The position numbers and the translations under genes are program-made. DNA of 63,764 bases, filler included. It is 7 parts of 7 records of this genome, joined end to end, with 100 filler letters (N's around TTAATTAATTAA, not from the genome) between each part and the next. Parts side by side here need not be neighbours in the genome. Positions count along the whole stretch, not along the records: positions 43,495 to 51,364 come from DRR723986_24817; 6 more parts are not named here. The stretch is one strand, 5' to 3'. Positions within the stretch are counted from its first letter, which is position 1. Each line of letters starts with the position of its first letter. Below, piece by piece: positions 1 through 63,764 of this stretch. The notes below the pieces were generated by a model. That model saw nothing but the letters and a program-made list of their open reading frames with translations. It did no database searches and was not told the origin of the DNA.

Positions 1-68
1 AAGGAGCGGCATCAAACCGCGACACGTCCAGAAATTGAGGCGATTGCCGCGCTGCCCGATGCCTGATC

Positions 69-683
69 TCAACCGGGTTTCCAGCATACGCCAAGCAATA
101 TAGCCTCGGTTTCACCTGTCGACACATAGGCGTGGCCCAGTCCGGAATCGAAATAGATCGTATCACCGGGGTACAGTACCACCGGATCTCGGTCCTTGAG
201 ATGCACGGTGACCTCACCCTTGAGAATATAAATGAACTCCTCTCCGGGGTGCGAGATAAAGTCCTCAAATGCCGTGAAACTATTGGCCTTCACGTGGCCG
301 ATCATGGGCACCATATGCTTGCCCGCCAGGTCACCCGCGATCATTTCATAGTGATAGGTATCCGAGCGGTGCATCGGTGCTTCACCAGCCCGCGTGACCG
401 ACACGGACCCGCGGGTAAAGCCTTCGGCATCGGCGTCAAACAACTCGCCAACATCCATGCCCAGCCCCTGAGCCAGCCGCATGAACCGATCATAGGTCAG
501 CGATATTTCGCCTCGCTCCATCTTGGAAATTGTTGAGACAGCCAGGCCGGTGCGATCCGATAAGTCCTTGAGTTTCCAGCCTCTTGCCTTGCGAATTTCC
601 CGCACACGAACGCCGAGGTCGGCCTCGGAAGTGGTTTCGGTCGGATCGAGATTAAGGACGGCTGTGAGTGTCGAATTTTCCAA
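69..683 (-). CDS. XRE-family HTH regulator with C-terminal cupin domain
   Basis: N-terminal HTH (VREIRKARGWKLKDLSDRTGLAVSTISKMERG) and cupin motifs (HPGEEFIYILKG, GDTIYFDSGLGH); divergent from the catabolic operon. Confidence 0.9.
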   Translation of the reverse strand: MENSTLTAVLNLDPTETTSEADLGVRVREIRKARGWKLKDLSDRTGLAVSTISKMERGEISLTYDRFMRLAQGLGMDVGELFDADAEGFTRGSVSVTRAGEAPMHRSDTYHYEMIAGDLAGKHMVPMIGHVKANSFTAFEDFISHPGEEFIYILKGEVTVHLKDRDPVVLYPGDTIYFDSGLGHAYVSTGETEAILLGVCWKPG

Positions 684-715
684 TGCGAAAATTTTCCTAT
701 TTTCCGATTGGAAAA
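674..715. promoter_or_regulatory. Two inverted copies of a candidate XRE operator (TTTTCSSATTGGAAAA)
   Basis: TTTTCCAATGCGAAAA at 676-691 overlaps the regulator start codon; TTTTCCGATTGGAAAA at 700-715. Confidence 0.6.
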
Positions 716-773
716 AATGCTAGCACTTGAGGCAACGGAATCAAACTGAAAAACGGACGTGTCTCGGGGGATC

Positions 774-1907
774 ATGACGAAAAGCTATGACATTGCGGTG
801 ATTGGCGCGGGAATTGCCGGTGCCTCGGTCGCGGCTGAACTGGCTGTGAATGCCCATGTTGCGCTGGTCGAGATGGAGTCGCAGCCCGGCTATCACACGA
901 CGGGTCGGTCGGCGGCTGTCTTTGCCCCGATTTATGGGCCGGCCCCAATCCGTGCGTTGACGCGCGCGTCCGAAGCATTCTTTTGCGCGCCGCCAGAGGG
1001 GTTTGCCGATGCGCCGTTGTTTTCGCCGCGCGGCATCCTGATGTTGGCGCGCCACGATCAGGAACTGGCGTTGGATGAATTGTTGTCAGAAGTCGGCGGC
1101 GCGGCATCGGTCTCGCGGTTGAACGAAGCCGAAGTTTTGAACGCCAACCCTTTGATCCGGCCAGGCTATGCTAAATGGGCCATGCAGGACAGCAACGGGC
1201 AAGATATCGACGTCGCCGCGCTTCATCAGGGCTATCTGCGGCAGTTCAAAGCGCGCGGTGGCGAAGTTCTGACCCGCAGCGAGGTTTTGAGCCTGTCGCG
1301 CAGCGGCAATGGCTGGGACGTACACCTCAAGGCGTCGACCTTTCGTGCTGATGTGGTGGTGAATGCCTCGGGTGCTTGGGCGGATGTGATCGGCAGTATG
1401 GCCGGTGCGGCGCCGATTGGCCTGACCCCGAAGCGACGCACGGCGGCCATCATCGCTGCTCCGCAAGGGATCGAGACCGACCAGTTGCCGATCACCATCG
1501 ACATCGAGGAAGAGTTCTATCTCAAGCCGGATGCCGGGCGCTTGCTGATTTCGCCCGCCGACGAAACCCCATCGGCCCCCTGTGATGCCCAGCCCGAAGA
1601 GATGGATATTGCGATCTGTGTTGACCGGATTGAAACCGCCTTTGACGTATCGGTGCGGCGGATCGAGAACAAATGGGCGGGCCTGCGTAGCTTTGTTGCC
1701 GACAAATCGCCGGTTGCCGGATATGCCGCCGAGACCAAAGGGTTCTTTTGGCTGGCGGGACAAGGCGGTTATGGCATCCAGTCCGCTCCGGCGTTGGCTC
1801 GCACAGCGGCAGCGTTGGTGCGGGGCGAACCCTTGCCGCATGATATTGCAGATCATGGCGTGCGCGCAGAAGACCTGTCGCCTGAGCGCTTGCGGGTGCT
1901 CGCTTGA
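774..1907 (+). CDS. FAD-dependent oxidoreductase, D-amino acid/glycine oxidase (DAO) family
   Basis: GAGIAG Rossmann motif, HTTGRSAA, WAGLR, GQGGYGIQSAPA; ATG at 774 preferred over GTG at 759. Confidence 0.9.
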   Translation: MTKSYDIAVIGAGIAGASVAAELAVNAHVALVEMESQPGYHTTGRSAAVFAPIYGPAPIRALTRASEAFFCAPPEGFADAPLFSPRGILMLARHDQELALDELLSEVGGAASVSRLNEAEVLNANPLIRPGYAKWAMQDSNGQDIDVAALHQGYLRQFKARGGEVLTRSEVLSLSRSGNGWDVHLKASTFRADVVVNASGAWADVIGSMAGAAPIGLTPKRRTAAIIAAPQGIETDQLPITIDIEEEFYLKPDAGRLLISPADETPSAPCDAQPEEMDIAICVDRIETAFDVSVRRIENKWAGLRSFVADKSPVAGYAAETKGFFWLAGQGGYGIQSAPALARTAAALVRGEPLPHDIADHGVRAEDLSPERLRVLA

Positions 1908-3187
1908 TCTGGCTCGTGCCCCTTGCCGCGATCCTGCTTCTGGGATCGGGACTGGCGCTGGCCTATGTCATTGGCGGCGTTGCGGTTTTGTCTTTTGTCG
2001 TAACTGAGAACACACGCTACCTCGCCATTCTGCCGCAAAAGGTGTTCTCCCAGATCAGCGTGTTTTCCCTTTTGGCGATGCCGCTGTTCATCCTGGCCGG
2101 AGAACTGATGAACCGGGGCGGCGTGACAAAGGCGTTGATTGACTTGTCCATGGCGCTTGTCGGGCGGCTGCGCGGCGGGTTGGGGCATGTGAACATCATG
2201 ACCTCGGTGTTTTTCGCGGGCATTTCCGGCTCGGCCATTGCGGACGCGGCAGCGCTGTCCAACACACTGGTGCCGGCGATGAAGGAACGCGGTTACTCCG
2301 AGACCTATGCCGGGGCGATTACCGCCGCATCCGCCATTATTGGCCCGATTGTACCACCCTCGATCATTCTGATTTTTTATGGCGCCCTGATGCAGACATC
2401 TGTTGCCGCGCTGTTTGTCGCCGGAATTGTGCCGGGTTTGTTGCTGGCGGCGGTGTTGTTCGTGATGAATGGCTATTTCGCATGGAAAGAGGATCACCCG
2501 CGTATTGCGAAAGAAGACGCGGTGCCCATGGGGCCCGCATTTCGCACTGCGTTGCCCGCGCTGTCGCTACCGCTGATCATTGTGGGCGGCATTGTTTTCG
2601 GCTGGATGACCCCGACCGAAGCCGCCGCCGTGGCCGTTGTCGCGGCATTTGTCGCTGGTTTTTTCTATGCCGGATTGTCCTTCAAAGACTTGCGCGAAAG
2701 CTTGGAACGTACGGCAATCCTGACTGGCTCAATCTTTGTTATCCTTTGCGCTGTGGCCGCCCTTGGCCATGTGGCCTCGCTGGAGCGGGTGCCGCAAGCG
2801 ATTGCCGCCGGGGTCGAAAGCCTTGGGCTGGGGCCAATTGGCTTTCTGCTGTTGATGAACGTGATCTTCATTTTTGCAGGCATGGTGCTGGACATCACCG
2901 TGGCGCTGGCGCTCTTGGTGCCACTGCTTGCGCCGGTCGCCCTCGCCAATGGCGCGGACCCGGTGCATCTAGGCATCGTGATCTGTTTCAATCTGTCTAT
3001 CGGGCTTGTCTCGCCGCCTTTGGGGGGCTGCCTTTTGATCGTGTCAGCGGTGACCGGCATGAATTACTGGGCGTTGGCCGCCAAGGTCATCCCCTTTGTC
3101 ATCGCAGAAATACTCGTGCTTGGCCTCTTGGTATTCGTGCCGGACATCTCGCTTGTCCTGCCACGGCTGATGGGGCTTTGGAACTAA
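1904..3187 (+). CDS. dctM: TRAP transporter large permease
   Basis: LLAMPLFILAGELM, GISGSAIADAAA, IVPPSI, TPTEAAA; highly hydrophobic. Confidence 0.93.
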   Translation: MIWLVPLAAILLLGSGLALAYVIGGVAVLSFVVTENTRYLAILPQKVFSQISVFSLLAMPLFILAGELMNRGGVTKALIDLSMALVGRLRGGLGHVNIMTSVFFAGISGSAIADAAALSNTLVPAMKERGYSETYAGAITAASAIIGPIVPPSIILIFYGALMQTSVAALFVAGIVPGLLLAAVLFVMNGYFAWKEDHPRIAKEDAVPMGPAFRTALPALSLPLIIVGGIVFGWMTPTEAAAVAVVAAFVAGFFYAGLSFKDLRESLERTAILTGSIFVILCAVAALGHVASLERVPQAIAAGVESLGLGPIGFLLLMNVIFIFAGMVLDITVALALLVPLLAPVALANGADPVHLGIVICFNLSIGLVSPPLGGCLLIVSAVTGMNYWALAAKVIPFVIAEILVLGLLVFVPDISLVLPRLMGLWN

Positions 3188-3204
3188 ACCTAGGGAGAAG
3201 AAAT

Positions 3205-4179
3205 ATGACTTTTAAACAATCACTTATGGGGGCGTTCGGCGCGCTTACACTGGGCTTTGCCGCACCGGCAATGGCCGAAGTAAAGGTCGCACTGGACAGC
3301 CCTGCCAGTATGGATTCAGGCACCTATGTCTGGGCACATACCTTTGTTGAATACCTCAACGCAAACGGTATGGAAGCGGTCGAATATGAGCGCGGATCGC
3401 TGGGTGGCGAAGCCGAGAAACTGGACCAAGTGAGCCAAGGCCTCTTGGAAGTCTCGATGTCGGATGTGAAATCGGCCGGTACGCTGGATGGCACGATCTT
3501 CGGGGTTTTCTTGCCCTATTTCTTCAAGGATTTTGAGGAAGTCGACAAGGCAATGAAAGAAGGCGGGATGCTGGAAACCATCAATGCCGCGATCACCCCC
3601 AAGGGTGTGCGGCTGGCCAATGTTGTCTATTTGGGCGACGCGGCAGGTATCTTTACAACCAACAAGCCGATCAAATCCATGGCCGACATGGACGGTGTGC
3701 GGATGCGCGCATTGGACGAGGCTCAGATCGAGATCTTCAAGGCATGGGGCGCTCAAGGCACGATCGTCAGCTGGGCCGAGGTACCTAATGCGCTGCAAAC
3801 TGGCGTGGCGGATGGTTATCTGAACCCGTCCTTCGTGCCGCTTCTGTTCGGTCACACCGGGTTCATCAAGCATTTCACCGATGCCCAGATCGTTCCGTCA
3901 TCTCGTGCCGCGATCATGTCTGAAGACTGGTATGCGGGACTCTCTGATGACGAACGCGCCACTGTGGATGCCGCTGTTGAGGCCGCCAACACCGCTAACC
4001 GTGAATGGCTGCTGGGTCAGGCATCGGTGCTGGACAAATTGGCCGAGGCCGGGGTCGAAGTAATCTCGCTGGACGATGCCAAACGCGCCGAGTTCCGTGA
4101 TGCCAGCCAAGCGATCTGGGGCAATATCCCGATGCCGGATGGTGCGCTGGACGCCTGGAAAGCGGCGATCGGAAATTAA
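3205..4179 (+). CDS. dctP: TRAP transporter substrate-binding protein
   Basis: RBS GGGAGAAG before ATG 3205; signal peptide (AAPAMA); GVRMR and WAEVPNALQTGVADG motifs. Confidence 0.9.
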   Translation: MTFKQSLMGAFGALTLGFAAPAMAEVKVALDSPASMDSGTYVWAHTFVEYLNANGMEAVEYERGSLGGEAEKLDQVSQGLLEVSMSDVKSAGTLDGTIFGVFLPYFFKDFEEVDKAMKEGGMLETINAAITPKGVRLANVVYLGDAAGIFTTNKPIKSMADMDGVRMRALDEAQIEIFKAWGAQGTIVSWAEVPNALQTGVADGYLNPSFVPLLFGHTGFIKHFTDAQIVPSSRAAIMSEDWYAGLSDDERATVDAAVEAANTANREWLLGQASVLDKLAEAGVEVISLDDAKRAEFRDASQAIWGNIPMPDGALDAWKAAIGN

Positions 4180-4183
4180 GCGG

Positions 4184-4714
4184 ATGCGCGCGATGGCCCA
4201 TATGCTGGAACGGCTGTCCTTTGGTTTGCACCGGATTGCCCTGTTCTGTGCCCTGATCGCGGTTTTGGTGCTGCTGGCGGCGGCGGGCTGGCAGGTCATC
4301 GCGCGTTACTTTCTGGCCCAGCCCCCGGCCTGGACCGAAGAATTGGCACGGTTCTCGATGGTTTGGGCAGGACTTTTGGGTGCCTCTTGCGCGTTTCGGC
4401 TTAATGCCGATCCATCGCTCTTCCCGAACCTTCATGCCGCTGAAGGCACGGCGGGTAAAATACGCGCCGTGCTGCGCAGCATTGGTGTTCTGATTTTCAT
4501 CTCACCTATTTTGTGGTTTTCGTTTTTTGGCCCCAACATGAACCCCGCGCGCGGCTACCTGGCCCGGCTGTCGGGGCGACAGGCGGAAACCATGGACGTG
4601 CCGATGACCGTGTTTGGCATCGCCATTCCCATCGCCTTTACTCTCATTCTCATCCACCTGATCGCGCAACTCTTCGGCGCGCTGGTGGAGACTGACACAA
4701 GGAACCCGTCATGA
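4184..4714 (+). CDS. dctQ: TRAP transporter small permease
   Basis: WQVIARY...WTEELARFSMVW motif, about four TM segments. Confidence 0.88.
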   Translation: MRAMAHMLERLSFGLHRIALFCALIAVLVLLAAAGWQVIARYFLAQPPAWTEELARFSMVWAGLLGASCAFRLNADPSLFPNLHAAEGTAGKIRAVLRSIGVLIFISPILWFSFFGPNMNPARGYLARLSGRQAETMDVPMTVFGIAIPIAFTLILIHLIAQLFGALVETDTRNPS

Positions 4715-6159
4715 AAGTCCTGATCGCCGGGATCGCCACTGAATCCAACAGCTTTTCTCCCATCCCGACTGGCGAACAATCGTTTGAGGAAACCTTTGTG
4801 TCGCGGCAGGCGACCCAAGAAACCGCGAACCTGTTCTCCGCCCCCCTGCATGAATGGCGCGTCGCGGCCGAAGCGCGAGGCTGGGACGTGGTGGAAAGCC
4901 TTGCAGCTTTTGCCCAACCCGCAGGGCCGACCATTCGCGCCGTGTACGAGAAATACCGCGACGAAATCCTTGCCGATATCGAAGCTGCGCAACCCGACAT
5001 CATCCTGTTCAGCATGCATGGCGCGATGATTGCTGATGGTTATGACGATTGCGAAGGTGATCTGGCCAAACGCGCCCGCGCCATCATGGGCGACAAGGCG
5101 GTGATCGGTATGGAACTGGACCCGCATCACCATCTGACCGATGACATGATGGAAGCGATGAATGCGATCATCGCCTACAAGGAATACCCCCATACCGACA
5201 GCCGCGAACGGGCGCAGGAGTTGTTCTCCATTATCGCCGACACTGCCGAAGGCAAAATCAAGCCAGTGATGCGGGATTACGACTGCCGGATGCTGACCAT
5301 GTATCACACGCCGTTCGAGCCGGCCCGCAGCTTTGTTGACGAGATGATGGCGCGTGAGGGCACCGACGGCATCCTGAGCCTGTCATTGACCCACGGCTTT
5401 CCCTGGGGTGACAGCCCGCGCGTTGGAACGCGGATGATTGCGATCACCGATGGTGACCCGGACAAGGCCGAGGCCACGGCGCAGGAATTCGGCAAGAAAC
5501 TCTGGAGTTTGCGCGAACAGCTCCGCCCCAAGTATCCGTCCATCTCCGAGGCGCTGGACCGCGTGCTGGCAGGGGATAAATTCCCGTTTGTGCTGGCCGA
5601 TTTTGCCGACAATGCGGGCGGCGGAGCGCCGTCGGATTCGACATTTGTGCTGAAAGAAGTGCTGGCAAAGGGCATGAAGGACGTGGCCTTGGGCATCTAC
5701 TGGGATCCGATCATGACGCGCATGTGCACCGAAGCGGGTATCGGCAGTACCATGGACGTTCGGATCGGCGGCAAGCTGGGCAAGACGTCAGGCGATCCGG
5801 TTGATCTGACGGTAACGGTGCGGGGTATCCGGGCCGACATGGCGCAAGAGCTGGGCGGTTCGGAGATGCCGATGGGCAATGCGGTCTGGCTTGAGGCGGA
5901 TGGCCTGCACCTGGTGGTCAATGACCTGCGCACCCAGACGTTCCACCCATCGTCCTTCACTGATCTGGGCATTGATCTGGCAAAGATGAAGGCTGTGGTG
6001 GTCAAAAGCTCGCAGCACTTCTATGCTGGGTTCGAGCCGATTGCGTCCGAGGTCATTCACATGAAAGGGCCGGGGGCGATCACACCTGATTTCACCATCA
6101 TTCCGTTCACCAAACGCGACGATAATTATTGGCCCAAGACGGAAAACCCTTTTGCCTGA
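4711..6159 (+). CDS. M81 family metallopeptidase (MlrC-like)
   Basis: ATESNSFSP, MHGAM, DPH, YKEYPHTD, DNAGGG and VVKSSQHF motifs; ATGA overlap with dctQ. Confidence 0.9.
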   Translation: MKVLIAGIATESNSFSPIPTGEQSFEETFVSRQATQETANLFSAPLHEWRVAAEARGWDVVESLAAFAQPAGPTIRAVYEKYRDEILADIEAAQPDIILFSMHGAMIADGYDDCEGDLAKRARAIMGDKAVIGMELDPHHHLTDDMMEAMNAIIAYKEYPHTDSRERAQELFSIIADTAEGKIKPVMRDYDCRMLTMYHTPFEPARSFVDEMMAREGTDGILSLSLTHGFPWGDSPRVGTRMIAITDGDPDKAEATAQEFGKKLWSLREQLRPKYPSISEALDRVLAGDKFPFVLADFADNAGGGAPSDSTFVLKEVLAKGMKDVALGIYWDPIMTRMCTEAGIGSTMDVRIGGKLGKTSGDPVDLTVTVRGIRADMAQELGGSEMPMGNAVWLEADGLHLVVNDLRTQTFHPSSFTDLGIDLAKMKAVVVKSSQHFYAGFEPIASEVIHMKGPGAITPDFTIIPFTKRDDNYWPKTENPFA

Positions 6160-7030
6160 TCCAAACCCCCTGATTGCTGACCGTGACGCCTTTGCCGCCG
6201 AATTTCCCGAACAACGTGCCATCGTGAACGGGCGGGACTGGGGGGTTATCGAGGTTGGTCAATCCGGCCCCGAGATCGTGCTTATCCCCGGTACGCTGGG
6301 TCGGGCGGACATCTTTTGGCAGCAATTGATCGCACTGAAAGACACCGCACGGATCATGGCACTGAGTTATCCGTCGTCAGGTGGCATAAAAGATTGGGCG
6401 GCGGATGTGATGGATCTGTGCACGGTGCATGGGCTGTCCAAACCGGTGATCCTTGGCTCATCCCTTGGTGGCTATCTGGCGCAGTTCGTCACCGCGACCT
6501 ATCCGGGTCGCGTGTCGGGGTTGGTGGCTGCCAATACCCTGCCATCAGTTGCGGGGCTGGATCAGATCCCGCCCTATTCGGCGGACCTGATGGCCAATCC
6601 GATTGCTGACCTGCGGGCTGGGTTCAATGGAGGCTTGCAACAATGGGTAAGACCGGGCAACCCCTATGCCGATCTGGCAGAACTGCTTTTGGCCGAGGTC
6701 AACGGACGTATCCCCGAAGCTGAACTGCGCGCACGGCTTCAGGCGTTGAAAACCGCACCGGACCTGCCCGAGCAATCCTTGCCGGCAGGACGAGTGTTTA
6801 CCGTAGAGTCGGGTGATGACCATTTGATCAGCCCCTCGGTTCGGGCAGCGTTACGGGCCGCACTTTCGCCGGGTCGCGCATTCTGTTTCGATACGGCCAG
6901 CCATTTTCCGTATGTCACGCGGTCCGATGCCTATTCCGCACTTCTTCGCGAGGTGCTGGACCTGGAAACCGCAGGCACGTGCTGGCCCAAGGGCGCAGAG
7001 GCGCGACTGCAAGGTTCACTAGCGGTTTGA
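6152..7030 (+). CDS. Alpha/beta hydrolase (maspardin-like)
   Basis: GSSLGG nucleophile elbow, DDHL acid and SHFPY histidine; overlaps the end of the M81 gene. Confidence 0.8.
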   Translation: MPDPNPLIADRDAFAAEFPEQRAIVNGRDWGVIEVGQSGPEIVLIPGTLGRADIFWQQLIALKDTARIMALSYPSSGGIKDWAADVMDLCTVHGLSKPVILGSSLGGYLAQFVTATYPGRVSGLVAANTLPSVAGLDQIPPYSADLMANPIADLRAGFNGGLQQWVRPGNPYADLAELLLAEVNGRIPEAELRARLQALKTAPDLPEQSLPAGRVFTVESGDDHLISPSVRAALRAALSPGRAFCFDTASHFPYVTRSDAYSALLREVLDLETAGTCWPKGAEARLQGSLAV

Positions 7031-7394
7031 CGCTATGCCGGGCCAATAATGCCGAGCGTGCGCTGCCGGGAACTGAAAGCTTCAAGCCGTCTTTGTAGGT
7101 CAGCTTCCCACTGGAGCTTTGTATCAATGATAACTTTGCGCCCCGACTGAAGTTCTCGCTCAGTCTTTGCGACAGTTGGCACGACACTTGCCCCCACTGG
7201 CACAGCTTCCCTGTTGTCTCGCTTGTTGTCCGCCGCCGAGCCCGTCTGCGCTGACGGGTCTCCTGTTGATCTGGGCGAACACCGTATCGAGGGTGACATA
7301 CGCAAGTCACCGCGCCCATTCCGGTTTCAAAGTATCATCAGGCCAAGTCTTCGATATGATCAAACACTGCCATCTCCACCATCAAGGGGTAAAC

Positions 7395-7438
7395 TTGACT
7401 AAATTTGTCAGGTTGACATATCCGACTCATTCACTCAG
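7395..7438. promoter_or_regulatory. Two Iron-Rhodo-box-like operators flanking a TTGACA -35 hexamer
   Basis: TTGACTAAATTTGTCAG (7395-7411) and CCGACTCATTCACTCAG (7422-7438) resemble the Rhodobacteraceae TGAC-N7-GTCA iron motif; TTGACA at 7413-7418; upstream of hemP. Confidence 0.7.
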
Positions 7439-7508
7439 AAATAACGCACGTCCAGCCACCCGATTCCGAACAGGGAAGCCCGACACATAATCCATGTGAG
7501 GAATCCCA

Positions 7509-7688
7509 ATGCGCCTGAGACAATATGCTGCGTTCAGATGTGACGCTGTTGCAGAACAAAACCCCAGCCCGCTCAACCTGCGTGTGGACCTGTTTGAAGC
7601 GATGGCCGTCGTGATTGCGGACACTGCGATGGACAGCCAGATCTGGTTTGCCGACCACCTCTCGTTACAGGGGCGGGTCACGCAATGA
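7509..7688 (+). CDS. Small hypothetical protein (59 aa), first gene of the iron operon
   Basis: GAGGAA RBS, MRLRQYAAFRCD...LQGRVTQ*, ATGA overlap with hemP; below the ORF-track cutoff. Confidence 0.55.
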   Translation: MRLRQYAAFRCDAVAEQNPSPLNLRVDLFEAMAVVIADTAMDSQIWFADHLSLQGRVTQ

Positions 7689-7849
7689 GCTTTCACTCGG
7701 CCCCTCCCAAAAAAACATCAGCCCCCATGCTTCCCAGCTATGCCGCACGAGATCTGACCGAAGGCGGTGATCTGGCACAGATCGTATTGGATGATCAGAC
7801 CTACACCCTGCGGATCACGCGGGCTGGCAAGTTGATCCTGACCAAATGA
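7685..7849 (+). CDS. hemP: Hemin uptake protein HemP (54 aa)
   Basis: Diagnostic C-terminus YTLRITRAGKLILTK; ATGA overlap with the next gene; absent from the ORF track. Confidence 0.93.
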   Translation: MSFHSAPPKKTSAPMLPSYAARDLTEGGDLAQIVLDDQTYTLRITRAGKLILTK

Positions 7850-8334
7850 CCCAGACCACACCTCCCCGCGGCGCAGCGCCGGTCGGCTTTCTCACCGAAT
7901 TGGGCAGCGTCGAAGCGGCCTCCGTCATCTACCTGCGCCTGTGGTGCGACGGGCCTGAATCGCAGGCCCAGGTTTGGAACGATTTTGCTGCGCGGCTTGG
8001 CCCCAATCAGGGGCGCAAGGCGCTGAAATCATTTGAGGATCTTTGCGCCCTCTGCACCCGTCACGGCCGCAGGCCGCTGATGCGCCATTCGGTTCAGTGC
8101 AAATGTCTGGGCGCGGATGAAAGCTGCTTTGCCAATTTCGTTGCAGCCGCCGCCACGGGGGAACGCGAAGACGCCATGTTGATCGCGACCTTGCTGGTGC
8201 GTGCGGATGTGGCCCCGATGATTGCAAGTCTGGCCTGCGATGTCGGGCTGGCCCTCAAACAGATGCAACTGGGCGCCCCCGCGGATTTTGCCGCTGCCCC
8301 CCTGCCCTATCAAACTCCCAAAACACTTCACTGA
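7846..8334 (+). CDS. Conserved hypothetical protein of the iron operon
   Basis: Coupled to hemP; RRPLMRHSVQCKCLGADESCFA motif. Confidence 0.75.
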   Translation: MTQTTPPRGAAPVGFLTELGSVEAASVIYLRLWCDGPESQAQVWNDFAARLGPNQGRKALKSFEDLCALCTRHGRRPLMRHSVQCKCLGADESCFANFVAAAATGEREDAMLIATLLVRADVAPMIASLACDVGLALKQMQLGAPADFAAAPLPYQTPKTLH

Positions 8335-8345
8335 CAGGATCCCTC

Positions 8346-9605
8346 ATGAAACGTTATTTTCTCTCCACAGCGATTGCCCTTGGCCTTGCAACACCCGCGC
8401 TTGCGGTGGAACCCGCCGATGTGCTGGACACCTACGCCAACATTGCCGCCGCCAACTATCAGGACAGCCTGACCACGGCGCAGCGTTTGCAATCAGCCGT
8501 CGCCGCCTTGGTGGCAGCACCCTCCGCCGAGAACCTGACCGTTGCCCGCGCCGCATGGCTGGCGGCGCGCGTGCCATACCAGCAGACCGAGGTGTTCCGC
8601 TTTGGCAATGCCATCGTCGATGATTGGGAAGGCAAAGTGAACGCATGGCCACTCGACGAAGGTCTGATCGACTATGTCGACGCGACCTATGGCGGCCCCA
8701 CCGACGAAAACGCATTGGCTGCATTGAATGTGATTGCCAATCCAACCTTCACTCTGTCCGGCCAAGAGGTGGATGCAAGCACGATCACACCCGCACTTTT
8801 GGAAGATACCCTGCAAGAGGCAGACGGGATCGAGGCCAATGTTGCCACCGGGTATCACGCGATCGAATTTCTGCTTTGGGGGCAGGATCTGAACGGCCAC
8901 GGAACCGGCGCGGGCAACCGTCCCTGGACAGATTTCGCGGTCGGAGAAGACTGCACCAATGGCAACTGCGATCGACGCGGCGCATACCTTACGGCGGCCA
9001 CCGAACTGTTGATCTCTGATCTGGAGTTTATGGCCGATGCATGGGCCACGGGCGGCAAGGCGCGCGCCGATGTAATGGCCGACACGGACGCAGGCATTTC
9101 CGCCATTCTGACCGGCATGGGGTCGCTGTCTTATGGCGAAACGGCGGGGGAGCGGATGCGCCTTGGCGTCATGTTGAACGATCCCGAGGAGGAGCATTCG
9201 TGCTTTGCCGATAACACCCATAACGATCACTACTACAACGGTGTCGGCATCCAGTCGGTCTACCTTGGTGAATACATCCGCACCGATGGCAGCCTCGTGA
9301 CCGGTCCGTCCCTGTCTGATCTGGTTGCAGAAACCGACGCGGCGCTGGATGCAGAAATGCAAAAAAAGCTGAGCGATGCGGTCATGGCACTGGGCCGGAT
9401 CAAGACGGCTGCGGAGGCCGGTTTTGCCTATGATCAGATGTTGGAGCGCGGCAATGACGCGGGCGAGGCGCTGATCATGGGCGGCGTAAACGGGTTGATT
9501 GATCAAACCCGGTCGATTGAGCGGGTGATCGCGGCATTGGGCGCGGATGGCATTGCCATTGAAGGTTCTGACAGCCTCGACGATCCCGAAGCCGTTTTCC
9601 AGTAA
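8346..9605 (+). CDS. Imelysin-family (IrpA-like, peptidase M75) iron-regulated protein
   Basis: Signal peptide; VNAWPLDEGLIDY, ATGYHAIEFLLWGQD and EEEHSCF motifs. Confidence 0.92.
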   Translation: MKRYFLSTAIALGLATPALAVEPADVLDTYANIAAANYQDSLTTAQRLQSAVAALVAAPSAENLTVARAAWLAARVPYQQTEVFRFGNAIVDDWEGKVNAWPLDEGLIDYVDATYGGPTDENALAALNVIANPTFTLSGQEVDASTITPALLEDTLQEADGIEANVATGYHAIEFLLWGQDLNGHGTGAGNRPWTDFAVGEDCTNGNCDRRGAYLTAATELLISDLEFMADAWATGGKARADVMADTDAGISAILTGMGSLSYGETAGERMRLGVMLNDPEEEHSCFADNTHNDHYYNGVGIQSVYLGEYIRTDGSLVTGPSLSDLVAETDAALDAEMQKKLSDAVMALGRIKTAAEAGFAYDQMLERGNDAGEALIMGGVNGLIDQTRSIERVIAALGADGIAIEGSDSLDDPEAVFQ

Positions 9606-9659
9606 ATCCACACCGCCAGCCCGCGCCAGCCAACTGACCCTCAAATTTTGGACTTAACA

Positions 9660-10664
9660 ATGAACAAGAAACTTATCGTAGCAGGCGCCTCGGCGGTTTG
9701 GCTGGCTGCCGGGCAAGGCGCATCGGCACAGGATGCCGGTTTTGTCTGGGAAGGCGAAGTCGAGATTGGCATCGACAGCACAATCGACGCGGATGATCCG
9801 GCGGCAGAACTTACTGACACCTATGTCTCGGCCGAGGTTGCGTTTGAGGCCGCCATCACCGACCGGCTCAGCGCCTTTGGTGGACTGACACTCGAATCCG
9901 TTCTCGATCCGACAGGCGACCGTGCCTTTGAAGATCTGGGGCTTTACGTGGGCGAATTGGGTCTGCGCTATGCCTTTGGCGAAACGACCGTTTCCGCTGG
10001 TAAGATCAGCCCGGTCTTCGCGATTGCCTGGGATGAGGCACCCGGCTTTTATGGCACCTCCCTTGCCGAGGATTACGAGCTGAGCGAGATGATCGGGGTT
10101 TCGGTCGATACCGCCCTCGGCAATGGCACCCTGTCCGCCGCAGTGTTCTATGTGGACGACACAGGACTGAGCAACAGCATCGGCACCAAGCGCGGGCGTA
10201 CCACTGTCGCGGATGGCGGCGCGGGCAACACGGGCAAGTTGAACAACATCGCGCTGCAATACAGCCAGGAGTTTGGCGAGACGACCGCATGGATCGGCGC
10301 ACGCCACCTGTCCGCAGGGCAAGGCGACGCCTCTGACGAGACCGGTCTGGTCGCAGGTTTCAGCCATAGCTTTGCCAATGGCATCGACGTGATCGGCGAG
10401 GTTGCGCACTTCAACGGCTTTGGCGGAAGCACCAGCGATGCCACCTATCTGACCTCAGGTGCGGCATATGAGTGGGACGCCTGGACGTTTTCAGCCGCCG
10501 CAACGTTGGTTGATCATTCCAATGCAGACAGCGACAGCATGATCAGTTTCGGCGTCGACCGTGCGATTTCAGACAATGTCGATCTGACCTTTGGCATCGC
10601 GCGATTTGACGTGGGCGGCGAAAAATCCACCGCCGTGGGCTTGGCCGCGGTCATTGCCTTTTAA
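9660..10664 (+). CDS. Outer-membrane beta-barrel (porin-like) protein
   Basis: Signal peptide (ASAQD), amphipathic strands, C-terminal Phe. Confidence 0.7.
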   Translation: MNKKLIVAGASAVWLAAGQGASAQDAGFVWEGEVEIGIDSTIDADDPAAELTDTYVSAEVAFEAAITDRLSAFGGLTLESVLDPTGDRAFEDLGLYVGELGLRYAFGETTVSAGKISPVFAIAWDEAPGFYGTSLAEDYELSEMIGVSVDTALGNGTLSAAVFYVDDTGLSNSIGTKRGRTTVADGGAGNTGKLNNIALQYSQEFGETTAWIGARHLSAGQGDASDETGLVAGFSHSFANGIDVIGEVAHFNGFGGSTSDATYLTSGAAYEWDAWTFSAAATLVDHSNADSDSMISFGVDRAISDNVDLTFGIARFDVGGEKSTAVGLAAVIAF

Positions 10665-10762
10665 CATTACATGAAACGGTCCCTTGCCATCTCCTGCAGA
10701 TCACAAAGCCGCACAAACGCGAATGACGTGATGGGGATGGCAGGGCCAAAACGGAAACTTCT

Positions 10763-12340
10763 ATGTGCAAGACAGCCTTTCGCAATTGTTTGAAAACAAA
10801 CACTTGGATAGCCATCACGCTTTTCTCCAGTTCGATCCTCTGGGCGGACACAACACCAAATGCGACCTACAGCAAACTCGGGGATCCGCATTTGAAGGTT
10901 GTGCCACGCACCGACGCCGAGGCCGCGCGGGTTGCGCGGGTCACGGCACCGACGGAGGATTTCACAGCCGCCCATCCGTTTGAAAAACGCCCCGCAGGGG
11001 CTGCAACGGTTCGGGTGCTGGCCGACACAAACGCCTTTTCCCAACCCTCGGGCAATATCACCTTTGAAGACGAACTTGCGTTTAAGCTGGGCAATGGTCT
11101 GTTCCGCAAGCTTTGGGTGTCTTCGCCCTCGTCCACTTTGGCGTCCGACGGTCTGGGTCCGGTTTACAACGCACGATCCTGCCAGCGCTGCCACATCAAG
11201 GATGGCCGGGGGCATCCGCCAGAGTCCCCTCAGGACAATGCCATTTCGATGTTTCTGCGGGTGTCGATCATGGACCCCGGAGGCCATGCCGAAGATGCAG
11301 CGATCGCCCAGATTGAAGATTACATCGCCACCAAACCCGATCCGACTTACGGCACGCAATTGCAGGATTTCGCGGTGCAGGGCCATGCCTCCGAATACCG
11401 GCTGGACATCACGTATTCACAAGAGGTTGTGACGCTTGCGGATGGCACCGAGGTTTCACTGCGGCATCCCACCTACACAGCGGCTGATCTGGGCTATGGG
11501 CCTCTGGCGCCCGGCGCAATGCTGTCGCCCCGTGTTGCGCCACAAATGATTGGTCTTGGTCTGCTGGAGGCAATCCCGGCGGCGGATATTCTGGCGCATG
11601 CAGACCCTGATGATGCGGATGGGGACGGCATTTCCGGTCGACCCAACATCGTTTGGTCAGTGGAATATGATCAACCTATGCTGGGCCGGTTTGGTCTCAA
11701 GGCGGGCAATCCAACAATCATGCAGCAATCAGCCGGGGCCTTTGCCGGAGATATCGGGATTTCAAATCCGTTGTTCCCGGCGGGAAGCGGCGAATGTACC
11801 CCCCGGCAGACCCAATGCCAGAATGCCATTCATGGCAATGACGCGGCGCGCGGCACCGAGATTGATGCAGAAGGTATGGACCTTGTCGCATTTTACAGCC
11901 GCAACCTTGGTGTACCGGCCCGGCGCGGTGCGGGTGATCCGCAGGTGCTGCGTGGAAAAGAGCTGTTTTACACGACCGGATGCACGGCCTGCCACACACC
12001 CAGTTTTGTCACGCACCGATTGGAAGATCAGCCTGAACAGAGTTTTCAGCTGATCTGGCCCTATACCGATATGCTGTTGCACGATATGGGCCCCGGTCTG
12101 GCGGACAACCGTCCTGAAGCCCGCGCCACTGGCCGCGAATGGCGCACCCCGCCCCTTTGGGGCATTGGCCTGACCAAGCAGGTGAGCGGGCACAGCTATT
12201 TCCTGCATGATGGCCGCGCCCGTTCGATCCTTGAAGCCATCCTGTGGCATGGAGGTGAGGCACAGCCGCAACGGGATACAGTGGCAGAAATGCCCGCTGA
12301 CGACCGCGATGCATTGCTCAAATTTCTGGAAAGCCTATGA
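10763..12340 (+). CDS. Di-haem oxidoreductase family (DHOR/DUF1111) protein
   Basis: Two CxxCH motifs (CQRCH, CTACH), DGLGP, WRTPPLWGIG, LHDGRAR; exact start uncertain. Confidence 0.92.
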   Translation: MCKTAFRNCLKTNTWIAITLFSSSILWADTTPNATYSKLGDPHLKVVPRTDAEAARVARVTAPTEDFTAAHPFEKRPAGAATVRVLADTNAFSQPSGNITFEDELAFKLGNGLFRKLWVSSPSSTLASDGLGPVYNARSCQRCHIKDGRGHPPESPQDNAISMFLRVSIMDPGGHAEDAAIAQIEDYIATKPDPTYGTQLQDFAVQGHASEYRLDITYSQEVVTLADGTEVSLRHPTYTAADLGYGPLAPGAMLSPRVAPQMIGLGLLEAIPAADILAHADPDDADGDGISGRPNIVWSVEYDQPMLGRFGLKAGNPTIMQQSAGAFAGDIGISNPLFPAGSGECTPRQTQCQNAIHGNDAARGTEIDAEGMDLVAFYSRNLGVPARRGAGDPQVLRGKELFYTTGCTACHTPSFVTHRLEDQPEQSFQLIWPYTDMLLHDMGPGLADNRPEARATGREWRTPPLWGIGLTKQVSGHSYFLHDGRARSILEAILWHGGEAQPQRDTVAEMPADDRDALLKFLESL

Positions 12341-12542
12341 AACGCCTGCTTCTGATCGCGGCGGTTGTTTGTGCCCCTTTTGCGGCGTCGGCCGACCCCT
12401 CCATCCCGGTGATCATTGACCATCATATTCTGCCCCGTTTCGAAAGACTGGCAGTGGCTTCGGACACCTTGTCAGAGGCCGCAATGCACGATTGCAACCC
12501 CGCTTCTGCCAGATTGCGCCAAGCCTTTGGCGCGGCCTTTGA
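12337..12542 (+). CDS. Second imelysin-family protein, truncated by fragment end
   Basis: Signal peptide, IDHHILPRF...C...LR..F N-terminus, typical position after DHOR. Confidence 0.7.
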
Positions 12543-12642
12543 NNNNNNNNNNNNNNNNNNNNNNNNNNNNNNNNNNNNNNNNNNNNTTAATTAATTAANN
12601 NNNNNNNNNNNNNNNNNNNNNNNNNNNNNNNNNNNNNNNNNN
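12543..12642. other. Artificial contig linker
   Basis: N-run/TTAATTAATTAA/N-run, 100 nt, stop codons in all six frames. Confidence 0.98.
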
Positions 12643-12644
12643 TC

Positions 12645-13253
12645 CTCTATGCGGCGGCGTTTGCACCGGTGCTGATCTTCCTCACGACGCGTATGCAGTT
12701 TCGGGTGGCGATGCTGCTGGCGTGTCTGGTGCTGGCCTACCCCGTGCTGAAAAGCATGCACGTCATCCCCGAGGCCGAAATTCTCGCCTATGCGGAAACC
12801 ATTGACGAGGATCGCGCCAATTCCCTGCGCTTCCGGCTGGATAATGAAAACATTCTGCTTGACCGCGCGATGGAACGGCCGGTGTTCGGCTGGGGCAGTT
12901 GGGGGAGAAACCAGATCTACGACGGCACCACCGGCGAGATCATGACAACCACGGATGGTCGGTGGATCATCACGATCGGCGTCTATGGCTGGGTTGGCTT
13001 CCTGGCAGAATTCGGATTGCTGACCTTGCCGATCCTGCTGGTCTGGTGGCGTGCGTCCGCCACCGGCAACGCGATCCCACCCTGGGTTGGCGGGGCGGTG
13101 GTGATCCTTGCCATCAACGTGATCGACATGATCCCGAACGCCACGCTGACACCGATGACCTGGCTGTTTGCCGGGGCGCTGCTGGGGTATTCGGAGCAGA
13201 TTCAGGCCGCCCGGCAATCGCATCGGGCCGCACCTTTGCGCACGGTTCTTTAG
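12645..13253 (+). CDS. O-antigen ligase/Wzy-like membrane protein, 5' truncated
   Basis: SLRFR...RPVFGWGSWGR...TDGRWII..G.YGWVG motif with TM segments; open from the fragment edge. Confidence 0.75.
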   Translation, partial: LYAAAFAPVLIFLTTRMQFRVAMLLACLVLAYPVLKSMHVIPEAEILAYAETIDEDRANSLRFRLDNENILLDRAMERPVFGWGSWGRNQIYDGTTGEIMTTTDGRWIITIGVYGWVGFLAEFGLLTLPILLVWWRASATGNAIPPWVGGAVVILAINVIDMIPNATLTPMTWLFAGALLGYSEQIQAARQSHRAAPLRTVL

Positions 13254-13258
13254 GGGGC

Positions 13259-14581
13259 ATGACGATGACGCGACGCCCGAACGTTCTGGTCATAGCAGAG
13301 GCCGCCAACCCGGAATGGGTCAGCGTGCCGCTGATCGGCTGGTCGCTGTCCCGCGCGCTGGCGGGGGTCGCCGATGTGCATCTTGTCACCCAGATCCGAA
13401 ACCGGGATGCCATCCTTCGGGCAGGGCTGGTGGAAGGGCAGGATTTCACCGCCATCGATTCCGAGGCTTTCGCCCGCCCGCTATGGGCCATCGGCGAAAA
13501 GATCCGGGGCGGCGGCGGCAAGGGCTGGACCACGCTGCAACTGATCAATGCGCTCTCCTATCCGCATTTCGAACGGCTTGTTTGGCGTCGGTTCGGGGCT
13601 GATATCCGGGCCGGGCGATACGACATCGTTCACCGGGTCACGCCGCTGTCGCCCACCATTTCCAGCCCCTTGGCTGCCAAATGCGCCCGGGCAGGTGTGC
13701 CCTTCGTGCTGGGACCGTTGAATGGCGGCGTGCCATGGCCGCGCGAGTTCGATGCCGAGCGGCGTCAGGAAAAGGAATGGCTGAGCTATGTTCGCGGCGT
13801 CTACAAGGCGTTGCCGGGGCGCCGGCGGTCCTTGAAACATGCGGCCGCCATCATCGCAGGCTCGCGCCATACCGAAGGCGAAATCCCCGCTGCCATGCGC
13901 GACAAGACCTTCTATATCCCTGAAAACGCCATTGATCCCGCACGCTTCGCCAAACGCGCGCAACCTGGCGGGGACGGCCCTCTCAGGGCTTGTTTCATTG
14001 GCCGGATGGTGCCCTACAAAGGCCCCGACATGCTGCTGGAGGCAGCAGGCCCGCTGCTGCGTGAGGGGCGGATGCGGCTCGACATGGTTGGTGACGGGCC
14101 GATGTTGCCGGGGCTGAAGGCACAGGCCGAGGCGCTTGGCGTGACGGGCGCGGTCACGTTTCACGGCTGGATGGAACATGGCGCTGTTCAGGATGTTCTG
14201 GCAGCGTCCGACCTGATGGCCTTTCCCTCGATCCGAGAGTTTGGCGGCGGCGTGGTTCTGGAAGCGATGGCCCTCGGTGTTCCGTCGCTGATCGTGGACT
14301 ATGCTGGCCCGGCGGAACTGCTGACATCGGGCAGCGGCTGGAAAGTGCCCTTGGGCGACCGTGCCACGATCGTTGCGGGATTCGCCGCGCAGCTCTCACG
14401 GCTGGAACAGGATCGCTCCGCGTTGGCGCGCGCCGGGCAGATGGGCTTGGACCGGGTTGAATCCATGTTTACATGGGGCAGGAAAGCGGACCAGATTTCA
14501 GGTATTTACAATTGGATATTGGGGGAGTGCGATGACCGACCGAAGCCAATGTCGGACAGGCAGGACCATGCGGCTGAATAG
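13259..14581 (+). CDS. Glycosyltransferase family 4
   Basis: FIGRMVPYKG and EFGGGVVLEAMALG motifs; start placed at the ATG after GGGGG, not at 12899. Confidence 0.92.
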   Translation: MTMTRRPNVLVIAEAANPEWVSVPLIGWSLSRALAGVADVHLVTQIRNRDAILRAGLVEGQDFTAIDSEAFARPLWAIGEKIRGGGGKGWTTLQLINALSYPHFERLVWRRFGADIRAGRYDIVHRVTPLSPTISSPLAAKCARAGVPFVLGPLNGGVPWPREFDAERRQEKEWLSYVRGVYKALPGRRRSLKHAAAIIAGSRHTEGEIPAAMRDKTFYIPENAIDPARFAKRAQPGGDGPLRACFIGRMVPYKGPDMLLEAAGPLLREGRMRLDMVGDGPMLPGLKAQAEALGVTGAVTFHGWMEHGAVQDVLAASDLMAFPSIREFGGGVVLEAMALGVPSLIVDYAGPAELLTSGSGWKVPLGDRATIVAGFAAQLSRLEQDRSALARAGQMGLDRVESMFTWGRKADQISGIYNWILGECDDRPKPMSDRQDHAAE

Positions 14582-17345
14582 GATCGCCCTGACGCTGATG
14601 CTCAGCCTTCTGGCAGCCCTGCCTGCCCGGGCGCAGCAGCAGGATGTGCGCGCCTTTATCTATGGCAACTCTCTGATCAACCATGTCTCGGGCAGCGACG
14701 AGACAACGATGCCGCATTGGTTGTCGGTTCTGGCACAGGCGGGCGGGCATGGTTTTGCCGCCGATGGCGCGTTTGGCGCGCCGCTGCAATTTGCCGACCA
14801 ATTGCCGCCGCAGCCCAATTGGTCGTTCCAGAACGTGCCCTCGATCTGGGATTCCGAACGCTTCGCCTTTCGTCGCGCGAATTTCAACACGATCATTCTG
14901 AACAATGCCAACTTCATTCAGGCCAACCCGCCCGACGCACCCTATGAATGGGAAAATCCGCAGGGCTACAGCCCGCTTTCGGCCACGCTGCGCGTCTTTG
15001 ACTGGACGGAGTTTCAGGCCCGTGACGCGCGGTTCTTCATCTATGAAGGCTGGTCTGATCTGGCCTTGATCTCCAATCGCTTTCCACCGCGCGCGCGGGC
15101 CCTGGCGCGTTATCACGCCTATAATCGCGGCGAATATCATGATTGGTACGTCGACTACGTGGACATGATCCGCGAAGCGCGGCCAGAGCTGGACGTGACG
15201 CTGATTCCGGTGGCGTCCATTCTGGCAGAGCTGTTCAGTGACGGGCCATTGTCCGAGCTTGAGGCGACCGATCTCTATCTGGATGACGCGCCTCACGGAA
15301 CACCTACACTGTATTTCCTTTCTGCATTAGTAACTTACACGGCGATCTTCAACCAGGAACCACCCGTTGCACCAGTGCTGCCAGACAGCATTCATGCACA
15401 GGTTCGCGACGGCTATGCCGATATCGCTGGCTTCATCTGGGCGCGCGTGCAGGGCAGCGCGATGGAGGATCACGCAAGCCTGACGCCGGAAACCGGCCTG
15501 ACCGATCCGGCACTGGCCATGGGGCTGACGGGGCTGTCGGACTGGTCCACGCAATTGCCCTTCATTGACCTGATGCGCTCGGCGCGGCCATGGGTCGGGC
15601 ATCTTGAGGGGCAATGGGGCGGCATAGATGCAAGTGAATTGGAGCTGTCGAACCACCTGACACCCGAGGGCTGGCCCCTTGGCCTGCCAGAGGGCGTTGT
15701 GGCGCTGGAAAGCTTCATCCTGACCGATCTTCCAGCCGATGCCATCAGCACCGCCGGGCGCTACCGCGTGACTTGGTCCGGGCGCGGCACGTTCCGGCTT
15801 GGCGGGCGGGTAGAGAACGTCGATATGGGCGCGCATGAGGCGTGGTTTGACTTCACCCCCGGCGAAGGCCCGGTGGCCCTGCGCATCGAGGCCACGGACG
15901 CCGCCGATCCGATCCGCGATATCGTGGTGCTGCGGGCAGATCACATTCCGCTTTATGAACTGGGGGAAATCTTCAACCCCGACTGGATCACCCGCATTCA
16001 GGATCTGCGCAGCGTGCGGTTCATGGACTGGATGGACACCAATGCCTCACCGCAGGTGATCTGGACAGACCGCCCGCGCATGTCAGACTATACTTGGGTG
16101 CGCAGGGGCGTGCCGGTAGAGGTGATGGTGCGGCTGGCCAATCAGATCGGCGCTGACCCGTGGTTCACGCTGCCCCACATGGCCGATGACCGCTATGTGC
16201 GTGCCTTTGCAGCCTATGTGGAAGAACGGCTTGCCCCCGATCTGCGGGTCTATGCGGAATGGTCGAACGAGGTCTGGAACTTTCTGTTTTCGCAGGCGCA
16301 TTGGGCGGCGGATATGGCCGCTGCCCGGTGGGATGGCGCCGAGGGCGATGCCTGGATGCAATATGCCGGGCTGCGTGCCGCAGAGGTGGCGGATATCTGG
16401 GCAGAGGTCTTTGACGGGCAGGAGGATCGGCTGATCCGGGTGATTGCAACCCAGACCTCCTGGCCGGGGTTGGAAGTGCCGTTGCTGGACGCGCCGCTGG
16501 CGCAGGCCGAAGGGCGTCCGGCCCCTTTCGAAAGTTTTGATGCCTATGCGGTCGCAGGCTATTTCGGGACGGAACTTGGTAGCGATGAACGCGTCGAAGA
16601 GGTTCTGGACTGGGTGGATCGCGAGGATCGTTTCGATCTGGCCGCGCGGGCGCTGCGGCGCGGATCCGTGGGAGAGCTGATTGACACCTGGTTGCCGTAT
16701 CATGCCGATGTGGCGGCAGATCATGGGATGAGTATGGTCATGTATGAGGGCGGAACCCATGTTGTCGGACTCGGTGAAAATGTCTGGAACGAGGCTCTGA
16801 CACAGTTCTTTATCGACTTTAATTACTCCCCACAAATGGCTGATATTTATACTGATATATTGTCTGGATGGCGGCAGGCCGGCGGGACGCTTTTCAATGC
16901 CTTCGTGGATGTCAGCGCTGCCAGCCAATGGGGAAGCTGGGGGGCGCTGCGCCATCTTGATGACAGCACGCCAAGATGGGCCACGCTCGTGACATACAAT
17001 GCGACGGCGGGCGGATGGGAAACCCGCACCGAAGACGCCTTCGACCACGGTGTCTATCGATGGGGCAGCGCCGGGCGCGATGATCTGACCGGAACCGCAC
17101 AGCGCGATATCTTCATTGCGGGCGACGGCAACGATCGGCTGTTCCTCGGCTCCGGTGACCGCGCCCATGGCGGAGGCGGTCAGGATCTGGCGGTACTGCC
17201 CGGCAACGCCGCCGATTATGCGCTGGTCGAGGAAGACGGCCGCATGATCCTGAACGGCCCTGACGGGCCGATCTGGCTGGTCTCGGTCGAAGTGGCGGAG
17301 TTTGATGCCGAACCGGGCGTTCTTTACGGGTTGGAGAGCGACTGA
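14568..17345 (+). CDS. Secreted multidomain protein: SGNH-like domain, clan GH-A-like hydrolase domain, RTX-like tail
   Basis: Signal peptide; YGNSL and DAPHG; EWSNEVWN and MYEGGTH; AGDGNDRL and GGGGQDLA repeats. Confidence 0.7.
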   Translation: MRLNRIALTLMLSLLAALPARAQQQDVRAFIYGNSLINHVSGSDETTMPHWLSVLAQAGGHGFAADGAFGAPLQFADQLPPQPNWSFQNVPSIWDSERFAFRRANFNTIILNNANFIQANPPDAPYEWENPQGYSPLSATLRVFDWTEFQARDARFFIYEGWSDLALISNRFPPRARALARYHAYNRGEYHDWYVDYVDMIREARPELDVTLIPVASILAELFSDGPLSELEATDLYLDDAPHGTPTLYFLSALVTYTAIFNQEPPVAPVLPDSIHAQVRDGYADIAGFIWARVQGSAMEDHASLTPETGLTDPALAMGLTGLSDWSTQLPFIDLMRSARPWVGHLEGQWGGIDASELELSNHLTPEGWPLGLPEGVVALESFILTDLPADAISTAGRYRVTWSGRGTFRLGGRVENVDMGAHEAWFDFTPGEGPVALRIEATDAADPIRDIVVLRADHIPLYELGEIFNPDWITRIQDLRSVRFMDWMDTNASPQVIWTDRPRMSDYTWVRRGVPVEVMVRLANQIGADPWFTLPHMADDRYVRAFAAYVEERLAPDLRVYAEWSNEVWNFLFSQAHWAADMAAARWDGAEGDAWMQYAGLRAAEVADIWAEVFDGQEDRLIRVIATQTSWPGLEVPLLDAPLAQAEGRPAPFESFDAYAVAGYFGTELGSDERVEEVLDWVDREDRFDLAARALRRGSVGELIDTWLPYHADVAADHGMSMVMYEGGTHVVGLGENVWNEALTQFFIDFNYSPQMADIYTDILSGWRQAGGTLFNAFVDVSAASQWGSWGALRHLDDSTPRWATLVTYNATAGGWETRTEDAFDHGVYRWGSAGRDDLTGTAQRDIFIAGDGNDRLFLGSGDRAHGGGGQDLAVLPGNAADYALVEEDGRMILNGPDGPIWLVSVEVAEFDAEPGVLYGLESD

Positions 17346-17357
17346 GCGATGACGCGC

Positions 17358-18557
17358 TTACCCCCAGATCCCCTTGATCAGCATTTCGGCCCCGCGCCCG
17401 GAATGGAAGCCATCGACAATGCGTTGACGCCCGGCACCGGACAGGCGCAGGGCGCGGTCCGGGTCATCGGCAAGGGCGGCAATCGCGCGGGCCAGATCCT
17501 CGGGCGATTTGGGCGGCACCAGAACCGCATCCACCCCGTCGCGGATCAGTTCGGGCACACCGCCCGCATTGGTTCCGATGGTCGGGGTGCCGCAGCTCAT
17601 CGCCTCCATCAGGGCGACGCCAAGCGGTTCGTGCCAGCTGGCCAGAACAAAAAGATGCGCTGCGCGAATTTCGTCACGCACCCGGCCGGCATCGACGGCC
17701 CCAAGCAGGTGGACGTGATCGCCAAGGCCAAGCTCTGCAATGCGCGCATCCAGCACCTTGCGATAGCCCGATCCGCCATCGTCATCCTGACCGGCGATCG
17801 TCAGTTGAACGTCGCGCCCCTGATCCAGCAGCAAACGGACAGCGCCCATAAGATCCTGATGCCCTTTGACAATATTAAGCCGTCCGCAGGAAAACAGCCG
17901 CAGGGGCTCGCCTTCTGCGACGGGCCGGTAGGGGCCTGTCGGGGTCAGAACATCGGTGTCGACGCCCATAGGCTGGATGAACAGCCGCTCAGGCAGATCG
18001 TCGGGCATCTCGGCCAGCATCTCGGCCTTCAGCTTTTCGGTGATGATCGAGGCAAACTCGGCATGGCGCCACTTGAAGCGCTGGCCGGGTCCGTAGTCCG
18101 ACAATGGCCCGTGCAGGGACAGCGAATAGCGCGGTCCTCCCATGCGGCGCGCAATTGCGGCGATCAGCGCTGCGCGCCCGCAGGAATGGACATGAACATG
18201 GCCAATGCCGCGCGTCCGGCAATGGCGGATCAGACGCTGCGCGGCGGGAATGGATACCGCGATGTCCTTGACCATCGCCTTGCCTGCGCTGCGTGCCTCG
18301 GACAGCAGATCGCCCATGGGCAACCGGGGCAGGGCGGCAAGCCCCGCCAGCACATCTGCCTTGCCCAGATAGGTCGTGCGCGCCATCGCCTGTTCAGACC
18401 AGTCATGGGCGACCAGACCGGCGGGCGGCATTCGAGTGGACAGCAGGTCGACCGCGATGCCGCGCTTTTCCAGCTCCGCAATCTCTCGCCAGAAAAAGAT
18501 ATGCGTCTGTCCGGGAAATTGCGGCACCAGATAGCCGAGTGTGCGCGTTTCGCTCAT
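17358..18557 (-). CDS. Glycosyltransferase family 4 (EPS biosynthesis)
   Basis: FPGQTHIFFWREI, GRLNIVKGH and EPLGVALMEAMSCG motifs. Confidence 0.9.
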   Translation of the reverse strand: MSETRTLGYLVPQFPGQTHIFFWREIAELEKRGIAVDLLSTRMPPAGLVAHDWSEQAMARTTYLGKADVLAGLAALPRLPMGDLLSEARSAGKAMVKDIAVSIPAAQRLIRHCRTRGIGHVHVHSCGRAALIAAIARRMGGPRYSLSLHGPLSDYGPGQRFKWRHAEFASIITEKLKAEMLAEMPDDLPERLFIQPMGVDTDVLTPTGPYRPVAEGEPLRLFSCGRLNIVKGHQDLMGAVRLLLDQGRDVQLTIAGQDDDGGSGYRKVLDARIAELGLGDHVHLLGAVDAGRVRDEIRAAHLFVLASWHEPLGVALMEAMSCGTPTIGTNAGGVPELIRDGVDAVLVPPKSPEDLARAIAALADDPDRALRLSGAGRQRIVDGFHSGRGAEMLIKGIWG

Positions 18558-18634
18558 GACCTGATTTGTCCTTGTCTGCCCGGCTCAAACCTGCGGAAAA
18601 ATGCAAGTGACGTCAAAGACAAAAGGGGGCTCGC

Positions 18635-19456
18635 ATGATCTCGGTGATCATTCCGGCCCATAATGAGGCGGCGCTGATCGGCGGATGCCTGGAGGCGCTG
18701 TTGGCGTCAGATCCGTGCCCCGGCCCGGTGGAGGTTATCGTGGTGGCCAATGGATGCGAGGACAGGACAGCAGAGGTAAGCGCGACTTTCGGCGAGGCAG
18801 CGCATGCAAGAGGCTGGGCCTTTCAGGTGCTGGAGCAGCCAGCGCTTGGCAAGGTCGGCGCGCTGAATGCCGGTGACGATGCGGCAAGCCATCCCATGCG
18901 CGCCTATCTCGATGCGGATGTGACGGTGTCGCCAAAGCTGTTGCCGGGGATCATGACCGTGCTGGACAAACCTCAGCCGGCCTATGCCAGCGGACAGGTC
19001 CGCATCACGGCAACAGGTCGGGTCAGCCGTCGCTACGCACGGTTCTGGGCGCGGGTCCCGTTCATGTCGCGCGGGGTTCCGGGCTGTGGGATCTTCGCGG
19101 TGAACGCGGCCGGGCGCACCCGGTGGGACCGGTTCCCGCCGATCATCTCGGACGATACCTATGTGCGGCTTCTGTTCCGCCCCGAGGAACGGCATCTGGT
19201 TCCGGCAAGCTACGACTGGCCAATCGCCGAGGGCCACGCGGCGCTGGTGCGGGTGCGTAAACGACAGGATGTGGGTGTGGCCGAGATCGCGCGGGATTAT
19301 CCGCAGCTGTTGGCCAATGACGACAAGGACCGGATCAGCTTCTCCGGTCTGCTTTGGCTGATGATCTCTGACCCGATCGGGTTTCTGACCTACGCCGATA
19401 TTGCCCGGGCCGTGCGCCGCGCACCGGACCCGGATGGCTGGAGCCGGGGAAGATGA
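18635..19456 (+). CDS. Glycosyltransferase family 2
   Basis: SVIIPAHNE and YLDAD (DxD) motifs. Confidence 0.92.
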   Translation: MISVIIPAHNEAALIGGCLEALLASDPCPGPVEVIVVANGCEDRTAEVSATFGEAAHARGWAFQVLEQPALGKVGALNAGDDAASHPMRAYLDADVTVSPKLLPGIMTVLDKPQPAYASGQVRITATGRVSRRYARFWARVPFMSRGVPGCGIFAVNAAGRTRWDRFPPIISDDTYVRLLFRPEERHLVPASYDWPIAEGHAALVRVRKRQDVGVAEIARDYPQLLANDDKDRISFSGLLWLMISDPIGFLTYADIARAVRRAPDPDGWSRGR

Positions 19457-20823
19457 TCGCGCGTATTCGCCATTTCACCCATGGCCAGGGCTTGATGAAT
19501 CGCGCGATGCGCAGTGCGGGCCTGAACCTGTTCGGCTTCGGCTTCTCGCAGATATTGCGACTGGCCTCGAACCTGATCCTGACGCGGCTTTTGTTCCCCG
19601 AGGCGTTCGGGGTCATGGCCATGGTTTCAGTGTTCCTTATGGGGCTCGCAATGTTCTCCGATGTCGGCGTCGGCCCGGCGATCATGCAGTCCAAACGCGG
19701 CGATGACCGCGATTTCCTGAACACCGCCTGGACGATCCAGATCATTCGCGGCGTCAGCCTGTGGCTGGTGGCCTGCTCGTTGACCTGGCCCATGGCGGTC
19801 TATTTTGGGGAACCGGATCTGATCTACTATCTGCCGGTCGCGGCCCTGACGCAGCTGGTCCTGGGTTTTACCCCGACCCGGCAAGAAACCGCGAACCGGC
19901 ATTTGCGCGCGGGGCGTGTCACCGTGCTGGACATGGGCACGCAGGTGATTGGCGTGCTTGTCGCGGTCGGATTGGCATGGGCGATGCAGTCGGTCTGGGC
20001 GCTGGTGATTTCCGGGGTGATATCGGCCATCGCGCAGGTTGTGCTCTATGACCTCTTCCTGCCGGGAGAGCGCAACCGCTTCCGGTGGGAGCGCGCCGCG
20101 TCGCAGGAGCTGATCCATTTCGGAAAATGGGTGTTTCTAAGCACCATCGCGGGCTTTGCCATCGGGCAGGCCGACAAGGTGGTGATCGGCGGCTGGCTGT
20201 CGACCCATGATTTCGGTATCTACAATATCGGCTTCTTCTGGGCGTCCTTTCCGTTCCTGATGGGCTCGGTCGTTGTGCGCAAGGTGATGATCCCGGTCTA
20301 TCGCGAAAGCCCGCCCGGCGAGAGCCGAGAGAATTTCCTGCGGCTGCGCAAGCTGCGCCTGCTGGCCACGGCGGGGATGATTTTAATCGCCATGGTGCCG
20401 GCCTTTTGCGGGCAGTGGCTGATCGAGACGCTGTATGATCCGCGCTATCTGGCCGCCGGTGGGATGGTGGTGCTGATATCGGTCGTGCAGCTTCCGGCCA
20501 TCATTGGCGTGACCTATGATCAGGCGGCGCTGGCGGTTGGCGACAGCAAACGGTTCTTCGTGCTGGCGGTAACGCGGGCTGTCTTCGTGGTGATTGGGAT
20601 GGTGGCGGGGATCACCTGGTTCGGCTTGCCCGGCGCGCTGGCGGGGCAGGGGCTGGCGATGCTGGCGGCGCATCCGGTGGTGGGTTGGCTGGCGTCCCGC
20701 AGCCGGGCCTGGGATCCGTTGCATGACCTGATCTATTTTGGCATCGGCGGTGGATTGTCCGCACTGGCACTTTGGTGGAACTGGCCGCTGATCCAGGCAT
20801 TGGCCGCGATCGGACCGGGGTAA
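19453..20823 (+). CDS. Wzx-type oligosaccharide flippase
   Basis: LTRLLFPEAFGVMA...FSDVG, many TM segments, ATGA overlap with the GT2 gene. Confidence 0.9.
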   Translation: MIARIRHFTHGQGLMNRAMRSAGLNLFGFGFSQILRLASNLILTRLLFPEAFGVMAMVSVFLMGLAMFSDVGVGPAIMQSKRGDDRDFLNTAWTIQIIRGVSLWLVACSLTWPMAVYFGEPDLIYYLPVAALTQLVLGFTPTRQETANRHLRAGRVTVLDMGTQVIGVLVAVGLAWAMQSVWALVISGVISAIAQVVLYDLFLPGERNRFRWERAASQELIHFGKWVFLSTIAGFAIGQADKVVIGGWLSTHDFGIYNIGFFWASFPFLMGSVVVRKVMIPVYRESPPGESRENFLRLRKLRLLATAGMILIAMVPAFCGQWLIETLYDPRYLAAGGMVVLISVVQLPAIIGVTYDQAALAVGDSKRFFVLAVTRAVFVVIGMVAGITWFGLPGALAGQGLAMLAAHPVVGWLASRSRAWDPLHDLIYFGIGGGLSALALWWNWPLIQALAAIGPG

Positions 20824-20915
20824 CGCCCGCGTCGACGCGGGCGGGGTCCGCGGTTTCGAAACCGCGGGATTGCGGACTTTCAAAAGTCCGCTGTCGCGAC
20901 GCGTCGACGCGTCGC
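20824..20915. repeat. Array of four 20-bp palindromes at a 24-bp period
   Basis: CGCCCGCGTCGACGCGGGCG (20824), CCGCGGTTTCGAAACCGCGG (20848), GCGGACTTTCAAAAGTCCGC (20872), GCGACGCGTCGACGCGTCGC (20896), separated by 4-nt gaps. Confidence 0.9.
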
Positions 20916-20965
20916 CTGCCGTCACACTGAATTGGAAAGTGCAGGCTTCTGTTGCCAGGTGCCTG

Positions 20966-21065
20966 NNNNNNNNNNNNNNNNNNNNNNNNNNNNNNNNNNN
21001 NNNNNNNNNTTAATTAATTAANNNNNNNNNNNNNNNNNNNNNNNNNNNNNNNNNNNNNNNNNNNN
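20966..21065. other. Artificial contig linker
   Basis: Same 100-nt N/TTAATTAATTAA/N spacer. Confidence 0.98.
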
Positions 21066-21547
21066 TGGCGCTGGCCGCCGGAAAGCTGGTGCGGACGACG
21101 TTTGGCAAATTGTTCCAGCTTGGTCAGCCGCAGCATTTCGGACACGCGCGCATCAACTTCCGAGGCCGGCAACTTGTCCTGCTTCAGACCGAAGGCAATG
21201 TTCTTCTCGACACTCATGTGCGGAAACAGCGCGTAGGACTGGAACATCATGTTGGAGGGACGCTTGAAGGGCGGAATTCCGGCCAGGTCCTGGCCATCCA
21301 GAAAGATCTGCCCTGATGTCGGTGTCTCGAAACCTGCCAGCATGCGCATCAAGGTGGTCTTGCCACAGCCCGAGCCACCAAGCAGCGCGAAAAACTCGCG
21401 CTCGTAGATTTTCAGGGACAGGTCTTTGACCGCGGTGAAATCACCGAACTTCTTTGTGACATTCCGGAATTCGATAAACGGTGTCTTGTCCGGATCGTCC
21501 CACGGGCTGTAGGCCCGACGCACCGGTCCAATCGATTTCTTCGCCAA
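21066..21547 (-). CDS. potG: Putrescine ABC transporter ATP-binding subunit, 3' truncated
   Basis: Walker A GGSGCGKT, FQSYALFPHM, LSGGQ; follows potF. Confidence 0.85.
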
Positions 21548-21587
21548 AACAATCTCCCACCCCTAAGAGACCTTCCCAAGACTAAAT

Positions 21588-21614
21588 CGCCGGACCCTTG
21601 GAAAGGGCCCGGCG
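21588..21614 (-). terminator. Intercistronic GC-rich hairpin between potF and potG
   Basis: CGCCGGACCCTT-GGA-AAGGGCCCGGCG; weak U tail, so may be an mRNA-stabilising stem rather than a terminator. Confidence 0.5.
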
Positions 21615-21628
21615 GTGTTCGTGTTCGC

Positions 21629-22723
21629 TTACTGACCGCTCTTGACCGAGGTCCAGGTGCGGGTCACGACCCGGTTCACCTTCGGAGGATAGGGGGTGAC
21701 GGTGTAGAGGTTCTTCACCGCTTCCTCGGTCGGGTAGATCGCCGGATCCCCGATCACGTCCTCGTTGAGGAATTCCTGCGACGCCTTGTTGCCGTTGGCG
21801 TAGTAGACGACGTTGGAAGCCTTCGCCATCACTTCAGGACGCATGATGTAGTTCAGGAACTCGTGCGCCTCTTCCTTGTGCGGAGCATCGGCCGGGATCG
21901 CCATCTGGTCGAACCACATCAGCGCGCCCTCTTTCGGGATCGAATATTCGACGGTCACGCCGTTGTCGGCTTCCGCCGCACGGTCGCGCGCCTGCAGAAC
22001 GTCACCGGACCAGCCGACCGCCAGGCAGATATCGCCATTGGCAAGAGCGTTGATGTATTCGGAAGAATGGAACTTCTGGATGTACGGGCGAACCGACATC
22101 AGGAGTTCACCGGCCTTTTCGATTTCCGCCGGGTCCTTGCTGTCCGGATCGAGACCCAGATAGTTGAGGGCAGCCGGGATCAGCTCGGTCGGAGCGTCCA
22201 GGATGAACACGCCGCAATCCTTCAGCTTCTCGATGTTCTCCTTCTTGAACAGGAGATCCCAGCTGTCCACCGGCGGGTTGTCGCCGAGCGCGGCCTTCAC
22301 CTTGTCGACATTGTAGCCGAAGCCGGTGGTGCCCCACATGTAGTTGATCGAGTGCTTGTTGCCCGGATCATACTTGTCGACGCGTGCCTCGATGTCCTTC
22401 CACATGTTGGACAGGTTGGTCAGCTTGGACTTGTCGAGTTCAGAGAAAACACCGGCCTGAATCTGGCGGGCCAGGAAGGTTCCGGTCGGGACGACGACAT
22501 CGTAGCCGGTACCGCCTGCCAGCAGCTTGGTTTCCAGCACTTCGTTGCTGTCGAACACGTCGTAGACAACCTTGATGCCGGTTTCCTTGGTGAAGTCTTC
22601 CAGAATGGTCTCGTCGATGTAGTCGGACCAGTTGTAGACATTCACGACCTTGTCCTGGGCGAATGCAGCACCGCTCATCAGGCTGAGAACGGCGACCCCG
22701 GTCAACATGGATTTAAACGTCAT
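21629..22723 (-). CDS. potF: Putrescine ABC transporter periplasmic binding protein
   Basis: VNVYNWSDYI, YDVFDSNEVLE, YMWGTTG, GWSGD, PKEGA motifs; signal peptide. Confidence 0.93.
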   Translation of the reverse strand: MTFKSMLTGVAVLSLMSGAAFAQDKVVNVYNWSDYIDETILEDFTKETGIKVVYDVFDSNEVLETKLLAGGTGYDVVVPTGTFLARQIQAGVFSELDKSKLTNLSNMWKDIEARVDKYDPGNKHSINYMWGTTGFGYNVDKVKAALGDNPPVDSWDLLFKKENIEKLKDCGVFILDAPTELIPAALNYLGLDPDSKDPAEIEKAGELLMSVRPYIQKFHSSEYINALANGDICLAVGWSGDVLQARDRAAEADNGVTVEYSIPKEGALMWFDQMAIPADAPHKEEAHEFLNYIMRPEVMAKASNVVYYANGNKASQEFLNEDVIGDPAIYPTEEAVKNLYTVTPYPPKVNRVVTRTWTSVKSGQ

Positions 22724-22873
22724 TTGAGAACTCCCCTCAGAGTTTTGTCAGTGGCCCTTTGATGGCCTAGTGCCTGAATGCAAATGGACATTTGCGCTGT
22801 TTGCGTCTTGTCTGTCCCGCAGATTGGCTATGGTGCCGGTTTTTGTCCAGCGTCGATTTTGGGCAGCAGCCGA

Positions 22874-24262
22874 TCACAAATACGTCTGTCGCTCAAGCGA
22901 TGAGATCTCCCGCCCAAATTCGTTCAGTTCCTCCCGTTTGATCTCGGTAAGTACCTTGTGCATTTCCTTTCCGACCGCCTGTTTCATCAGCTTGGAGGCT
23001 TCAAAAGCATCAATGGCTTCGTCCATCCAGGGGGTCAGTCGCTTCTTGCGTTTCTCATACGCATTGCCGGTCACAGGCGCAGGCGGATCCTTTTTCAGCC
23101 TGAGGCCTTCCATCATGCCGGCGAGAATGCCCGTCAGCACAAGATAGGGGTTGGCGTCGGCGCCTGCGATCCGGTGTTCGACACGGGCAGCTTCCGGTGT
23201 CGAGGCAGGAACCCGCAACGCCACGGAGCGATTGTCGTAGCCCCAGCAGATGGAGGCCGGGGCATAGGAGCCAGGCTGCATCCGGCGGAAGCCGTTGAAG
23301 GTGGAAATGAACAGCAACAGGGCTTCCGGCATGGTCTTCAAAAGACCGTTGATGGCATATCCCAGCCGGTCTGCGCCGGTTTCCGGATCCGCGAACAAAT
23401 TGCCGTTATCGTCTTCCATGGACACGTGCACATGCATGCCGTTGCCGGGCCATTCCACAAAAGGCTTGGCCATGAAGGACGCCTTGAGTTCGTGCTTGCG
23501 GGCGACACCTGCCACCAGGCGGCGCAGCATGACAACGTCATCGGCCGCCAGGAGCGGATTGCGACGATGGTGCAGGTTGAGTTCGAACTGGCCAGGCGCG
23601 GCTTCGGAAACTGCGGCGTCCGCCGGAATGCCCTGAACCTCGCAGGCCTTCCGCAGATCGTCCACCACCGGCAGCAAGGCCTCCAGGTCGGACAGCGCGT
23701 ACATGTTCTGGCGGGCAGGGCCGAGATGAGTGGAGAACAGCGGCTTGGGCTGCTCCGTCCAGTCGCCGTCACTTTCCTCGAACAGATAGAATTCCAACTC
23801 GAAGGCACAGGTGGCGGTCACGCCGAATTCGTCCTTCAGCCGGTCGACCATGTTTTCCAGAACGTGACGCGGGTCTGCCAGGAACGGATCGCCGTCCCGG
23901 TCGTACATGGACAAAAGCACCTGGGCGGTCTTGCGGTCGGTCCAGGGAACAAGCTTCAGCGTTTCGGGGATCGGCCAGCAGACACCGTCCTTGTCACCCG
24001 TTTCCAGATGCATGCCGGTGGCCTCGACCTCGCGCCCCCAGACATCCAGCCCGTAAAGCGAATAGGGAAAGGCCACGCCGCCCTCGAATACCTTTTCGAG
24101 CGCCTTGCCCGGCAGCCACTTGCCGCGCAGCACGCCGTTGGTATCGGGCAGAATGACCTCGAGCGTATCAAGATCGGGATGGGCGGCCATGAAGGCCTCG
24201 AAGTCCGTCTTCCAACCGGGCAGCGCCGGATGCTCGAGGATCTGGTGGGGAAGCTCGTTCAT
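22874..24262 (-). CDS. Glutamine synthetase-like gamma-glutamyl-polyamine ligase (PuuA-like)
   Basis: DTNGVLRGK, EAAPGQFE, GNGMHVH, WGYDNR and EHRIAGADANPYL; polyamine gene context. Confidence 0.88.
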   Translation of the reverse strand: MNELPHQILEHPALPGWKTDFEAFMAAHPDLDTLEVILPDTNGVLRGKWLPGKALEKVFEGGVAFPYSLYGLDVWGREVEATGMHLETGDKDGVCWPIPETLKLVPWTDRKTAQVLLSMYDRDGDPFLADPRHVLENMVDRLKDEFGVTATCAFELEFYLFEESDGDWTEQPKPLFSTHLGPARQNMYALSDLEALLPVVDDLRKACEVQGIPADAAVSEAAPGQFELNLHHRRNPLLAADDVVMLRRLVAGVARKHELKASFMAKPFVEWPGNGMHVHVSMEDDNGNLFADPETGADRLGYAINGLLKTMPEALLLFISTFNGFRRMQPGSYAPASICWGYDNRSVALRVPASTPEAARVEHRIAGADANPYLVLTGILAGMMEGLRLKKDPPAPVTGNAYEKRKKRLTPWMDEAIDAFEASKLMKQAVGKEMHKVLTEIKREELNEFGREISSLERQTYL

Positions 24263-24347
24263 TTAGAGTTTTTACGCCCCTGCGTCTTGCTGGACTAAGC
24301 CGTCCGCACTCCTGCGGCAGCCGGCAGCTTTTGTTTGCGTCCTTTTC

Positions 24348-24365
24348 AAAAATGTGATCACTTTC
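24348..24365. promoter_or_regulatory. Candidate GntR operator (TGTGATCAC core)
   Basis: AAAAATGTGATCACTTTC in the divergent promoter; same core as the palindrome at 25159. Confidence 0.55.
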
Positions 24366-24426
24366 GGAAAACCCTGTCAAGCGGGATCGCATAAATTGAC
24401 CGTTTGACTTTTTCGGGAGGACGTCT

Positions 24427-25140
24427 TTGGCCCTTCGGCAATCCGCTTTGCAATCCGGCCCCGTGAAGGAGGCCAGCGGCCCCTCCACGTCCCGTGGCGC
24501 AACTCGTGGGCAGGTCGACAATGCCGTCCGGTCCGGGCTGCTTACAGGCCGGTTCATACCTGGAAAAGCCGTGACAATCCGGGGGCTTGCCGCGGAACTT
24601 GGCGTAAGCCCGATGCCAGTGCGCGAAGTGCTGCAACGGCTTGCGGCTGAAAACGCTCTCGAGGTGAAACCGAACGGCCGGGTACAAATACCCGACATGA
24701 CCCCGGCCCGCTTCGACGAGGTGCTGAAAGCAAGACTTCTTCTGGAACCGGAACTGGCCGAACTGGCCCTGCCGCACCTGACATCCAAGGATGCAAAGGA
24801 CCTTCAATCGATCGATGACGACATCGACGAGCGGCTCACAAGTGGCGATGCAGAAGCCTACATGCGACTCAACCACGCCTTTCACTTTCGTATTTACAGA
24901 GCATCCGGGTCCAAGGTTCTGCTGCCGCTGATCGACAGTCTCTGGCTGCAGTTCGCGCCATTCATGCGCACGGTTTACGGACGGGTCGGCACTGCCAGCC
25001 TTGAGGACCGTCACAAGGAAGCCATCCGCGCGATCGAAGATCAGGACGGTCCTGCACTGCGGGCCGCGATCGCGGCCGATATTGCCGACGGCATGGGGCT
25101 TCTCGGCAAGGAAATCCTGTCAAATGCATCAGGCGGTTGA
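24427..25140 (+). CDS. GntR/FadR-family regulator with FCD domain
   Basis: LAAELGVSPMPVRE wHTH; NHAFH and H...I.AI FCD motifs. Confidence 0.9.
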   Translation: MALRQSALQSGPVKEASGPSTSRGATRGQVDNAVRSGLLTGRFIPGKAVTIRGLAAELGVSPMPVREVLQRLAAENALEVKPNGRVQIPDMTPARFDEVLKARLLLEPELAELALPHLTSKDAKDLQSIDDDIDERLTSGDAEAYMRLNHAFHFRIYRASGSKVLLPLIDSLWLQFAPFMRTVYGRVGTASLEDRHKEAIRAIEDQDGPALRAAIAADIADGMGLLGKEILSNASGG

Positions 25141-25158
25141 TCCTTTTTGAAAGCCATG

Positions 25159-25180
25159 TCATTTTGTGATCACAAAATGA
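25159..25180. promoter_or_regulatory. Perfect 22-bp palindrome, candidate GntR operator
   Basis: TCATTTTGTGATCACAAAATGA upstream of the second GS-like gene. Confidence 0.7.
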
Positions 25181-25292
25181 TTTCTCCGACCCGGGGCAGC
25201 CCCATGCAGACAGGCACTTGATAACGCCCCTGTTTGCCGTCCAAATGGCCTTCCCTGCCCCGGCCAAAGTGCCAAAACCATTGGAGCTTCTT

Positions 25293-26699
25293 GTGACTGC
25301 TGAAACGCCTGCCAGCGAAAGCGAAAATCCGATCGACAGCCTGCGCGGCGTTCCGGATGTCGATGCGGCCCGTGACTGGCTCAACGCGCGCAACATCCAG
25401 GACATCGAATGCATCGTTCCGGACCTTGCCGGTGTTGCCCGCGGCAAGATGATGCCGACTGGCAAGTTTTTCTCCGGCCCGGTGATGACGATGCCTGCTT
25501 CGATCTTCGCGCAGACGATCTCGGGCGATTATCCGGACGACGACGACTGGTTTCAGCACAACCCCATCGACGGCGATCTCTATTTCAAGCCCGACTACAG
25601 CACGCTTACCACCGTGCCCTGGGAAAGCGACCCGACCGCGCAGCTGATCCACGACGCCGTCACCCGGCAGGGTGCACCGGTCGAGACCGCGCCGCGCAAT
25701 GTCTTGAAGCGTGTTCTCAAACTCTACGAGGACAAGGGCTGGGAGCCTGTCGTGGCGCCGGAAATCGAGTTTTACCTCGTCCGTCCAAACACGGATCCTG
25801 ACTATCCGCTTGAGCCGCCGCGAGGCCGGTCCGGCCGTCCGGAAGTCGGCCGGCAGTCCTATTCGATTTCCGCATTGAACGAATTCGACGACCTGATCGA
25901 CGACATCTACGACCTGTCGGAACAGCAGGGCCTCGAGATCGACACGATGATTCACGAGGAAGGCGCAGCGCAGATGGAAATCAACCTGCGCCATGGCCAA
26001 CCGCTGGCCCTGGCCGACCAGGTGTTCCTGTTCAAGCGCACCATCCGTGAGGCCGCGCTTCGTCACGAAATGTATGCCACCTTCATGTCGAAGCCGATGT
26101 CGAACCAGCCCGGTTCGGCGATGCATATTCACCAGTCGGTGGTCGACAAGGAAACCGGCCTCAACATCTTCGCAGATGAAAACGGCGAGGAAACACAGGC
26201 ATTCCTGTCGTTCATCGCCGGTCACCAGCGGTTTCTTCCGCGGGTCACCTGCATCATGGCGCCTTTCGTCAATTCCTATCGCCGGTTCTCCAAGACCTCG
26301 ACCGCACCGGTGAATGTCTACTGGGGCTACGACAACCGCACGGTGGGTTTGCGTGTGCCTTATTCCAACGCCCAGGCACGTCGTCTGGAAAACCGGGTAC
26401 CGGGGTCCGACGTCAACCCGTATCTCGCGATCGCCGCAAGCCTTGCCTGCGGGTACCTGGGAATGGTCCACGGGCTCAAGCCGGATTCGCCGAAATCCGA
26501 CGACTGCTCGGAACGGTCCAAGTCCCTGCCGCGAGGTCTGCCAGAGGCGCTGGCCAAGTTCGAAAAATCCGACGAGATGATCGAGGTATTCGGCGAACAG
26601 TTCGTCGCCACCTACCGCGCGATCAAATACGAGGAATTTGAAACCTTCATGTCCGTGATCAGCCCCTGGGAGCGGGAATACCTGCTGCTCAACGTCTGA
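25293..26699 (+). CDS. Glutamine synthetase-like gamma-glutamyl-polyamine ligase (SpuI/SpuB-like)
   Basis: DLAGVARGK, HEEGAAQME, GSAMHIH, WGYDNRT, ENRVPG; GTG start after GGAG. Confidence 0.88.
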   Translation: MTAETPASESENPIDSLRGVPDVDAARDWLNARNIQDIECIVPDLAGVARGKMMPTGKFFSGPVMTMPASIFAQTISGDYPDDDDWFQHNPIDGDLYFKPDYSTLTTVPWESDPTAQLIHDAVTRQGAPVETAPRNVLKRVLKLYEDKGWEPVVAPEIEFYLVRPNTDPDYPLEPPRGRSGRPEVGRQSYSISALNEFDDLIDDIYDLSEQQGLEIDTMIHEEGAAQMEINLRHGQPLALADQVFLFKRTIREAALRHEMYATFMSKPMSNQPGSAMHIHQSVVDKETGLNIFADENGEETQAFLSFIAGHQRFLPRVTCIMAPFVNSYRRFSKTSTAPVNVYWGYDNRTVGLRVPYSNAQARRLENRVPGSDVNPYLAIAASLACGYLGMVHGLKPDSPKSDDCSERSKSLPRGLPEALAKFEKSDEMIEVFGEQFVATYRAIKYEEFETFMSVISPWEREYLLLNV

Positions 26700-26730
26700 T
26701 CCCGTCTGTCACTATCCGGAGCGTTCGCCA

Positions 26731-27541
26731 ATGACGGCCCATTCCAACATCTATCCGACCAAGGCCCTTCAGGAGCTCGATGCCGCCCATCACTGGCATC
26801 CTTTTTCCGACATGAAGTCGCTGAACCAGGAAGGCAGCCGGGTGATCACCCATGCCGACGGTATCTGGCTGACGGATTCGGAAGGCAACCGGATCCTCGA
26901 CGGCATGGCCGGTCTGTGGTGCGTGCAGGTTGGCCATGGCCGCAAGGAGATTGCGGATGCGGTCTACAAGCAGATGAACGAACTGTCCTATTACAACACG
27001 TTCTTCAAAACGACCCATCCGCCCGCAATTGCCTTGTCTGAAAAGCTGGCGAAACTGGCACCCGATCACATCAACAGGGTGTTCTACTGCTCGTCCGGGT
27101 CCGAGGCCAACGACACCGTATTCCGCATGGTCCGCACCTATTGGGACAAGATGGGCAAGCCGGACAAGAAGGTGATCATCGGCCGCTGGAACGGCTATCA
27201 CGGCTCGACGCTCGCCGGCACCAGCCTCGGCGGCATGAAGGGCATGCACCAGCAGGGCGACCTTCCGGTTCCGGGCGTGCATCACATCGACCAGCCCTAC
27301 TGGTTCGGTGAAGGCCATGAAATGAGCCCGGAAGAGTTCGGCGTCTTTGCCGCGCGCAAACTGGAAGAAGCCATTGACGAAATCGGTGAGGACAAGGTTG
27401 CGGCCTTCATCGCCGAACCGATCCAGGGCGCCGGTGGTGTCATCATTCCGCCGGAGACCTATTGGCCGGAAATCCGCCGTATTCTCGACGAACGGGATAT
27501 CCTCTTCGTTTCCGACGAGGTCATCTGCGGCTTCGGCCGTC
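26731..27541 (+). CDS. spuC: Class III aminotransferase (putrescine-pyruvate type), 3' truncated
   Basis: HHWHPF, DGMAGLWC, SGSEAND, YHGST, AEPIQGAGGV, DEVICGFGR. Confidence 0.8.
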
Positions 27542-27641
27542 NNNNNNNNNNNNNNNNNNNNNNNNNNNNNNNNNNNNNNNNNNNNTTAATTAATTAANNN
27601 NNNNNNNNNNNNNNNNNNNNNNNNNNNNNNNNNNNNNNNNN
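27542..27641. other. Artificial contig linker
   Basis: Same 100-nt spacer. Confidence 0.98.
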
Positions 27642-27954
27642 ATTACTCAATTAACCGCGTTACCCACTAGACTGCCACAAATATTCCAGCCTCAAACTCT
27701 AGACCCAACAAACACACTATCCCAGTAAAACAGCCAAAAAAAACAGCAATCCCAGATCCATTAAACACCAAACAAACTGCTCAACCGCAAGCGACAAGTA
27801 TTAACATTTGACTCAAAAACTAGCAACAGACTCATCATCTTGCGGCAGCTGCATCAATGCCAAACAAAACAATCATAAACGCGGCAAAGCGCATGCGCCG
27901 CGGAACCCACTTAAACATATTTGGCCAATCAACTTCACACCAGACCGGCGCACA

Positions 27955-30201
27955 TCAGCCCTCAAAACGCGAGACGGACTTAACACCCTTAACGCCGCGC
28001 AGCAGCCTGAATATGCCTTCCACCTGTTTAACATCTGCCACATGTACCGTCACAATCCCCTCAAAAATGGAATCGTAGGAATCGATATTAAGTGCGCGGA
28101 TATTGGTTTTGTCAAACGATAGAATTGCCGTCGTAATATCATTAATCATTGCCGGACGGTCATCGCCACTGATTTTAATTGCGGCCAGAAAACTTTTCGC
28201 CTGGCTTGACGACCAACGCACATCCACAAGTCGCGGCTTAAGTGTTTCCTGCATCGAGAGGATATTTTTGCAGGCCGTGCGGTGAATTTTAACGCCACCG
28301 CCAACAGTAACAACGCCGGTAATCTCATCGCCGGGAACCGGATTACAACAGCGCGCATAGGAATACTTTAGCGGAGCGTCAGACCCCACCATGTACACGC
28401 CGTCCGCCTCGGTTCTGGCAGTTTGTTTAAACTTGTTAAAATTGGCAGCATCCTTAACAGGTTCTTCGGCAGGTGATTCCGCTCGGCGTGCGCCACCCGC
28501 CTTGTTCCAGCGTTCGAGCACCGCCGCCTCGGCTTCGGCCAGTGTTAACTTGCCACTTCCTAGAGCAACAAAGAATTCAGCGCGGTTCATGTAACGCAGC
28601 TGACGCACTATTTTCTCAAGCTCATCATCGTTGATGTGCACCTTGAGCTTGCGCATTCGCCGCGCCCATAAATCGCGACTTTCCGTAATTTTAACACGAC
28701 GTTCTTCATTAAAGAACTTGCGAATATTGGACTTGGCCTTGTGCGTGATCGCAAACTTATCCCAATCCTTGTTGGGCCGCTGATTTTTTGAAGTGATAAT
28801 CTCCACCTGGTCACCGCTGTGCAGCTCGTAATCCAGTGGAACAATTTTTTGGTTAACCTTGGCGCCGATACAGTGATGCCCAACCTTGGTGTGAATCGCA
28901 TAGGCAAAATCTACCGGCGTGGCCTTCTGTGGCAGAATGCGCAGTTCACCCTTGGGTGTGAAAACGTAAATTTCGTTCTGGTACAGGTTTAACTTAAACG
29001 ACTCAACTACCTGCTCAGGAGCCTCGTCACCCGCGCTGTCAAACACATCGCGGACCCAGTGCACCCACTCTTCCAGCTCAGAATCTTCTATATAAGAATT
29101 GCCACTGACTTCTTTGTAGCGGAAGTGCGCGGCCACCCCTTTTTCGGCCACCTCGTGCATCGTCCGTGTCCGGATCTGCACTTCCACCTTGCGTCCCCCA
29201 GGACCAATCACGGTCGTGTGCAGAGACTGGTAGCCATTCTTCTTGGGTACCGAAATGTAATTCTTAAAGCGCTCAGGCACAGGTGTGTAGATGTCAGACA
29301 CAATCCCATAAACCGTAAAACAGTCGTTGGGTTTATCAGTGTCCAGAATAATCCGCACAGCAAAAAGATCATAAATCTCTTCGATAGTTTTGCCGCGATT
29401 GACCAGCTTGTTGTAAATCGAAAAGATGTGTTTGGCGCGGCCACCAACATCAAAAGTAAAACCGGCTTCGCGCAGCTGGGCTTCTATCGGCGCAGAAAAA
29501 GAGCTGATATAACCTTCGCGTTCCTGGCGCTTAATGTTAAGTGAGTTTTTAATCTGGTCAAAAGCCGGGCGATTGGTGTACTTAAAACCAAGGTCTTCCA
29601 GCTCCCATTTAATCGACCCCAAACCAAATCGATGCGCCAGCGGAGCGTAAATTGTTAACGTTTCACGAGCTAAGCGTTTCTGCTTTTCCGGTTTCAAATA
29701 TTGAAGCGTGCGCATGTTGTGCAGGCGGTCAGCAAACTTAACCAGAATCACGCGCACATCGTTAATTAACGAGATCAGCAGCTTGCGGTAACTTTCGGCT
29801 TTGGTGACGTCGTGGCTCTTAAACACGTCCGTAATTTTTGTTGCCCCATCCACAATATTGGCAACCTCGGGACCGAACTCTTCGTGGATATCGTTCTGGC
29901 TGAACTCCGTATCCTCCACGACGTCGTGCAGGAGCGCTGCGGCAACCGAAATATCATCCAGCGGCAGTTCGGTTGCTACAATTTTGGCAACCTGAATTGG
30001 ATGAGTGTAATACGCTTCGCCGGATGCTCGTAAATCTTTGCCATGTGCCTGCACACAAAAGTCGAACGCCTTGGCGATCATGGCTTCATTTACATGCCGC
30101 AAGTTTTTACGGCACACCTCTAACAGTTCGTTCTTATGCTGCAGAATTTCCGCTTCCTGCTTAGCCGAACTCTGGTCTTTCTTTTGTTCCTTCATGCCCA
30201 T
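27955..30201 (-). CDS. rel: Bifunctional (p)ppGpp synthetase/hydrolase, RelA/SpoT
   Basis: Intact HD motif (ALLHDVVED), DRLHNMRT, NGYQSLHT, TGS (DFAYAIHT), CC and ACT domains. Confidence 0.96.
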   Translation of the reverse strand: MGMKEQKKDQSSAKQEAEILQHKNELLEVCRKNLRHVNEAMIAKAFDFCVQAHGKDLRASGEAYYTHPIQVAKIVATELPLDDISVAAALLHDVVEDTEFSQNDIHEEFGPEVANIVDGATKITDVFKSHDVTKAESYRKLLISLINDVRVILVKFADRLHNMRTLQYLKPEKQKRLARETLTIYAPLAHRFGLGSIKWELEDLGFKYTNRPAFDQIKNSLNIKRQEREGYISSFSAPIEAQLREAGFTFDVGGRAKHIFSIYNKLVNRGKTIEEIYDLFAVRIILDTDKPNDCFTVYGIVSDIYTPVPERFKNYISVPKKNGYQSLHTTVIGPGGRKVEVQIRTRTMHEVAEKGVAAHFRYKEVSGNSYIEDSELEEWVHWVRDVFDSAGDEAPEQVVESFKLNLYQNEIYVFTPKGELRILPQKATPVDFAYAIHTKVGHHCIGAKVNQKIVPLDYELHSGDQVEIITSKNQRPNKDWDKFAITHKAKSNIRKFFNEERRVKITESRDLWARRMRKLKVHINDDELEKIVRQLRYMNRAEFFVALGSGKLTLAEAEAAVLERWNKAGGARRAESPAEEPVKDAANFNKFKQTARTEADGVYMVGSDAPLKYSYARCCNPVPGDEITGVVTVGGGVKIHRTACKNILSMQETLKPRLVDVRWSSSQAKSFLAAIKISGDDRPAMINDITTAILSFDKTNIRALNIDSYDSIFEGIVTVHVADVKQVEGIFRLLRGVKGVKSVSRFEG

Positions 30202-30600
30202 AGGCGGCAAATCTCACCAATTTCAAATCCAAAATCAAACAGTATTCGGCACCCGCAGCTTAAAAAATGGTCGGCCCTAGCTGGTAACGGCCGGCAAATG
30301 CCGATCGCCGGCAGCCCAGCCTGGCAGTTTGTGAGCGGAGTACACATTATTCCGGCAGGTAGCGACGTTCGGCTCAGGCCTGTATTACTTCGCGGCTACA
30401 TCAGCGCTCCAAACGTCAACAAGTCTTCAAAAAATGGCATGTGAGGTCGCTCCTGAAGCCCGTTGCTGCCCAAGCCTAATGACCTAATAAACTGCACACG
30501 CGCAGCCTGCCGGAGGCCTGCAAACGGCATCGCACAGTTTTCTGACTTCATTTTGTGCAAAAAATAATCCATATTCGTCGGAAATATCCGATAAGGTACA

Positions 30601-30882
30601 ATGGCCACTGAGAATTCACATAACCGCGCTAGAGCTAAACGTCCTGCATATGTAGGGCGCACGATCTACGATGAATTGGCCGAAGTCGGAGAACTGGACA
30701 CCTTCCTGCGCGAATACCTCAACAAGAAGTACGAAGACGATCCAGGCTTCCGCGAAGAGATGCTCGACACGATGTTTCGCAAATCGCCGGACATCGTTCC
30801 GGCCGTCGAAAATTATCTGCTGGAAAAACTTTGCTCCAGCATGAGCTACTTCCTGGAATACACAAAACCATGTCGAAACTAG
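30601..30882 (+). CDS. Hypothetical protein (93 aa)
   Basis: AAGG before the ATG, coding-like composition, overlaps the next gene. Confidence 0.65.
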   Translation: MATENSHNRARAKRPAYVGRTIYDELAEVGELDTFLREYLNKKYEDDPGFREEMLDTMFRKSPDIVPAVENYLLEKLCSSMSYFLEYTKPCRN

Positions 30883-31736
30883 AGTCAAACGCCATCAGTG
30901 CCGAAGTTGCCGGATTGTTCGATACAATCCGCAAACAGGCGCACGACTACTGCCGGCTGATGGACGACTTGACCGCCCGCGCCGCCGAAGTCCAGCAGCA
31001 GGGCAAAGAATTACGCGCTGAGTTCGACAGCCTCAGCCAAGAGCAGCGCAGCTCCCTCAACAACGTCGAGGAAACCACCACCGAAGCGCTCAGGACCATC
31101 CGCGATAAATCTGCCGACATAGAGCGCATTCACGGCGAACTCAGTAGCATTGAAAAAACACGCGACGCCATTCTCAGCGCCAATCGCGACATCAATGCGC
31201 GCCGTGCCGAGATAGACAAACTTCTCAAAAGCAGTGAGCAAAAAATTAATCAGATGATCGCCGACGGCTTCCTGGACCTCGAAAAAAAGGTCGCCTTGCA
31301 AGTTCAGCAGCTCAAAGACGAGTCCCACCGCCTCGATCAGCGCCAGGTAGGTCTGCACGACAAACATCGCCGTGAGACCAAAATGATTCAGGATGACATC
31401 GACGAGTTCAAAAGCAAAGTCACCGAAACCAAATACATCGTCGATGAAACCACAAAAATCGTCGAAGTCATGGTCGAAGACGCCAATCAGGAAATGGAGC
31501 GCAAAATCGGCGCCGCGCGCCGCGAAGTCGATAAATTGCTGCAGGCCGTCGAAATCCCCGAAGACTCCTCCATCCACGAACTCACAAATCGCATTCAGCA
31601 GCTAAGCAGCGACAACAGCGAACTGCGCAAAAAACTAACTTCACTCCAGTCACGCATGGGCACAATCCAGTTTCTGGCCATCGGCTGTGGTCTGGGCGCC
31701 GTCATTATCAGCGCCATTATCGCCGGTGCTTTCTAA
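30870..31736 (+). CDS. Coiled-coil protein with C-terminal membrane anchor
   Basis: Heptad-rich E/K/Q/L sequence; terminal hydrophobic helix FLAIGCGLGAVIISAIIAGAF. Confidence 0.75.
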   Translation: MSKLESNAISAEVAGLFDTIRKQAHDYCRLMDDLTARAAEVQQQGKELRAEFDSLSQEQRSSLNNVEETTTEALRTIRDKSADIERIHGELSSIEKTRDAILSANRDINARRAEIDKLLKSSEQKINQMIADGFLDLEKKVALQVQQLKDESHRLDQRQVGLHDKHRRETKMIQDDIDEFKSKVTETKYIVDETTKIVEVMVEDANQEMERKIGAARREVDKLLQAVEIPEDSSIHELTNRIQQLSSDNSELRKKLTSLQSRMGTIQFLAIGCGLGAVIISAIIAGAF

Positions 31737-31942
31737 ACATAACCTGTCATCATTCTGACGTTTTTTTGACGCCGTGTTGCCCAACTTTTTGCGCATTTAC
31801 GCCTGCATTTTGCTTCTCTCCCGGCCTCGCTACGCCCCCAATTCTTACCCTGTCATCTCCCCCTACTGCCTACTTTTCAAACTCGCTGACATAACTCGCT
31901 GACAAATCCCTCTGCAAAACCATCTTGTTTGTCGCTGGTCCC

Positions 31943-31984
31943 AAAACGAGAAAACCCGCCGAACCAAAGGTCAGGCGGGTCTCC
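31943..31984 (-). terminator. Rho-independent terminator of the E1 gene
   Basis: ACCCGCC...GGCGGGT stem followed by TTTCTCGTTTT on the minus strand. Confidence 0.65.
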
Positions 31985-32102
31985 AGATATTAAGCTATTG
32001 CATCGGCTCGCAGTCCGCTTTTGAGTCGCTCAGCGCATAGTCCAGGCTCCTGAGCCCAAAGTTACGCTTCGCTTCCCCTGGCAGCCTGCCGCATAGCGAA
32101 GA

Positions 32103-34322
32103 TCAGTACTTGGCAGTTGCCGTCACGGCATCTACAATGTCCTTCTCCTGCAGCAGAATCGCACCTTCCAGCTTGGCCGAGAAACCAACCGGACAGTCCT
32201 TGCTGGCCACGCGGCCCACAGGTGCATCCAGATAGCTGAAACATTCGCTCGAAATTGCCGCGGCAATCTCACCGCCAATACCGCCCGTCATGTAGTGCTC
32301 GTGCGCTACAACTACGCGGTTTGTTTTCTTGACGGCCTCAAAGACCATCTTCTCGTCCCAGGGACGCAGGGAACGCAGGTCAATCACCTCAGCGTCGATT
32401 CCGGCTTTCTCCAGCGTTCCGACAGCGCGCAACACCTTGTGCAAAGCATTGCCATAGGTAACAATCGTCACGTCCTTACCTTCACGGCGGCGTTTGCCTT
32501 TGCCAAAAGGAATAATGTAATCGTCAGCGGGTTTGGACTCAGACGTCGGACGGAAGTTGTACAGAGCTTTTGGCTCCAGATACAGCGTCACACCACGCGA
32601 ACGCATCGAGCTGCGCATCAGGCCGACGGCATCGGAGGCAAATGCCGGGCAGACAACACGAAGACCAGGAAGATGAGAGAAGATTGCGTCCAGATTCTGT
32701 GAGTGATACAGACCACCCTGGATATATCCACCGCTGGCCAATCGAATTGTAATGTTCGGTGAGAACTGACCTTTGGTGCGCCAGTAATCGTGTGAACATT
32801 CAATCAGCTGCTCCATCGCCGGCCAGAAATAATCCGCAAACTCGGCACCTTCCACAACGACGCGAATCTCATCGTCGTAGCGGCAGAAACCGTTCGCCGT
32901 TCCAACGATTGAATCTTCGGCAATTGCAGCGTTAAAGATGCGCTCGTTGCCAAACTCATCCAGCATGCCCTTGGGCACATTAAAAATACCTTGTTTGTTG
33001 ACCGAGGCTACATCCTGTCCCCAAAGATAGGTTTTGGGATTGCGGCGGAACTCTTCCTTCAGCGTCGTATTGATCGCTTCGCGGAAGGTCAGCAATTCAC
33101 CTTTGGGGTCGTGGTTGTACGCGGCTTCGGAGTTATCGCTATAGTCGACGATTGGATCCGGCACGATAAACTGTGTCCAGGACTGTGGGTCCGGCTCAGC
33201 GGCGGCTTCGGCCACGTCGGCGGCAGCGAAGATCAACTCTTTGTTTTTCTCTTCAACAGCTACAATTTCTTCTTCCGTCATCAACTTGCGGTCGAGCAGC
33301 ATCTGGCGGTAGCGTGGCAGCGGGTCGCGCGCAGCCATTTCATCAAAGTCAGACTGGACGCGGTATAATTCGTGATTGTCCGAATTGGAGTGTGAGCCAA
33401 TCCTGTCGCAGTCGGCATGCACAAAAGCGGCGCCGGCGCCGGAGAGCACATATTCGCGGGCTTCCTGCATGGCGCGGTACGATGCAAACGGATCCAGACC
33501 ATCACAGTTGATAATCTTGAGGTTTTTGAATCCGCGGAAGTTGTCCGAAACGCGTGTATTGGCCGTTTGCTCCGTTACCGGAACTGAAATACCGAACTTG
33601 TTATTCTGAATCGCGAAAATAACCGGCAGTTTTTCAAGCGTCGCCGTATTTATGGCTTCATAGAAATAGCCTTCGGAGCAGGCCGACTCACCACCGGAAT
33701 AAATTGTGAACTCGTCGCCTTTAAATTTTTTGATGGCACGTGCCGTACCAACCGCGTGCAGCGAGTGGTTGCCGGTGCAGGACGAACCATTTTGAATCCC
33801 GATCTCAGGCTTGGCAAAGTGATTGCTCATGTGGCGGCCGCCACCGGCAACATCACCGTCTTTGCTGAGGCCGTTCAGAATCAGCTCTTCGACGCTGAGG
33901 CCCGCCGAGAGGCATGTCAGCATATCGCGATAGTACGGGAAGAGAAAGTCTTTGCTTGAGCGGAACGTTGTACCAATCGCCAGCTGAATACCGTCATGAC
34001 CGGCGTAGGGCGCGTGGTAAGACCAGCCTTTAGCCATTTTGAGGTACAGCGCGGCTTTTTGGTCCAGGCGACGCCCCAGATGCAGAATCTTATACCATTC
34101 AATAATGGTCGCATCATCAAAGCCGGTGGTGTCAAATGCACCGGTGCGGTCGCCGAATTCTGATTCGGGCGGGGCTGATGTTCCATTGGCGGCAACCGTT
34201 TGGTCCGTCGCGCCGTCAGCGGACTTACCATTCGCCGCTCGTTTTTCTTCAGTCGCCACATCTTGTTTGGCCTGGGACGACGCGCTTGCCGCGCCGCGCT
34301 TTTGTCTGGTTGCCTTCGCCAT
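32103..34322 (-). CDS. Fused alpha/beta E1 of a (branched-chain) 2-oxoacid dehydrogenase
   Basis: PYYRD, HMSNH, TPP-site ESA...QNN, SHSNSD, beta-subunit GQDV, HSQN, EPK, DLRSL. Confidence 0.9.
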   Translation of the reverse strand: MAKATRQKRGAASASSQAKQDVATEEKRAANGKSADGATDQTVAANGTSAPPESEFGDRTGAFDTTGFDDATIIEWYKILHLGRRLDQKAALYLKMAKGWSYHAPYAGHDGIQLAIGTTFRSSKDFLFPYYRDMLTCLSAGLSVEELILNGLSKDGDVAGGGRHMSNHFAKPEIGIQNGSSCTGNHSLHAVGTARAIKKFKGDEFTIYSGGESACSEGYFYEAINTATLEKLPVIFAIQNNKFGISVPVTEQTANTRVSDNFRGFKNLKIINCDGLDPFASYRAMQEAREYVLSGAGAAFVHADCDRIGSHSNSDNHELYRVQSDFDEMAARDPLPRYRQMLLDRKLMTEEEIVAVEEKNKELIFAAADVAEAAAEPDPQSWTQFIVPDPIVDYSDNSEAAYNHDPKGELLTFREAINTTLKEEFRRNPKTYLWGQDVASVNKQGIFNVPKGMLDEFGNERIFNAAIAEDSIVGTANGFCRYDDEIRVVVEGAEFADYFWPAMEQLIECSHDYWRTKGQFSPNITIRLASGGYIQGGLYHSQNLDAIFSHLPGLRVVCPAFASDAVGLMRSSMRSRGVTLYLEPKALYNFRPTSESKPADDYIIPFGKGKRRREGKDVTIVTYGNALHKVLRAVGTLEKAGIDAEVIDLRSLRPWDEKMVFEAVKKTNRVVVAHEHYMTGGIGGEIAAAISSECFSYLDAPVGRVASKDCPVGFSAKLEGAILLQEKDIVDAVTATAKY

Positions 34323-34800
34323 AAAGCATCACCCTTACGTAAACGATTGTATGTTTTTTTGAAGTAGTATCTTACAGATATTCGCCCGGCCGCCCCTTGA
34401 TCCTTTCCAAAGGCCACACGTGACTGGGCTGCGGCATTCAAACATGCCGTCAAATTTTGTGCGCCGGTTTTGCAGCGCAAGAGCTTACAAAACCAGAGTT
34501 CTCCCCGTTCCGGCAAGATTTAGGCATGCCTGGCGGCGGAGGATTTGCCGCAGAAAACACAAATTACGATTAATGTGGCAAAAATGCGACGCGAAGCAGA
34601 GGACGAGCAGAAGTTCTGCCGCGTGTGACGTGCAGCAAAAACTGCCCGGAATTCGTATTTTGTCAATCTGTTGAGAATTCAGGGCTGCATTCCAGGCCAC
34701 TACAGCTATCCGCTCTGCGATATCCTGAGCCTACAATTGACCTTGATCTCCAGCAGACCAATTCCGGGACAGTGTGTAGAGGCAACGAGTACGAGGTGAT

Positions 34801-36465
34801 ATGTCAGCGACGATTGGAACGCCGATTAAAGACGATTTGAACTACAATGCCAACGCCGATGCCAATAAGGGACAATGGCGCAAAATCTCGGCACTGGCCG
34901 ACCGCACCAAAAAAGGCGGCGGTGAGAAGTCAATTGCACGACACGAGGCCAAAGGCAAGATGACGGCGCGCGACCGTATCCGTGCACTCCTCGATCCCGA
35001 AACATATTTCCTGGAAATCGGCATGTTCGCGGCCGAAGGACACTACAAAGAATACGGTGGAGCACCTTCAGCTGGAGTCGTCGCCGGCATTGGCGTCATC
35101 CACGGCCGTGAGTGCATGGTCGTAGCCAACGATGCGACGGTAAAAGCCGGTGCGTGGTTCCCGATGACGGCCAAGAAAAATTTGCGCGCACAAGAAATTG
35201 CGATTGAAAACCACCTGCCGATCATCTATTTAGTCGATTCGGCGGGCGTATTTCTGCCAATGCAGGATGAAATTTTTCCAGATAAGGAACACTTTGGTCG
35301 GCAGTTCCGCAATAACGCCGTGATGTCCGCCAAAGGCATTCCGCAAATTGCAGCGATTATGGGGCCCTGCGTCGCCGGTGGCGCCTACCTGCCGATCATG
35401 AGTGACGAGGCATTGATTGTTGACGGCACCGGCAGCCTCTTCCTGGCTGCGCCAGCGCTCGTGGAAGCCGCAATCGGCGAAAGAGCCGAAATAGAAGAGC
35501 TGGGCGGCGCCACGATGCACACGTCCGTCAGCGGCGTTGTTGACTACAAATGCGCCAACGATGCCGAAGCCATCACAAAAGTACGTGACCTGGTAGACAA
35601 GTTCGGCCCCGCCAAAGGCCGCAAAAACCTGTTTGACCGCAGCGAAGCGGCCGCCCCGGCTTTTGACGCTGAAGAACTCTGGGGTGTATTGCCATCCGAG
35701 CGCACCAAACCCTATAACATGCGCGAACTCCTGGCCCGCATAGTCGATCGCTCGGAATTCGACGAATACAAAGCCGACTACGGCAAGTCAATCGTGTGTG
35801 GTTATGCCCGCATTGACGGCTGGGCCGTCGGAATTGTAGCCAATGACCGCGACGTGCTGCGCAATGCTCAGGGCGAGATTCAGGTTGGCGGAGTTATTTA
35901 CTCCGACAGCGCCGACAAAGCCGCGCGATTTATTATGAACTGCAACCAGCGCAATATTCCCTTGGTCTTTTTCCAGGATGTAACCGGATTCATGGTCGGC
36001 ACACGTGCTGAGCAGGGTGGAATCATTAAGGACGGCGCCAAAATGGTTAATGCCGTCTCAAATTCTACCGTTCCCAAGTTCACATTTATCGTGGGCAACA
36101 GTTATGGCGCAGGCAACTATGCGATGTGTGGCAAAGCCTATGACCCGCGTTTCATTTTTGCCTATCCCGGTGCCAAAATCGCGGTGATGGGCGGTGCGCA
36201 GGCGTCCAAAACCCTCTTAACAATTCGTCTGGCCTCGCTCAAGAAACAAGGCAAAAGCATGTCGGATGAAGAGCAGGCGGCGATGCTCAAAGAAATCCAC
36301 GAGCGTTATGATGAACAAACTACGCCCGTTTACGCTGCTGCGCGCCTCTGGGTTGACGGAATCATTTCGCCGCCGGATACGCGCGCGATTATCTCGCGCG
36401 GAATCGCCTGTGCCTCACACAACGATTCGGTTCCGGCATTTAATGCTGGTGTACTGCAGACCTGA
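34801..36465 (+). CDS. liuB: Acyl-CoA carboxylase carboxyltransferase subunit (methylcrotonyl-CoA carboxylase beta-like)
   Basis: NDATVKAG, LVDSAG, CVAGGAY, QDVTGFMVG, GAGNYAMCG, ARLWVDGII. Confidence 0.85.
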   Translation: MSATIGTPIKDDLNYNANADANKGQWRKISALADRTKKGGGEKSIARHEAKGKMTARDRIRALLDPETYFLEIGMFAAEGHYKEYGGAPSAGVVAGIGVIHGRECMVVANDATVKAGAWFPMTAKKNLRAQEIAIENHLPIIYLVDSAGVFLPMQDEIFPDKEHFGRQFRNNAVMSAKGIPQIAAIMGPCVAGGAYLPIMSDEALIVDGTGSLFLAAPALVEAAIGERAEIEELGGATMHTSVSGVVDYKCANDAEAITKVRDLVDKFGPAKGRKNLFDRSEAAAPAFDAEELWGVLPSERTKPYNMRELLARIVDRSEFDEYKADYGKSIVCGYARIDGWAVGIVANDRDVLRNAQGEIQVGGVIYSDSADKAARFIMNCNQRNIPLVFFQDVTGFMVGTRAEQGGIIKDGAKMVNAVSNSTVPKFTFIVGNSYGAGNYAMCGKAYDPRFIFAYPGAKIAVMGGAQASKTLLTIRLASLKKQGKSMSDEEQAAMLKEIHERYDEQTTPVYAAARLWVDGIISPPDTRAIISRGIACASHNDSVPAFNAGVLQT

Positions 36466-36497
36466 GGCCATCCGGCTTAAACAGTTTGATTAATTAC

Positions 36498-36532
36498 AAG
36501 CTCGAAACAGACTATCTGTTTCGGGCTTTTTT
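36498..36532 (+). terminator. Rho-independent terminator
   Basis: AAGCTCGAAACAGA-CTA-TCTGTTTCGGGCTT followed by a T run. Confidence 0.85.
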
Positions 36533-36563
36533 GTTTAAGGTTTTTCTCAAAGACTGCGGGCTT

Positions 36564-36600
36564 TAAACAACGAAGCCGCTCCGGAGTATCCGGAGCGGCT
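36564..36600 (-). terminator. Terminator for a convergent gene beyond the fragment end
   Basis: Perfect stem AGCCGCTCCGGA-GTA-TCCGGAGCGGCT with TCGTTGTTT on the minus strand. Confidence 0.6.
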
Positions 36601-36602
36601 GG

Positions 36603-36702
36603 NNNNNNNNNNNNNNNNNNNNNNNNNNNNNNNNNNNNNNNNNNNNTTAATTAATTAANNNNNNNNNNNNNNNNNNNNNNNNNNNNNNNNNNNNNNNNNN
36701 NN
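36603..36702. other. Artificial contig linker
   Basis: Same 100-nt spacer. Confidence 0.98.
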
Positions 36703-36852
36703 TTCGCGCTGGCTGGCTCTACTTCGCGCTGGGGCGGATTCCGTAGCAGGCAATGCGTCTGACTAAGTTTCTTCCTTTGTGTCTTTCGATTGGGGCTGTA
36801 TTCGACGACAATGGAGCGACCAGGACGTCTCATTGTTTCAGGTCGGTTACCA

Positions 36853-39459
36853 ATGGTTCATCGCCGTTTCCACCATCTTCACTTTGCTATGCTTGTAGGC
36901 TGGGCGGCCTGCGCTTGGGGCCCTCTGTGCGGAGTCGCCACCGCGGCTGACGAATTGCAGACGATTCTTCCTGCTCTGCAACAGCACTGCCTGCAATGCC
37001 ACGGTCCGGATGTTGCTGAAGCGGGGCTGCGAGTTGACCAGCTCACCAGTGATCTGACCAATCGAGACAACGCACTCCGATGGGCTGAAATTCGCAACGC
37101 TTTGAACCTGGGCGAGATGCCGCCAGAAGGCGAACCGCGGATCCCGACTCGGATCATTACCGCCACTTCGAAGTGGGTGACCCAGGGGCTGCGAGAAGCC
37201 GCCCGCGGTGAACTCAGTGCGGGCGGACGAGTTGTCCTGAGACGACTGAATCGGCACGAGTACACCAACACAGTGGCCGATCTGCTGTCGATGAAGTTTC
37301 CCCCGGGAGAAAATCCGCTGGATGTCCTTCCGCCTGATGGCACCGCGGAAGGTTTTGACAAAGTCAGCTCGGCCCTGTTGCTCGATCCGTCATTAATGAG
37401 CCAGTACTACAACGTCGCCAGGCAGATTGCTGACCGAGCCATCGTGGACGGTCCGCCCGAGTTTCCTACCGAAAACATGCGGCTTGAATACGAAGAGATG
37501 GGCGACAGTCATGCGATTGGGTACCTGCTGACTCGGCGAGGCATGAAGACGGTGCCGGACGGAATCGAACTTGTCGAAGGCAACACGCGTTCTTTTGGAA
37601 TGCTGAGATACCCTGGTCGTCGAGATAACAATGTGGCTCCGGTGAACGGCTTTTATCGCTTTACCATTCGAGCTGGCGGGGCTCGCGGTGCCAACGGCGA
37701 AGTGCCTCGATTGAGACTCACGCACGCTCACCCTGACGACGGCATGCGGCTGGTCATGGAACGAGACATCACGGCTCCCTTCGATCAACCTGAAGAATAC
37801 AGCGTGGTGATTCCGCGAGACACGCTTGGCAACGAACTGAACATTACGCTGGTGAATTCAGAAAGCCTGATGATGGGGCAACGGCCGGGCGAAAATTTCA
37901 TGAGACGCAACGGGCAACTCGGGCGAGAAGGAAAGTTCGCTGAAACGCTGAGGCTGGATGGACGCAAGATCGCCGAAGGCTGGGGCGGAGAGCGTTCGAC
38001 GCCCGACCCGACGAAACTGGATGTAACTCAGTATCCTCGCCTGTTCCTGGATTACCTTGAAGTCGAAGGCCCGCTGTACGATCAGTGGCCTCCGAGAAGC
38101 CACACAACCATTCTTTTCAAAAGCGGTCCGGCTTCATCCCTCGATGAGACTACCGCGTCGCAGGAACAGAATTTGTCGAAAGGCATGGCGTACGCGCGAG
38201 AGATCTTTGCTCGTTTCCTGCCAAAGGCATGGCGTCGCCCCGTAACCGAAAACGAACTCAGCCCTATTCTTCGAGTCGTCGAAACAGAACTTGCCAATGG
38301 GCAGTCGTTTCACGAAGCCATCCGAATCGGCCTGGCTGCCAGCTTAACATCGCCCAACTTCCTGTACCTTGTTGAAGGAACGAAAGACAACCAGTCCAAC
38401 CCGTCGCCTCGCCCTGATGTTCATCAGCTCAATGACTACGAAATTGCGTCGCGTCTGTCGTACCTGATCTGGAACTCTATGCCGGACGACGAACTGTTCG
38501 AAGCGGCGGAGAACGGACGCCTGCAGAACGAGTCTGATCGAATAGCTCAACTGGATCGCATGCTAACCGACTCGAAGGCGGATCGCTTTGTTCAGAGCTT
38601 TGGACGTCAATGGCTGCGAACCGACACGTTTTTAGCATTTACTCCAGGCCAGCGGCAGTATCCTGACTACGACGACCGTCTGGCGGAAGCCATTGTGCAG
38701 GAGCCCCTCGAGTTTCTGCGGACGCTGCTGCGAGAAGACCTGAGCATGCTGAATCTGATCGACTCCGACTTCCTGACCATCAACCAGCGACTGGCCAAAC
38801 ACTACGGCATCGAAGGAGTCAAAGGGGACCACTTTCGAACCGTTGCCGTCCCGCCCGATTCACCTCGAGGTGGATTGCTGGCCATGGCGGGCGTTCACCA
38901 GGCGGGGTCCGATGGAGCTCGCACGAAGCCCGTTTCACGAGCCGTCTATGTGCGTGAGGTGTTGTTCAATGATCCGCCCGATCCTCCGCCACCGAACGCT
39001 GGCGAAGTTGAACCAAACATCAAGGGCGAGAAGCTAACGGTCCGGCAACGCCTCTTGCAACACCAGCAAATTGAAGCCTGTGCATCGTGCCATCGGTCTC
39101 TGGATCCTTACGGTCTGGCATTGGAAAACTTCAACGCGATCGGAGCATGGCGAGACCGACAGGATGGCGAACGCTTCCGCAACAGCGACCGAGATCCACC
39201 GATCGACGCCAGCGGCACTCTTCCCAACGGTCAGTCGTTTGCAGACTTCGACGAGTTTCGCCGCTTACTACTCGCTCAACCGGATCGTTTCCGCCGTTCG
39301 TTGGCTGAGAAGCTTCTGATCTACGCACTCGGTCGACCCATTGAGCCAACCGACGATGACACTTTGAACCAAATGATGACGGATATGAAGACGGGCGGAG
39401 ACACCTTTCGGTCTCTGATCAAATCGCTCGTCCGCAGCAAGGCCTTCGTGACAAAATGA
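36853..39459 (+). CDS. Planctomycete cytochrome-c/DUF1587-DUF1592-DUF1588-DUF1585 (PSD) protein
   Basis: CLQCH and CASCH, RRLNRHEYTNT, EIASRLSYLIW..MPD, RGGLL, LENFNAIG.WR; start uncertain. Confidence 0.9.
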   Translation: MVHRRFHHLHFAMLVGWAACAWGPLCGVATAADELQTILPALQQHCLQCHGPDVAEAGLRVDQLTSDLTNRDNALRWAEIRNALNLGEMPPEGEPRIPTRIITATSKWVTQGLREAARGELSAGGRVVLRRLNRHEYTNTVADLLSMKFPPGENPLDVLPPDGTAEGFDKVSSALLLDPSLMSQYYNVARQIADRAIVDGPPEFPTENMRLEYEEMGDSHAIGYLLTRRGMKTVPDGIELVEGNTRSFGMLRYPGRRDNNVAPVNGFYRFTIRAGGARGANGEVPRLRLTHAHPDDGMRLVMERDITAPFDQPEEYSVVIPRDTLGNELNITLVNSESLMMGQRPGENFMRRNGQLGREGKFAETLRLDGRKIAEGWGGERSTPDPTKLDVTQYPRLFLDYLEVEGPLYDQWPPRSHTTILFKSGPASSLDETTASQEQNLSKGMAYAREIFARFLPKAWRRPVTENELSPILRVVETELANGQSFHEAIRIGLAASLTSPNFLYLVEGTKDNQSNPSPRPDVHQLNDYEIASRLSYLIWNSMPDDELFEAAENGRLQNESDRIAQLDRMLTDSKADRFVQSFGRQWLRTDTFLAFTPGQRQYPDYDDRLAEAIVQEPLEFLRTLLREDLSMLNLIDSDFLTINQRLAKHYGIEGVKGDHFRTVAVPPDSPRGGLLAMAGVHQAGSDGARTKPVSRAVYVREVLFNDPPDPPPPNAGEVEPNIKGEKLTVRQRLLQHQQIEACASCHRSLDPYGLALENFNAIGAWRDRQDGERFRNSDRDPPIDASGTLPNGQSFADFDEFRRLLLAQPDRFRRSLAEKLLIYALGRPIEPTDDDTLNQMMTDMKTGGDTFRSLIKSLVRSKAFVTK

Positions 39460-40775
39460 ACATCATTCGATTTCCACAACTGAATCGCCGCACCTTTCTA
39501 AAGGGCAAGGGGACCTATCTCGCGCTGCCATGGCTGGAAGCCATGATGCCTCAGGGTGTCGCGGCCCCTTCGGCACCCGATGTCATTCCTCGCATGGGAA
39601 TGTTCTATTTCGGGACCGGCATGAACATGAGACAGTTTTACCCGGAGGGGGTCGGCGCTGATGCCAGGATGTCTCGGATTCTGAAGCCGCTGGAAGACCA
39701 TCGAGAAAACCTGACGGTGCTGTCTGGCACCTGGTTGAATCACGGAGGCGGGCATGACGGAGCGTACCCTTTTGCCACCGCGATTGCTCGAGGCGAAAAG
39801 CAGACGACTTCGCCCGACCAGATCGCCGCGCAGTTTCACGGCAAGCACACTCGGTTTCCATCGATGCAATTGTCTGTTAAGCGAGGCACCGGTTTCGGTA
39901 GCCAGGTTTTAGCCACGATTTCCTGGAACCAACAGGGAGTGCCTCTGGCGGCCGAGAACGATCCGAAGACTCTGTTTAACCGTCTATTTCGACCAGTCAG
40001 CGAAGAGCAGAAGTCGAAGCAAAGTGATGAATTTCGCCAGCGAGGAAGCGTGCTGGACGCGGTCTTGTCCGACGCCAAAAATCTTCAGGGGCGGCTTGGA
40101 AAAACAGATCGCCAACAACTGGATCAGTACTTCAATTCAATCCGAGAAGTCGAAAATTCACTCGAGCGTGAGATTGACTGGGCCGATCGCCCCAAGCCAT
40201 CCCCCGCGATGGACAAGCTGGGTGATGTTGATCGCGTGGTTGCACCGGAAGGCAACGGCAACTTTGTGTATGACCGTTACGCGAAATTGATGTATGACCT
40301 GATCACGCTGGCTTTCCAGACTGATTCCACTCGAGTGATCTCGTACGTGGTGCGAACGGAATTGGCCGGAGGCGTGTATCCGGAATTCGGAGTCGCCAAG
40401 GGGTACCACGAGCTGACTCATCATGGAAACGATCCGAAGAACCTGGAAGAGCTAGCCAAAGTTGACACCATTTACATGGGCCACTGGAAGTACTTCCTTG
40501 ATCGCCTGGCTTCGATTCAGGAAGGCGATGGAACGCTGCTGGACCACACCATGCTGGGCTTTTCGAGCGGAATGGGAATCGGCCACAGCAAAGACAATCT
40601 TCCCACCGTGCTGTCGGGAGGAAGTCGACTCGGCATCAAACACCAGACTCATCTGCAACTGAAAGAGCAGACTCCGCTTTCGTCCGTGTGGCAAACCATG
40701 CTGGATCGAATGGGCGTACCCGTCGAAGGTAACTTTCAGGACAGCCAAGGCGTGGTTGGGGAACTTCTGGGATGA
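39456..40775 (+). CDS. DUF1552 (HXXSHH-type) protein with Tat-like N-terminus
   Basis: NRRTFLKG..LALPWLEAM, HELTHH; ATGA overlap with its canonical DUF1592 partner. Confidence 0.9.
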   Translation: MNIIRFPQLNRRTFLKGKGTYLALPWLEAMMPQGVAAPSAPDVIPRMGMFYFGTGMNMRQFYPEGVGADARMSRILKPLEDHRENLTVLSGTWLNHGGGHDGAYPFATAIARGEKQTTSPDQIAAQFHGKHTRFPSMQLSVKRGTGFGSQVLATISWNQQGVPLAAENDPKTLFNRLFRPVSEEQKSKQSDEFRQRGSVLDAVLSDAKNLQGRLGKTDRQQLDQYFNSIREVENSLEREIDWADRPKPSPAMDKLGDVDRVVAPEGNGNFVYDRYAKLMYDLITLAFQTDSTRVISYVVRTELAGGVYPEFGVAKGYHELTHHGNDPKNLEELAKVDTIYMGHWKYFLDRLASIQEGDGTLLDHTMLGFSSGMGIGHSKDNLPTVLSGGSRLGIKHQTHLQLKEQTPLSSVWQTMLDRMGVPVEGNFQDSQGVVGELLG

Positions 40776-42124
40776 CCATAGAATCACTTCGCGCCCGATC
40801 GTTCACCCGGAATCTGGTTCTCCGTCGCGCATTCTCCTGTAGTGGACGAGGTAACGAGTCCACCGCCCACTGGCGGCATCACCAGTTCAACCGCTTGGGC
40901 ATCGCCCGGCGGTTGCGGTCTGAATCGCCGCAGTCGCGACGAGGGTGGCGGACTCGTTACCTCGTCCACTACGTATTCGCCTTCTTTGCGCTCAGGGCGT
41001 CGGCCTTTGCCTGGACCACGCCGGACTTGCTGTCTGAATCGCCGCGGTCGGGACGAGGGGGGCGGACTCATTACTTCGTCCACTACGTGTTCGCCTTCTT
41101 TGCGATCGGGGCGTCGGCCTTCGCTCAGGAACCCCTCTCCAAGCCCGCCAAATCCAAACGCAACTCGCTCGGCCAAGCCTTCGTTCTGATTCCAGCGGGT
41201 GAATATCGTCGAGGCTTTGACGGCAGCGACGGGCGAGAGAACCGCTTTCACACGACTCATGAATACAGCAATCGGCAGATCTTCAAACACGAAGGGCCGT
41301 CCCACAAAGTCATCCTCACCAAGCCTTTTGAAATCGCAACCACCGAAGTCACCGTGGGGCAGTTTCAAAGATTCGTAGCAGCGACCGGTTACGTCACCGA
41401 TGCGGAAAAGAACGAAGGTGCACTCGGTTTCTTCCCGAACGAAAAGGACTACGTCGACCGATTCCAGAAGTCAGCGAAGGTCACTTGGAAGACCCCCGGC
41501 TTCGAACAAACCGATGAACATCCCGTCGTCTGTGTCAGTTGGAATGATGCCCAGGCGTTCTGCGATTGGCTCTCGAAAACCGAGAACGCTCGCTACCGCC
41601 TCCCCACCGAAGCGGAATGGGAATACGCCTGCCGAGCCGCACAGCCAACATGGTATTCGTGGGGAGAGTCCCCGGACGATTCCTACCAACACGCCAACGT
41701 CGCAGACGGAGCCCTTGAAGCTGCCTATGCGAAAACCACGTCGTACCAGCGAGCCGTCCGACTTCAGGCCGACGACGGCGATGGAGCCATTTTTACGGCT
41801 CCGGTTGGCAGCTATCGAGCCAATCCATGGGGGCTTCATGACATGCATGGCAACGTGTGGGAGTGGTGTGAAGACCGGTGGAAAGCAGATCTGTACCGCA
41901 GCTACTTCGTGGGGGTGGACTGGCCGGATCGCAAGAATCTGACTCGTACTAACCCTGTCTTCCTTCAGGAAACCGACCAGCACAAATACGGCGACTGGCG
42001 ATCAATGCGAGGCGGAGCATGGACGTGCGCCCCAGCAGCAACTCGCTCCTCGATCCGCACATTCGCCGAAGCCGCCGATGCTTCGGTCTACACGGGCTTT
42101 CGCATTGTCCGAGACGTGCAGTAG
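40772..42124 (+). CDS. SUMF1/FGE-sulfatase domain protein with REP-derived N-terminal extension
   Basis: TEVTVGQF, HPVVCVSWNDA, RLPTEAEWEYACRA, GLHDMHGNVWEWC, RGGAW, TGFR. Confidence 0.88.
   Translation: MTIESLRARSFTRNLVLRRAFSCSGRGNESTAHWRHHQFNRLGIARRLRSESPQSRRGWRTRYLVHYVFAFFALRASAFAWTTPDLLSESPRSGRGGRTHYFVHYVFAFFAIGASAFAQEPLSKPAKSKRNSLGQAFVLIPAGEYRRGFDGSDGRENRFHTTHEYSNRQIFKHEGPSHKVILTKPFEIATTEVTVGQFQRFVAATGYVTDAEKNEGALGFFPNEKDYVDRFQKSAKVTWKTPGFEQTDEHPVVCVSWNDAQAFCDWLSKTENARYRLPTEAEWEYACRAAQPTWYSWGESPDDSYQHANVADGALEAAYAKTTSYQRAVRLQADDGDGAIFTAPVGSYRANPWGLHDMHGNVWEWCEDRWKADLYRSYFVGVDWPDRKNLTRTNPVFLQETDQHKYGDWRSMRGGAWTCAPAATRSSIRTFAEAADASVYTGFRIVRDVQ
40839..41086. repeat. GTAG-type REP elements (one forward, two reverse) with a 114-bp tandem duplication
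   Basis: GTAGTGGACGAGGTAACGAGTCC at 40839-40861, its exact reverse complement at 40950-40972, variant at 41064-41086. Confidence 0.85.
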
Positions 42125-42241
42125 GCTGAACCGTCGGAAGCACCATAGGTTGTGCTTGCTTGGAAATGCAGTTGTGTGTAATCTGAAGCTTGTACGAAAT
42201 CTTTCTCGATAAAAACGCAGAGGCGACGACCTCTGCCAAGA

Positions 42242-43342
42242 ATGCAATCTAAGCTCCGTCGGCAAATTTGCTACGAAGCAGCTCGGGCGATGTATTTTCG
42301 CCACGAGTCTGAGTACTACCGTGCGAAGCAGAAAGCGGCTCGTCGTATCTGCAAGGGCTGGGTAAAACCGGCTGATCTTCCCAGCAACGCGGAAATTCGC
42401 GATGAAATCCAAGCGCTCGCGCGTCTGCATGAAGGACAGTCGCGAACGGACAACCTTCGCGAGATGCGACTCGTTGGGCTGCGTGTGATGAAGTTGCTGG
42501 AGCGGTTTCGCCCGCAATTGATCGGCAGCACACTCACGGGACACGTTCGGCAGGGATCGGATATTGACATCCATGTTTTCAGTGACAGCATCGAAGCCAT
42601 CTGCAGTGCCCTAGATGAGCAGCAGTTATTCTACGACGTCGAACGAAAACGTGTCCGCAAAGATGGCGTGGAACGCGTCTACACTCATATTCATTTGCGC
42701 GACACGTTTCCGGTTGAGCTGACGGTCTACGGATCGAAGTGGTTCACGCACGTGTTCAAGAGCTCAATCACTGGCAAGCCTATCGAAAGAGCGTCGATGG
42801 TCCAGGTTGAAGACTTGCTTGTGCGGGAGTACCCGGACATCAATGTTGAAACCGAACTGGATTCTATGGAAGAACTCCCCGATCGCTTTCAGTTTTACAC
42901 CGCATTGCTCCTGCCGCTGGAGAATGTGATGCAGCATCCGAAGTATCATCCTGAGGGCGATGTGCTTTACCACAGCCTTCAAGTCTTTGATCACGCGTGC
43001 GATCAGCTCCCCTACGACGAGGAATTTCTGACAGCGGCGCTTCTGCATGACATCGGTAAAGGGCTTGATCCGTCAGATCATGTTGCCGCCGGACTAGACG
43101 CGTTGGAGGGTTTTGTTACCGAGCGGACGGCGTGGTTGATTGAGCATCACATGACTGCCCATAGGATTCTGGACGGGTCGATTGGTTCGCGGGCCCACCG
43201 ACGATTGCGCGAAAACGAAAGCTACGATGAACTCGTGCTGCTTTGCCAGTGCGATCAAGCTGGTCGAGTCGCGGGAGTGCAAACAAGCACCTTGGAAGAA
43301 GCCATCGAGACGATTCGGCAGCTTAGCTACGAAGGATTCTAG
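42242..43342 (+). CDS. Pol-beta-type nucleotidyltransferase fused to an HD domain
   Basis: IGS...SDIDIH NTase motif; YHPEGDVLYH...LLHDIGK HD motif of the CCA-enzyme type. Confidence 0.85.
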   Translation: MQSKLRRQICYEAARAMYFRHESEYYRAKQKAARRICKGWVKPADLPSNAEIRDEIQALARLHEGQSRTDNLREMRLVGLRVMKLLERFRPQLIGSTLTGHVRQGSDIDIHVFSDSIEAICSALDEQQLFYDVERKRVRKDGVERVYTHIHLRDTFPVELTVYGSKWFTHVFKSSITGKPIERASMVQVEDLLVREYPDINVETELDSMEELPDRFQFYTALLLPLENVMQHPKYHPEGDVLYHSLQVFDHACDQLPYDEEFLTAALLHDIGKGLDPSDHVAAGLDALEGFVTERTAWLIEHHMTAHRILDGSIGSRAHRRLRENESYDELVLLCQCDQAGRVAGVQTSTLEEAIETIRQLSYEGF

Positions 43343-43394
43343 TGCGAGTCGCACGGACGCTACCCCCAATGAATAGCTGACTCAAATAGGCGCA

Positions 43395-43494
43395 NNNNNN
43401 NNNNNNNNNNNNNNNNNNNNNNNNNNNNNNNNNNNNNNTTAATTAATTAANNNNNNNNNNNNNNNNNNNNNNNNNNNNNNNNNNNNNNNNNNNN
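43395..43494. other. Artificial contig linker
   Basis: Same 100-nt spacer. Confidence 0.98.
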
Positions 43495-44076
43495 TAGAAT
43501 ATTAATTAAACAGGAACGACGTTACATCTGTTGTAATCGATAAGTAGACTGACCTGAAACAATCACCTTCCTACGTACACTCTTACATTACTCAGACGTT
43601 TTTGTTTAGTCTTCGTGGGGGCAACTAGCCGACATTAGTCAACCCTTCCAATGACCCGAGCTAGATGGCGAAGATCAGATAAGGATATTAGCTGCAGTCA
43701 AAATCAAAGACAGTAGCACTACGTTTGTTGGTTGCACTCGCCCCCGTGAAGACTGCTTGAAAGCTGCCGAGCGCAAGAAGGTTTATGCAGCGATATTACA
43801 ACAAAGACAGTTGGGAGGAGTCGACATTGATGGCAAACGCTCAACAGAACCCAAAGGCCGGACATATTATTCATCGAAAGCCTCTGTTTCGGCATCCTGA
43901 TCCTTGCCTGCGGAAATGCTTCTGCTGAACCTTTGAGGAAGGGCGTCGACCAACACGATCATCAATGGCAAAAACCAGCCCTGCCCTCCAGAGCAGCCCA
44001 ATCTTCCAAGGATAGACAAACATCCAACAATAGTTTTCAACTAGGCAACATCTAATCCATGGCTTGAGGTGTCATA

Positions 44077-44883
44077 ATGAGAGTTATTGCAATCTCATTT
44101 TTCCTTGTAATGATATTACTTTTTCAGTCGCCAACTATTACGATGGCACAAGGGAGGCTTGATGGACATAGAAGCCTAAACAACAAGAAGCATGGCTATG
44201 CCATTAGTTCTGATGTTGCTCGGGCAGGAAGAAAATCTCAGCGTTTTGAAGTTAGGGCGGGAGATTGTGGAAAGAACGCAGACTGGGATGACTGCGCAAA
44301 CAATCGAGAGCGGTCTGAGATTTCAATCAAGAAAACTTGGGGCTACGGAAAAGATATCTGGATTGGTTTTAGTGTATTTCTGCCACCTAACTTCAAGACT
44401 AGTTCCCGAGTAAGAACTTCGGTGGGTCAAATCCATCAAAAGGGTGGTAACCGACCTACTGGGACTGCTGGTGGGCTTAAGAGCTTTCCTCCTCTGATGC
44501 AGATGGAGATGATAGGCGACAGATATTATATGGGCGTTCACATCCTCACAGGTCCGAAAGAGAACGTGAAAGATGTCACAAAAAATTTTGATCTAATCAG
44601 TGTTTCACAAATGAGAGGACGGTGGACGGATGTCGCAATCCACTTCGACACAAGTAAGGGCAACGAGCTTCTGGAAGTATTTGTGAATGGAAAGCTCAAG
44701 GGAAGTATCAAGAATTGGATAAACTTTAGGCCTGCGCAGTATTACCTTAAATACGGCATCTACAGGTCATTCGTTAGCAGGCATGGCGGACCAATGCCCA
44801 CTCAGGTTCTTTACATTGATGAAGTCAAAATGGGGAACTCTTTCGAAAAGGTGAAGCCCAATGAACAGCGTCCAGTGGACTGA
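44077..44883 (+). CDS. Secreted polysaccharide lyase-like protein (heparin lyase I / Polysacc_lyase fold)
   Basis: GAGG RBS, signal peptide, RFEVRAGDC...DC...RERSE, GQIH and YLKYGIYRS motifs. Confidence 0.75.
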   Translation: MRVIAISFFLVMILLFQSPTITMAQGRLDGHRSLNNKKHGYAISSDVARAGRKSQRFEVRAGDCGKNADWDDCANNRERSEISIKKTWGYGKDIWIGFSVFLPPNFKTSSRVRTSVGQIHQKGGNRPTGTAGGLKSFPPLMQMEMIGDRYYMGVHILTGPKENVKDVTKNFDLISVSQMRGRWTDVAIHFDTSKGNELLEVFVNGKLKGSIKNWINFRPAQYYLKYGIYRSFVSRHGGPMPTQVLYIDEVKMGNSFEKVKPNEQRPVD

Positions 44884-44926
44884 TTTCTGCAACGACTAGT
44901 TTGGAGACTTTAGGCTGAAACAAGCT

Positions 44927-45490
44927 ATGCCACTTATGAAACGCCTGTGCGTCCTGAGCTTGATCTCAACTTACTCGCCAGCCTTTGCTGACCCTGAAAG
45001 TCTCAACCCGTCGATCAGCAAGATCATCGACAGCTACAACAAGTCTTGCCATGCGGAGCAGTCTGAATTTCCAAGTATCGATGAAGACCCGATCGACCCT
45101 TCTGAAATGCTAGTCAGCCTTGATCCTATCAATGTTTATGACATTCAGATTGATGAAGCTGGGACTGTCGCAACAGTGCTATATCCAGAGTTCCACTGCA
45201 AAAATGTAGGGTATGGGTGGTGTGGGACGGGAGGCTGTGGCTTCTACCTTGTCGTTGAAGACAAAATCTTTCAGCGAGTGGGAGGCTTCCAACCCCAATC
45301 TGCAACCCTCTCAGGACCCTACGGCTATCAAACTGTTGTTGTATTCGGCGTTCATGGTAGTGGCTGTGAGGATGGGGACGGTAGAGGCGGTGCAGGTGTT
45401 GACCCTTGCTATGGGGTGGCTGTCTGGGACGAGCACAGGCAGTCCTTCTTTTCTAGAAATGGTGATTTAAAGGCTTGGTTGCCAGAGTAG
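44927..45490 (+). CDS. Exported Cys-rich hypothetical protein
   Basis: Signal peptide (PAFA), WCGTGGC motif, VHGSGC. Confidence 0.7.
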   Translation: MPLMKRLCVLSLISTYSPAFADPESLNPSISKIIDSYNKSCHAEQSEFPSIDEDPIDPSEMLVSLDPINVYDIQIDEAGTVATVLYPEFHCKNVGYGWCGTGGCGFYLVVEDKIFQRVGGFQPQSATLSGPYGYQTVVVFGVHGSGCEDGDGRGGAGVDPCYGVAVWDEHRQSFFSRNGDLKAWLPE

Positions 45491-45507
45491 GCTGTCTTGC
45501 AGGGCTT

Positions 45508-46023
45508 TCATGTCTCATCCCCCACAGATGGGCGTTCAACATTACCGTTGGCGATCTTACGCCTGTATCGTGAAATGGCCAAAAGCTCCCAGTGTCGTCT
45601 AATACCTACTTCTGAAGTTGTTTCAGGACCGCCCGTTTCTGTCTTGAACAATAGTTCTTTCTCAAGTCTTCTTGTTTCTTTTCTCAGATAAAAGGGTGTG
45701 TAAAAAATCAGCGAAAAGCCAATAAGGTATGATAACAGACTTCCAGTCCACGCATCTCCAAAAGCAGCTTGATAGACAAGATAAGCACCAACGCCTATTG
45801 AAGCTAACGCCGCCCAATAGAGGGTATCTCTCTTGGCATCATGGAGCAAAAACTGCAGTTCAGCAATGTAGGCAGTTACTTCCTCAGGCAAGTCATCTTC
45901 AGATGCAGCAGGGTGTTCAGGCATCAACGTGAATGCATCAAGGTACTTTTTCTCGTCTTCAGTCAGGTCACCCTTGTAGCCTTTCTGGCGATACCAAGGT
46001 AACCACTCCCCCTTCTTAGTCAT
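45508..46023 (-). CDS. Hypothetical membrane protein (two TM)
   Basis: GGGGAAG RBS, two hydrophobic helices. Confidence 0.7.
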   Translation of the reverse strand: MTKKGEWLPWYRQKGYKGDLTEDEKKYLDAFTLMPEHPAASEDDLPEEVTAYIAELQFLLHDAKRDTLYWAALASIGVGAYLVYQAAFGDAWTGSLLSYLIGFSLIFYTPFYLRKETRRLEKELLFKTETGGPETTSEVGIRRHWELLAISRYRRKIANGNVERPSVGDET

Positions 46024-46091
46024 GCATCTTCCCCCAAATGTTTAGTCAAGGCCTAAAATCAGTTCAGACGCTGAAAGGCCTCTCCTGACCT

Positions 46092-46706
46092 TTGATTGCC
46101 ATTTCCGCACGTGTCTCCACCTTGCTAACGGTCTTTATCCAGAGCCTTTTATCAACCCCTTTCCGACCAGTATACTCTGCAGGTGACCACCTAGATGAAT
46201 GGCTGTCGTCAGATGATAGCCCTGATGAGTGTATGTGCCTGTCAGATCTTGATGGCTTTATCCACAGTATCGTTTGCGGGCCTGTGATGATTTCAGTGGA
46301 AGAATGGCTACCTATCGTCTTGGGTGGTGCCCTATCTGACGTGCCTTCTTGGGTTTTGACGGATATAGCGACATTGCACATGGAAATGGTTGAGCGTCTG
46401 ATGTCAGACGATCCCCACATAGAACCGTTGTTCTGGCAGGCTCAGGAAGGCCACGTTATCGCCATGGACTGGTGTGAAGGCTTCATGGATGCTGTGAAGC
46501 TACGAGCAAAAGAATGGCTTCGCCTTACCGAAAGTGGTGAGTATGGTTCGTTGATGATGCCTATCCTTGTCCATATACTCGACTACAACGGCAATTCACC
46601 CTTCGAGATACCGCAAGAGGAGCTGGATCAGGTCCTAGATGATGCTGCGGACGCTATTCCTGATGCTGTAGTTGCTATCTATGAGTTCTGGCGACAAAGG
46701 GCATAG
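46092..46706 (+). CDS. UPF0149/YecA family protein; 5' end uncertain or degraded
   Basis: LSDLDGF..IVCGP..I...EWLP, WCEGFMDAV and V.AIYEFW motifs; family-like sequence starts near 46190. Confidence 0.75.
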   Translation: MIAISARVSTLLTVFIQSLLSTPFRPVYSAGDHLDEWLSSDDSPDECMCLSDLDGFIHSIVCGPVMISVEEWLPIVLGGALSDVPSWVLTDIATLHMEMVERLMSDDPHIEPLFWQAQEGHVIAMDWCEGFMDAVKLRAKEWLRLTESGEYGSLMMPILVHILDYNGNSPFEIPQEELDQVLDDAADAIPDAVVAIYEFWRQRA

Positions 46707-46750
46707 AGATCGGTACTTCTCTATTTTCCTTAGTAATAGAGCCGTTCTGT

Positions 46751-47578
46751 TCACATTGTACCCAATAAGGCTTCCTTGTGCTTGATTAACTGGCCCAATT
46801 TCTCGTCAAGATATTTGCCGTTTTTCCCAAAATGAATTTCCCGATGTACGTTGGGGGTTATTGCTGCGCAGTTAACGGGGTGATCCAGTCCTCCGTCAGA
46901 TAACTTCTTGATATGATGTACTTCTAGGTATGGTTGGCCATCAGGTTTGAAAAATGGGGCTTTCTCGCCAGTGAGTTCACAGACTCCCTCAGCACGGCGA
47001 AGCACGTATTCACGAATTTCAGAGCTACGTTGTCGCCTAATCTGTTTAGCCATCCTCCAATTTGTTGTCTCGGTTGGTACAACGGCTGCAAAGGCAGATT
47101 GCCGTAAGTCCTCAAATGTTTTGGTGGGGACAGGCTTGATGTTTTCATAGCCCTCATCAGGGCCTTCTGCAGTAGAAGGGACAAGATTAAAACGGATGGT
47201 CTTGCGTAGATCTCCATTTACATCAGGTCCACGGGCGAAATCTATCGAAGCGCATTCAAATTCCCCCAAGAACTCCACTGGTTGCCCTTTTCCAATTGCA
47301 CGGAACAAAAACAATTGTTTCCCATCTGCTATGTGGTCTCGGATTGCTTTGTTGCCACGGAGAAACTGCATATCGCCAACTTGGCCTTGGCCAGTGTACA
47401 GAAACACACCATCGTCTTGCTGCCAGCCGTCCTCATACCCGTATGCTTCACCGCTATCGCCAGTGAAGAGGAATATGTACGGATGAGAGCCACTCGGTGA
47501 AATACCGCTTTGTCGTGTACCGCCATATTTGTCGTGAATATCTTTTGATCGACTATATTTCTGGCCAACGACAAACAT
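46751..47578 (-). CDS. SRA-like domain plus HNH endonuclease (McrA/ScoMcrA-like, modification-dependent)
   Basis: IH..YGG.RQSGISPS..PYIFLF, YEDGW, YTGQGQVGDM...GNKAI; HNH CELT...YLEVHH...GGLDHPVNCAAITPNVHREIH; ATG 1 nt after the upstream stop. Confidence 0.85.
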   Translation of the reverse strand: MFVVGQKYSRSKDIHDKYGGTRQSGISPSGSHPYIFLFTGDSGEAYGYEDGWQQDDGVFLYTGQGQVGDMQFLRGNKAIRDHIADGKQLFLFRAIGKGQPVEFLGEFECASIDFARGPDVNGDLRKTIRFNLVPSTAEGPDEGYENIKPVPTKTFEDLRQSAFAAVVPTETTNWRMAKQIRRQRSSEIREYVLRRAEGVCELTGEKAPFFKPDGQPYLEVHHIKKLSDGGLDHPVNCAAITPNVHREIHFGKNGKYLDEKLGQLIKHKEALLGTM

Positions 47579-47579
47579 C

Positions 47580-48572
47580 TCAGTACCTCTGCTTAGTTGG
47601 GATAACCCCACGGACCCCGCCACGGGGGTTATCAACATCCCCATCACGCCTTGGGATCAGGTGGAAGTGAACATGGAAGATTGTTTGACCTGCTGACTGA
47701 CCTGCATTGATGCCGACATTGAAGCCTGTAACTGTGTGATCGTTATCTAGGATCGCCTGTCGCTGTTCATGTAGCATTGCCTCAATGGCATTACGTTCTG
47801 GCTGATATAGGTCGAAGTAATCAGCCACGTGACGCTTTGGGATGATTAGAGTATGATGCTCCGTGACAGGGAATGCGTCCTTGATAGCATAGCATAGCTC
47901 ATTCTCAGATATGATACGCCCAAGGCCTAGCTCACAGAAGGTACAACCCGCTTCACGGTTGTTGTAGCTGTCCAAGACACCCCTAAAGTCCGTGTCGTCA
48001 TTATCCCGCTTGTTGGTGTTACATGTCACACAGAGTGCTTGGAAGTTGCTAATATCGTCAGGCCCACCCTTAGACCTGGGGATAATGTGGTCGATGTGGA
48101 GTGCGGCCTGACCCTCATGCGCTCCGCATAATTCACAACGATGTTTTGCACGTTTAAGGACCTTGTAGCGAATGCTGCCAGACACATAGCCACTGTCGGC
48201 GCCTCTGTGGCCCCATATAGCCTCGCCACGTTTGCCTATGTATGCGTTGATAGCACTGTCGCACATGTCCTGCAGGGCAGCTCTCTGGGCCTCAGTATGG
48301 ATTACCTGCGTGAGGCGATAGCCGGTAATCTGACGGCCTTCCTTCATTGGCTCCACGACACCATTATTGGTCAAGACTTTGCCAACCATAGCTTTTGTGC
48401 GAAGCGAATAATATTCAACTTGCGACTGGTCGTAAGCCAAAAGACTTTTGGCAATCTCCTCTGTAGTGGCCTGGCCACCATTTTCCAACAGAACCTTCAG
48501 CATTACCGGCTGATAGATATGCGACATACGCATCTGATGCTTGATAAAATATTCTAGCTGGCAAGCGGTCAT
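47580..48572 (-). CDS. wHTH/SBD-like - HNH endonuclease - HIT hydrolase fusion
   Basis: MSHIYQPVMLKVLL N-domain; CELCG...IDHIIPRSKGG...NFQALCVTCN..K; CTFC...FPV...HTLIIPKRH...AGQTIFHVHFHLIPR. Confidence 0.9.
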   Translation of the reverse strand: MTACQLEYFIKHQMRMSHIYQPVMLKVLLENGGQATTEEIAKSLLAYDQSQVEYYSLRTKAMVGKVLTNNGVVEPMKEGRQITGYRLTQVIHTEAQRAALQDMCDSAINAYIGKRGEAIWGHRGADSGYVSGSIRYKVLKRAKHRCELCGAHEGQAALHIDHIIPRSKGGPDDISNFQALCVTCNTNKRDNDDTDFRGVLDSYNNREAGCTFCELGLGRIISENELCYAIKDAFPVTEHHTLIIPKRHVADYFDLYQPERNAIEAMLHEQRQAILDNDHTVTGFNVGINAGQSAGQTIFHVHFHLIPRRDGDVDNPRGGVRGVIPTKQRY

Positions 48573-49242
48573 GAATAGTTTACCCTACTGCTTTGTATTT
48601 CGATCCATCTTGAGCGATGCTGCCCTCAAATCGCAATCATATTTCCGGATATGGAGATACGCCTTGCCTGATCGAAGTGAGGGGAACAGTCAGTTACCAG
48701 AAAACTTTACACGACTACTTGGGCCTAAAGACGTATTTTCAGATACTCAATTCGGTGAAGTTTTGTCGCCAGTCGTGGAACCCGCAACAGACAAGGATTG
48801 GTCGATAATTCACGGTTATTTGGCCGATCTCGGGTTTTCAGGACTTCGACCATCCAGCACTCAGAAACTTGGTGTTTTGCTGTCCAGCTCCCTGATGCAG
48901 TCGATGCGCCTTGAGGGGCGCAGAGAGCGTCGTGGAGAAGCGATGCTGATAGGTTGACACAGGAGCGAAAGCTATTGGCGGCGAAGGTCTAAGGGGGGCT
49001 ACAGGCTCTCTGAGTATCTGCGAGACGCCATGCGTAAACTCGGCTGGATTACCCATACTGCGGGGGCATCGTGAACCTCTATGGGGGGAACGGTAACTGC
49101 AATGGCTGTATGATTGAATGCTTTGTGCAGTTGGTGAGGGCTTGGGGGGGGCTACGCATTGTGGCTGGATGATTTGGCTCGACCCTGCTTTCCAACGCTA
49201 TTTCCACAACCCAACTTTCAATTTGAACACCTGCGAAGAAAA

Positions 49243-50394
49243 CTAATGGAGGGGAGGACGATTTAAGTATTCTTCGATCTCTTGGTCAGTAATGAAGCGC
49301 CCATTGTTCTCAGTGAACGGCTCATAGTCTTTAGTATTCCAAAGGCCTGCCCCGGCATGTTTCTTAAGCAAAGCCTTCTCAATACTCAGAGCTTCTGTCT
49401 TTGTAAGACCTTCATAGAGAACACTCACATCCATCTCACCCCTGACGAAGCGGTGCTCATTGATTTTGAAGTTGTGAGAAACGCCGGAGTTCACATGTTT
49501 CCAGCGGTCACTCTTACCCTCACCAATATAGCGCACCTGCCCATCCGCATCTTTGACCTGATAAACGATGTGATCCTTTAAAAGATCGTTTTGCACCACC
49601 AGCCTCAAGGGGTTTCGCCGCTTCTGGGGTGCGATGTGAGCAACTACACCAGATTGATATGTTCTGGTATGTGCCCTCACATCGTGTTTCTGTCGGTCTG
49701 GAAGGTTAGCGATCAGTTTGTCGGTTGTTCCGAACGTCGCCGACACTAGACTGACGTAATCCATATGGCCACTGTCAAAGCCTGGCTTGGGGAGAAACAG
49801 CCTTGCACGAACATGTTTTGTGAGTTTCTCAATACCAATGAGATCAAGGCCTGCTTCATTAGACATTGAGTCAATCTCCCCGAATGCAAAAGAAGGATAT
49901 GGTACAATCACAAAGCCGAATGCCCGTGTCTCTCTGTCAAGAAACACATAAGGGGAAATATCTGTCGCCCACTCAAAATCCGTAGCTTCCAGAGTGTGCC
50001 ACTCATTCACCAGTGACTTATCCAGATCGAACAAAAACAAGCCGGTAAAGGCCTCACTCACATCGCCACGACCTAGGCAATACGTCCCCCATGCACTTTC
50101 ATCTTGTTCTGTTAGACGCCTGTTTGACCTCAGGTTGTTTAATGCTCGAACCACGGCACCAAGCATAAAGGCAGCCCCTCCATCGGAAATGGCGTTACCT
50201 TCGCCACCAAACTTTGAAGTCATAACCATCTGAACCAAGCTGCTGAGCGAAGGCTTGTGGGGATATTCCCGGAACAACAGTTCGGCGAGGTCGCCCAACT
50301 TGTGGGGCGGCACATTGGTCACTGCACGTTCTAGTTCTCTTTTGAACTTTTGCTGTTTTCGCCTTTGAAGTTCTTGATGTGCCGTGAGAGCCAT
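49243..50394 (-). CDS. Protein with a C-terminal GIY-YIG nuclease domain
   Basis: HIVYQ...VRYIGEG..DRW.H...EALSIE..L...LWN; internal HDVRAHTR motif. Confidence 0.7.
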   Translation of the reverse strand: MALTAHQELQRRKQQKFKRELERAVTNVPPHKLGDLAELLFREYPHKPSLSSLVQMVMTSKFGGEGNAISDGGAAFMLGAVVRALNNLRSNRRLTEQDESAWGTYCLGRGDVSEAFTGLFLFDLDKSLVNEWHTLEATDFEWATDISPYVFLDRETRAFGFVIVPYPSFAFGEIDSMSNEAGLDLIGIEKLTKHVRARLFLPKPGFDSGHMDYVSLVSATFGTTDKLIANLPDRQKHDVRAHTRTYQSGVVAHIAPQKRRNPLRLVVQNDLLKDHIVYQVKDADGQVRYIGEGKSDRWKHVNSGVSHNFKINEHRFVRGEMDVSVLYEGLTKTEALSIEKALLKKHAGAGLWNTKDYEPFTENNGRFITDQEIEEYLNRPPLH

Positions 50395-50503
50395 TGGCGT
50401 TCCCGTGATCAGTAAAGGGTAGATAAGATATTCTGATCAAACCTAGCCGCCGCCGAGGCCACATGACTAGAAATACTTTTATCCCCTATTATGACAGTCA
50501 GCA

Positions 50504-50890
50504 TTACGGTTCGCAGAATTTCCGTTGGCCGAACAACTCAGCAATATCACTGCCTTTAATAGACACATGACTTCTGCTTAAGCCAAGTGGTCTAATAAGT
50601 GGAAAGGTGGGGTCTGTTACTGTGACGGTAACTTTGAAAGGATGTCCATTGGGGTCAAGCAAAAATGCCGTTGTCGCAAACTCTGTCGAGTAAAAGAACT
50701 CTAGCGATAACTCGGCGCCAAGTGCTTCAACTTTTTTGCATACCACACCCGAGTTGCTTTCTGTTACTAAGTCCAAGTACTTGTTAAACTGGGAAGTGGC
50801 AAAGTCCGCAACCTGAGACCGGAAGACAAAATAACTCAGGGTGCTTAAGCCTGCGTATACAAACACTGCGATTATCAACTTCTTCTTCAT
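50504..50890 (-). CDS. Hypothetical protein with N-terminal membrane anchor
   Basis: MKKKLIIAVFVYAG hydrophobic N-terminus. Confidence 0.6.
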   Translation of the reverse strand: MKKKLIIAVFVYAGLSTLSYFVFRSQVADFATSQFNKYLDLVTESNSGVVCKKVEALGAELSLEFFYSTEFATTAFLLDPNGHPFKVTVTVTDPTFPLIRPLGLSRSHVSIKGSDIAELFGQRKFCEP

Positions 50891-50956
50891 GATTGTTCAC
50901 CATGTGATTGGTTGCACCACTCGCCATGCCTCGCACCCCTGGGTCCAAACACGAAA

Positions 50957-51316
50957 TTACTTTGTGTCAGGTTTAGCTATGCCCAAGGTTGGCTCTGTAC
51001 GCTGCGCTTTAATGTCTGGGCCGTTGCTAGTGATAGGAGGCGTTTGCCTACGTCTGTCGGACTGCTGTTGTTCAAGCAGGTCAGCGATCTTCTTAAGCGA
51101 TCTGTTGTTTTCCACAGCTAGCGCAAGCCACCCAAACAGGGCAACCACCAACACATAGTAGAGTGCTGTAAACCCACCGAACGTGATTATTGTAGTGGTG
51201 CTCATTGGGGTATTGGCAAAGTAGTAAATCCCAAACGGGATCGGTGCCATCAGGAAGACAAACAGCAAAAACTCGTTGATGAACACAAATGCTTTGGCGA
51301 TAACGTTCATGTGCAT
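50957..51316 (-). CDS. Hypothetical membrane protein (two TM)
   Basis: AAGGA RBS, two TM helices followed by AVENN..L..IA. Confidence 0.65.
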   Translation of the reverse strand: MHMNVIAKAFVFINEFLLFVFLMAPIPFGIYYFANTPMSTTTIITFGGFTALYYVLVVALFGWLALAVENNRSLKKIADLLEQQQSDRRRQTPPITSNGPDIKAQRTEPTLGIAKPDTK

Positions 51317-51364
51317 CTAATCCTTACTTACACTTGCTGCCCTTCAACGCCTCTAGGCTACCCC

Positions 51365-51464
51365 NNNNNNNNNNNNNNNNNNNNNNNNNNNNNNNNNNNN
51401 NNNNNNNNTTAATTAATTAANNNNNNNNNNNNNNNNNNNNNNNNNNNNNNNNNNNNNNNNNNNN
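51365..51464. other. Artificial contig linker
   Basis: Same 100-nt spacer. Confidence 0.98.
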
Positions 51465-51685
51465 TATTTACGAATGTTTCGAATTTTGGGGAAGTTTACA
51501 AACCGGCCCGAATATGCCAAGGGAAATACCTGGACAAAGTAGTCTTCGGCTGTTCATCCGTGAAGAGGAAACAAAGTGTCTATCTTGACCACTGTGTTGC
51601 TGAAATCTCAATTTAGACTGGTGTGTAAACAGACAAATTGTGCTTCTGGTCAAGGTGACAGCAGGGCAGAAATAGCTATATCTCA

Positions 51686-52705
51686 CTATTCTATCGGTAA
51701 CGCCTCGTGCATTCTCTGCGCAAACTTACGTACTTCTTCCTCCGGCAGATCAACTCCGAATGCTTTCCTCCGCATTGGAAAATGACGGTATACAATTATT
51801 GTTGGTGGGCTTCGATAAGGCTTAACAAACTCTACGTCTGCAATATCTTTCAGGGGAATTATCGTTGGCATGTACATCGACCATTTATTGTCACACGTTA
51901 AAGTCTGCTTATGTGTGTCCAGACACAAAATATGCTTTCTGCCCTTAATGAGAATGTAAGTAAACCAGCACAAGAGCATGTGACCGAAGAGTAATGAACC
52001 ATTGCCCCCTTTTTCATAATACAAATAGAACAAGAACATATTCATAAAACTGATATAAACCGCATCAAATATTCCGAGTGTTCTTGGCCGCAGTATATCT
52101 ATGCTGGTTGTATGCAGACCATTGTTTTTGTCTGTTGAGTTTACATTTGATTTAACGTAACCTTTCCCAGACTGCTTTGCCCTTCCTTTTTTCGCCCTTG
52201 ACATATCAAGAGTATTTTCAGCTGAAGAAGGGTTTGCGTTTTTTGACAGCCAGGTGATTCGCCCCATCTTTACCACCTTCACATTAATCTCCAGAGCTTC
52301 AAACTTGCTCGCAATTTCATCGATTGCGTCTTTACTTTTAATTTTCACTCCATACTCATCGGTTCCGTTGAGGCGGATGGAAAAATAGCGTCTTTTGGTT
52401 TCAATGAGGACAAAGGAAATGGAAGAGTAAGGCACGGACTTTGTTACCTCCCAAAAACGGTAACCATTCTTTAGGATCAACTGTTTTGCTGTGAAGACCA
52501 AGCTATTCTGTCTTTCTGCCGCAAACCTTAGGACTAATGGACCGATAATCGCGTTAGGAAATATTAGGAACAGGAATTCCAGTGGACCGTAGATAATAAG
52601 AATTATTGAAAGCGCAAGGAATATTAAATAGATCCTAACTGAGTTGGTTTTCGCAGAATCAACTCTAAGGTGACCGTTAACATCATAGTAGTTTCCGTGC
52701 GGCAA
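51686..52705 (-). CDS. Membrane protein with two TM-hairpin plus PH-like modules
   Basis: GGAGG RBS before TTG; two TM pairs each followed by a beta-rich segment (SVPYSSISFV; IIPLKDIADVE). Confidence 0.6.
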   Translation of the reverse strand: MPHGNYYDVNGHLRVDSAKTNSVRIYLIFLALSIILIIYGPLEFLFLIFPNAIIGPLVLRFAAERQNSLVFTAKQLILKNGYRFWEVTKSVPYSSISFVLIETKRRYFSIRLNGTDEYGVKIKSKDAIDEIASKFEALEINVKVVKMGRITWLSKNANPSSAENTLDMSRAKKGRAKQSGKGYVKSNVNSTDKNNGLHTTSIDILRPRTLGIFDAVYISFMNMFLFYLYYEKGGNGSLLFGHMLLCWFTYILIKGRKHILCLDTHKQTLTCDNKWSMYMPTIIPLKDIADVEFVKPYRSPPTIIVYRHFPMRRKAFGVDLPEEEVRKFAQRMHEALPIE

Positions 52706-53002
52706 TTGATTCCTCCATTATTAATTGCAAAACTGTGACGCCGGGTCACAGTAGGCGATGATTACGCAATAAGACTCACCTTGTTACAATACAAACAAGG
52801 TATAAATGTAATATAACACAGTCTGTTGAAAATCAGATGTGTCCTGCCTCAACGTGTTTTCATCGCTACGCAGTCGCTAAACCTATGGCCATTTTAAGTT
52901 CTTGCACCGATCGTGAGGGTTATCCGTATAACACTTTAGGAACAACTACTTAAACCGGCGCTGCTCATGATTCGTCAAATATCTTTACATCTCTGCAATA
53001 GA

Positions 53003-53317
53003 TAAACACACTGAGTGCACAGGGTACAAAGATTGCAACAACATTGCGGCGCCGTCTTGCACCTGCCAAACATCTTCTACATGACCGAAGCTCCGATAAA
53101 CAGGGATGGAAGCGCTTTCGTGCGCGACTCCGTAATCACCGCCTTGTCCAAAACCATATAGCCAAGGAACAGGGATTGAAACTGGGCACTGTTAACATAA
53201 TGCGTGTCAGTTCCTGCGGTCCTAGACCTTATAGCCGAGAATGCTCTGTGACATCATCTGCCTCATCCTTGCCGTGTAGCGTCCAAGGCCTTATAGCCGA
53301 TTAACATGGATTGCAAC
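53003..53317 (+). CRISPR. Orphan degenerate CRISPR-like array (about five 37-bp repeats, 32-39-nt spacers)
   Basis: Repeats at 53003-53039, 53077-53113, 53146-53182 (GTCCAAAACCATATAGCCAAGGAACAGGGATTGAAAC), 53219-53241 (truncated) and 53281-53317 (GTCCAAGGCCTTATAGCCGATTAACATGGATTGCAAC); canonical ATTGAAAC end. Confidence 0.75.
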
Positions 53318-53396
53318 TTGAAGCATTTAGACTTAGATGTAATAGACGAGACTTAACCAGACAACTTCAACTTGCATTGGCATCAAGCAGCATGGG

Positions 53397-53849
53397 TTAA
53401 AGATAGAGCCGCTTAACACTGGAGTAATATAGATGCAGTTGGCCTTGGGAATTTCTGAGATTAATGTAAATGTAAGGATACAAGCCATGCATAATAAATG
53501 TCCACTCTCTCTGATTGTCAAGGCGAACTGTCACTTGTCTTTGAGCTCTATCATTTGTAAGCCACATAGATCCTGCTAGTCCGAGGCCTGGGTCTGTCGT
53601 CAAAGGTGGAGACTCGAAAGTTGTGTCGTCAACTTGCACCGTCAGCGTGTTGTGATCATAGCCGTTCTCAAAAAACAGCAAGATGGAATCCTGTGCAAGT
53701 ACGTTTGGATCAAATATCCAATCATCTTTTAATTGCTCTTCGGTTGGCTCCTTCGTGATTTTCAAATCACCAAAGACAAGTACCAGGGACAACTCACACT
53801 TGTTTTGTGGTGTCACACATCCTGAAATCAGCAGAATGCAAAAACTCAT
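53397..53849 (-). CDS. Putative lipoprotein
   Basis: Lipobox-like LISGC; start uncertain (ORF open to 53966). Confidence 0.6.
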   Translation of the reverse strand: MSFCILLISGCVTPQNKCELSLVLVFGDLKITKEPTEEQLKDDWIFDPNVLAQDSILLFFENGYDHNTLTVQVDDTTFESPPLTTDPGLGLAGSMWLTNDRAQRQVTVRLDNQREWTFIMHGLYPYIYINLRNSQGQLHLYYSSVKRLYL

Positions 53850-54158
53850 GATAATTGTATAGCTCAATAAATGACCTGCCGTTTTACTGGCACATTTTTT
53901 TGTAAACCTGTTGCAAGACAACTGTTGACATTTCAACAACATATTATTATTCCTCGCTCTATGCATCCGGCATTAGTTATTCTGTCGGTTGGAGTAAATC
54001 ATCAAGTTCTTCCAAAAATACTTTCCTGAACTTCTTTAAACTTGCCAACAACGCCTAAGTAAACTCGACATCAAAGCATGTTAGCTGAACTGGAAAATAC
54101 GCCCCGGTTTTCTTACTCCTGGCGGCAAATTACAAGTTTTTCAAGCATCTGACTGTTA

Positions 54159-54247
54159 CCCCCAACCCAACAACTAACAAAAAACTCAAGCAAGCGCACC
54201 GCAGGTGAACGCGTTCAAAGAAGCGTACCGCAGGTAGACGCGCTCAA
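54159..54247. repeat. Dispersed REP-like element: CA-rich leader plus two 29-bp-period hairpin units
   Basis: CCCCAACCCAACAACTAACAA then AAGCGCACCGCAGGTGAACGCG and AAGCGTACCGCAGGTAGACGCG; another copy at 58573. Confidence 0.8.
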
Positions 54248-54366
54248 GTAATACACTTTGCCAAAACACACTAAATCCTGCCAGCCCCATTCATTCGACC
54301 CTTAAAGTTGCACCGAATGAATAAGGCTACTCTGCATTACACAGTCCCATAAATTACTGTTCATTC

Positions 54367-55050
54367 CTAATCACATTGCGGCAAAACATAAACATCAAAA
54401 GGGGCCTCAGGAGTACCAAAGAAGTACAACTCATTGGCCACGAATAAATCGTAATGTGAGCGCTCTTTAACACCCCGAAATTCATTCTCAAATGGTGACT
54501 TTTGTGGTGGAGCGCCTTTGACCGTTGGAAACTCTAGATCCATCTTTAACTGAAACAAAAAATGCATACTTTGGCCGACATACGACGAAGGAGCTTCATC
54601 TTCCATCTGCCAGACTGGGGAACCATACTCTCCGAAAATTAACAAACCCCTGGACTTTCCTGAGACGACTTCACGGTATTCAATGACTGGCTGGTAAGAA
54701 TCACGCAATTCTCCTAACTCTGTTTCAAAGACACATATTTGAAAGTTCTTTTGGTATGCACGAAGAAAACCCTCAGGTATATCGGCTTTTGCAAGTTGAA
54801 CACTTAACATTTCCGGAATCAGGTGACCTTGGTCTGCACAGGAGGTACAAGCAAATACGGCCAGTGTCTTTCCACACCAAGTGTGCCCTCCTTCAAATGC
54901 GAGCTGAAAGAAGAAAGTTTGCTGACTGCCGCACAGTTGACAGTTTTGTAGCATCAAATCTATAGGAAGTTTTGGGATGCCACCAACAAATGAATTGGCG
55001 CGATTTGATTGACTGGATTCTTTTAGGTAGAGAATTGTGTTTTTGGGCAT
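54367..55050 (-). CDS. YwqG/DUF1963-like (PDCD2-like CxxC) hypothetical protein
   Basis: SFVGGIPKLP...CQLCG..QTFFFQL, repeated GSPVWQ...MHFLFQL. Confidence 0.6.
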   Translation of the reverse strand: MPKNTILYLKESSQSNRANSFVGGIPKLPIDLMLQNCQLCGSQQTFFFQLAFEGGHTWCGKTLAVFACTSCADQGHLIPEMLSVQLAKADIPEGFLRAYQKNFQICVFETELGELRDSYQPVIEYREVVSGKSRGLLIFGEYGSPVWQMEDEAPSSYVGQSMHFLFQLKMDLEFPTVKGAPPQKSPFENEFRGVKERSHYDLFVANELYFFGTPEAPFDVYVLPQCD

Positions 55051-55267
55051 TGATGCTTGTTCTCACTTCTGGTTTTAACAACTGCATTTGACACCATCGT
55101 ACTTTGTCCAGACAGACAGCAGAGTGCAAGGTTGTTTTGTCGCACTTACAGTGTAACAGATAAGAATTTGTTTCATTATTTTAAACTGCAATCACCGAAC
55201 TAAGGCATATTCTGAATGACTAAACAGATTCGCTTCGTTTCTACATTAAGTTATCCTCACCATCAAT

Positions 55268-55723
55268 TCACACTAAGTCTAATCGCTCCAGAAATTCCTC
55301 AAAAGTTCTTGTTGCCATTATCCAGTGCAACTCCAGTGTACTTGGGTTGCAGAAATGGGTTTCTGAAGGCGATTCAGTTCGATAATCTAAAGCAATGAAA
55401 CCATCTGGTTCAGTTTCACCAATTATTACACATTGGTGCACATCTATGTCACGGGGACTGTATTTTTCACTTTTCTCACCGAGAAACCTTGTAAGGCTCT
55501 CTTCTGTTTCTTCTGTGAAGTCGCTACTCTCAACAATGGTATCGTAATCATACAGGCATGGCCACGGGTATTCAACAGGGGGAAAAACCGTCTCAAAGAG
55601 CTCGACTTGTTCAGGCTTTGTCCACCTACCTGACGAACCTTTTCCACCAGCCAGCCACCGACCGGATTCAATACATTTTTGAATAGAAACAGGTATTGAC
55701 AGATTGTTTATAGTCATTGACAT
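55268..55723 (-). CDS. SMI1/KNR4 (SUKH) family protein
   Basis: VIIGE...GFIALDYR...P and W..A.RTFEEFLERL C-terminal signature. Confidence 0.7.
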   Translation of the reverse strand: MSMTINNLSIPVSIQKCIESGRWLAGGKGSSGRWTKPEQVELFETVFPPVEYPWPCLYDYDTIVESSDFTEETEESLTRFLGEKSEKYSPRDIDVHQCVIIGETEPDGFIALDYRTESPSETHFCNPSTLELHWIMATRTFEEFLERLDLV

Positions 55724-55882
55724 TTGTCAATATGGAGTATCAATATTAAAGATGGAGATAATGGATAGCCGTCGGATTTACACGGTTTGACTCTACAACG
55801 TAGTGGTAGGTCTTTGAGCGAATTGGTATTCGATGGACCACCTGCATATCTGATTATGTCGAATTGTGAGTTTCATTCTTTA

Positions 55883-56248
55883 CTATTCCAATTTATTCTT
55901 GTTCTCCTCCGCCTCCAGTTTAGCAAGATATTCATCCATGGACATTCCAGATTTTGCAAAACCTTCCAGAGTGTCAAAAAACAGGTGATTGAGTTCGATG
56001 TTTTGCGCTCTAACTTCCTTCCAGGGTTCGGAGAAAATGACAATCTTGTATGCCAGATGTTTACGAATGCCAAAGAGTTTACCTAAGAAATAGACGGTGG
56101 ATTGTTGGCTGTGCCCGGCACGTTTTAATACCTCGATCATCGAGCTAACAAACGTGATTTTCTCGGGTTCATCTGAGCTATTGATTACATCTTTCAACGT
56201 ATCGAGGCACGGATCATACCGGTCGAATGAATTAGATTTGTCGCTCAT
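55883..56248 (-). CDS. Hypothetical protein
   Basis: Clean 121-aa ORF 8 nt downstream of a co-oriented gene. Confidence 0.65.
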   Translation of the reverse strand: MSDKSNSFDRYDPCLDTLKDVINSSDEPEKITFVSSMIEVLKRAGHSQQSTVYFLGKLFGIRKHLAYKIVIFSEPWKEVRAQNIELNHLFFDTLEGFAKSGMSMDEYLAKLEAEENKNKLE

Positions 56249-56256
56249 TGTTACTA

Positions 56257-56790
56257 CTAGTTTAGTTTATTTGAGTTTCCACTTACGAGATTCGCCCTAT
56301 GGAGTTTTTCAAAATAATTCTTGGGAGACTTAACAAACTCATACGCTTTGGACTGTAGAATTGCATCCATTAGAACGGCCTCATTCACCGGGGCAATTAT
56401 TGTTGATTCAGAATAAACCACTCCATAATCGAGCTTACCGCATATGTCAACAATGCCAGCTAGAAACTGTTTGGAGATTGCTCCAACATCAATCCTAATC
56501 GAAAGACTATCAATGAAGTCATTTTCGATGAACATCACAATTTGATTCCCGTCATCTGTTCCCCAGAAAATTGCTTTGTCCGACCACCCCTTATACTCGT
56601 AAATTTTGGCCTTCCGATTCAGTAGGCAAGAGTTCACTATTGCCCGCACCGCATCGGCACTTTGTTTTTTCCTACTCCACAAGTCGGAGGTCTCGCATAG
56701 TTCTCCGAGAGGCCTTTTAGAAGTTTGGTCCATTTCTTCATTGGGCCTTTCAATTGGCACAATCTCGACACTGAACTGCCAGGTAGCCAT
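56257..56790 (-). CDS. Hypothetical protein (MATWQF-type)
   Basis: AAGGAG RBS; W...WG..DGN.I...IRID pattern. Confidence 0.7.
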   Translation of the reverse strand: MATWQFSVEIVPIERPNEEMDQTSKRPLGELCETSDLWSRKKQSADAVRAIVNSCLLNRKAKIYEYKGWSDKAIFWGTDDGNQIVMFIENDFIDSLSIRIDVGAISKQFLAGIVDICGKLDYGVVYSESTIIAPVNEAVLMDAILQSKAYEFVKSPKNYFEKLHRANLVSGNSNKLN

Positions 56791-57041
56791 TGAACACTCC
56801 TTTCGGTCCGAAGATTAAGAAAGTCATTTCGAAGCCACATTCTGGAATTGAATCATTCTATTGATCAAGCTTATTGTAAAAAACGTTTATGCAAAATATC
56901 AAAAAGCATGTTAGTACGGCTGCACACCTACCACAATTTGACCAGACAATTTATGACGATTGGCTCTATGGATCTTTTACGTTAAATTGAAGCTCCAAAT
57001 GCAATAGGACAAAGTAGAGGTCCGGGACAGGGTGAAACTCA

Positions 57042-57947
57042 ATGATTCAAGTGCGGTGTGACATATGTTTAATCGTAGAGGTTCCACTCAATGAGAGCCT
57101 TAAAGTAGATGGGCTGCGGTACTGTCCCGATTGCCTTGATCATACATTCGCTTCGATTGATGAATTCGACGGCCATGAAGTAGAACAGGAAATAGATCCG
57201 ACAACCTGCGCACTTTGTGACAATGATAACGGGCAAGATCCACACCCTTCTATAGATGAAGTTCCTTTGTGTCAAGAATGCCTAAAAAATGCGCACGACA
57301 AACAAATTCCCGCTTGGGTTAAGGGCATGTTGGTTGGCATACTGGTGTTGGTGGTTTGTGCCGTTATATATAACTACCGTTTCTACCAGGCCTACTCTGA
57401 ATTTGCCGAATACGATGAATCTATTAGTAAAGGCGAAACAGAAAGCGCGATTGCAGCACTTGAAAAGGCCTATACACTTGTTCCCGAGTCGTCCAAACTC
57501 GCAATTCTTCTGAGTGACGCCTATTCTTTAAGACAAGCAAAGTCTGAAATTCCGACTCGTTCAACTGAAAGCTCTGCAAATTCATCTGCCCCAGTAGCAA
57601 AAGGTGAATCTGCGGAGTACATTATTCGAGCGGACAGCGCTATAGTGGCTGGGGATTACGAATCATTTTTGGGGCAGAGTAAACTGGAACTCCGGCAAGA
57701 TCCGCGCAATCCACAACGGATTATTATTCTTGCATCAGCATACGCTTGTATGCAGGCATCAACTCGCAAGATCGCATATGCAGACAGTAGTCGCGTTTAC
57801 ATGCGGCGTGCATTGGCACTTGCGCCTGGGGATCAATCCCTGCGTAGTTTTGCCAATCAAATTGAATTCCGCTTGTATTCAAACAGAATTCTAACGAGCC
57901 CAGCGTTTCGAAAGAAGTTCCCCAATGGCTGGAAAGTAATTCCCTGA
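57042..57947 (+). CDS. Zn-finger (four CxxC) - TM - TPR-like membrane protein
   Basis: CDIC, CPDC, CALC, CQEC; one TM; AIAALEKA...PES and RRALALAPGD TPR-like helices. Confidence 0.7.
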   Translation: MIQVRCDICLIVEVPLNESLKVDGLRYCPDCLDHTFASIDEFDGHEVEQEIDPTTCALCDNDNGQDPHPSIDEVPLCQECLKNAHDKQIPAWVKGMLVGILVLVVCAVIYNYRFYQAYSEFAEYDESISKGETESAIAALEKAYTLVPESSKLAILLSDAYSLRQAKSEIPTRSTESSANSSAPVAKGESAEYIIRADSAIVAGDYESFLGQSKLELRQDPRNPQRIIILASAYACMQASTRKIAYADSSRVYMRRALALAPGDQSLRSFANQIEFRLYSNRILTSPAFRKKFPNGWKVIP

Positions 57948-57954
57948 GAGCACG

Positions 57955-58482
57955 ATGTTAGTAGCCAGACAAGCTATTTCCTTTTTAACATTTCCGGGTA
58001 CAGTGGTTCACGAAGCGGCACATGTGTACTTTTGCAAGCTGTGCAACTTGCCGATTCTCGACGTTCGGTACATCGCAATGGGCAACTTCGATACTGGCTA
58101 TGTTCTGCACGCTGAAACTGATAATTTCACGTCGATATTTTTGATTACATTCGGACCTTTTCTCCTGAGTTCACTGTTGTGTTTTTTAGTTTGTTTACCT
58201 GCCTATCTGCCTTTTAGCTTCTTTGATGCCGGCCAACCCTTGTCGTATGTTCTGGTCTACCTTGGTGTTGCAATTGGTATGCACGCCATTCCGCCGCATT
58301 CTGAATCACACCAGGTTTGGGCAAAGGCACTTAGTGAAGTCAAGCGCGGTCATATTCTGGCAATCCTATCGCTCCCGTTTTTGATTCTGTTTTACTTTAT
58401 TAATCTTTTGCGGATAGTGTTTGCACATACCTTCTATGGAGTGGCAATTGGACTTGGGATCCCGATGTTAATCTGGGGCTGA
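57955..58482 (+). CDS. Membrane zinc metalloprotease-like protein (HExxH; M50-like/DUF3267)
   Basis: FPGTVVHEAAH, GYV.H, GP, several TM helices. Confidence 0.75.
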   Translation: MLVARQAISFLTFPGTVVHEAAHVYFCKLCNLPILDVRYIAMGNFDTGYVLHAETDNFTSIFLITFGPFLLSSLLCFLVCLPAYLPFSFFDAGQPLSYVLVYLGVAIGMHAIPPHSESHQVWAKALSEVKRGHILAILSLPFLILFYFINLLRIVFAHTFYGVAIGLGIPMLIWG

Positions 58483-58572
58483 GCAGGTGGCTTTCTGTTA
58501 AATCATGATTGACTCTCAAGCGTCCAGGTTTTTACGACCTTGTCACAAGACTTCAAACTAATCAACTCGTCC

Positions 58573-58627
58573 CCCCCAACCCAACAACTAACAAGAAGCT
58601 CAAAAAGCGTACCGCAGGTAAACGCGC
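58573..58627. repeat. Second copy of the dispersed REP-like element
   Basis: CCCCCAACCCAACAACTAACAAGAAGCTCAAAAAGCGTACCGCAGGTAAACGCGC. Confidence 0.8.
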
Positions 58628-58776
58628 CCCAAATCACAAGGGGTTAAACCATAAACCGCCAGACACCAGGCCCCAATGACTGAGACTGGAATCCAGCGGC
58701 AAACTCTTAAACACGATATCGTCTATTCGAGAACTTCAATTCGAGAGCCCCTAAACTGCAAGCAAATTTGCAAGCC

Positions 58777-59706
58777 TCACTCCGATGCGGCGGGCTTTTG
58801 ATCACCAAGATGCGGGATGTCCGGATTCGGAGTTAAGAGTTTAATATCAAATGCGTCAAATGTTAAAGACTCAATTTTGATCATGTGCAGATAGTCCTCC
58901 TCTGCGCTGTCCTCCACTGAATTGCAAATTGATTGCTGGAAGGCGACCGTGATGCCGTCAATTGTGCGGAAGTCCGAATAGAAGTTGGCGGCCGAAACAA
59001 AGTCGAATTGATCGCGCACGGTGTACTCAACGAGTTCAACTAAACCCGACTCTTTGTTAACCCACAAGATATATTGATCGTTCTCCGAGTGTGGTTCAGC
59101 CTTGCCCCAGGTGGCATATACCAAATCGTAATCCTTGTTGTTTAACTGTTTGCTGCCTGCATAACTCATGATTGGCGCACTTAATATTCGGAAAGGTAGC
59201 TCCGTAAAGTACTGCTCTGCGGGCAAAATAAATTCGATCATGTCGTCCTCCTCAAACACTAAACCCTCATCAGGCGTGATCTTGTAGGCTTGCCAGGACT
59301 GCAGCCCCCAGATTGTGCCCTGCCTGTCACCTTCCAGAAACTCCACGCGCGCGTTAAAGGTACCGTTCTGAAATTGGAAGCGAATTTTATCCTCGTTGTC
59401 CCAGGGCACCAGCCCCGCCAGCGATGCCAAAAAACTGTCCCAATCGTCGCGCATTATGATTTCCGTCGTCTGGTGTTTACGCCAATTGTTAAGTCCATGC
59501 CGCTGCGCCGCGGCCTCCAAAATTGTGCGTCCCTTCAGTGCCAAATCCGTAGAAATTCCACTTTCCTCAATTTGACTTGTGCGCAAATCGGCCGTAGCAC
59601 ATGCCGTAAAAAGTGCCCCGGAGAGCAACAAAACCAGCAGGTTTAAAACAATCTGCCGGACTTGCAGCCCGCGTAGATGCTGATGTTCCCGTTCTTTTTG
59701 ATGCAT
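58777..59706 (-). CDS. Putative lipoprotein (DUF6503-like/LolA-like fold)
   Basis: Lipobox FTAC, AQRHGL..W, YFTELPF, DQYILWVN, FRTIDGI. Confidence 0.65.
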   Translation of the reverse strand: MHQKEREHQHLRGLQVRQIVLNLLVLLLSGALFTACATADLRTSQIEESGISTDLALKGRTILEAAAQRHGLNNWRKHQTTEIIMRDDWDSFLASLAGLVPWDNEDKIRFQFQNGTFNARVEFLEGDRQGTIWGLQSWQAYKITPDEGLVFEEDDMIEFILPAEQYFTELPFRILSAPIMSYAGSKQLNNKDYDLVYATWGKAEPHSENDQYILWVNKESGLVELVEYTVRDQFDFVSAANFYSDFRTIDGITVAFQQSICNSVEDSAEEDYLHMIKIESLTFDAFDIKLLTPNPDIPHLGDQKPAASE

Positions 59707-59734
59707 AAGTATCTTCCAATGAGTGTTGATTGAA

Positions 59735-59754
59735 ATAGTTGACCGGTTGACTAT
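59735..59754. promoter_or_regulatory. Candidate TetR operator upstream of the lipoprotein gene
   Basis: Imperfect palindrome ATAGTTGACCGGTTGACTAT containing the TTGACC half-site. Confidence 0.55.
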
Positions 59755-59910
59755 ACATTGGCTAAAAATTTGGGCCAGTTGCAGTATCCACCACGATTGG
59801 CCCTGTTTTGCTGTTAAATTGTTAATTCGTACAAGTTGAAGCCAGGTGCTAAATCGGCAGCGAATAACACACTTTTTAGGCACACCACAGACGAGCGTGA
59901 ACTTAAACAG

Positions 59911-60519
59911 CTACGCAGCCAGACCCGTAATTAACTTAATTCCGTTGCGCGCATACGTTCGCAGCAGTTTCGGATCATTTTTAGTTTTAGCAATCAGGAA
60001 AGCGCCCTCCCAATAGGCAAAAAGCATGCGCGCCGTGGTCTCTACGTCCAGTTGCAGCTTAAGTGAACCGTCGTCAACTGCCTGCTGCAGGGCGCCACGA
60101 ATGTAGTTAACATGTAGGTCCAGGAAGTGTTCAACGGATTCGCGAATCTCAGGACTCTGGGTGCTGACTTCAATTCCAAGGTTTCCAAAGGGGCAGCCGG
60201 GCACAAAACCATTTTTATTGCAGTACTCCACCTGTATGCCGCCGACATATTCAAAAAGTTTGGCAATACGCGCCAGCGGCGCCAGCGTTGTATCGTTAAA
60301 AATGGGTTTACAGACCGTTTCGTCCGTGTGTTTCCACCAGGTCTCAATCGCGGCGATGGCCAGATCCTGCTTGCGCTCAAAGAAGTGATAAAAACTGCCT
60401 TTATTGACGCCGGCACGCGCACACAGCGCAGCCACACCCACCGAGTTGTAGCCGTTATGCCAGATCAACTCCATCGCAACCTCTATCAGGCGCTCACGCG
60501 CATCACTCGTCCTACCCAT
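59911..60519 (-). CDS. TetR-family regulator (NemR-like)
   Basis: GYNSVGVAALCARAGVNKGSFYHFF HTH; GCPFGNL motif. Confidence 0.93.
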   Translation of the reverse strand: MGRTSDARERLIEVAMELIWHNGYNSVGVAALCARAGVNKGSFYHFFERKQDLAIAAIETWWKHTDETVCKPIFNDTTLAPLARIAKLFEYVGGIQVEYCNKNGFVPGCPFGNLGIEVSTQSPEIRESVEHFLDLHVNYIRGALQQAVDDGSLKLQLDVETTARMLFAYWEGAFLIAKTKNDPKLLRTYARNGIKLITGLAA

Positions 60520-60558
60520 TCCGCTGACCCATTGTTGGCTTAAATGTGCTCGTTTTTC

Positions 60559-60574
60559 TTGACCACACGGTCAA
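60559..60574. promoter_or_regulatory. Candidate TetR auto-operator TTGACC-N4-GGTCAA
   Basis: Perfect 6-4-6 inverted repeat 40 nt upstream of the tetR start; resembles the NemR box geometry. Confidence 0.7.
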
Positions 60575-60873
60575 ATATAGAATTTTGTTGTAATGCTGCC
60601 AAATTTTTTTGAGTTATCTCCTCAAAACCTGGCTTTCTGTTTGGGAATTTGTGCTAATGCAGATTTTTGAATTGAGGGAAAACCTACTCTCATTATCGTA
60701 CGAATCAATTCGATTTGACCGTGTGTTTTAACAAGCTGATGCACTCAGCGGCTTCAGTGAGTTTAAGATTAAACACCAGCACATTGGCTGAGTTGTTGGC
60801 ACCCCAGGTCTGACTGGCATTCCTGGGCTGTGCATTAAAACGCATGTTTAAAATGTATCAGTTCGGTCAGTTT

Positions 60874-60921
60874 AAACAATAAACACCCTGCCGCCGAGGA
60901 ATCTACTTCGGCAGCAAGGTG
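60874..60921 (-). terminator. Rho-independent terminator
   Basis: Minus-strand stem CACCTTGCTGCCGAAG...CCTCGGCGGCAGGGTG followed by TTTATTGTTT. Confidence 0.65.
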
Positions 60922-60975
60922 CGAGTCATGCGTAACATGTCAATCAACTTAACATGTTTAACTACTAACGAGCTA

Positions 60976-61434
60976 TTATTCAGTTGCAGCTGGACAAGGG
61001 AAAACGCGTACGGAATTCACCGGACGGCCACCTTCTTCTCCAATCTGAAACTCAATTTCTACGCAGAAGCCACCGTCCTGGGCGCGCTTTAATTCTTCCA
61101 GCATCGCATCGGTTAACTCCGATGGGTGGTAGAAGTAATTTGTTAATGGCGTTGGCTCACCTGGCTTCGGTGCTTGCCCCGTGGCGGTTGACTCAATACA
61201 AACCTGTGTGGTTCCATCGCGATTTGTTTTAATACTGCCGATGCGTCCAGCGATGGTGTACACTTCTTTATCGGCAACCTGAGCCCAAAATGATTCCTGA
61301 ATTTTTGGGTCGATATTAGCGCGTTCAAACATTTCACAAATGATATTGGTTGGCACACCGGTGAAAGCCTGAAACTTCGAAATCACGCGGTCCGGAGCAG
61401 GTACTTCCGGCACCGCATTTTGGGTATGAGACAT
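60976..61434 (-). CDS. Hypothetical protein (possible OB-fold C-terminus)
   Basis: GGAGG RBS before ATG 61434; beta-rich C-terminal half. Confidence 0.65.
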   Translation of the reverse strand: MSHTQNAVPEVPAPDRVISKFQAFTGVPTNIICEMFERANIDPKIQESFWAQVADKEVYTIAGRIGSIKTNRDGTTQVCIESTATGQAPKPGEPTPLTNYFYHPSELTDAMLEELKRAQDGGFCVEIEFQIGEEGGRPVNSVRVFPCPAATE

Positions 61435-62047
61435 GGTAGTCCTCCAAAAATTGATGAGTAGGTATAAAATACAGTTAGACACCACATTGGCGAATGCGGC
61501 TTGGTATCTTAACGGTAAATGCAATAAGAGCTAACAGTCAATGACATTCAGCCGAACAAAGAGCAGGTGCATGTGGTGCCCGATGTTTGGCGTGGAATAA
61601 ACATACATTTAAACACAAGACAATGCAACTTATTTTTGCATCTAAATTGTAGCACTCAGTTGAATTAACATATTCGCGACTCCGTCTACTAAAGCGCCTC
61701 CCGGATTTTTAGCGTGTTTTTGCGCAAAAGTGGCCATTATTTAAAACTCCTGCCAGATCTCTGCGCCCCCTTCACCAGGTTCGGTGGCTTGTTCTTTTTG
61801 AGGATTTTGTTTGTCTCTGGGTCGGTAGCCGGAAGTCATTCAGTCTGTTTGAAGTTTTTGACACTCTGAGTTTGATTGCACACACTGCCGGCGGCGGCGC
61901 ATTCGAACAGCTCAAATGTTAGCAAGATTTTCTAAATTTAATTTGATCCGGGCAAACAGGGTACCGGCAATCAGTCGCGGGACCGCGTCAGATTGTCTTC
62001 GCGCAGTCAACCTTCCAATCATCTTTGAATACATACAGACAAACACT

Positions 62048-63562
62048 ATGACTAAAGAGCAGAGCCGCAGGAATTTCATTCGTTTGTTGGTCCTGGGCGG
62101 AGCAAGTCTGTACCTGCCCGCCTGCACAGATACTCCCAAGGACGTCACTCATGACACCGAAGAGGTTGGCCCAACACGAGCCACTGAAACTCCGGCACCC
62201 GACTCAACAACCGTAGAGCAAAAAGTCCAGGAGATTATCGAAGTTTGGGACACGGATGAAGTCGCTTTCCTGAAACAGGATCACCAGGATTTCGCGCGCT
62301 ATCAAGTTCGATTTAACAAGGATGTTGTGCACACTCCACTTGTGATTGCACTCTGTTACTCAACCGCAGGTGTTGTCAGAGCAGTCAAAATTGCACAACA
62401 GGAAGGCCTTAAGGTTGCGATCAAAAGCGGCGGGCATTCTTTTGAAGGTTTTTCATCAAACGATAATGGTCTGGTGATTGACCTTAGTTTTATGAATGCA
62501 ATCACGTGGGACAATGATAATGCGACAATTCAACCCGGCTGCACGCTGTCGCAACTATACGATGAACTCCTGCCTAAGAATAGATTAATTCCGGCCGGCT
62601 CCTGCGGCGGAGTTGGAGTTGGCGGCTTAACACTTGGCGGTGGTTACGGGTTCTTCAGCCGCAAGTTCGGCCTGACCTGCGACAATCTACTGGGTTTAAC
62701 AATGGTCGATGCTGGCGGGCAGGTCCACGAAGTTGATGGAGAAAGTGAATTGCTCTGGGCCTGCAGAGGCGGCGGCAACGGCAACTTTGGAGTTATCACA
62801 GAGTTTAAGTTTAAAACACATCCGGCACCCAAGACTTTCCAGAGTCATCGTTTTAAGGCATACAAGTTAACACCCGACCGCGCCAAACTGCTGCTCGAAG
62901 AATGGTTCCTATTTAGCAAGGACTTGCCTGATACATGTTTCTCGGCATTTGTGTTAAACGGCAAAACTTTAACACTTTTAATTACCAACTATGCGGAGCA
63001 CCTTGCCGACCTGCAAAAGATGCTCGACAGATTCACGGAGTTGTGCGACAAGAGTACGATCGGCACACATGTGACTCTGGCACGCGCGCTCAAAGTCTAC
63101 TACGGTCGTCAGGATCCCTTGTACTTCAAGAACGCTTCGGCCGGCCTTTACCAGTCTTTCGGCGATATTGCGGGCTGCATAGACATAGTTCTGGAGAAAG
63201 TGATTCAGTCTAAAGGTTTGATTTACCAGGTCAACACGCTGGGCGGCAAGATCACTGCAGCCGAGTTTGAAGCGCAGTCTTGTTATCCGCACAGGCAGCA
63301 GCTGTTTCTCTCGGAACTGCAGGCCTACTGGGAGCGCGACGCGCATGGCACGTTACTCAAAGAGCGCTTTGCCGAAGTACAAACGATTTTCGCTAACCAT
63401 GGAATTGACAAGCAGTACCGCAATTACCCAAACCTGACCTTCTCCAACTGGCAGCAGGCGTATTACGGCAATAATTATGAGCGGCTGCAGCAGGTCAAAC
63501 AAAGATATGATCCGGGCGATCTGTTTCAACATCCGCAGAGCGTTTCTACTGTTTCGAGTTGA
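62048..63562 (+). CDS. Tat-exported FAD-linked oxidase (BBE/VAO family), probable lipoprotein
   Basis: SRRNFI Tat motif then LPAC; SGGHSFEG, AGSCGGVGVGG, LWACRGGG, C-terminal YRNY...YYG.NY.RL..VK..YDP. Confidence 0.92.
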   Translation: MTKEQSRRNFIRLLVLGGASLYLPACTDTPKDVTHDTEEVGPTRATETPAPDSTTVEQKVQEIIEVWDTDEVAFLKQDHQDFARYQVRFNKDVVHTPLVIALCYSTAGVVRAVKIAQQEGLKVAIKSGGHSFEGFSSNDNGLVIDLSFMNAITWDNDNATIQPGCTLSQLYDELLPKNRLIPAGSCGGVGVGGLTLGGGYGFFSRKFGLTCDNLLGLTMVDAGGQVHEVDGESELLWACRGGGNGNFGVITEFKFKTHPAPKTFQSHRFKAYKLTPDRAKLLLEEWFLFSKDLPDTCFSAFVLNGKTLTLLITNYAEHLADLQKMLDRFTELCDKSTIGTHVTLARALKVYYGRQDPLYFKNASAGLYQSFGDIAGCIDIVLEKVIQSKGLIYQVNTLGGKITAAEFEAQSCYPHRQQLFLSELQAYWERDAHGTLLKERFAEVQTIFANHGIDKQYRNYPNLTFSNWQQAYYGNNYERLQQVKQRYDPGDLFQHPQSVSTVSS

Positions 63563-63764
63563 GCGCGAAGTGGCTTGGGGGTGGTAACGGCTGTATTACT
63601 GTTGACCGGTCTGATTGGGTCGGGGGGCTGTAGAATCCCGGGTTTGAGATGGAGTGCGATGTGTCTTCAAGGGGCATGTGGTTTTGCCCTGGTGGTTTTT
63701 GTTGAATTTTGGCGTTTTGGTGGTTGTTTGGGAGGGGATTTGGGGTTAACGGGCACTGAAAGCT

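Follow-up and report, generated by a model that had tools for sequence, protein, structure and literature searches.

Two co-oriented HNH nuclease genes lying almost end to end raise the question of whether they form one dedicated restriction system or two enzymes that share an operon. The window, that is, the whole stretch of 63,764 nucleotides analysed, consists of contigs joined by N-linkers, and both genes lie on a single 7,870-bp contig (43495-51364; DRR723986_24817). Gene A (47580..48572, minus strand; 330 aa, TGA at 47582-47580) encodes a winged-helix (SBD-like)-HNH-HIT fusion; gene B (46751..47578, minus strand; 275 aa, ATG starting at 47578) encodes an SRA-HNH type IV restriction nuclease. 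At the junction (47576..47591, minus strand) a GAGG within the last codons of A, 7 nt ahead of the B ATG, is followed by the TGA, one base (47579) and the ATG of B. This one-base layout recurs in relatives and is consistent with translational coupling of B to A. The junction was spanned by contigs in 4/4 public runs examined (4 studies, 1-13 differences; one run is possibly the source sample), so the adjacency is not an assembly artefact, confirming the observation, made in an earlier note on this DNA, of two co-oriented genes one base apart. One RNA run has a contig across the junction, which proves neither transcription nor a single transcript. The earlier note also reported no methyltransferase: none was found among the ORFs scanned, but this absence is uninformative because the window is a concatenation and the contig is short (7,870 bp).

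On the contig neither a tRNA nor an informative repeat turned up, and sites resembling promoters or terminators are not in excess. A UPF0149/YecA-family gene (46092-46706, plus strand), with a partial PADLOC match to PDC-S12, is convergent with B, and a relative of it adjoins A in 6 of the 80 genome loci and in L187, mostly divergently upstream. In run X4, a single contig joins 46096 to 48605 and omits UPF0149, B and A (the short flank has 31 letters), which hints weakly at insertion of the 2.5-kb block 46097-48604. On the same strand as A, 670 nt upstream of it, lies a 383-aa ORF (49243-50394, minus strand) whose C-terminal part resembles GIY-YIG only weakly (E 0.0011, below the cut-off) and which has no relative among the 160 loci tested. 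A nucleotidyltransferase-HD fusion (42242-43342, plus strand) belongs to the neighbouring, different contig and is unrelated to A and B. At 84%, A has its closest genome relatives in Planktotalea and Ascidiaceihabitans, and from these the host would be a marine Rhodobacterales bacterium; most of the runs that contain the DNA come from lagoons, estuaries, seawater or aquaculture.

Judged by its alignments, gene B is an ordinary SRA-HNH enzyme, a new member of a known family, from a clade without the zinc cysteines. PF26348, which we take to be the ScoMcrA-type SRA family, is present in 119 of the 120 B homologues listed. In agreement with the domains first assigned to it, B aligns over its HNH with that of EcoKMcrA (6ghc, E 4.5e-21) and over both SRA and HNH with ScoMcrA (5zmm, E 8.7e-9), and PADLOC reports an mREase_IV match over the HNH part. 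Aligned to the ScoMcrA SRA, residues 1-135 (47174..47578, minus strand) form an SRA domain of that type; residues 184-261 (46796..47029, minus strand), aligned to EcoKMcrA, form a McrA-type HNH. Seven residues (Y48, D50, Y61, H221, H222, H245 and H249) are invariant in 34/34 aligned rows. In EcoKMcrA the four histidines correspond to H228/H229/H252/H256, none of which is dispensable for activity according to the available text of PMC6182155, so that all four catalytic histidines are common to both proteins; by analogy with the TagI pocket residues Tyr55/Asp58/Tyr67 (PMC6212794, available text), Y48, D50 and Y61 are candidate SRA pocket residues. The type IV character proposed for B is supported. 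Three of the four structural-zinc cysteines are replaced, C200 alone being left, and a complete two-CxxC zinc site occurs in 4 of the 120 B homologues listed; the site is typical of McrA-type HNH domains rather than defining, and its loss marks B as a variant. SRA-HNH enzymes (TagI, ScoA3IV/Sco5333, MsiJI) are described, in the accessible parts of PMC6212794 and PMC6765204, as cutting 5mC/5hmC DNA as single genes, seldom near methyltransferases. B shares with them the SRA and HNH domains, the pocket aromatics and the carboxylate, and differs in combining a ScoMcrA-type SRA with an EcoKMcrA-type HNH, in its clade without the CxxC-CxxC zinc site and in its place behind a HIT 3' end.

The two catalytic domains proposed for gene A were recovered by Pfam, both above cut-off: HNH at residues 146-190 (E 1.7e-14) and HIT at 220-310 (E 3.6e-19). 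The HNH nuclease (48003..48137, minus strand) contains two CxxC motifs, D161-H162, N176 and N185, invariant in 34/34 rows, and is nearer to the IscB/Cas9d type. The HIT domain (residues 209-313; 47634..47948, minus strand), also matched to HIT proteins by Foldseek, has an intact and invariant triad, H300/H302/H304, and its closest structures are bacterial HIT proteins, mycobacterial Ap4A phosphorylase and Fhit. The motifs of both domains are all intact in 71 of the 75 genome loci long enough to test. The family is large (5912 of 6571 candidates at E<=1e-20, a count that may include partial-domain matches). PADLOC gave partial HIT and HNH matches only, with ThsC (the Thoeris type II HIT protein) matching the HIT part (E 1.8e-11), and neither PADLOC nor NCBIfam has a model that covers A over its full length; against NF045808, the SBD-HNH family, A scores 16.4 bits versus a cut-off of 180, over the HNH part only. 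AF2 modelled the full-length protein poorly (mean pLDDT 57), leaving the HNH unfolded, and a Foldseek search with this model gave HIT rows only. Neither an HNH-HIT fusion nor the A/B pair came up in searches of the literature or in the available text of PMC7461809, PMC11037411, PMC10853773, PMC12839542, PMC13092281 and PMC8565338, whose supplements, notably those of PMC10853773, could list the architecture. The absence of a catalogued match in these searches agrees with the earlier note, which did not recognise the pair as a named system.

Residues 1-120 of A (48213..48572, minus strand) are predicted by AF2, from 87 sequences, to fold as a winged helix with extra N- and C-terminal helices (pLDDT 85), and this front domain has no match in Pfam, NCBIfam or PADLOC. 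In a VIA-align search of 48,161 chains, five SBD entries rank 4, 6, 9, 10 and 12 (Z 7.2-8.2, rmsd 3.7-4.3, 103-109 residues aligned); they tie with ORC/Cdc6 winged helices (Z 8.3-8.5, 95-99 residues aligned) and give the longest structural alignments among the matches listed. No DpnI-type winged helix appears among the 50 structural matches listed. The SBD is itself a winged helix, according to the available text of PMC10853773. The first sulfur-pocket motif of SBDs (H-R/K-P, or Y-Q-P in SprMcrA) is present in A and near-invariant: Y20-Q21-P22 (48507..48515, minus strand) is the counterpart of the SprMcrA YQP (Y31, Q32), by motif match rather than residue-level superposition, and is conserved in 87/87, 86/87 and 86/87 family rows, respectively. 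The solved SprMcrA SBD chain shows YQP at the matching place, the start of a helix, and in the accessible part of PMC7470945 Y31 and Q32 line the sulfur cavity together with Y78, P79 and A82.

The second pocket motif was not found. Its putative counterpart to the SBD Y-P-x-x-A-L, placed in register by eye, is M62-V63-G-K-V66-L67 (48372..48389, minus strand). On this by-eye register position 63 is V in 48/87 and P in 33/87 family rows, with V in the window copy, and the pocket-floor position is Val in 55/69 and Pro in 4/69 genome loci; the floor proline (P165 in ScoMcrA, P79 in SprMcrA) is thus apparently a valine in the window A. This proline is critical and among the most conserved SBD pocket residues, and a Tyr-to-Met change in the ScoMcrA pocket strengthens binding (both from the available text of PMC6224610). 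Profile comparison by hhalign of the front domain with five SBD-HNH proteins gave a probability of 0.1-0.4% (3 runs), the SBD profile being thin and including no SprMcrA-type member. A sequence search with the domain found no SBD; Foldseek had no SBD among the matches listed and no match of any kind reaching E<=0.001; an Atlas search with residues 1-130 returned just unnamed clusters and one HNH/HIT cluster; and 150 front-domain representatives, mostly fragments or frameshifted, showed by eye no recurrent other fusion. The gene dndC occurs in 1/74 genomes carrying A and in 16/401 background genomes (p 0.49), a difference that is not significant as avoidance of dndC genomes. On the strength of the fold search and the YQP motif, "SBD-like", as the domain had been called, is a fair label for the modelled front domain, with SBD membership not established.

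The nearest described enzymes to A are the SBD-HNH nucleases (SprMcrA, EcoWI; NF045808), in which, according to the available text of PMC7470945 and PMC7461809, an N-terminal SBD-like winged helix is likewise followed by HNH and no methyltransferase is needed; SprMcrA has the YQP motif in common with A. They differ from A in the second pocket motif (Y-P versus M-V/P-G in A), in their HNH type and in the C-terminal HIT domain, of which those texts make no mention. The adenine-methylation-dependent wH-HNH enzymes are also single-gene winged helix-HNH fusions, but of 224-283 aa and with no HIT described in the accessible part of PMC11037411, versus 330 aa with a HIT in A. ThsC is a HIT-family protein in a defence context, as in A, but a stand-alone partner of ThsAB (PMC8565338, available text), whereas the HIT of A is fused to a nuclease. 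We regard A as an uncharacterised variant of the reader-HNH type IV enzymes that has a fused HIT and plausibly descends from a sulfur reader. Human HINT1 converts dGMPS to dGMP and H2S (PMC8775712, available text), and by analogy this chemistry would offer a coherent role for a HIT next to a phosphorothioate reader. In genome G466, three SBD-HNH (NF045808) paralogues lie in tandem (L192 576-3248, minus strand).

Whether A and B belong together is answered largely by their distribution. The pair had been proposed as a split, two-nuclease module, with rare co-occurrence named beforehand as what would speak against it, and rare co-occurrence is largely what was found. B directly follows A in 2/80 A genome loci (L022, L056), 72 of the 80 having at least 1.2 kb downstream; in L078 B is near A but unlinked. 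In 401 genomes (family of G002), A is present in 13 and an SRA-bearing B in 4, with both in the seed only, and among 102 genomes (genus of G001) two have A and three have B (one a partial copy), again with both in the seed only. The closest A relatives (82-84%) lack B. From the side of B, 73 of 80 metagenome loci have at least 150 nt upstream, and a HIT 3' end abuts B in 4/4 loci at >=70% identity and in 0/69 below 70%; in two distant metagenome loci, A or a HIT is one gene away. Of the B viral loci, 1/80 has A nearby, in convergent orientation. Nor do the two genes look like ScoMcrA (SBD-SRA-HNH; PDB 5zmm) cut in two: the same three domain types are spread across A and B, but in two chains instead of one, with two HNH domains, an added HIT and genes that separate freely. 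Reader and HNH are complete in A and in B alike, and the pair is therefore not a split ScoMcrA.

Eight B copies are coupled to a HIT end. A wH-HNH-HIT gene lies upstream in four of them (window, L022, L056, L082), only a HIT relic in three (L083, L132, L290), and in L081 a stand-alone HIT behind a different HNH. The A start codon reads ACG in L082 and the A gene of L056 is split over two contigs. The one-base gap is kept in the window, L022 and L082, with 3 bases in L056; L001 (84%) has the same junction as far as the ATG, followed by a stop. Since each gene also occurs without the other (relics, L001, rare adjacency), the genes are separable. In a FastTree analysis of 66 B rows (L132 and L290 absent), the six coupled rows fall inside one 9-row clade (support 100), which argues for a single capture of B. 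In a quick tree of 74 A rows, from which short-match or stop-containing rows were excluded, the four B-paired copies need 4 changes and have unpaired sisters. Sliding identity of L022 climbs to 84% over the last 100 nt of A, which is only suggestive of recombination at the HIT end. The simplest reading of these sequences would be that B was captured once behind the HIT 3' end, with repeated loss or exchange of either partner afterwards. A predicted A+B complex returned no answer (score 0.00) and counts neither way. We consider the pair to be a real but lineage-restricted operon, probably of separable nucleases.

In L081 (3588-5828), a 340-aa HNH protein with an unclassified front domain is followed by the stand-alone HIT, 79% identical to the HIT of A, and then by SRA-HNH with a one-base junction. 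Isolated HIT 3' fragments of 45-83 codons are present in related genomes (L296, L297, L298, L300), showing that gene A decays often.

The place behind A is not reserved for SRA-HNH. In 68 genome loci where the end of A plus 350 nt was readable, we scored ORFs of at least 100 aa starting <=8 nt from the stop. A coupled ORF is present in 15/68 loci, about five independent cases, and 15/15 are of nuclease type: ten 152-aa GIY-YIG-like proteins, two SRA-HNH, and one each of SNase (apparently secreted), DUF429 (presumably with a nuclease role) and exonuclease-endonuclease-phosphatase. The remaining 53/68 loci have no coupled gene; A mostly stands alone. The 152-aa protein (Atlas 0.92-0.97) has no Pfam or PDB sequence match. 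It is highly conserved directly behind A in L006, L010, L012, L015, L016, L018, L025, L026, L028 and L052, with broken copies in L007 and L008, and occurs also in 4 viral loci. It is coupled to A more often than SRA-HNH is, and A with the GIY-YIG-like protein is a better candidate for a recurring two-gene unit than A with SRA-HNH.

A defence-island setting is supported, modestly, by the neighbourhood of A: PADLOC matches were obtained for 20/135 A-adjacent genes versus 8/122 genes more than 5.5 kb away (Fisher p 0.044), the loci not being independent, some matches being generic and four being partial UPF0149/PDC-S12 ones. The neighbours include McrC, Mrr, DruE, Upx, Schlafen-group helicases and serine recombinases, one serine recombinase family being present in 21/80 loci. 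McrC lies directly upstream of A in three loci (L041, L046, L047), where A stands right behind it in a McrBC-like operon, followed by DUF429 (PDC-S44) in 2/3. Neither ThsA nor ThsB is found among the 135 A-adjacent genes, and no signalling enzyme recurs among the neighbours. A occurs in 14 viral loci; plasmids gave no A match at 1e-40, and phages matched the HIT part only (2 records of one Streptomyces phage). A dense cluster in L099 (1137-6121) contains an HNH, a MazG-like protein, an EVE-like protein, SRA-HNH, a stand-alone HIT and a second HNH, uniting several modification readers with two nucleotide hydrolases.

The reading that we favour, and judge to be probably correct, is that A and B are two separable single-gene modification-dependent (type IV-like) nucleases stacked in one short operon that lies within a variable island, the host being a marine Rhodobacterales. 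As a member of its family, B would bind flipped 5mC/5hmC through the SRA and cut nearby with its HNH. A would bind a mark of non-self DNA through an SBD-derived winged helix and cut with its own HNH; the mark would most likely be a backbone modification, e.g. phosphorothioate or a related one, and the HIT domain would most likely hydrolyse the unusual nucleotide released when such DNA is degraded. B would have been captured once, into a coupled slot where the HIT 3' end ahead of it would supply its ribosome-binding site and which other lineages fill with other nucleases; A and B would act additively, neither needing the other, in what we infer to be a defence function. Counted against this reading are the negative SBD results by profile, by sequence and among the Foldseek matches listed, the ORC/Cdc6 tie, the apparently missing pocket proline, the non-significant dndC comparison, the modest PADLOC enrichment over loci that are not independent, and the persistence of the pair over 64-81% B identity, which could reflect selection on it. 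A more specific version, which we consider rather unlikely, is that A is a phosphorothioate-restriction enzyme in which an SBD-derived reader binds, the HNH cuts and the HIT desulfurates thiophosphate nucleotides, and that it heads an exchangeable second-nuclease slot (SRA-HNH, GIY-YIG-like) broadening the marks restricted.

Alternatively, A might read no DNA modification and be a nucleotide-gated defence nuclease with a generic DNA-binding winged helix. Its HIT would then sense or turn over some nucleotide linked to infection, whether Ap4A-like, adenylylated or cyclic, and so switch the HNH, possibly in abortive infection, with B as a passenger. The apparent loss of the pocket proline and the undetected profile homology to SBDs point this way, as do the mycobacterial Ap4A phosphorylase and Fhit among the best HIT structure matches and the match of the HIT part to ThsC (E 1.8e-11), which is proposed to handle a second messenger (PMC8565338, available text). 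However, YQP is near-invariant and stands at a helix start like the SprMcrA pocket motif, among the structural matches listed the SBDs align over the most residues, and no signalling enzyme recurs among the neighbours, which leaves gating of this kind doubtful. Still less probable is that A and B depend on each other as a two-nuclease module, whether by reading two marks or by acting as one complex, functionally a ScoMcrA split in two. ScoMcrA does unite SBD, SRA and HNH in a single chain (PMC7461809, available text), and the gap of one base (3 in L056) is kept in the window, L022 and L082 across B copies of 64-78% identity. Against this, A and B rarely co-occur, either partner is lost while the frame of the other stays intact, the quick tree requires 4 changes for the four A copies paired with B, whose sisters are unpaired, and each protein has an HNH of its own.

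HIT domains are also known from DNA repair, aprataxin being a deadenylase of blocked DNA ends, and A might accordingly be a DNA-end processing or repair enzyme of integrative elements, its HIT deadenylating blocked ends, rather than a defence protein. A is often found beside serine recombinases and in prophage-like contigs, with several nucleases and helicases among its neighbours; but its patchy presence (13/401 genomes), its frequent truncated relics and its defence-gene neighbours (McrBC, Mrr, DruE, Upx) make this the least credible of the readings considered, and a very improbable one.

The main interest lies in gene A, whose family is widespread across phyla and uncharacterised by the searches made. 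Should the front domain prove to be a sulfur reader that has diverged, the SBDs would be extended to a large new clade, and HIT domains, recurrent beside restriction-type HNH, would gain a job in handling the nucleotides of modified DNA. The clade of B indicates that a McrA-type HNH can apparently be retained without its structural zinc. The A/B pairing itself matters less: it shows defence nucleases stacking and swapping behind one ribosome-binding site.

Follow-up and report, generated by a model that had tools for sequence, protein, structure and literature searches.

The arrays closest to the locus analysed here belong to type I-B systems, in which Cas6b cleaves the 37-nt repeat behind its position 29, so that the tag AUUGAAAC remains (PMC3479195; this and the other sources are cited for what their available text states). 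The arrays of Methanococcus maripaludis and Clostridium thermocellum, as presented there, have the same 37-nt repeat ending in this 8-nt tag, and spacers of 32-41 nt. The array described here differs from them in having neither a leader nor cas genes on its contig, in repeats that are 5-16 states off the family profile, and in the truncation of one unit. Isolated or orphan arrays, such as CRISPR3 of P. aeruginosa (PMC13142298) and several arrays of two relatives of the source organism (contigs C10 and C35 of genome G001, C14 and C21 of G002), are alike in lying far from cas genes and in having repeats of a family whose system is encoded at another site. However, isolated arrays that work have retained a leader and repeats that are nearly identical, and the present array has neither.

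The CreA/CreR and crlRNA mini-arrays (PMC8501985, PMC9458426, 10.1101/2023.03.10.532045, PMC10120712) resemble the locus in their divergent repeats, the lack of a leader, a first repeat that is the most diverged, and a full-handle repeat that is followed by a 5'-only repeat. Known crlRNAs, as covered in the available text of PMC10120712 and 10.1101/2023.03.10.532045, for the most part comprise two repeats, are located in cas loci or phages, and target sites that match the seed next to a PAM. A CreA/CreR-type array consists of two divergent repeats around one spacer, whereas the present array has five units, four spacers and no adjoining cas locus on its contig; no seed-plus-PAM target or creT-like partner was identified for it, and its handles do not appear to be preferentially kept. 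The CreTA-like use that the initial annotation had considered is at odds with this layout of five units without cas genes on the contig. Phage-borne crlRNA arrays (10.1101/2024.10.29.618823) and a prophage array in G002 also contain several divergent units without the cas genes of their own effector, but the present array lacks a phage context and a terminator, and its spacers are mutually unrelated and of normal length. It most likely represents no new RNA system but a familiar kind of locus, namely a degenerate orphan array of the type I-B family.

Units of the array and their repeat family

The window, i.e. the whole stretch of DNA that was analysed (63,764 nt), consists of contigs joined with runs of N, and the array lies on the last of them (51465-63764; 12,300 nt, 45% GC). 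The initial annotation had described 37-nt units with characteristic endings, and both positions and endings were reproduced. The same is true for the identities between units (29/37 for R3 and R5, 23/37 for R2 and R3, 18/20 for R4 and R5) and for the unique spacers of 37, 32, 36 and 39 nt, the last of these with R4 taken as 23 nt. R1 and R2 do not have the GT start that had been cited for repeats of this type.

53003..53039, + strand: R1, the most eroded unit, with family likeness limited to the last ~14-17 nt
53040..53076, + strand: spacer 1, 37 nt
53077..53113, + strand: R2, degenerate, handle with two changes
53114..53145, + strand: spacer 2, 32 nt, the shortest length in the relatives
53146..53182, + strand: R3, the sole unit with an intact ATTGAAAC handle
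53183..53218, + strand: spacer 3, 36 nt, the modal length in the relatives
53219..53241, + strand: R4, the first 23 nt (5') of a repeat, cleavage site and handle gone
53242..53280, + strand: spacer 4, 39 nt when R4 is taken as 23 nt, start uncertain
53281..53317, + strand: R5, the last and best preserved unit, handle with one change
52706..53002, + strand: upstream intergenic DNA, the expected leader site, without leader homology

A further unit at 52919 was dismissed, as it matches at no more than 20/37 and is irregularly spaced. An 86-codon ORF that spans the array (53044-53304) has a sub-threshold Pfam match only and was treated as spurious.

Relatives of the source organism were reached via a FAD-oxidoreductase gene on the array contig, which is 69% identical in G001 and G002 and at most 50% identical at the other 78 of 80 loci. 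The contig and the two genomes also have in common intergenic repeats, an IS end and a second gene (60% identity). G001 and G002 are probably Bacteroidota, as judged from a T9SS sorting domain, DUF3127 and the relatives of the FAD protein. Both contain long arrays of a 37-nt repeat that ends in ATTGAAAC (for example L102:1554-1590). The fetched regions hold 397 repeat copies in 125 variants, and the 3' motif has 283 matches in G001 and 112 in G002. One array per genome follows a type I-B operon, cas8b-cas7-cas5b-cas3-cas6b-cas1-(cas2-like ORF)-cas4, in which the short cas2-like ORF was called by eye. The array in the window is a member of this family, and the Cas6-processed class 1 origin proposed earlier is thereby borne out: a related repeat family does exist in the lineage, where it forms long canonical arrays next to a cas6b-containing type I-B operon.

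A covariance model was made from 45 repeat variants of the family; its E-values are rough. R5 matches the best family variant at 31 of 37 positions (E=6.9e-8) and R3 at 29 (E=2.7e-5). R2 agrees with a G002 repeat at 29/37 and is akin to one middle-segment variant that is present in arrays of G001 and G002; since its model score (E=0.035) ranks under one chance match on another contig (E=0.0083), its assignment rests on spacing as well. R4 scores at E=1.3. R1, with 20/37 to the best family repeat, was not detected by the model at E<=10; across ~12,000 background positions of the contig, none equalled its 3' 17 nt in score against R3 and R5.

The weakness of R1 and R4 in the family model and the fragmented assembly could be taken as signs of chance similarity or an assembly artefact. 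We regard this as extremely improbable, because the model, although built from other genomes, ranks R5 first and R3 second in the 63.8-kb window, the spacing of the units is that of canonical arrays, and the long adjoining ORFs are intact. In addition, among 37-nt segments separated by 55-160 nt, the best pair of the contig has a score of 29, or 22 with the array excised, against 21-26 in 200 of 200 dinucleotide shuffles; for 20-nt segments, the best pair scores 18, against at most 17 in the shuffles. The comparison with shuffled sequence that had been suggested earlier thus came out in favour of a genuine array, with none of the 200 shuffles reaching the observed pair scores.

The family appears to be rare. 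Among 254 genomes of the order, two have arrays of the 37-nt repeat and a further 18 have one lone match each; among 401 genomes sampled from the class, one has such arrays, and it is again G002. The repeat match is thus lineage-specific. In the other two of the four genomes of the taxonomic family, neither an array nor Cas6b was found, which makes loss within this family plausible, although the assemblies may be incomplete. Matches to a 15-nt motif in G003 and G004 are single sites and not arrays, and the same holds for 13 viral matches to a 3' motif, which are without further copies. Patterns derived from the window's own repeat variant had no match in GTDB genomes, viral contigs or JGI metagenomes. 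As the canonical family pattern was nearly as blank (none in JGI metagenomes, one lone match in viral contigs), this reflects the rarity of the family and is no proof of a private local variant.

Leader, handles and wear of the units

Intact arrays of the relatives have a conserved 200-nt leader, which gave eight matches at E<1e-53 (six in the profile, two independent). The array in the window has none: the best match of the leader profile in its contig has E=8.2 and is located away from the array. A near match to what we take to be a Bacteroidota-type promoter element is present at 52980, 23 nt 5' of R1; it is a single, weak match. No + strand terminator was found after R5. In folding, neither single units nor the whole array beat shuffles (z -0.46 to 1.38), and Rfam returned two weak matches only, both outside the array.

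Wear was scored as the number of rare states, defined as states present in fewer than 5% of 375 canonical copies. The units R1 to R5 have 16, 9, 7, 13 and 5 of them, whereas 367 of the 397 copies of the relatives have at most two. In R4, three rare states are in positions 1-23 and ten in positions 24-37; the missing 3' part was presumably lost by a deletion of ~14 nt. Wear of the array is heaviest at its 5' end (R1, R2), whereas canonical arrays are mostly degenerate at the 3' terminal repeat. With regard to the latter, the degenerate terminal repeats of the arrays on G001 C35 and G002 C21 are nearly the same.

Divergence from the G001/G002 profile may overstate decay, since R3, R4 and R5 have a derived T12 and G16 in common, which suggests that the repeat of the host differs. 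R3 and R5 further have A5 in common with R2. Part of the difference from G001 and G002 is therefore probably the host's own repeat variant, and not decay.

The initial annotation had considered retained 3' handles, but their retention is poor. The 8-nt handle is intact in one of five units (R3) and mutated in three of the four full units, with one change each in R1 and R5 and two in R2, and nothing of it is left in R4. R1 has also lost C17 and G28 of the stem. The positions C17-C18, A23-C25-A26 and G28-T31 are kept in R2, R3 and R5. The private changes of these three units, 12 in total, fall seven times into positions 1-16, twice into positions 17-29 and three times into the handle. Neither the handle compared with other sites (3/24 vs 9/87, Fisher p=0.72) nor the central core compared with sites elsewhere (2/39 vs 10/72, p=0.21) shows significantly fewer changes, although with so few changes the power is low.

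Taken together, the locus is a five-unit piece of the 37-nt I-B/III-A Cas6b family, without a leader and without cas genes on its contig, and it is probably an inert, eroding remnant. As to its history, the lineage would have placed arrays at several cas-free chromosomal sites, and one such array would have lost its leader. With the leader, spacer gain would have ended, and probably leader-driven transcription too. Point changes would then have built up, and part of R4 would have been deleted. Of the two fates that had been offered for the array, decay fits better, and repurposing is the weaker suggestion. As a decayed orphan array, the locus is a record that a rare lineage once had, or elsewhere still has, an I-B/III-A system, and its importance is small.

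Cas genes, spacers and possible guides in trans

The absence of cas genes from the contig, as stated in the initial annotation, was confirmed: no Cas family was found among 13 ORFs compared with Pfam, ten with PHROGs and ten with NCBIfam, and with 20 proteins from the relatives, of Cas and prophage origin, as tblastn queries, the best match in the contig was 29 residues long (E=0.06). The cas-free reach around the array extends over 1.5 kb upstream, to the contig end with its IS end, and 10.4 kb downstream. Such a setting is normal in the lineage, because no cas1 or cas6b match was found on the contigs of several arrays of the relatives (G001 C10 and C35; G002 C9, C14 and C21). These cas-free arrays adjoin housekeeping genes, at sites that match between G001 and G002. 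Those of G001 C10 (L137:9224-17578) and C35 (L139:6324-11497) are long and have unusually mixed repeats, with 46 variants in 113 copies and 26 variants in 71 copies, respectively.

G001 and G002 have one cas1 each, and each has, apart from the I-B operon, a type III-A operon with its own Cas6b. The III-A operon (L179:9244-17932 on G002 C29; L180 on G001 C2) encodes cas10, csm2-5, Csm6 and Cas6b and is preceded by a SAVED-domain gene. It has no cas1, and no array adjoins it in the fetched flanks; the III-A system is presumably supplied by the I-B-type arrays.

The spacers of the array (32-39 nt) are inside the 32-41-nt range of the 381 spacers of the relatives. Their GC content (0.50-0.59) is close to that of the relatives' spacers (0.51), and the flanks have 0.40-0.41. 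The comparison with phage databases that had been suggested earlier yielded no phage match: none of the four spacers matched phages or plasmids, which may reflect unsampled phages of a rare lineage. The 18-20-nt spacer cores had two matches in four scans of viral contigs, and these extended to just 20/37 and 24/42. Compared with the 381 spacers of G001 and G002, there was no match either (best 17-21 identities). Among the spacers of G001 and G002 themselves, only one matched fetched DNA outside an array.

A functional reading would require that the locus is transcribed and cut in trans by the Cas6b of the host at R2, R3 and R5, so that one or two divergent guides (spacer 2, between R2 and R3, and spacer 3, behind the R3 handle) would steer the I-B Cascade to an old invader or, in the manner of CreR/CreA RNAs, to the repression of a host promoter. 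A two-pair stem beside an AAYAA loop may suffice for Cas6b. The CC/GG pair and the AAC-A segment beside the cut site are kept in R2, R3 and R5. R3 bears the exact 8-nt tag known for Cas6b products (PMC3479195), and spacer 3 is the sole spacer that would bear a perfect 5' handle. The arrangement R3-spacer 3-R4 mimics CreA, in which the first repeat keeps the last 8 nt and the second keeps the 5' part (PMC8501985), and the 5'-heavy erosion is reminiscent of the typically more diverged first repeat of CreA (PMC9458426). Isolated arrays are able to work in trans (PMC13142298), and Shmakov et al. (PMC10120712) point out the difficulty of detecting targets that do not lie in cas loci.

Nevertheless, we consider guides in trans unlikely. 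The crlRNAs described in the available text of PMC10120712, PMC8501985 and 10.1101/2023.03.10.532045 are located within or next to cas loci, or else in phages, whereas there is no cas gene on the 12.3-kb contig. The array has five units and not two, and the survey in PMC10120712, in its available part, found only 12 mini-arrays with at least three repeats. Three of the four full-unit handles are mutated, R4 is without a cut site, and no terminator is present. Finally, a search for 10/10 seed matches (positions 1-5 and 7-11), which covered the contig and, in the relatives, the fetched I-B regions alone, yielded none. The window contains a single such match, for spacer 2 at position 48391; it falls on a different contig and was rejected. 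A more specific proposal can be made for a chromosomal, cas-distant, multi-unit crlRNA locus, in which Cas6b would cut R2, R3 and R5, and the divergent guides would direct I-B Cascade or III-A Csm to regulate genes outside cas loci, in a Bacteroidota lineage with repeat-targeting prophages that bear rival divergent arrays. This we hold to be quite doubtful. If guides were made, this would turn the locus into a regulatory array of several units at a distance from cas genes, a class that would be missed by current surveys of cas loci and phages.

Apparent prophages in a relative and the surroundings of the array

Prophage(s) in G002 appear to have integrated into type I-B CRISPR repeats, with a contig joining that we infer. 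On contig C2 (L127:12072-14475 and 16408-19738), a Cas6b gene, a divergent array, and terminase and portal genes come after a stretch composed of leader, repeat, spacer and half repeat. Contigs C8 (L133:777-2551) and C9 (L131:776-2550) carry large serine recombinase genes that end in a matching 3' half repeat. The 5' half next to the Cas6b, terminase and portal genes has 25 nt, and the 3' halves at the recombinase gene ends have 21 nt. The prophage Cas6b is 40% identical to the host I-B Cas6b, and one G002 spacer matches a recombinase gene over 34/34 nt. Prophage integration into a CRISPR repeat has been described for the Streptococcus phage AP1.1 (10.1101/2020.10.09.333658). The apparent G002 prophage, with its own Cas6b and array, is a better target for follow-up than the eroded array.

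By analogy, the array in the window could have been left or carried by a mobile element, either as a scar of repeat-targeting prophages, with R1 and R4 as half repeats, or as an element-borne mini-array. The half repeats of G002 mark prophage ends, and what is left of R4 is a comparable 5' half; an IS end is 1.5 kb off, and the flanking genes are without a homologue in the relatives searched. Yet the contig is devoid of phage, integrase and Cas6 genes, R1 and R4 have foreign halves that are unlike the prophage arms, and the order of the half repeats is wrong for bracketing an insertion. The signature of the prophage array also differs. Its five units all have the 3' motif, two of its spacers (27 nt) are near duplicates of each other, and a strong terminator is present; in the 5' part, 51 of 80 sites are changed, compared with 26 of 80 in the window array; the prophage units were chosen by their 3' motif, which biases this comparison toward a 3'-kept and 5'-changed pattern. 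An origin from a mobile element is thus very unlikely, and an inert remnant of a host array remains the preferred reading.

The genes on both sides of the array are as follows.

51686..52705, - strand: 339-aa ORF with a weak match to a bacterial PH domain (PF14470, E=0.0018, below cut-off); not cas
53397..53966, - strand: 189-aa ORF, Bacteroidota-lipoprotein-like (feature score 0.92-0.93, recognition sub-threshold, a lead only); not cas

The former has no homologue in five related genomes, and the latter none in the relatives searched. None of ten contig proteins matched PHROGs, and none of the ten was present in the protein collection. The first 36 nt of the contig (51465-51500) are identical to an IS end in G002 C51, where the next ORF encodes an HTH_Tnp_1 transposase; we take this IS to belong to the IS3 family. 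That the assembly breaks off here, at 1.5 kb from the array, is probably due to the IS end.

Farther from the array, an uncharacterised 182-aa protein (60976-61524, - strand) has a G001 homologue (60% identity, L129:15837-16469) that immediately adjoins the cas-linked array on its trailer side; in G002, this site is taken by a gene with a restriction domain. Short intergenic repeats at 54159-54243, 58573-58627 and 61750-61850, which are partly tandem (two 29-nt copies) and have look-alikes in G001 and G002, are REP-like elements of the lineage. Right after R5, 33 nt (53331-53362) are 88% identical to G002 C73:320-352 (E=0.004, one genome), where no unit is nearby; this is probably chance or a small intergenic motif in common. 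Four small co-oriented ORFs (54367-56790, - strand) are without a family match, and two of them look by eye as if they were of the immunity type, which is our assumption. On another contig of the window, two adjoining ORFs (46751-48572, - strand) have HNH-like motifs, and one of them also a HIT-like motif, as seen by eye; they are possibly a restriction or defence pair.
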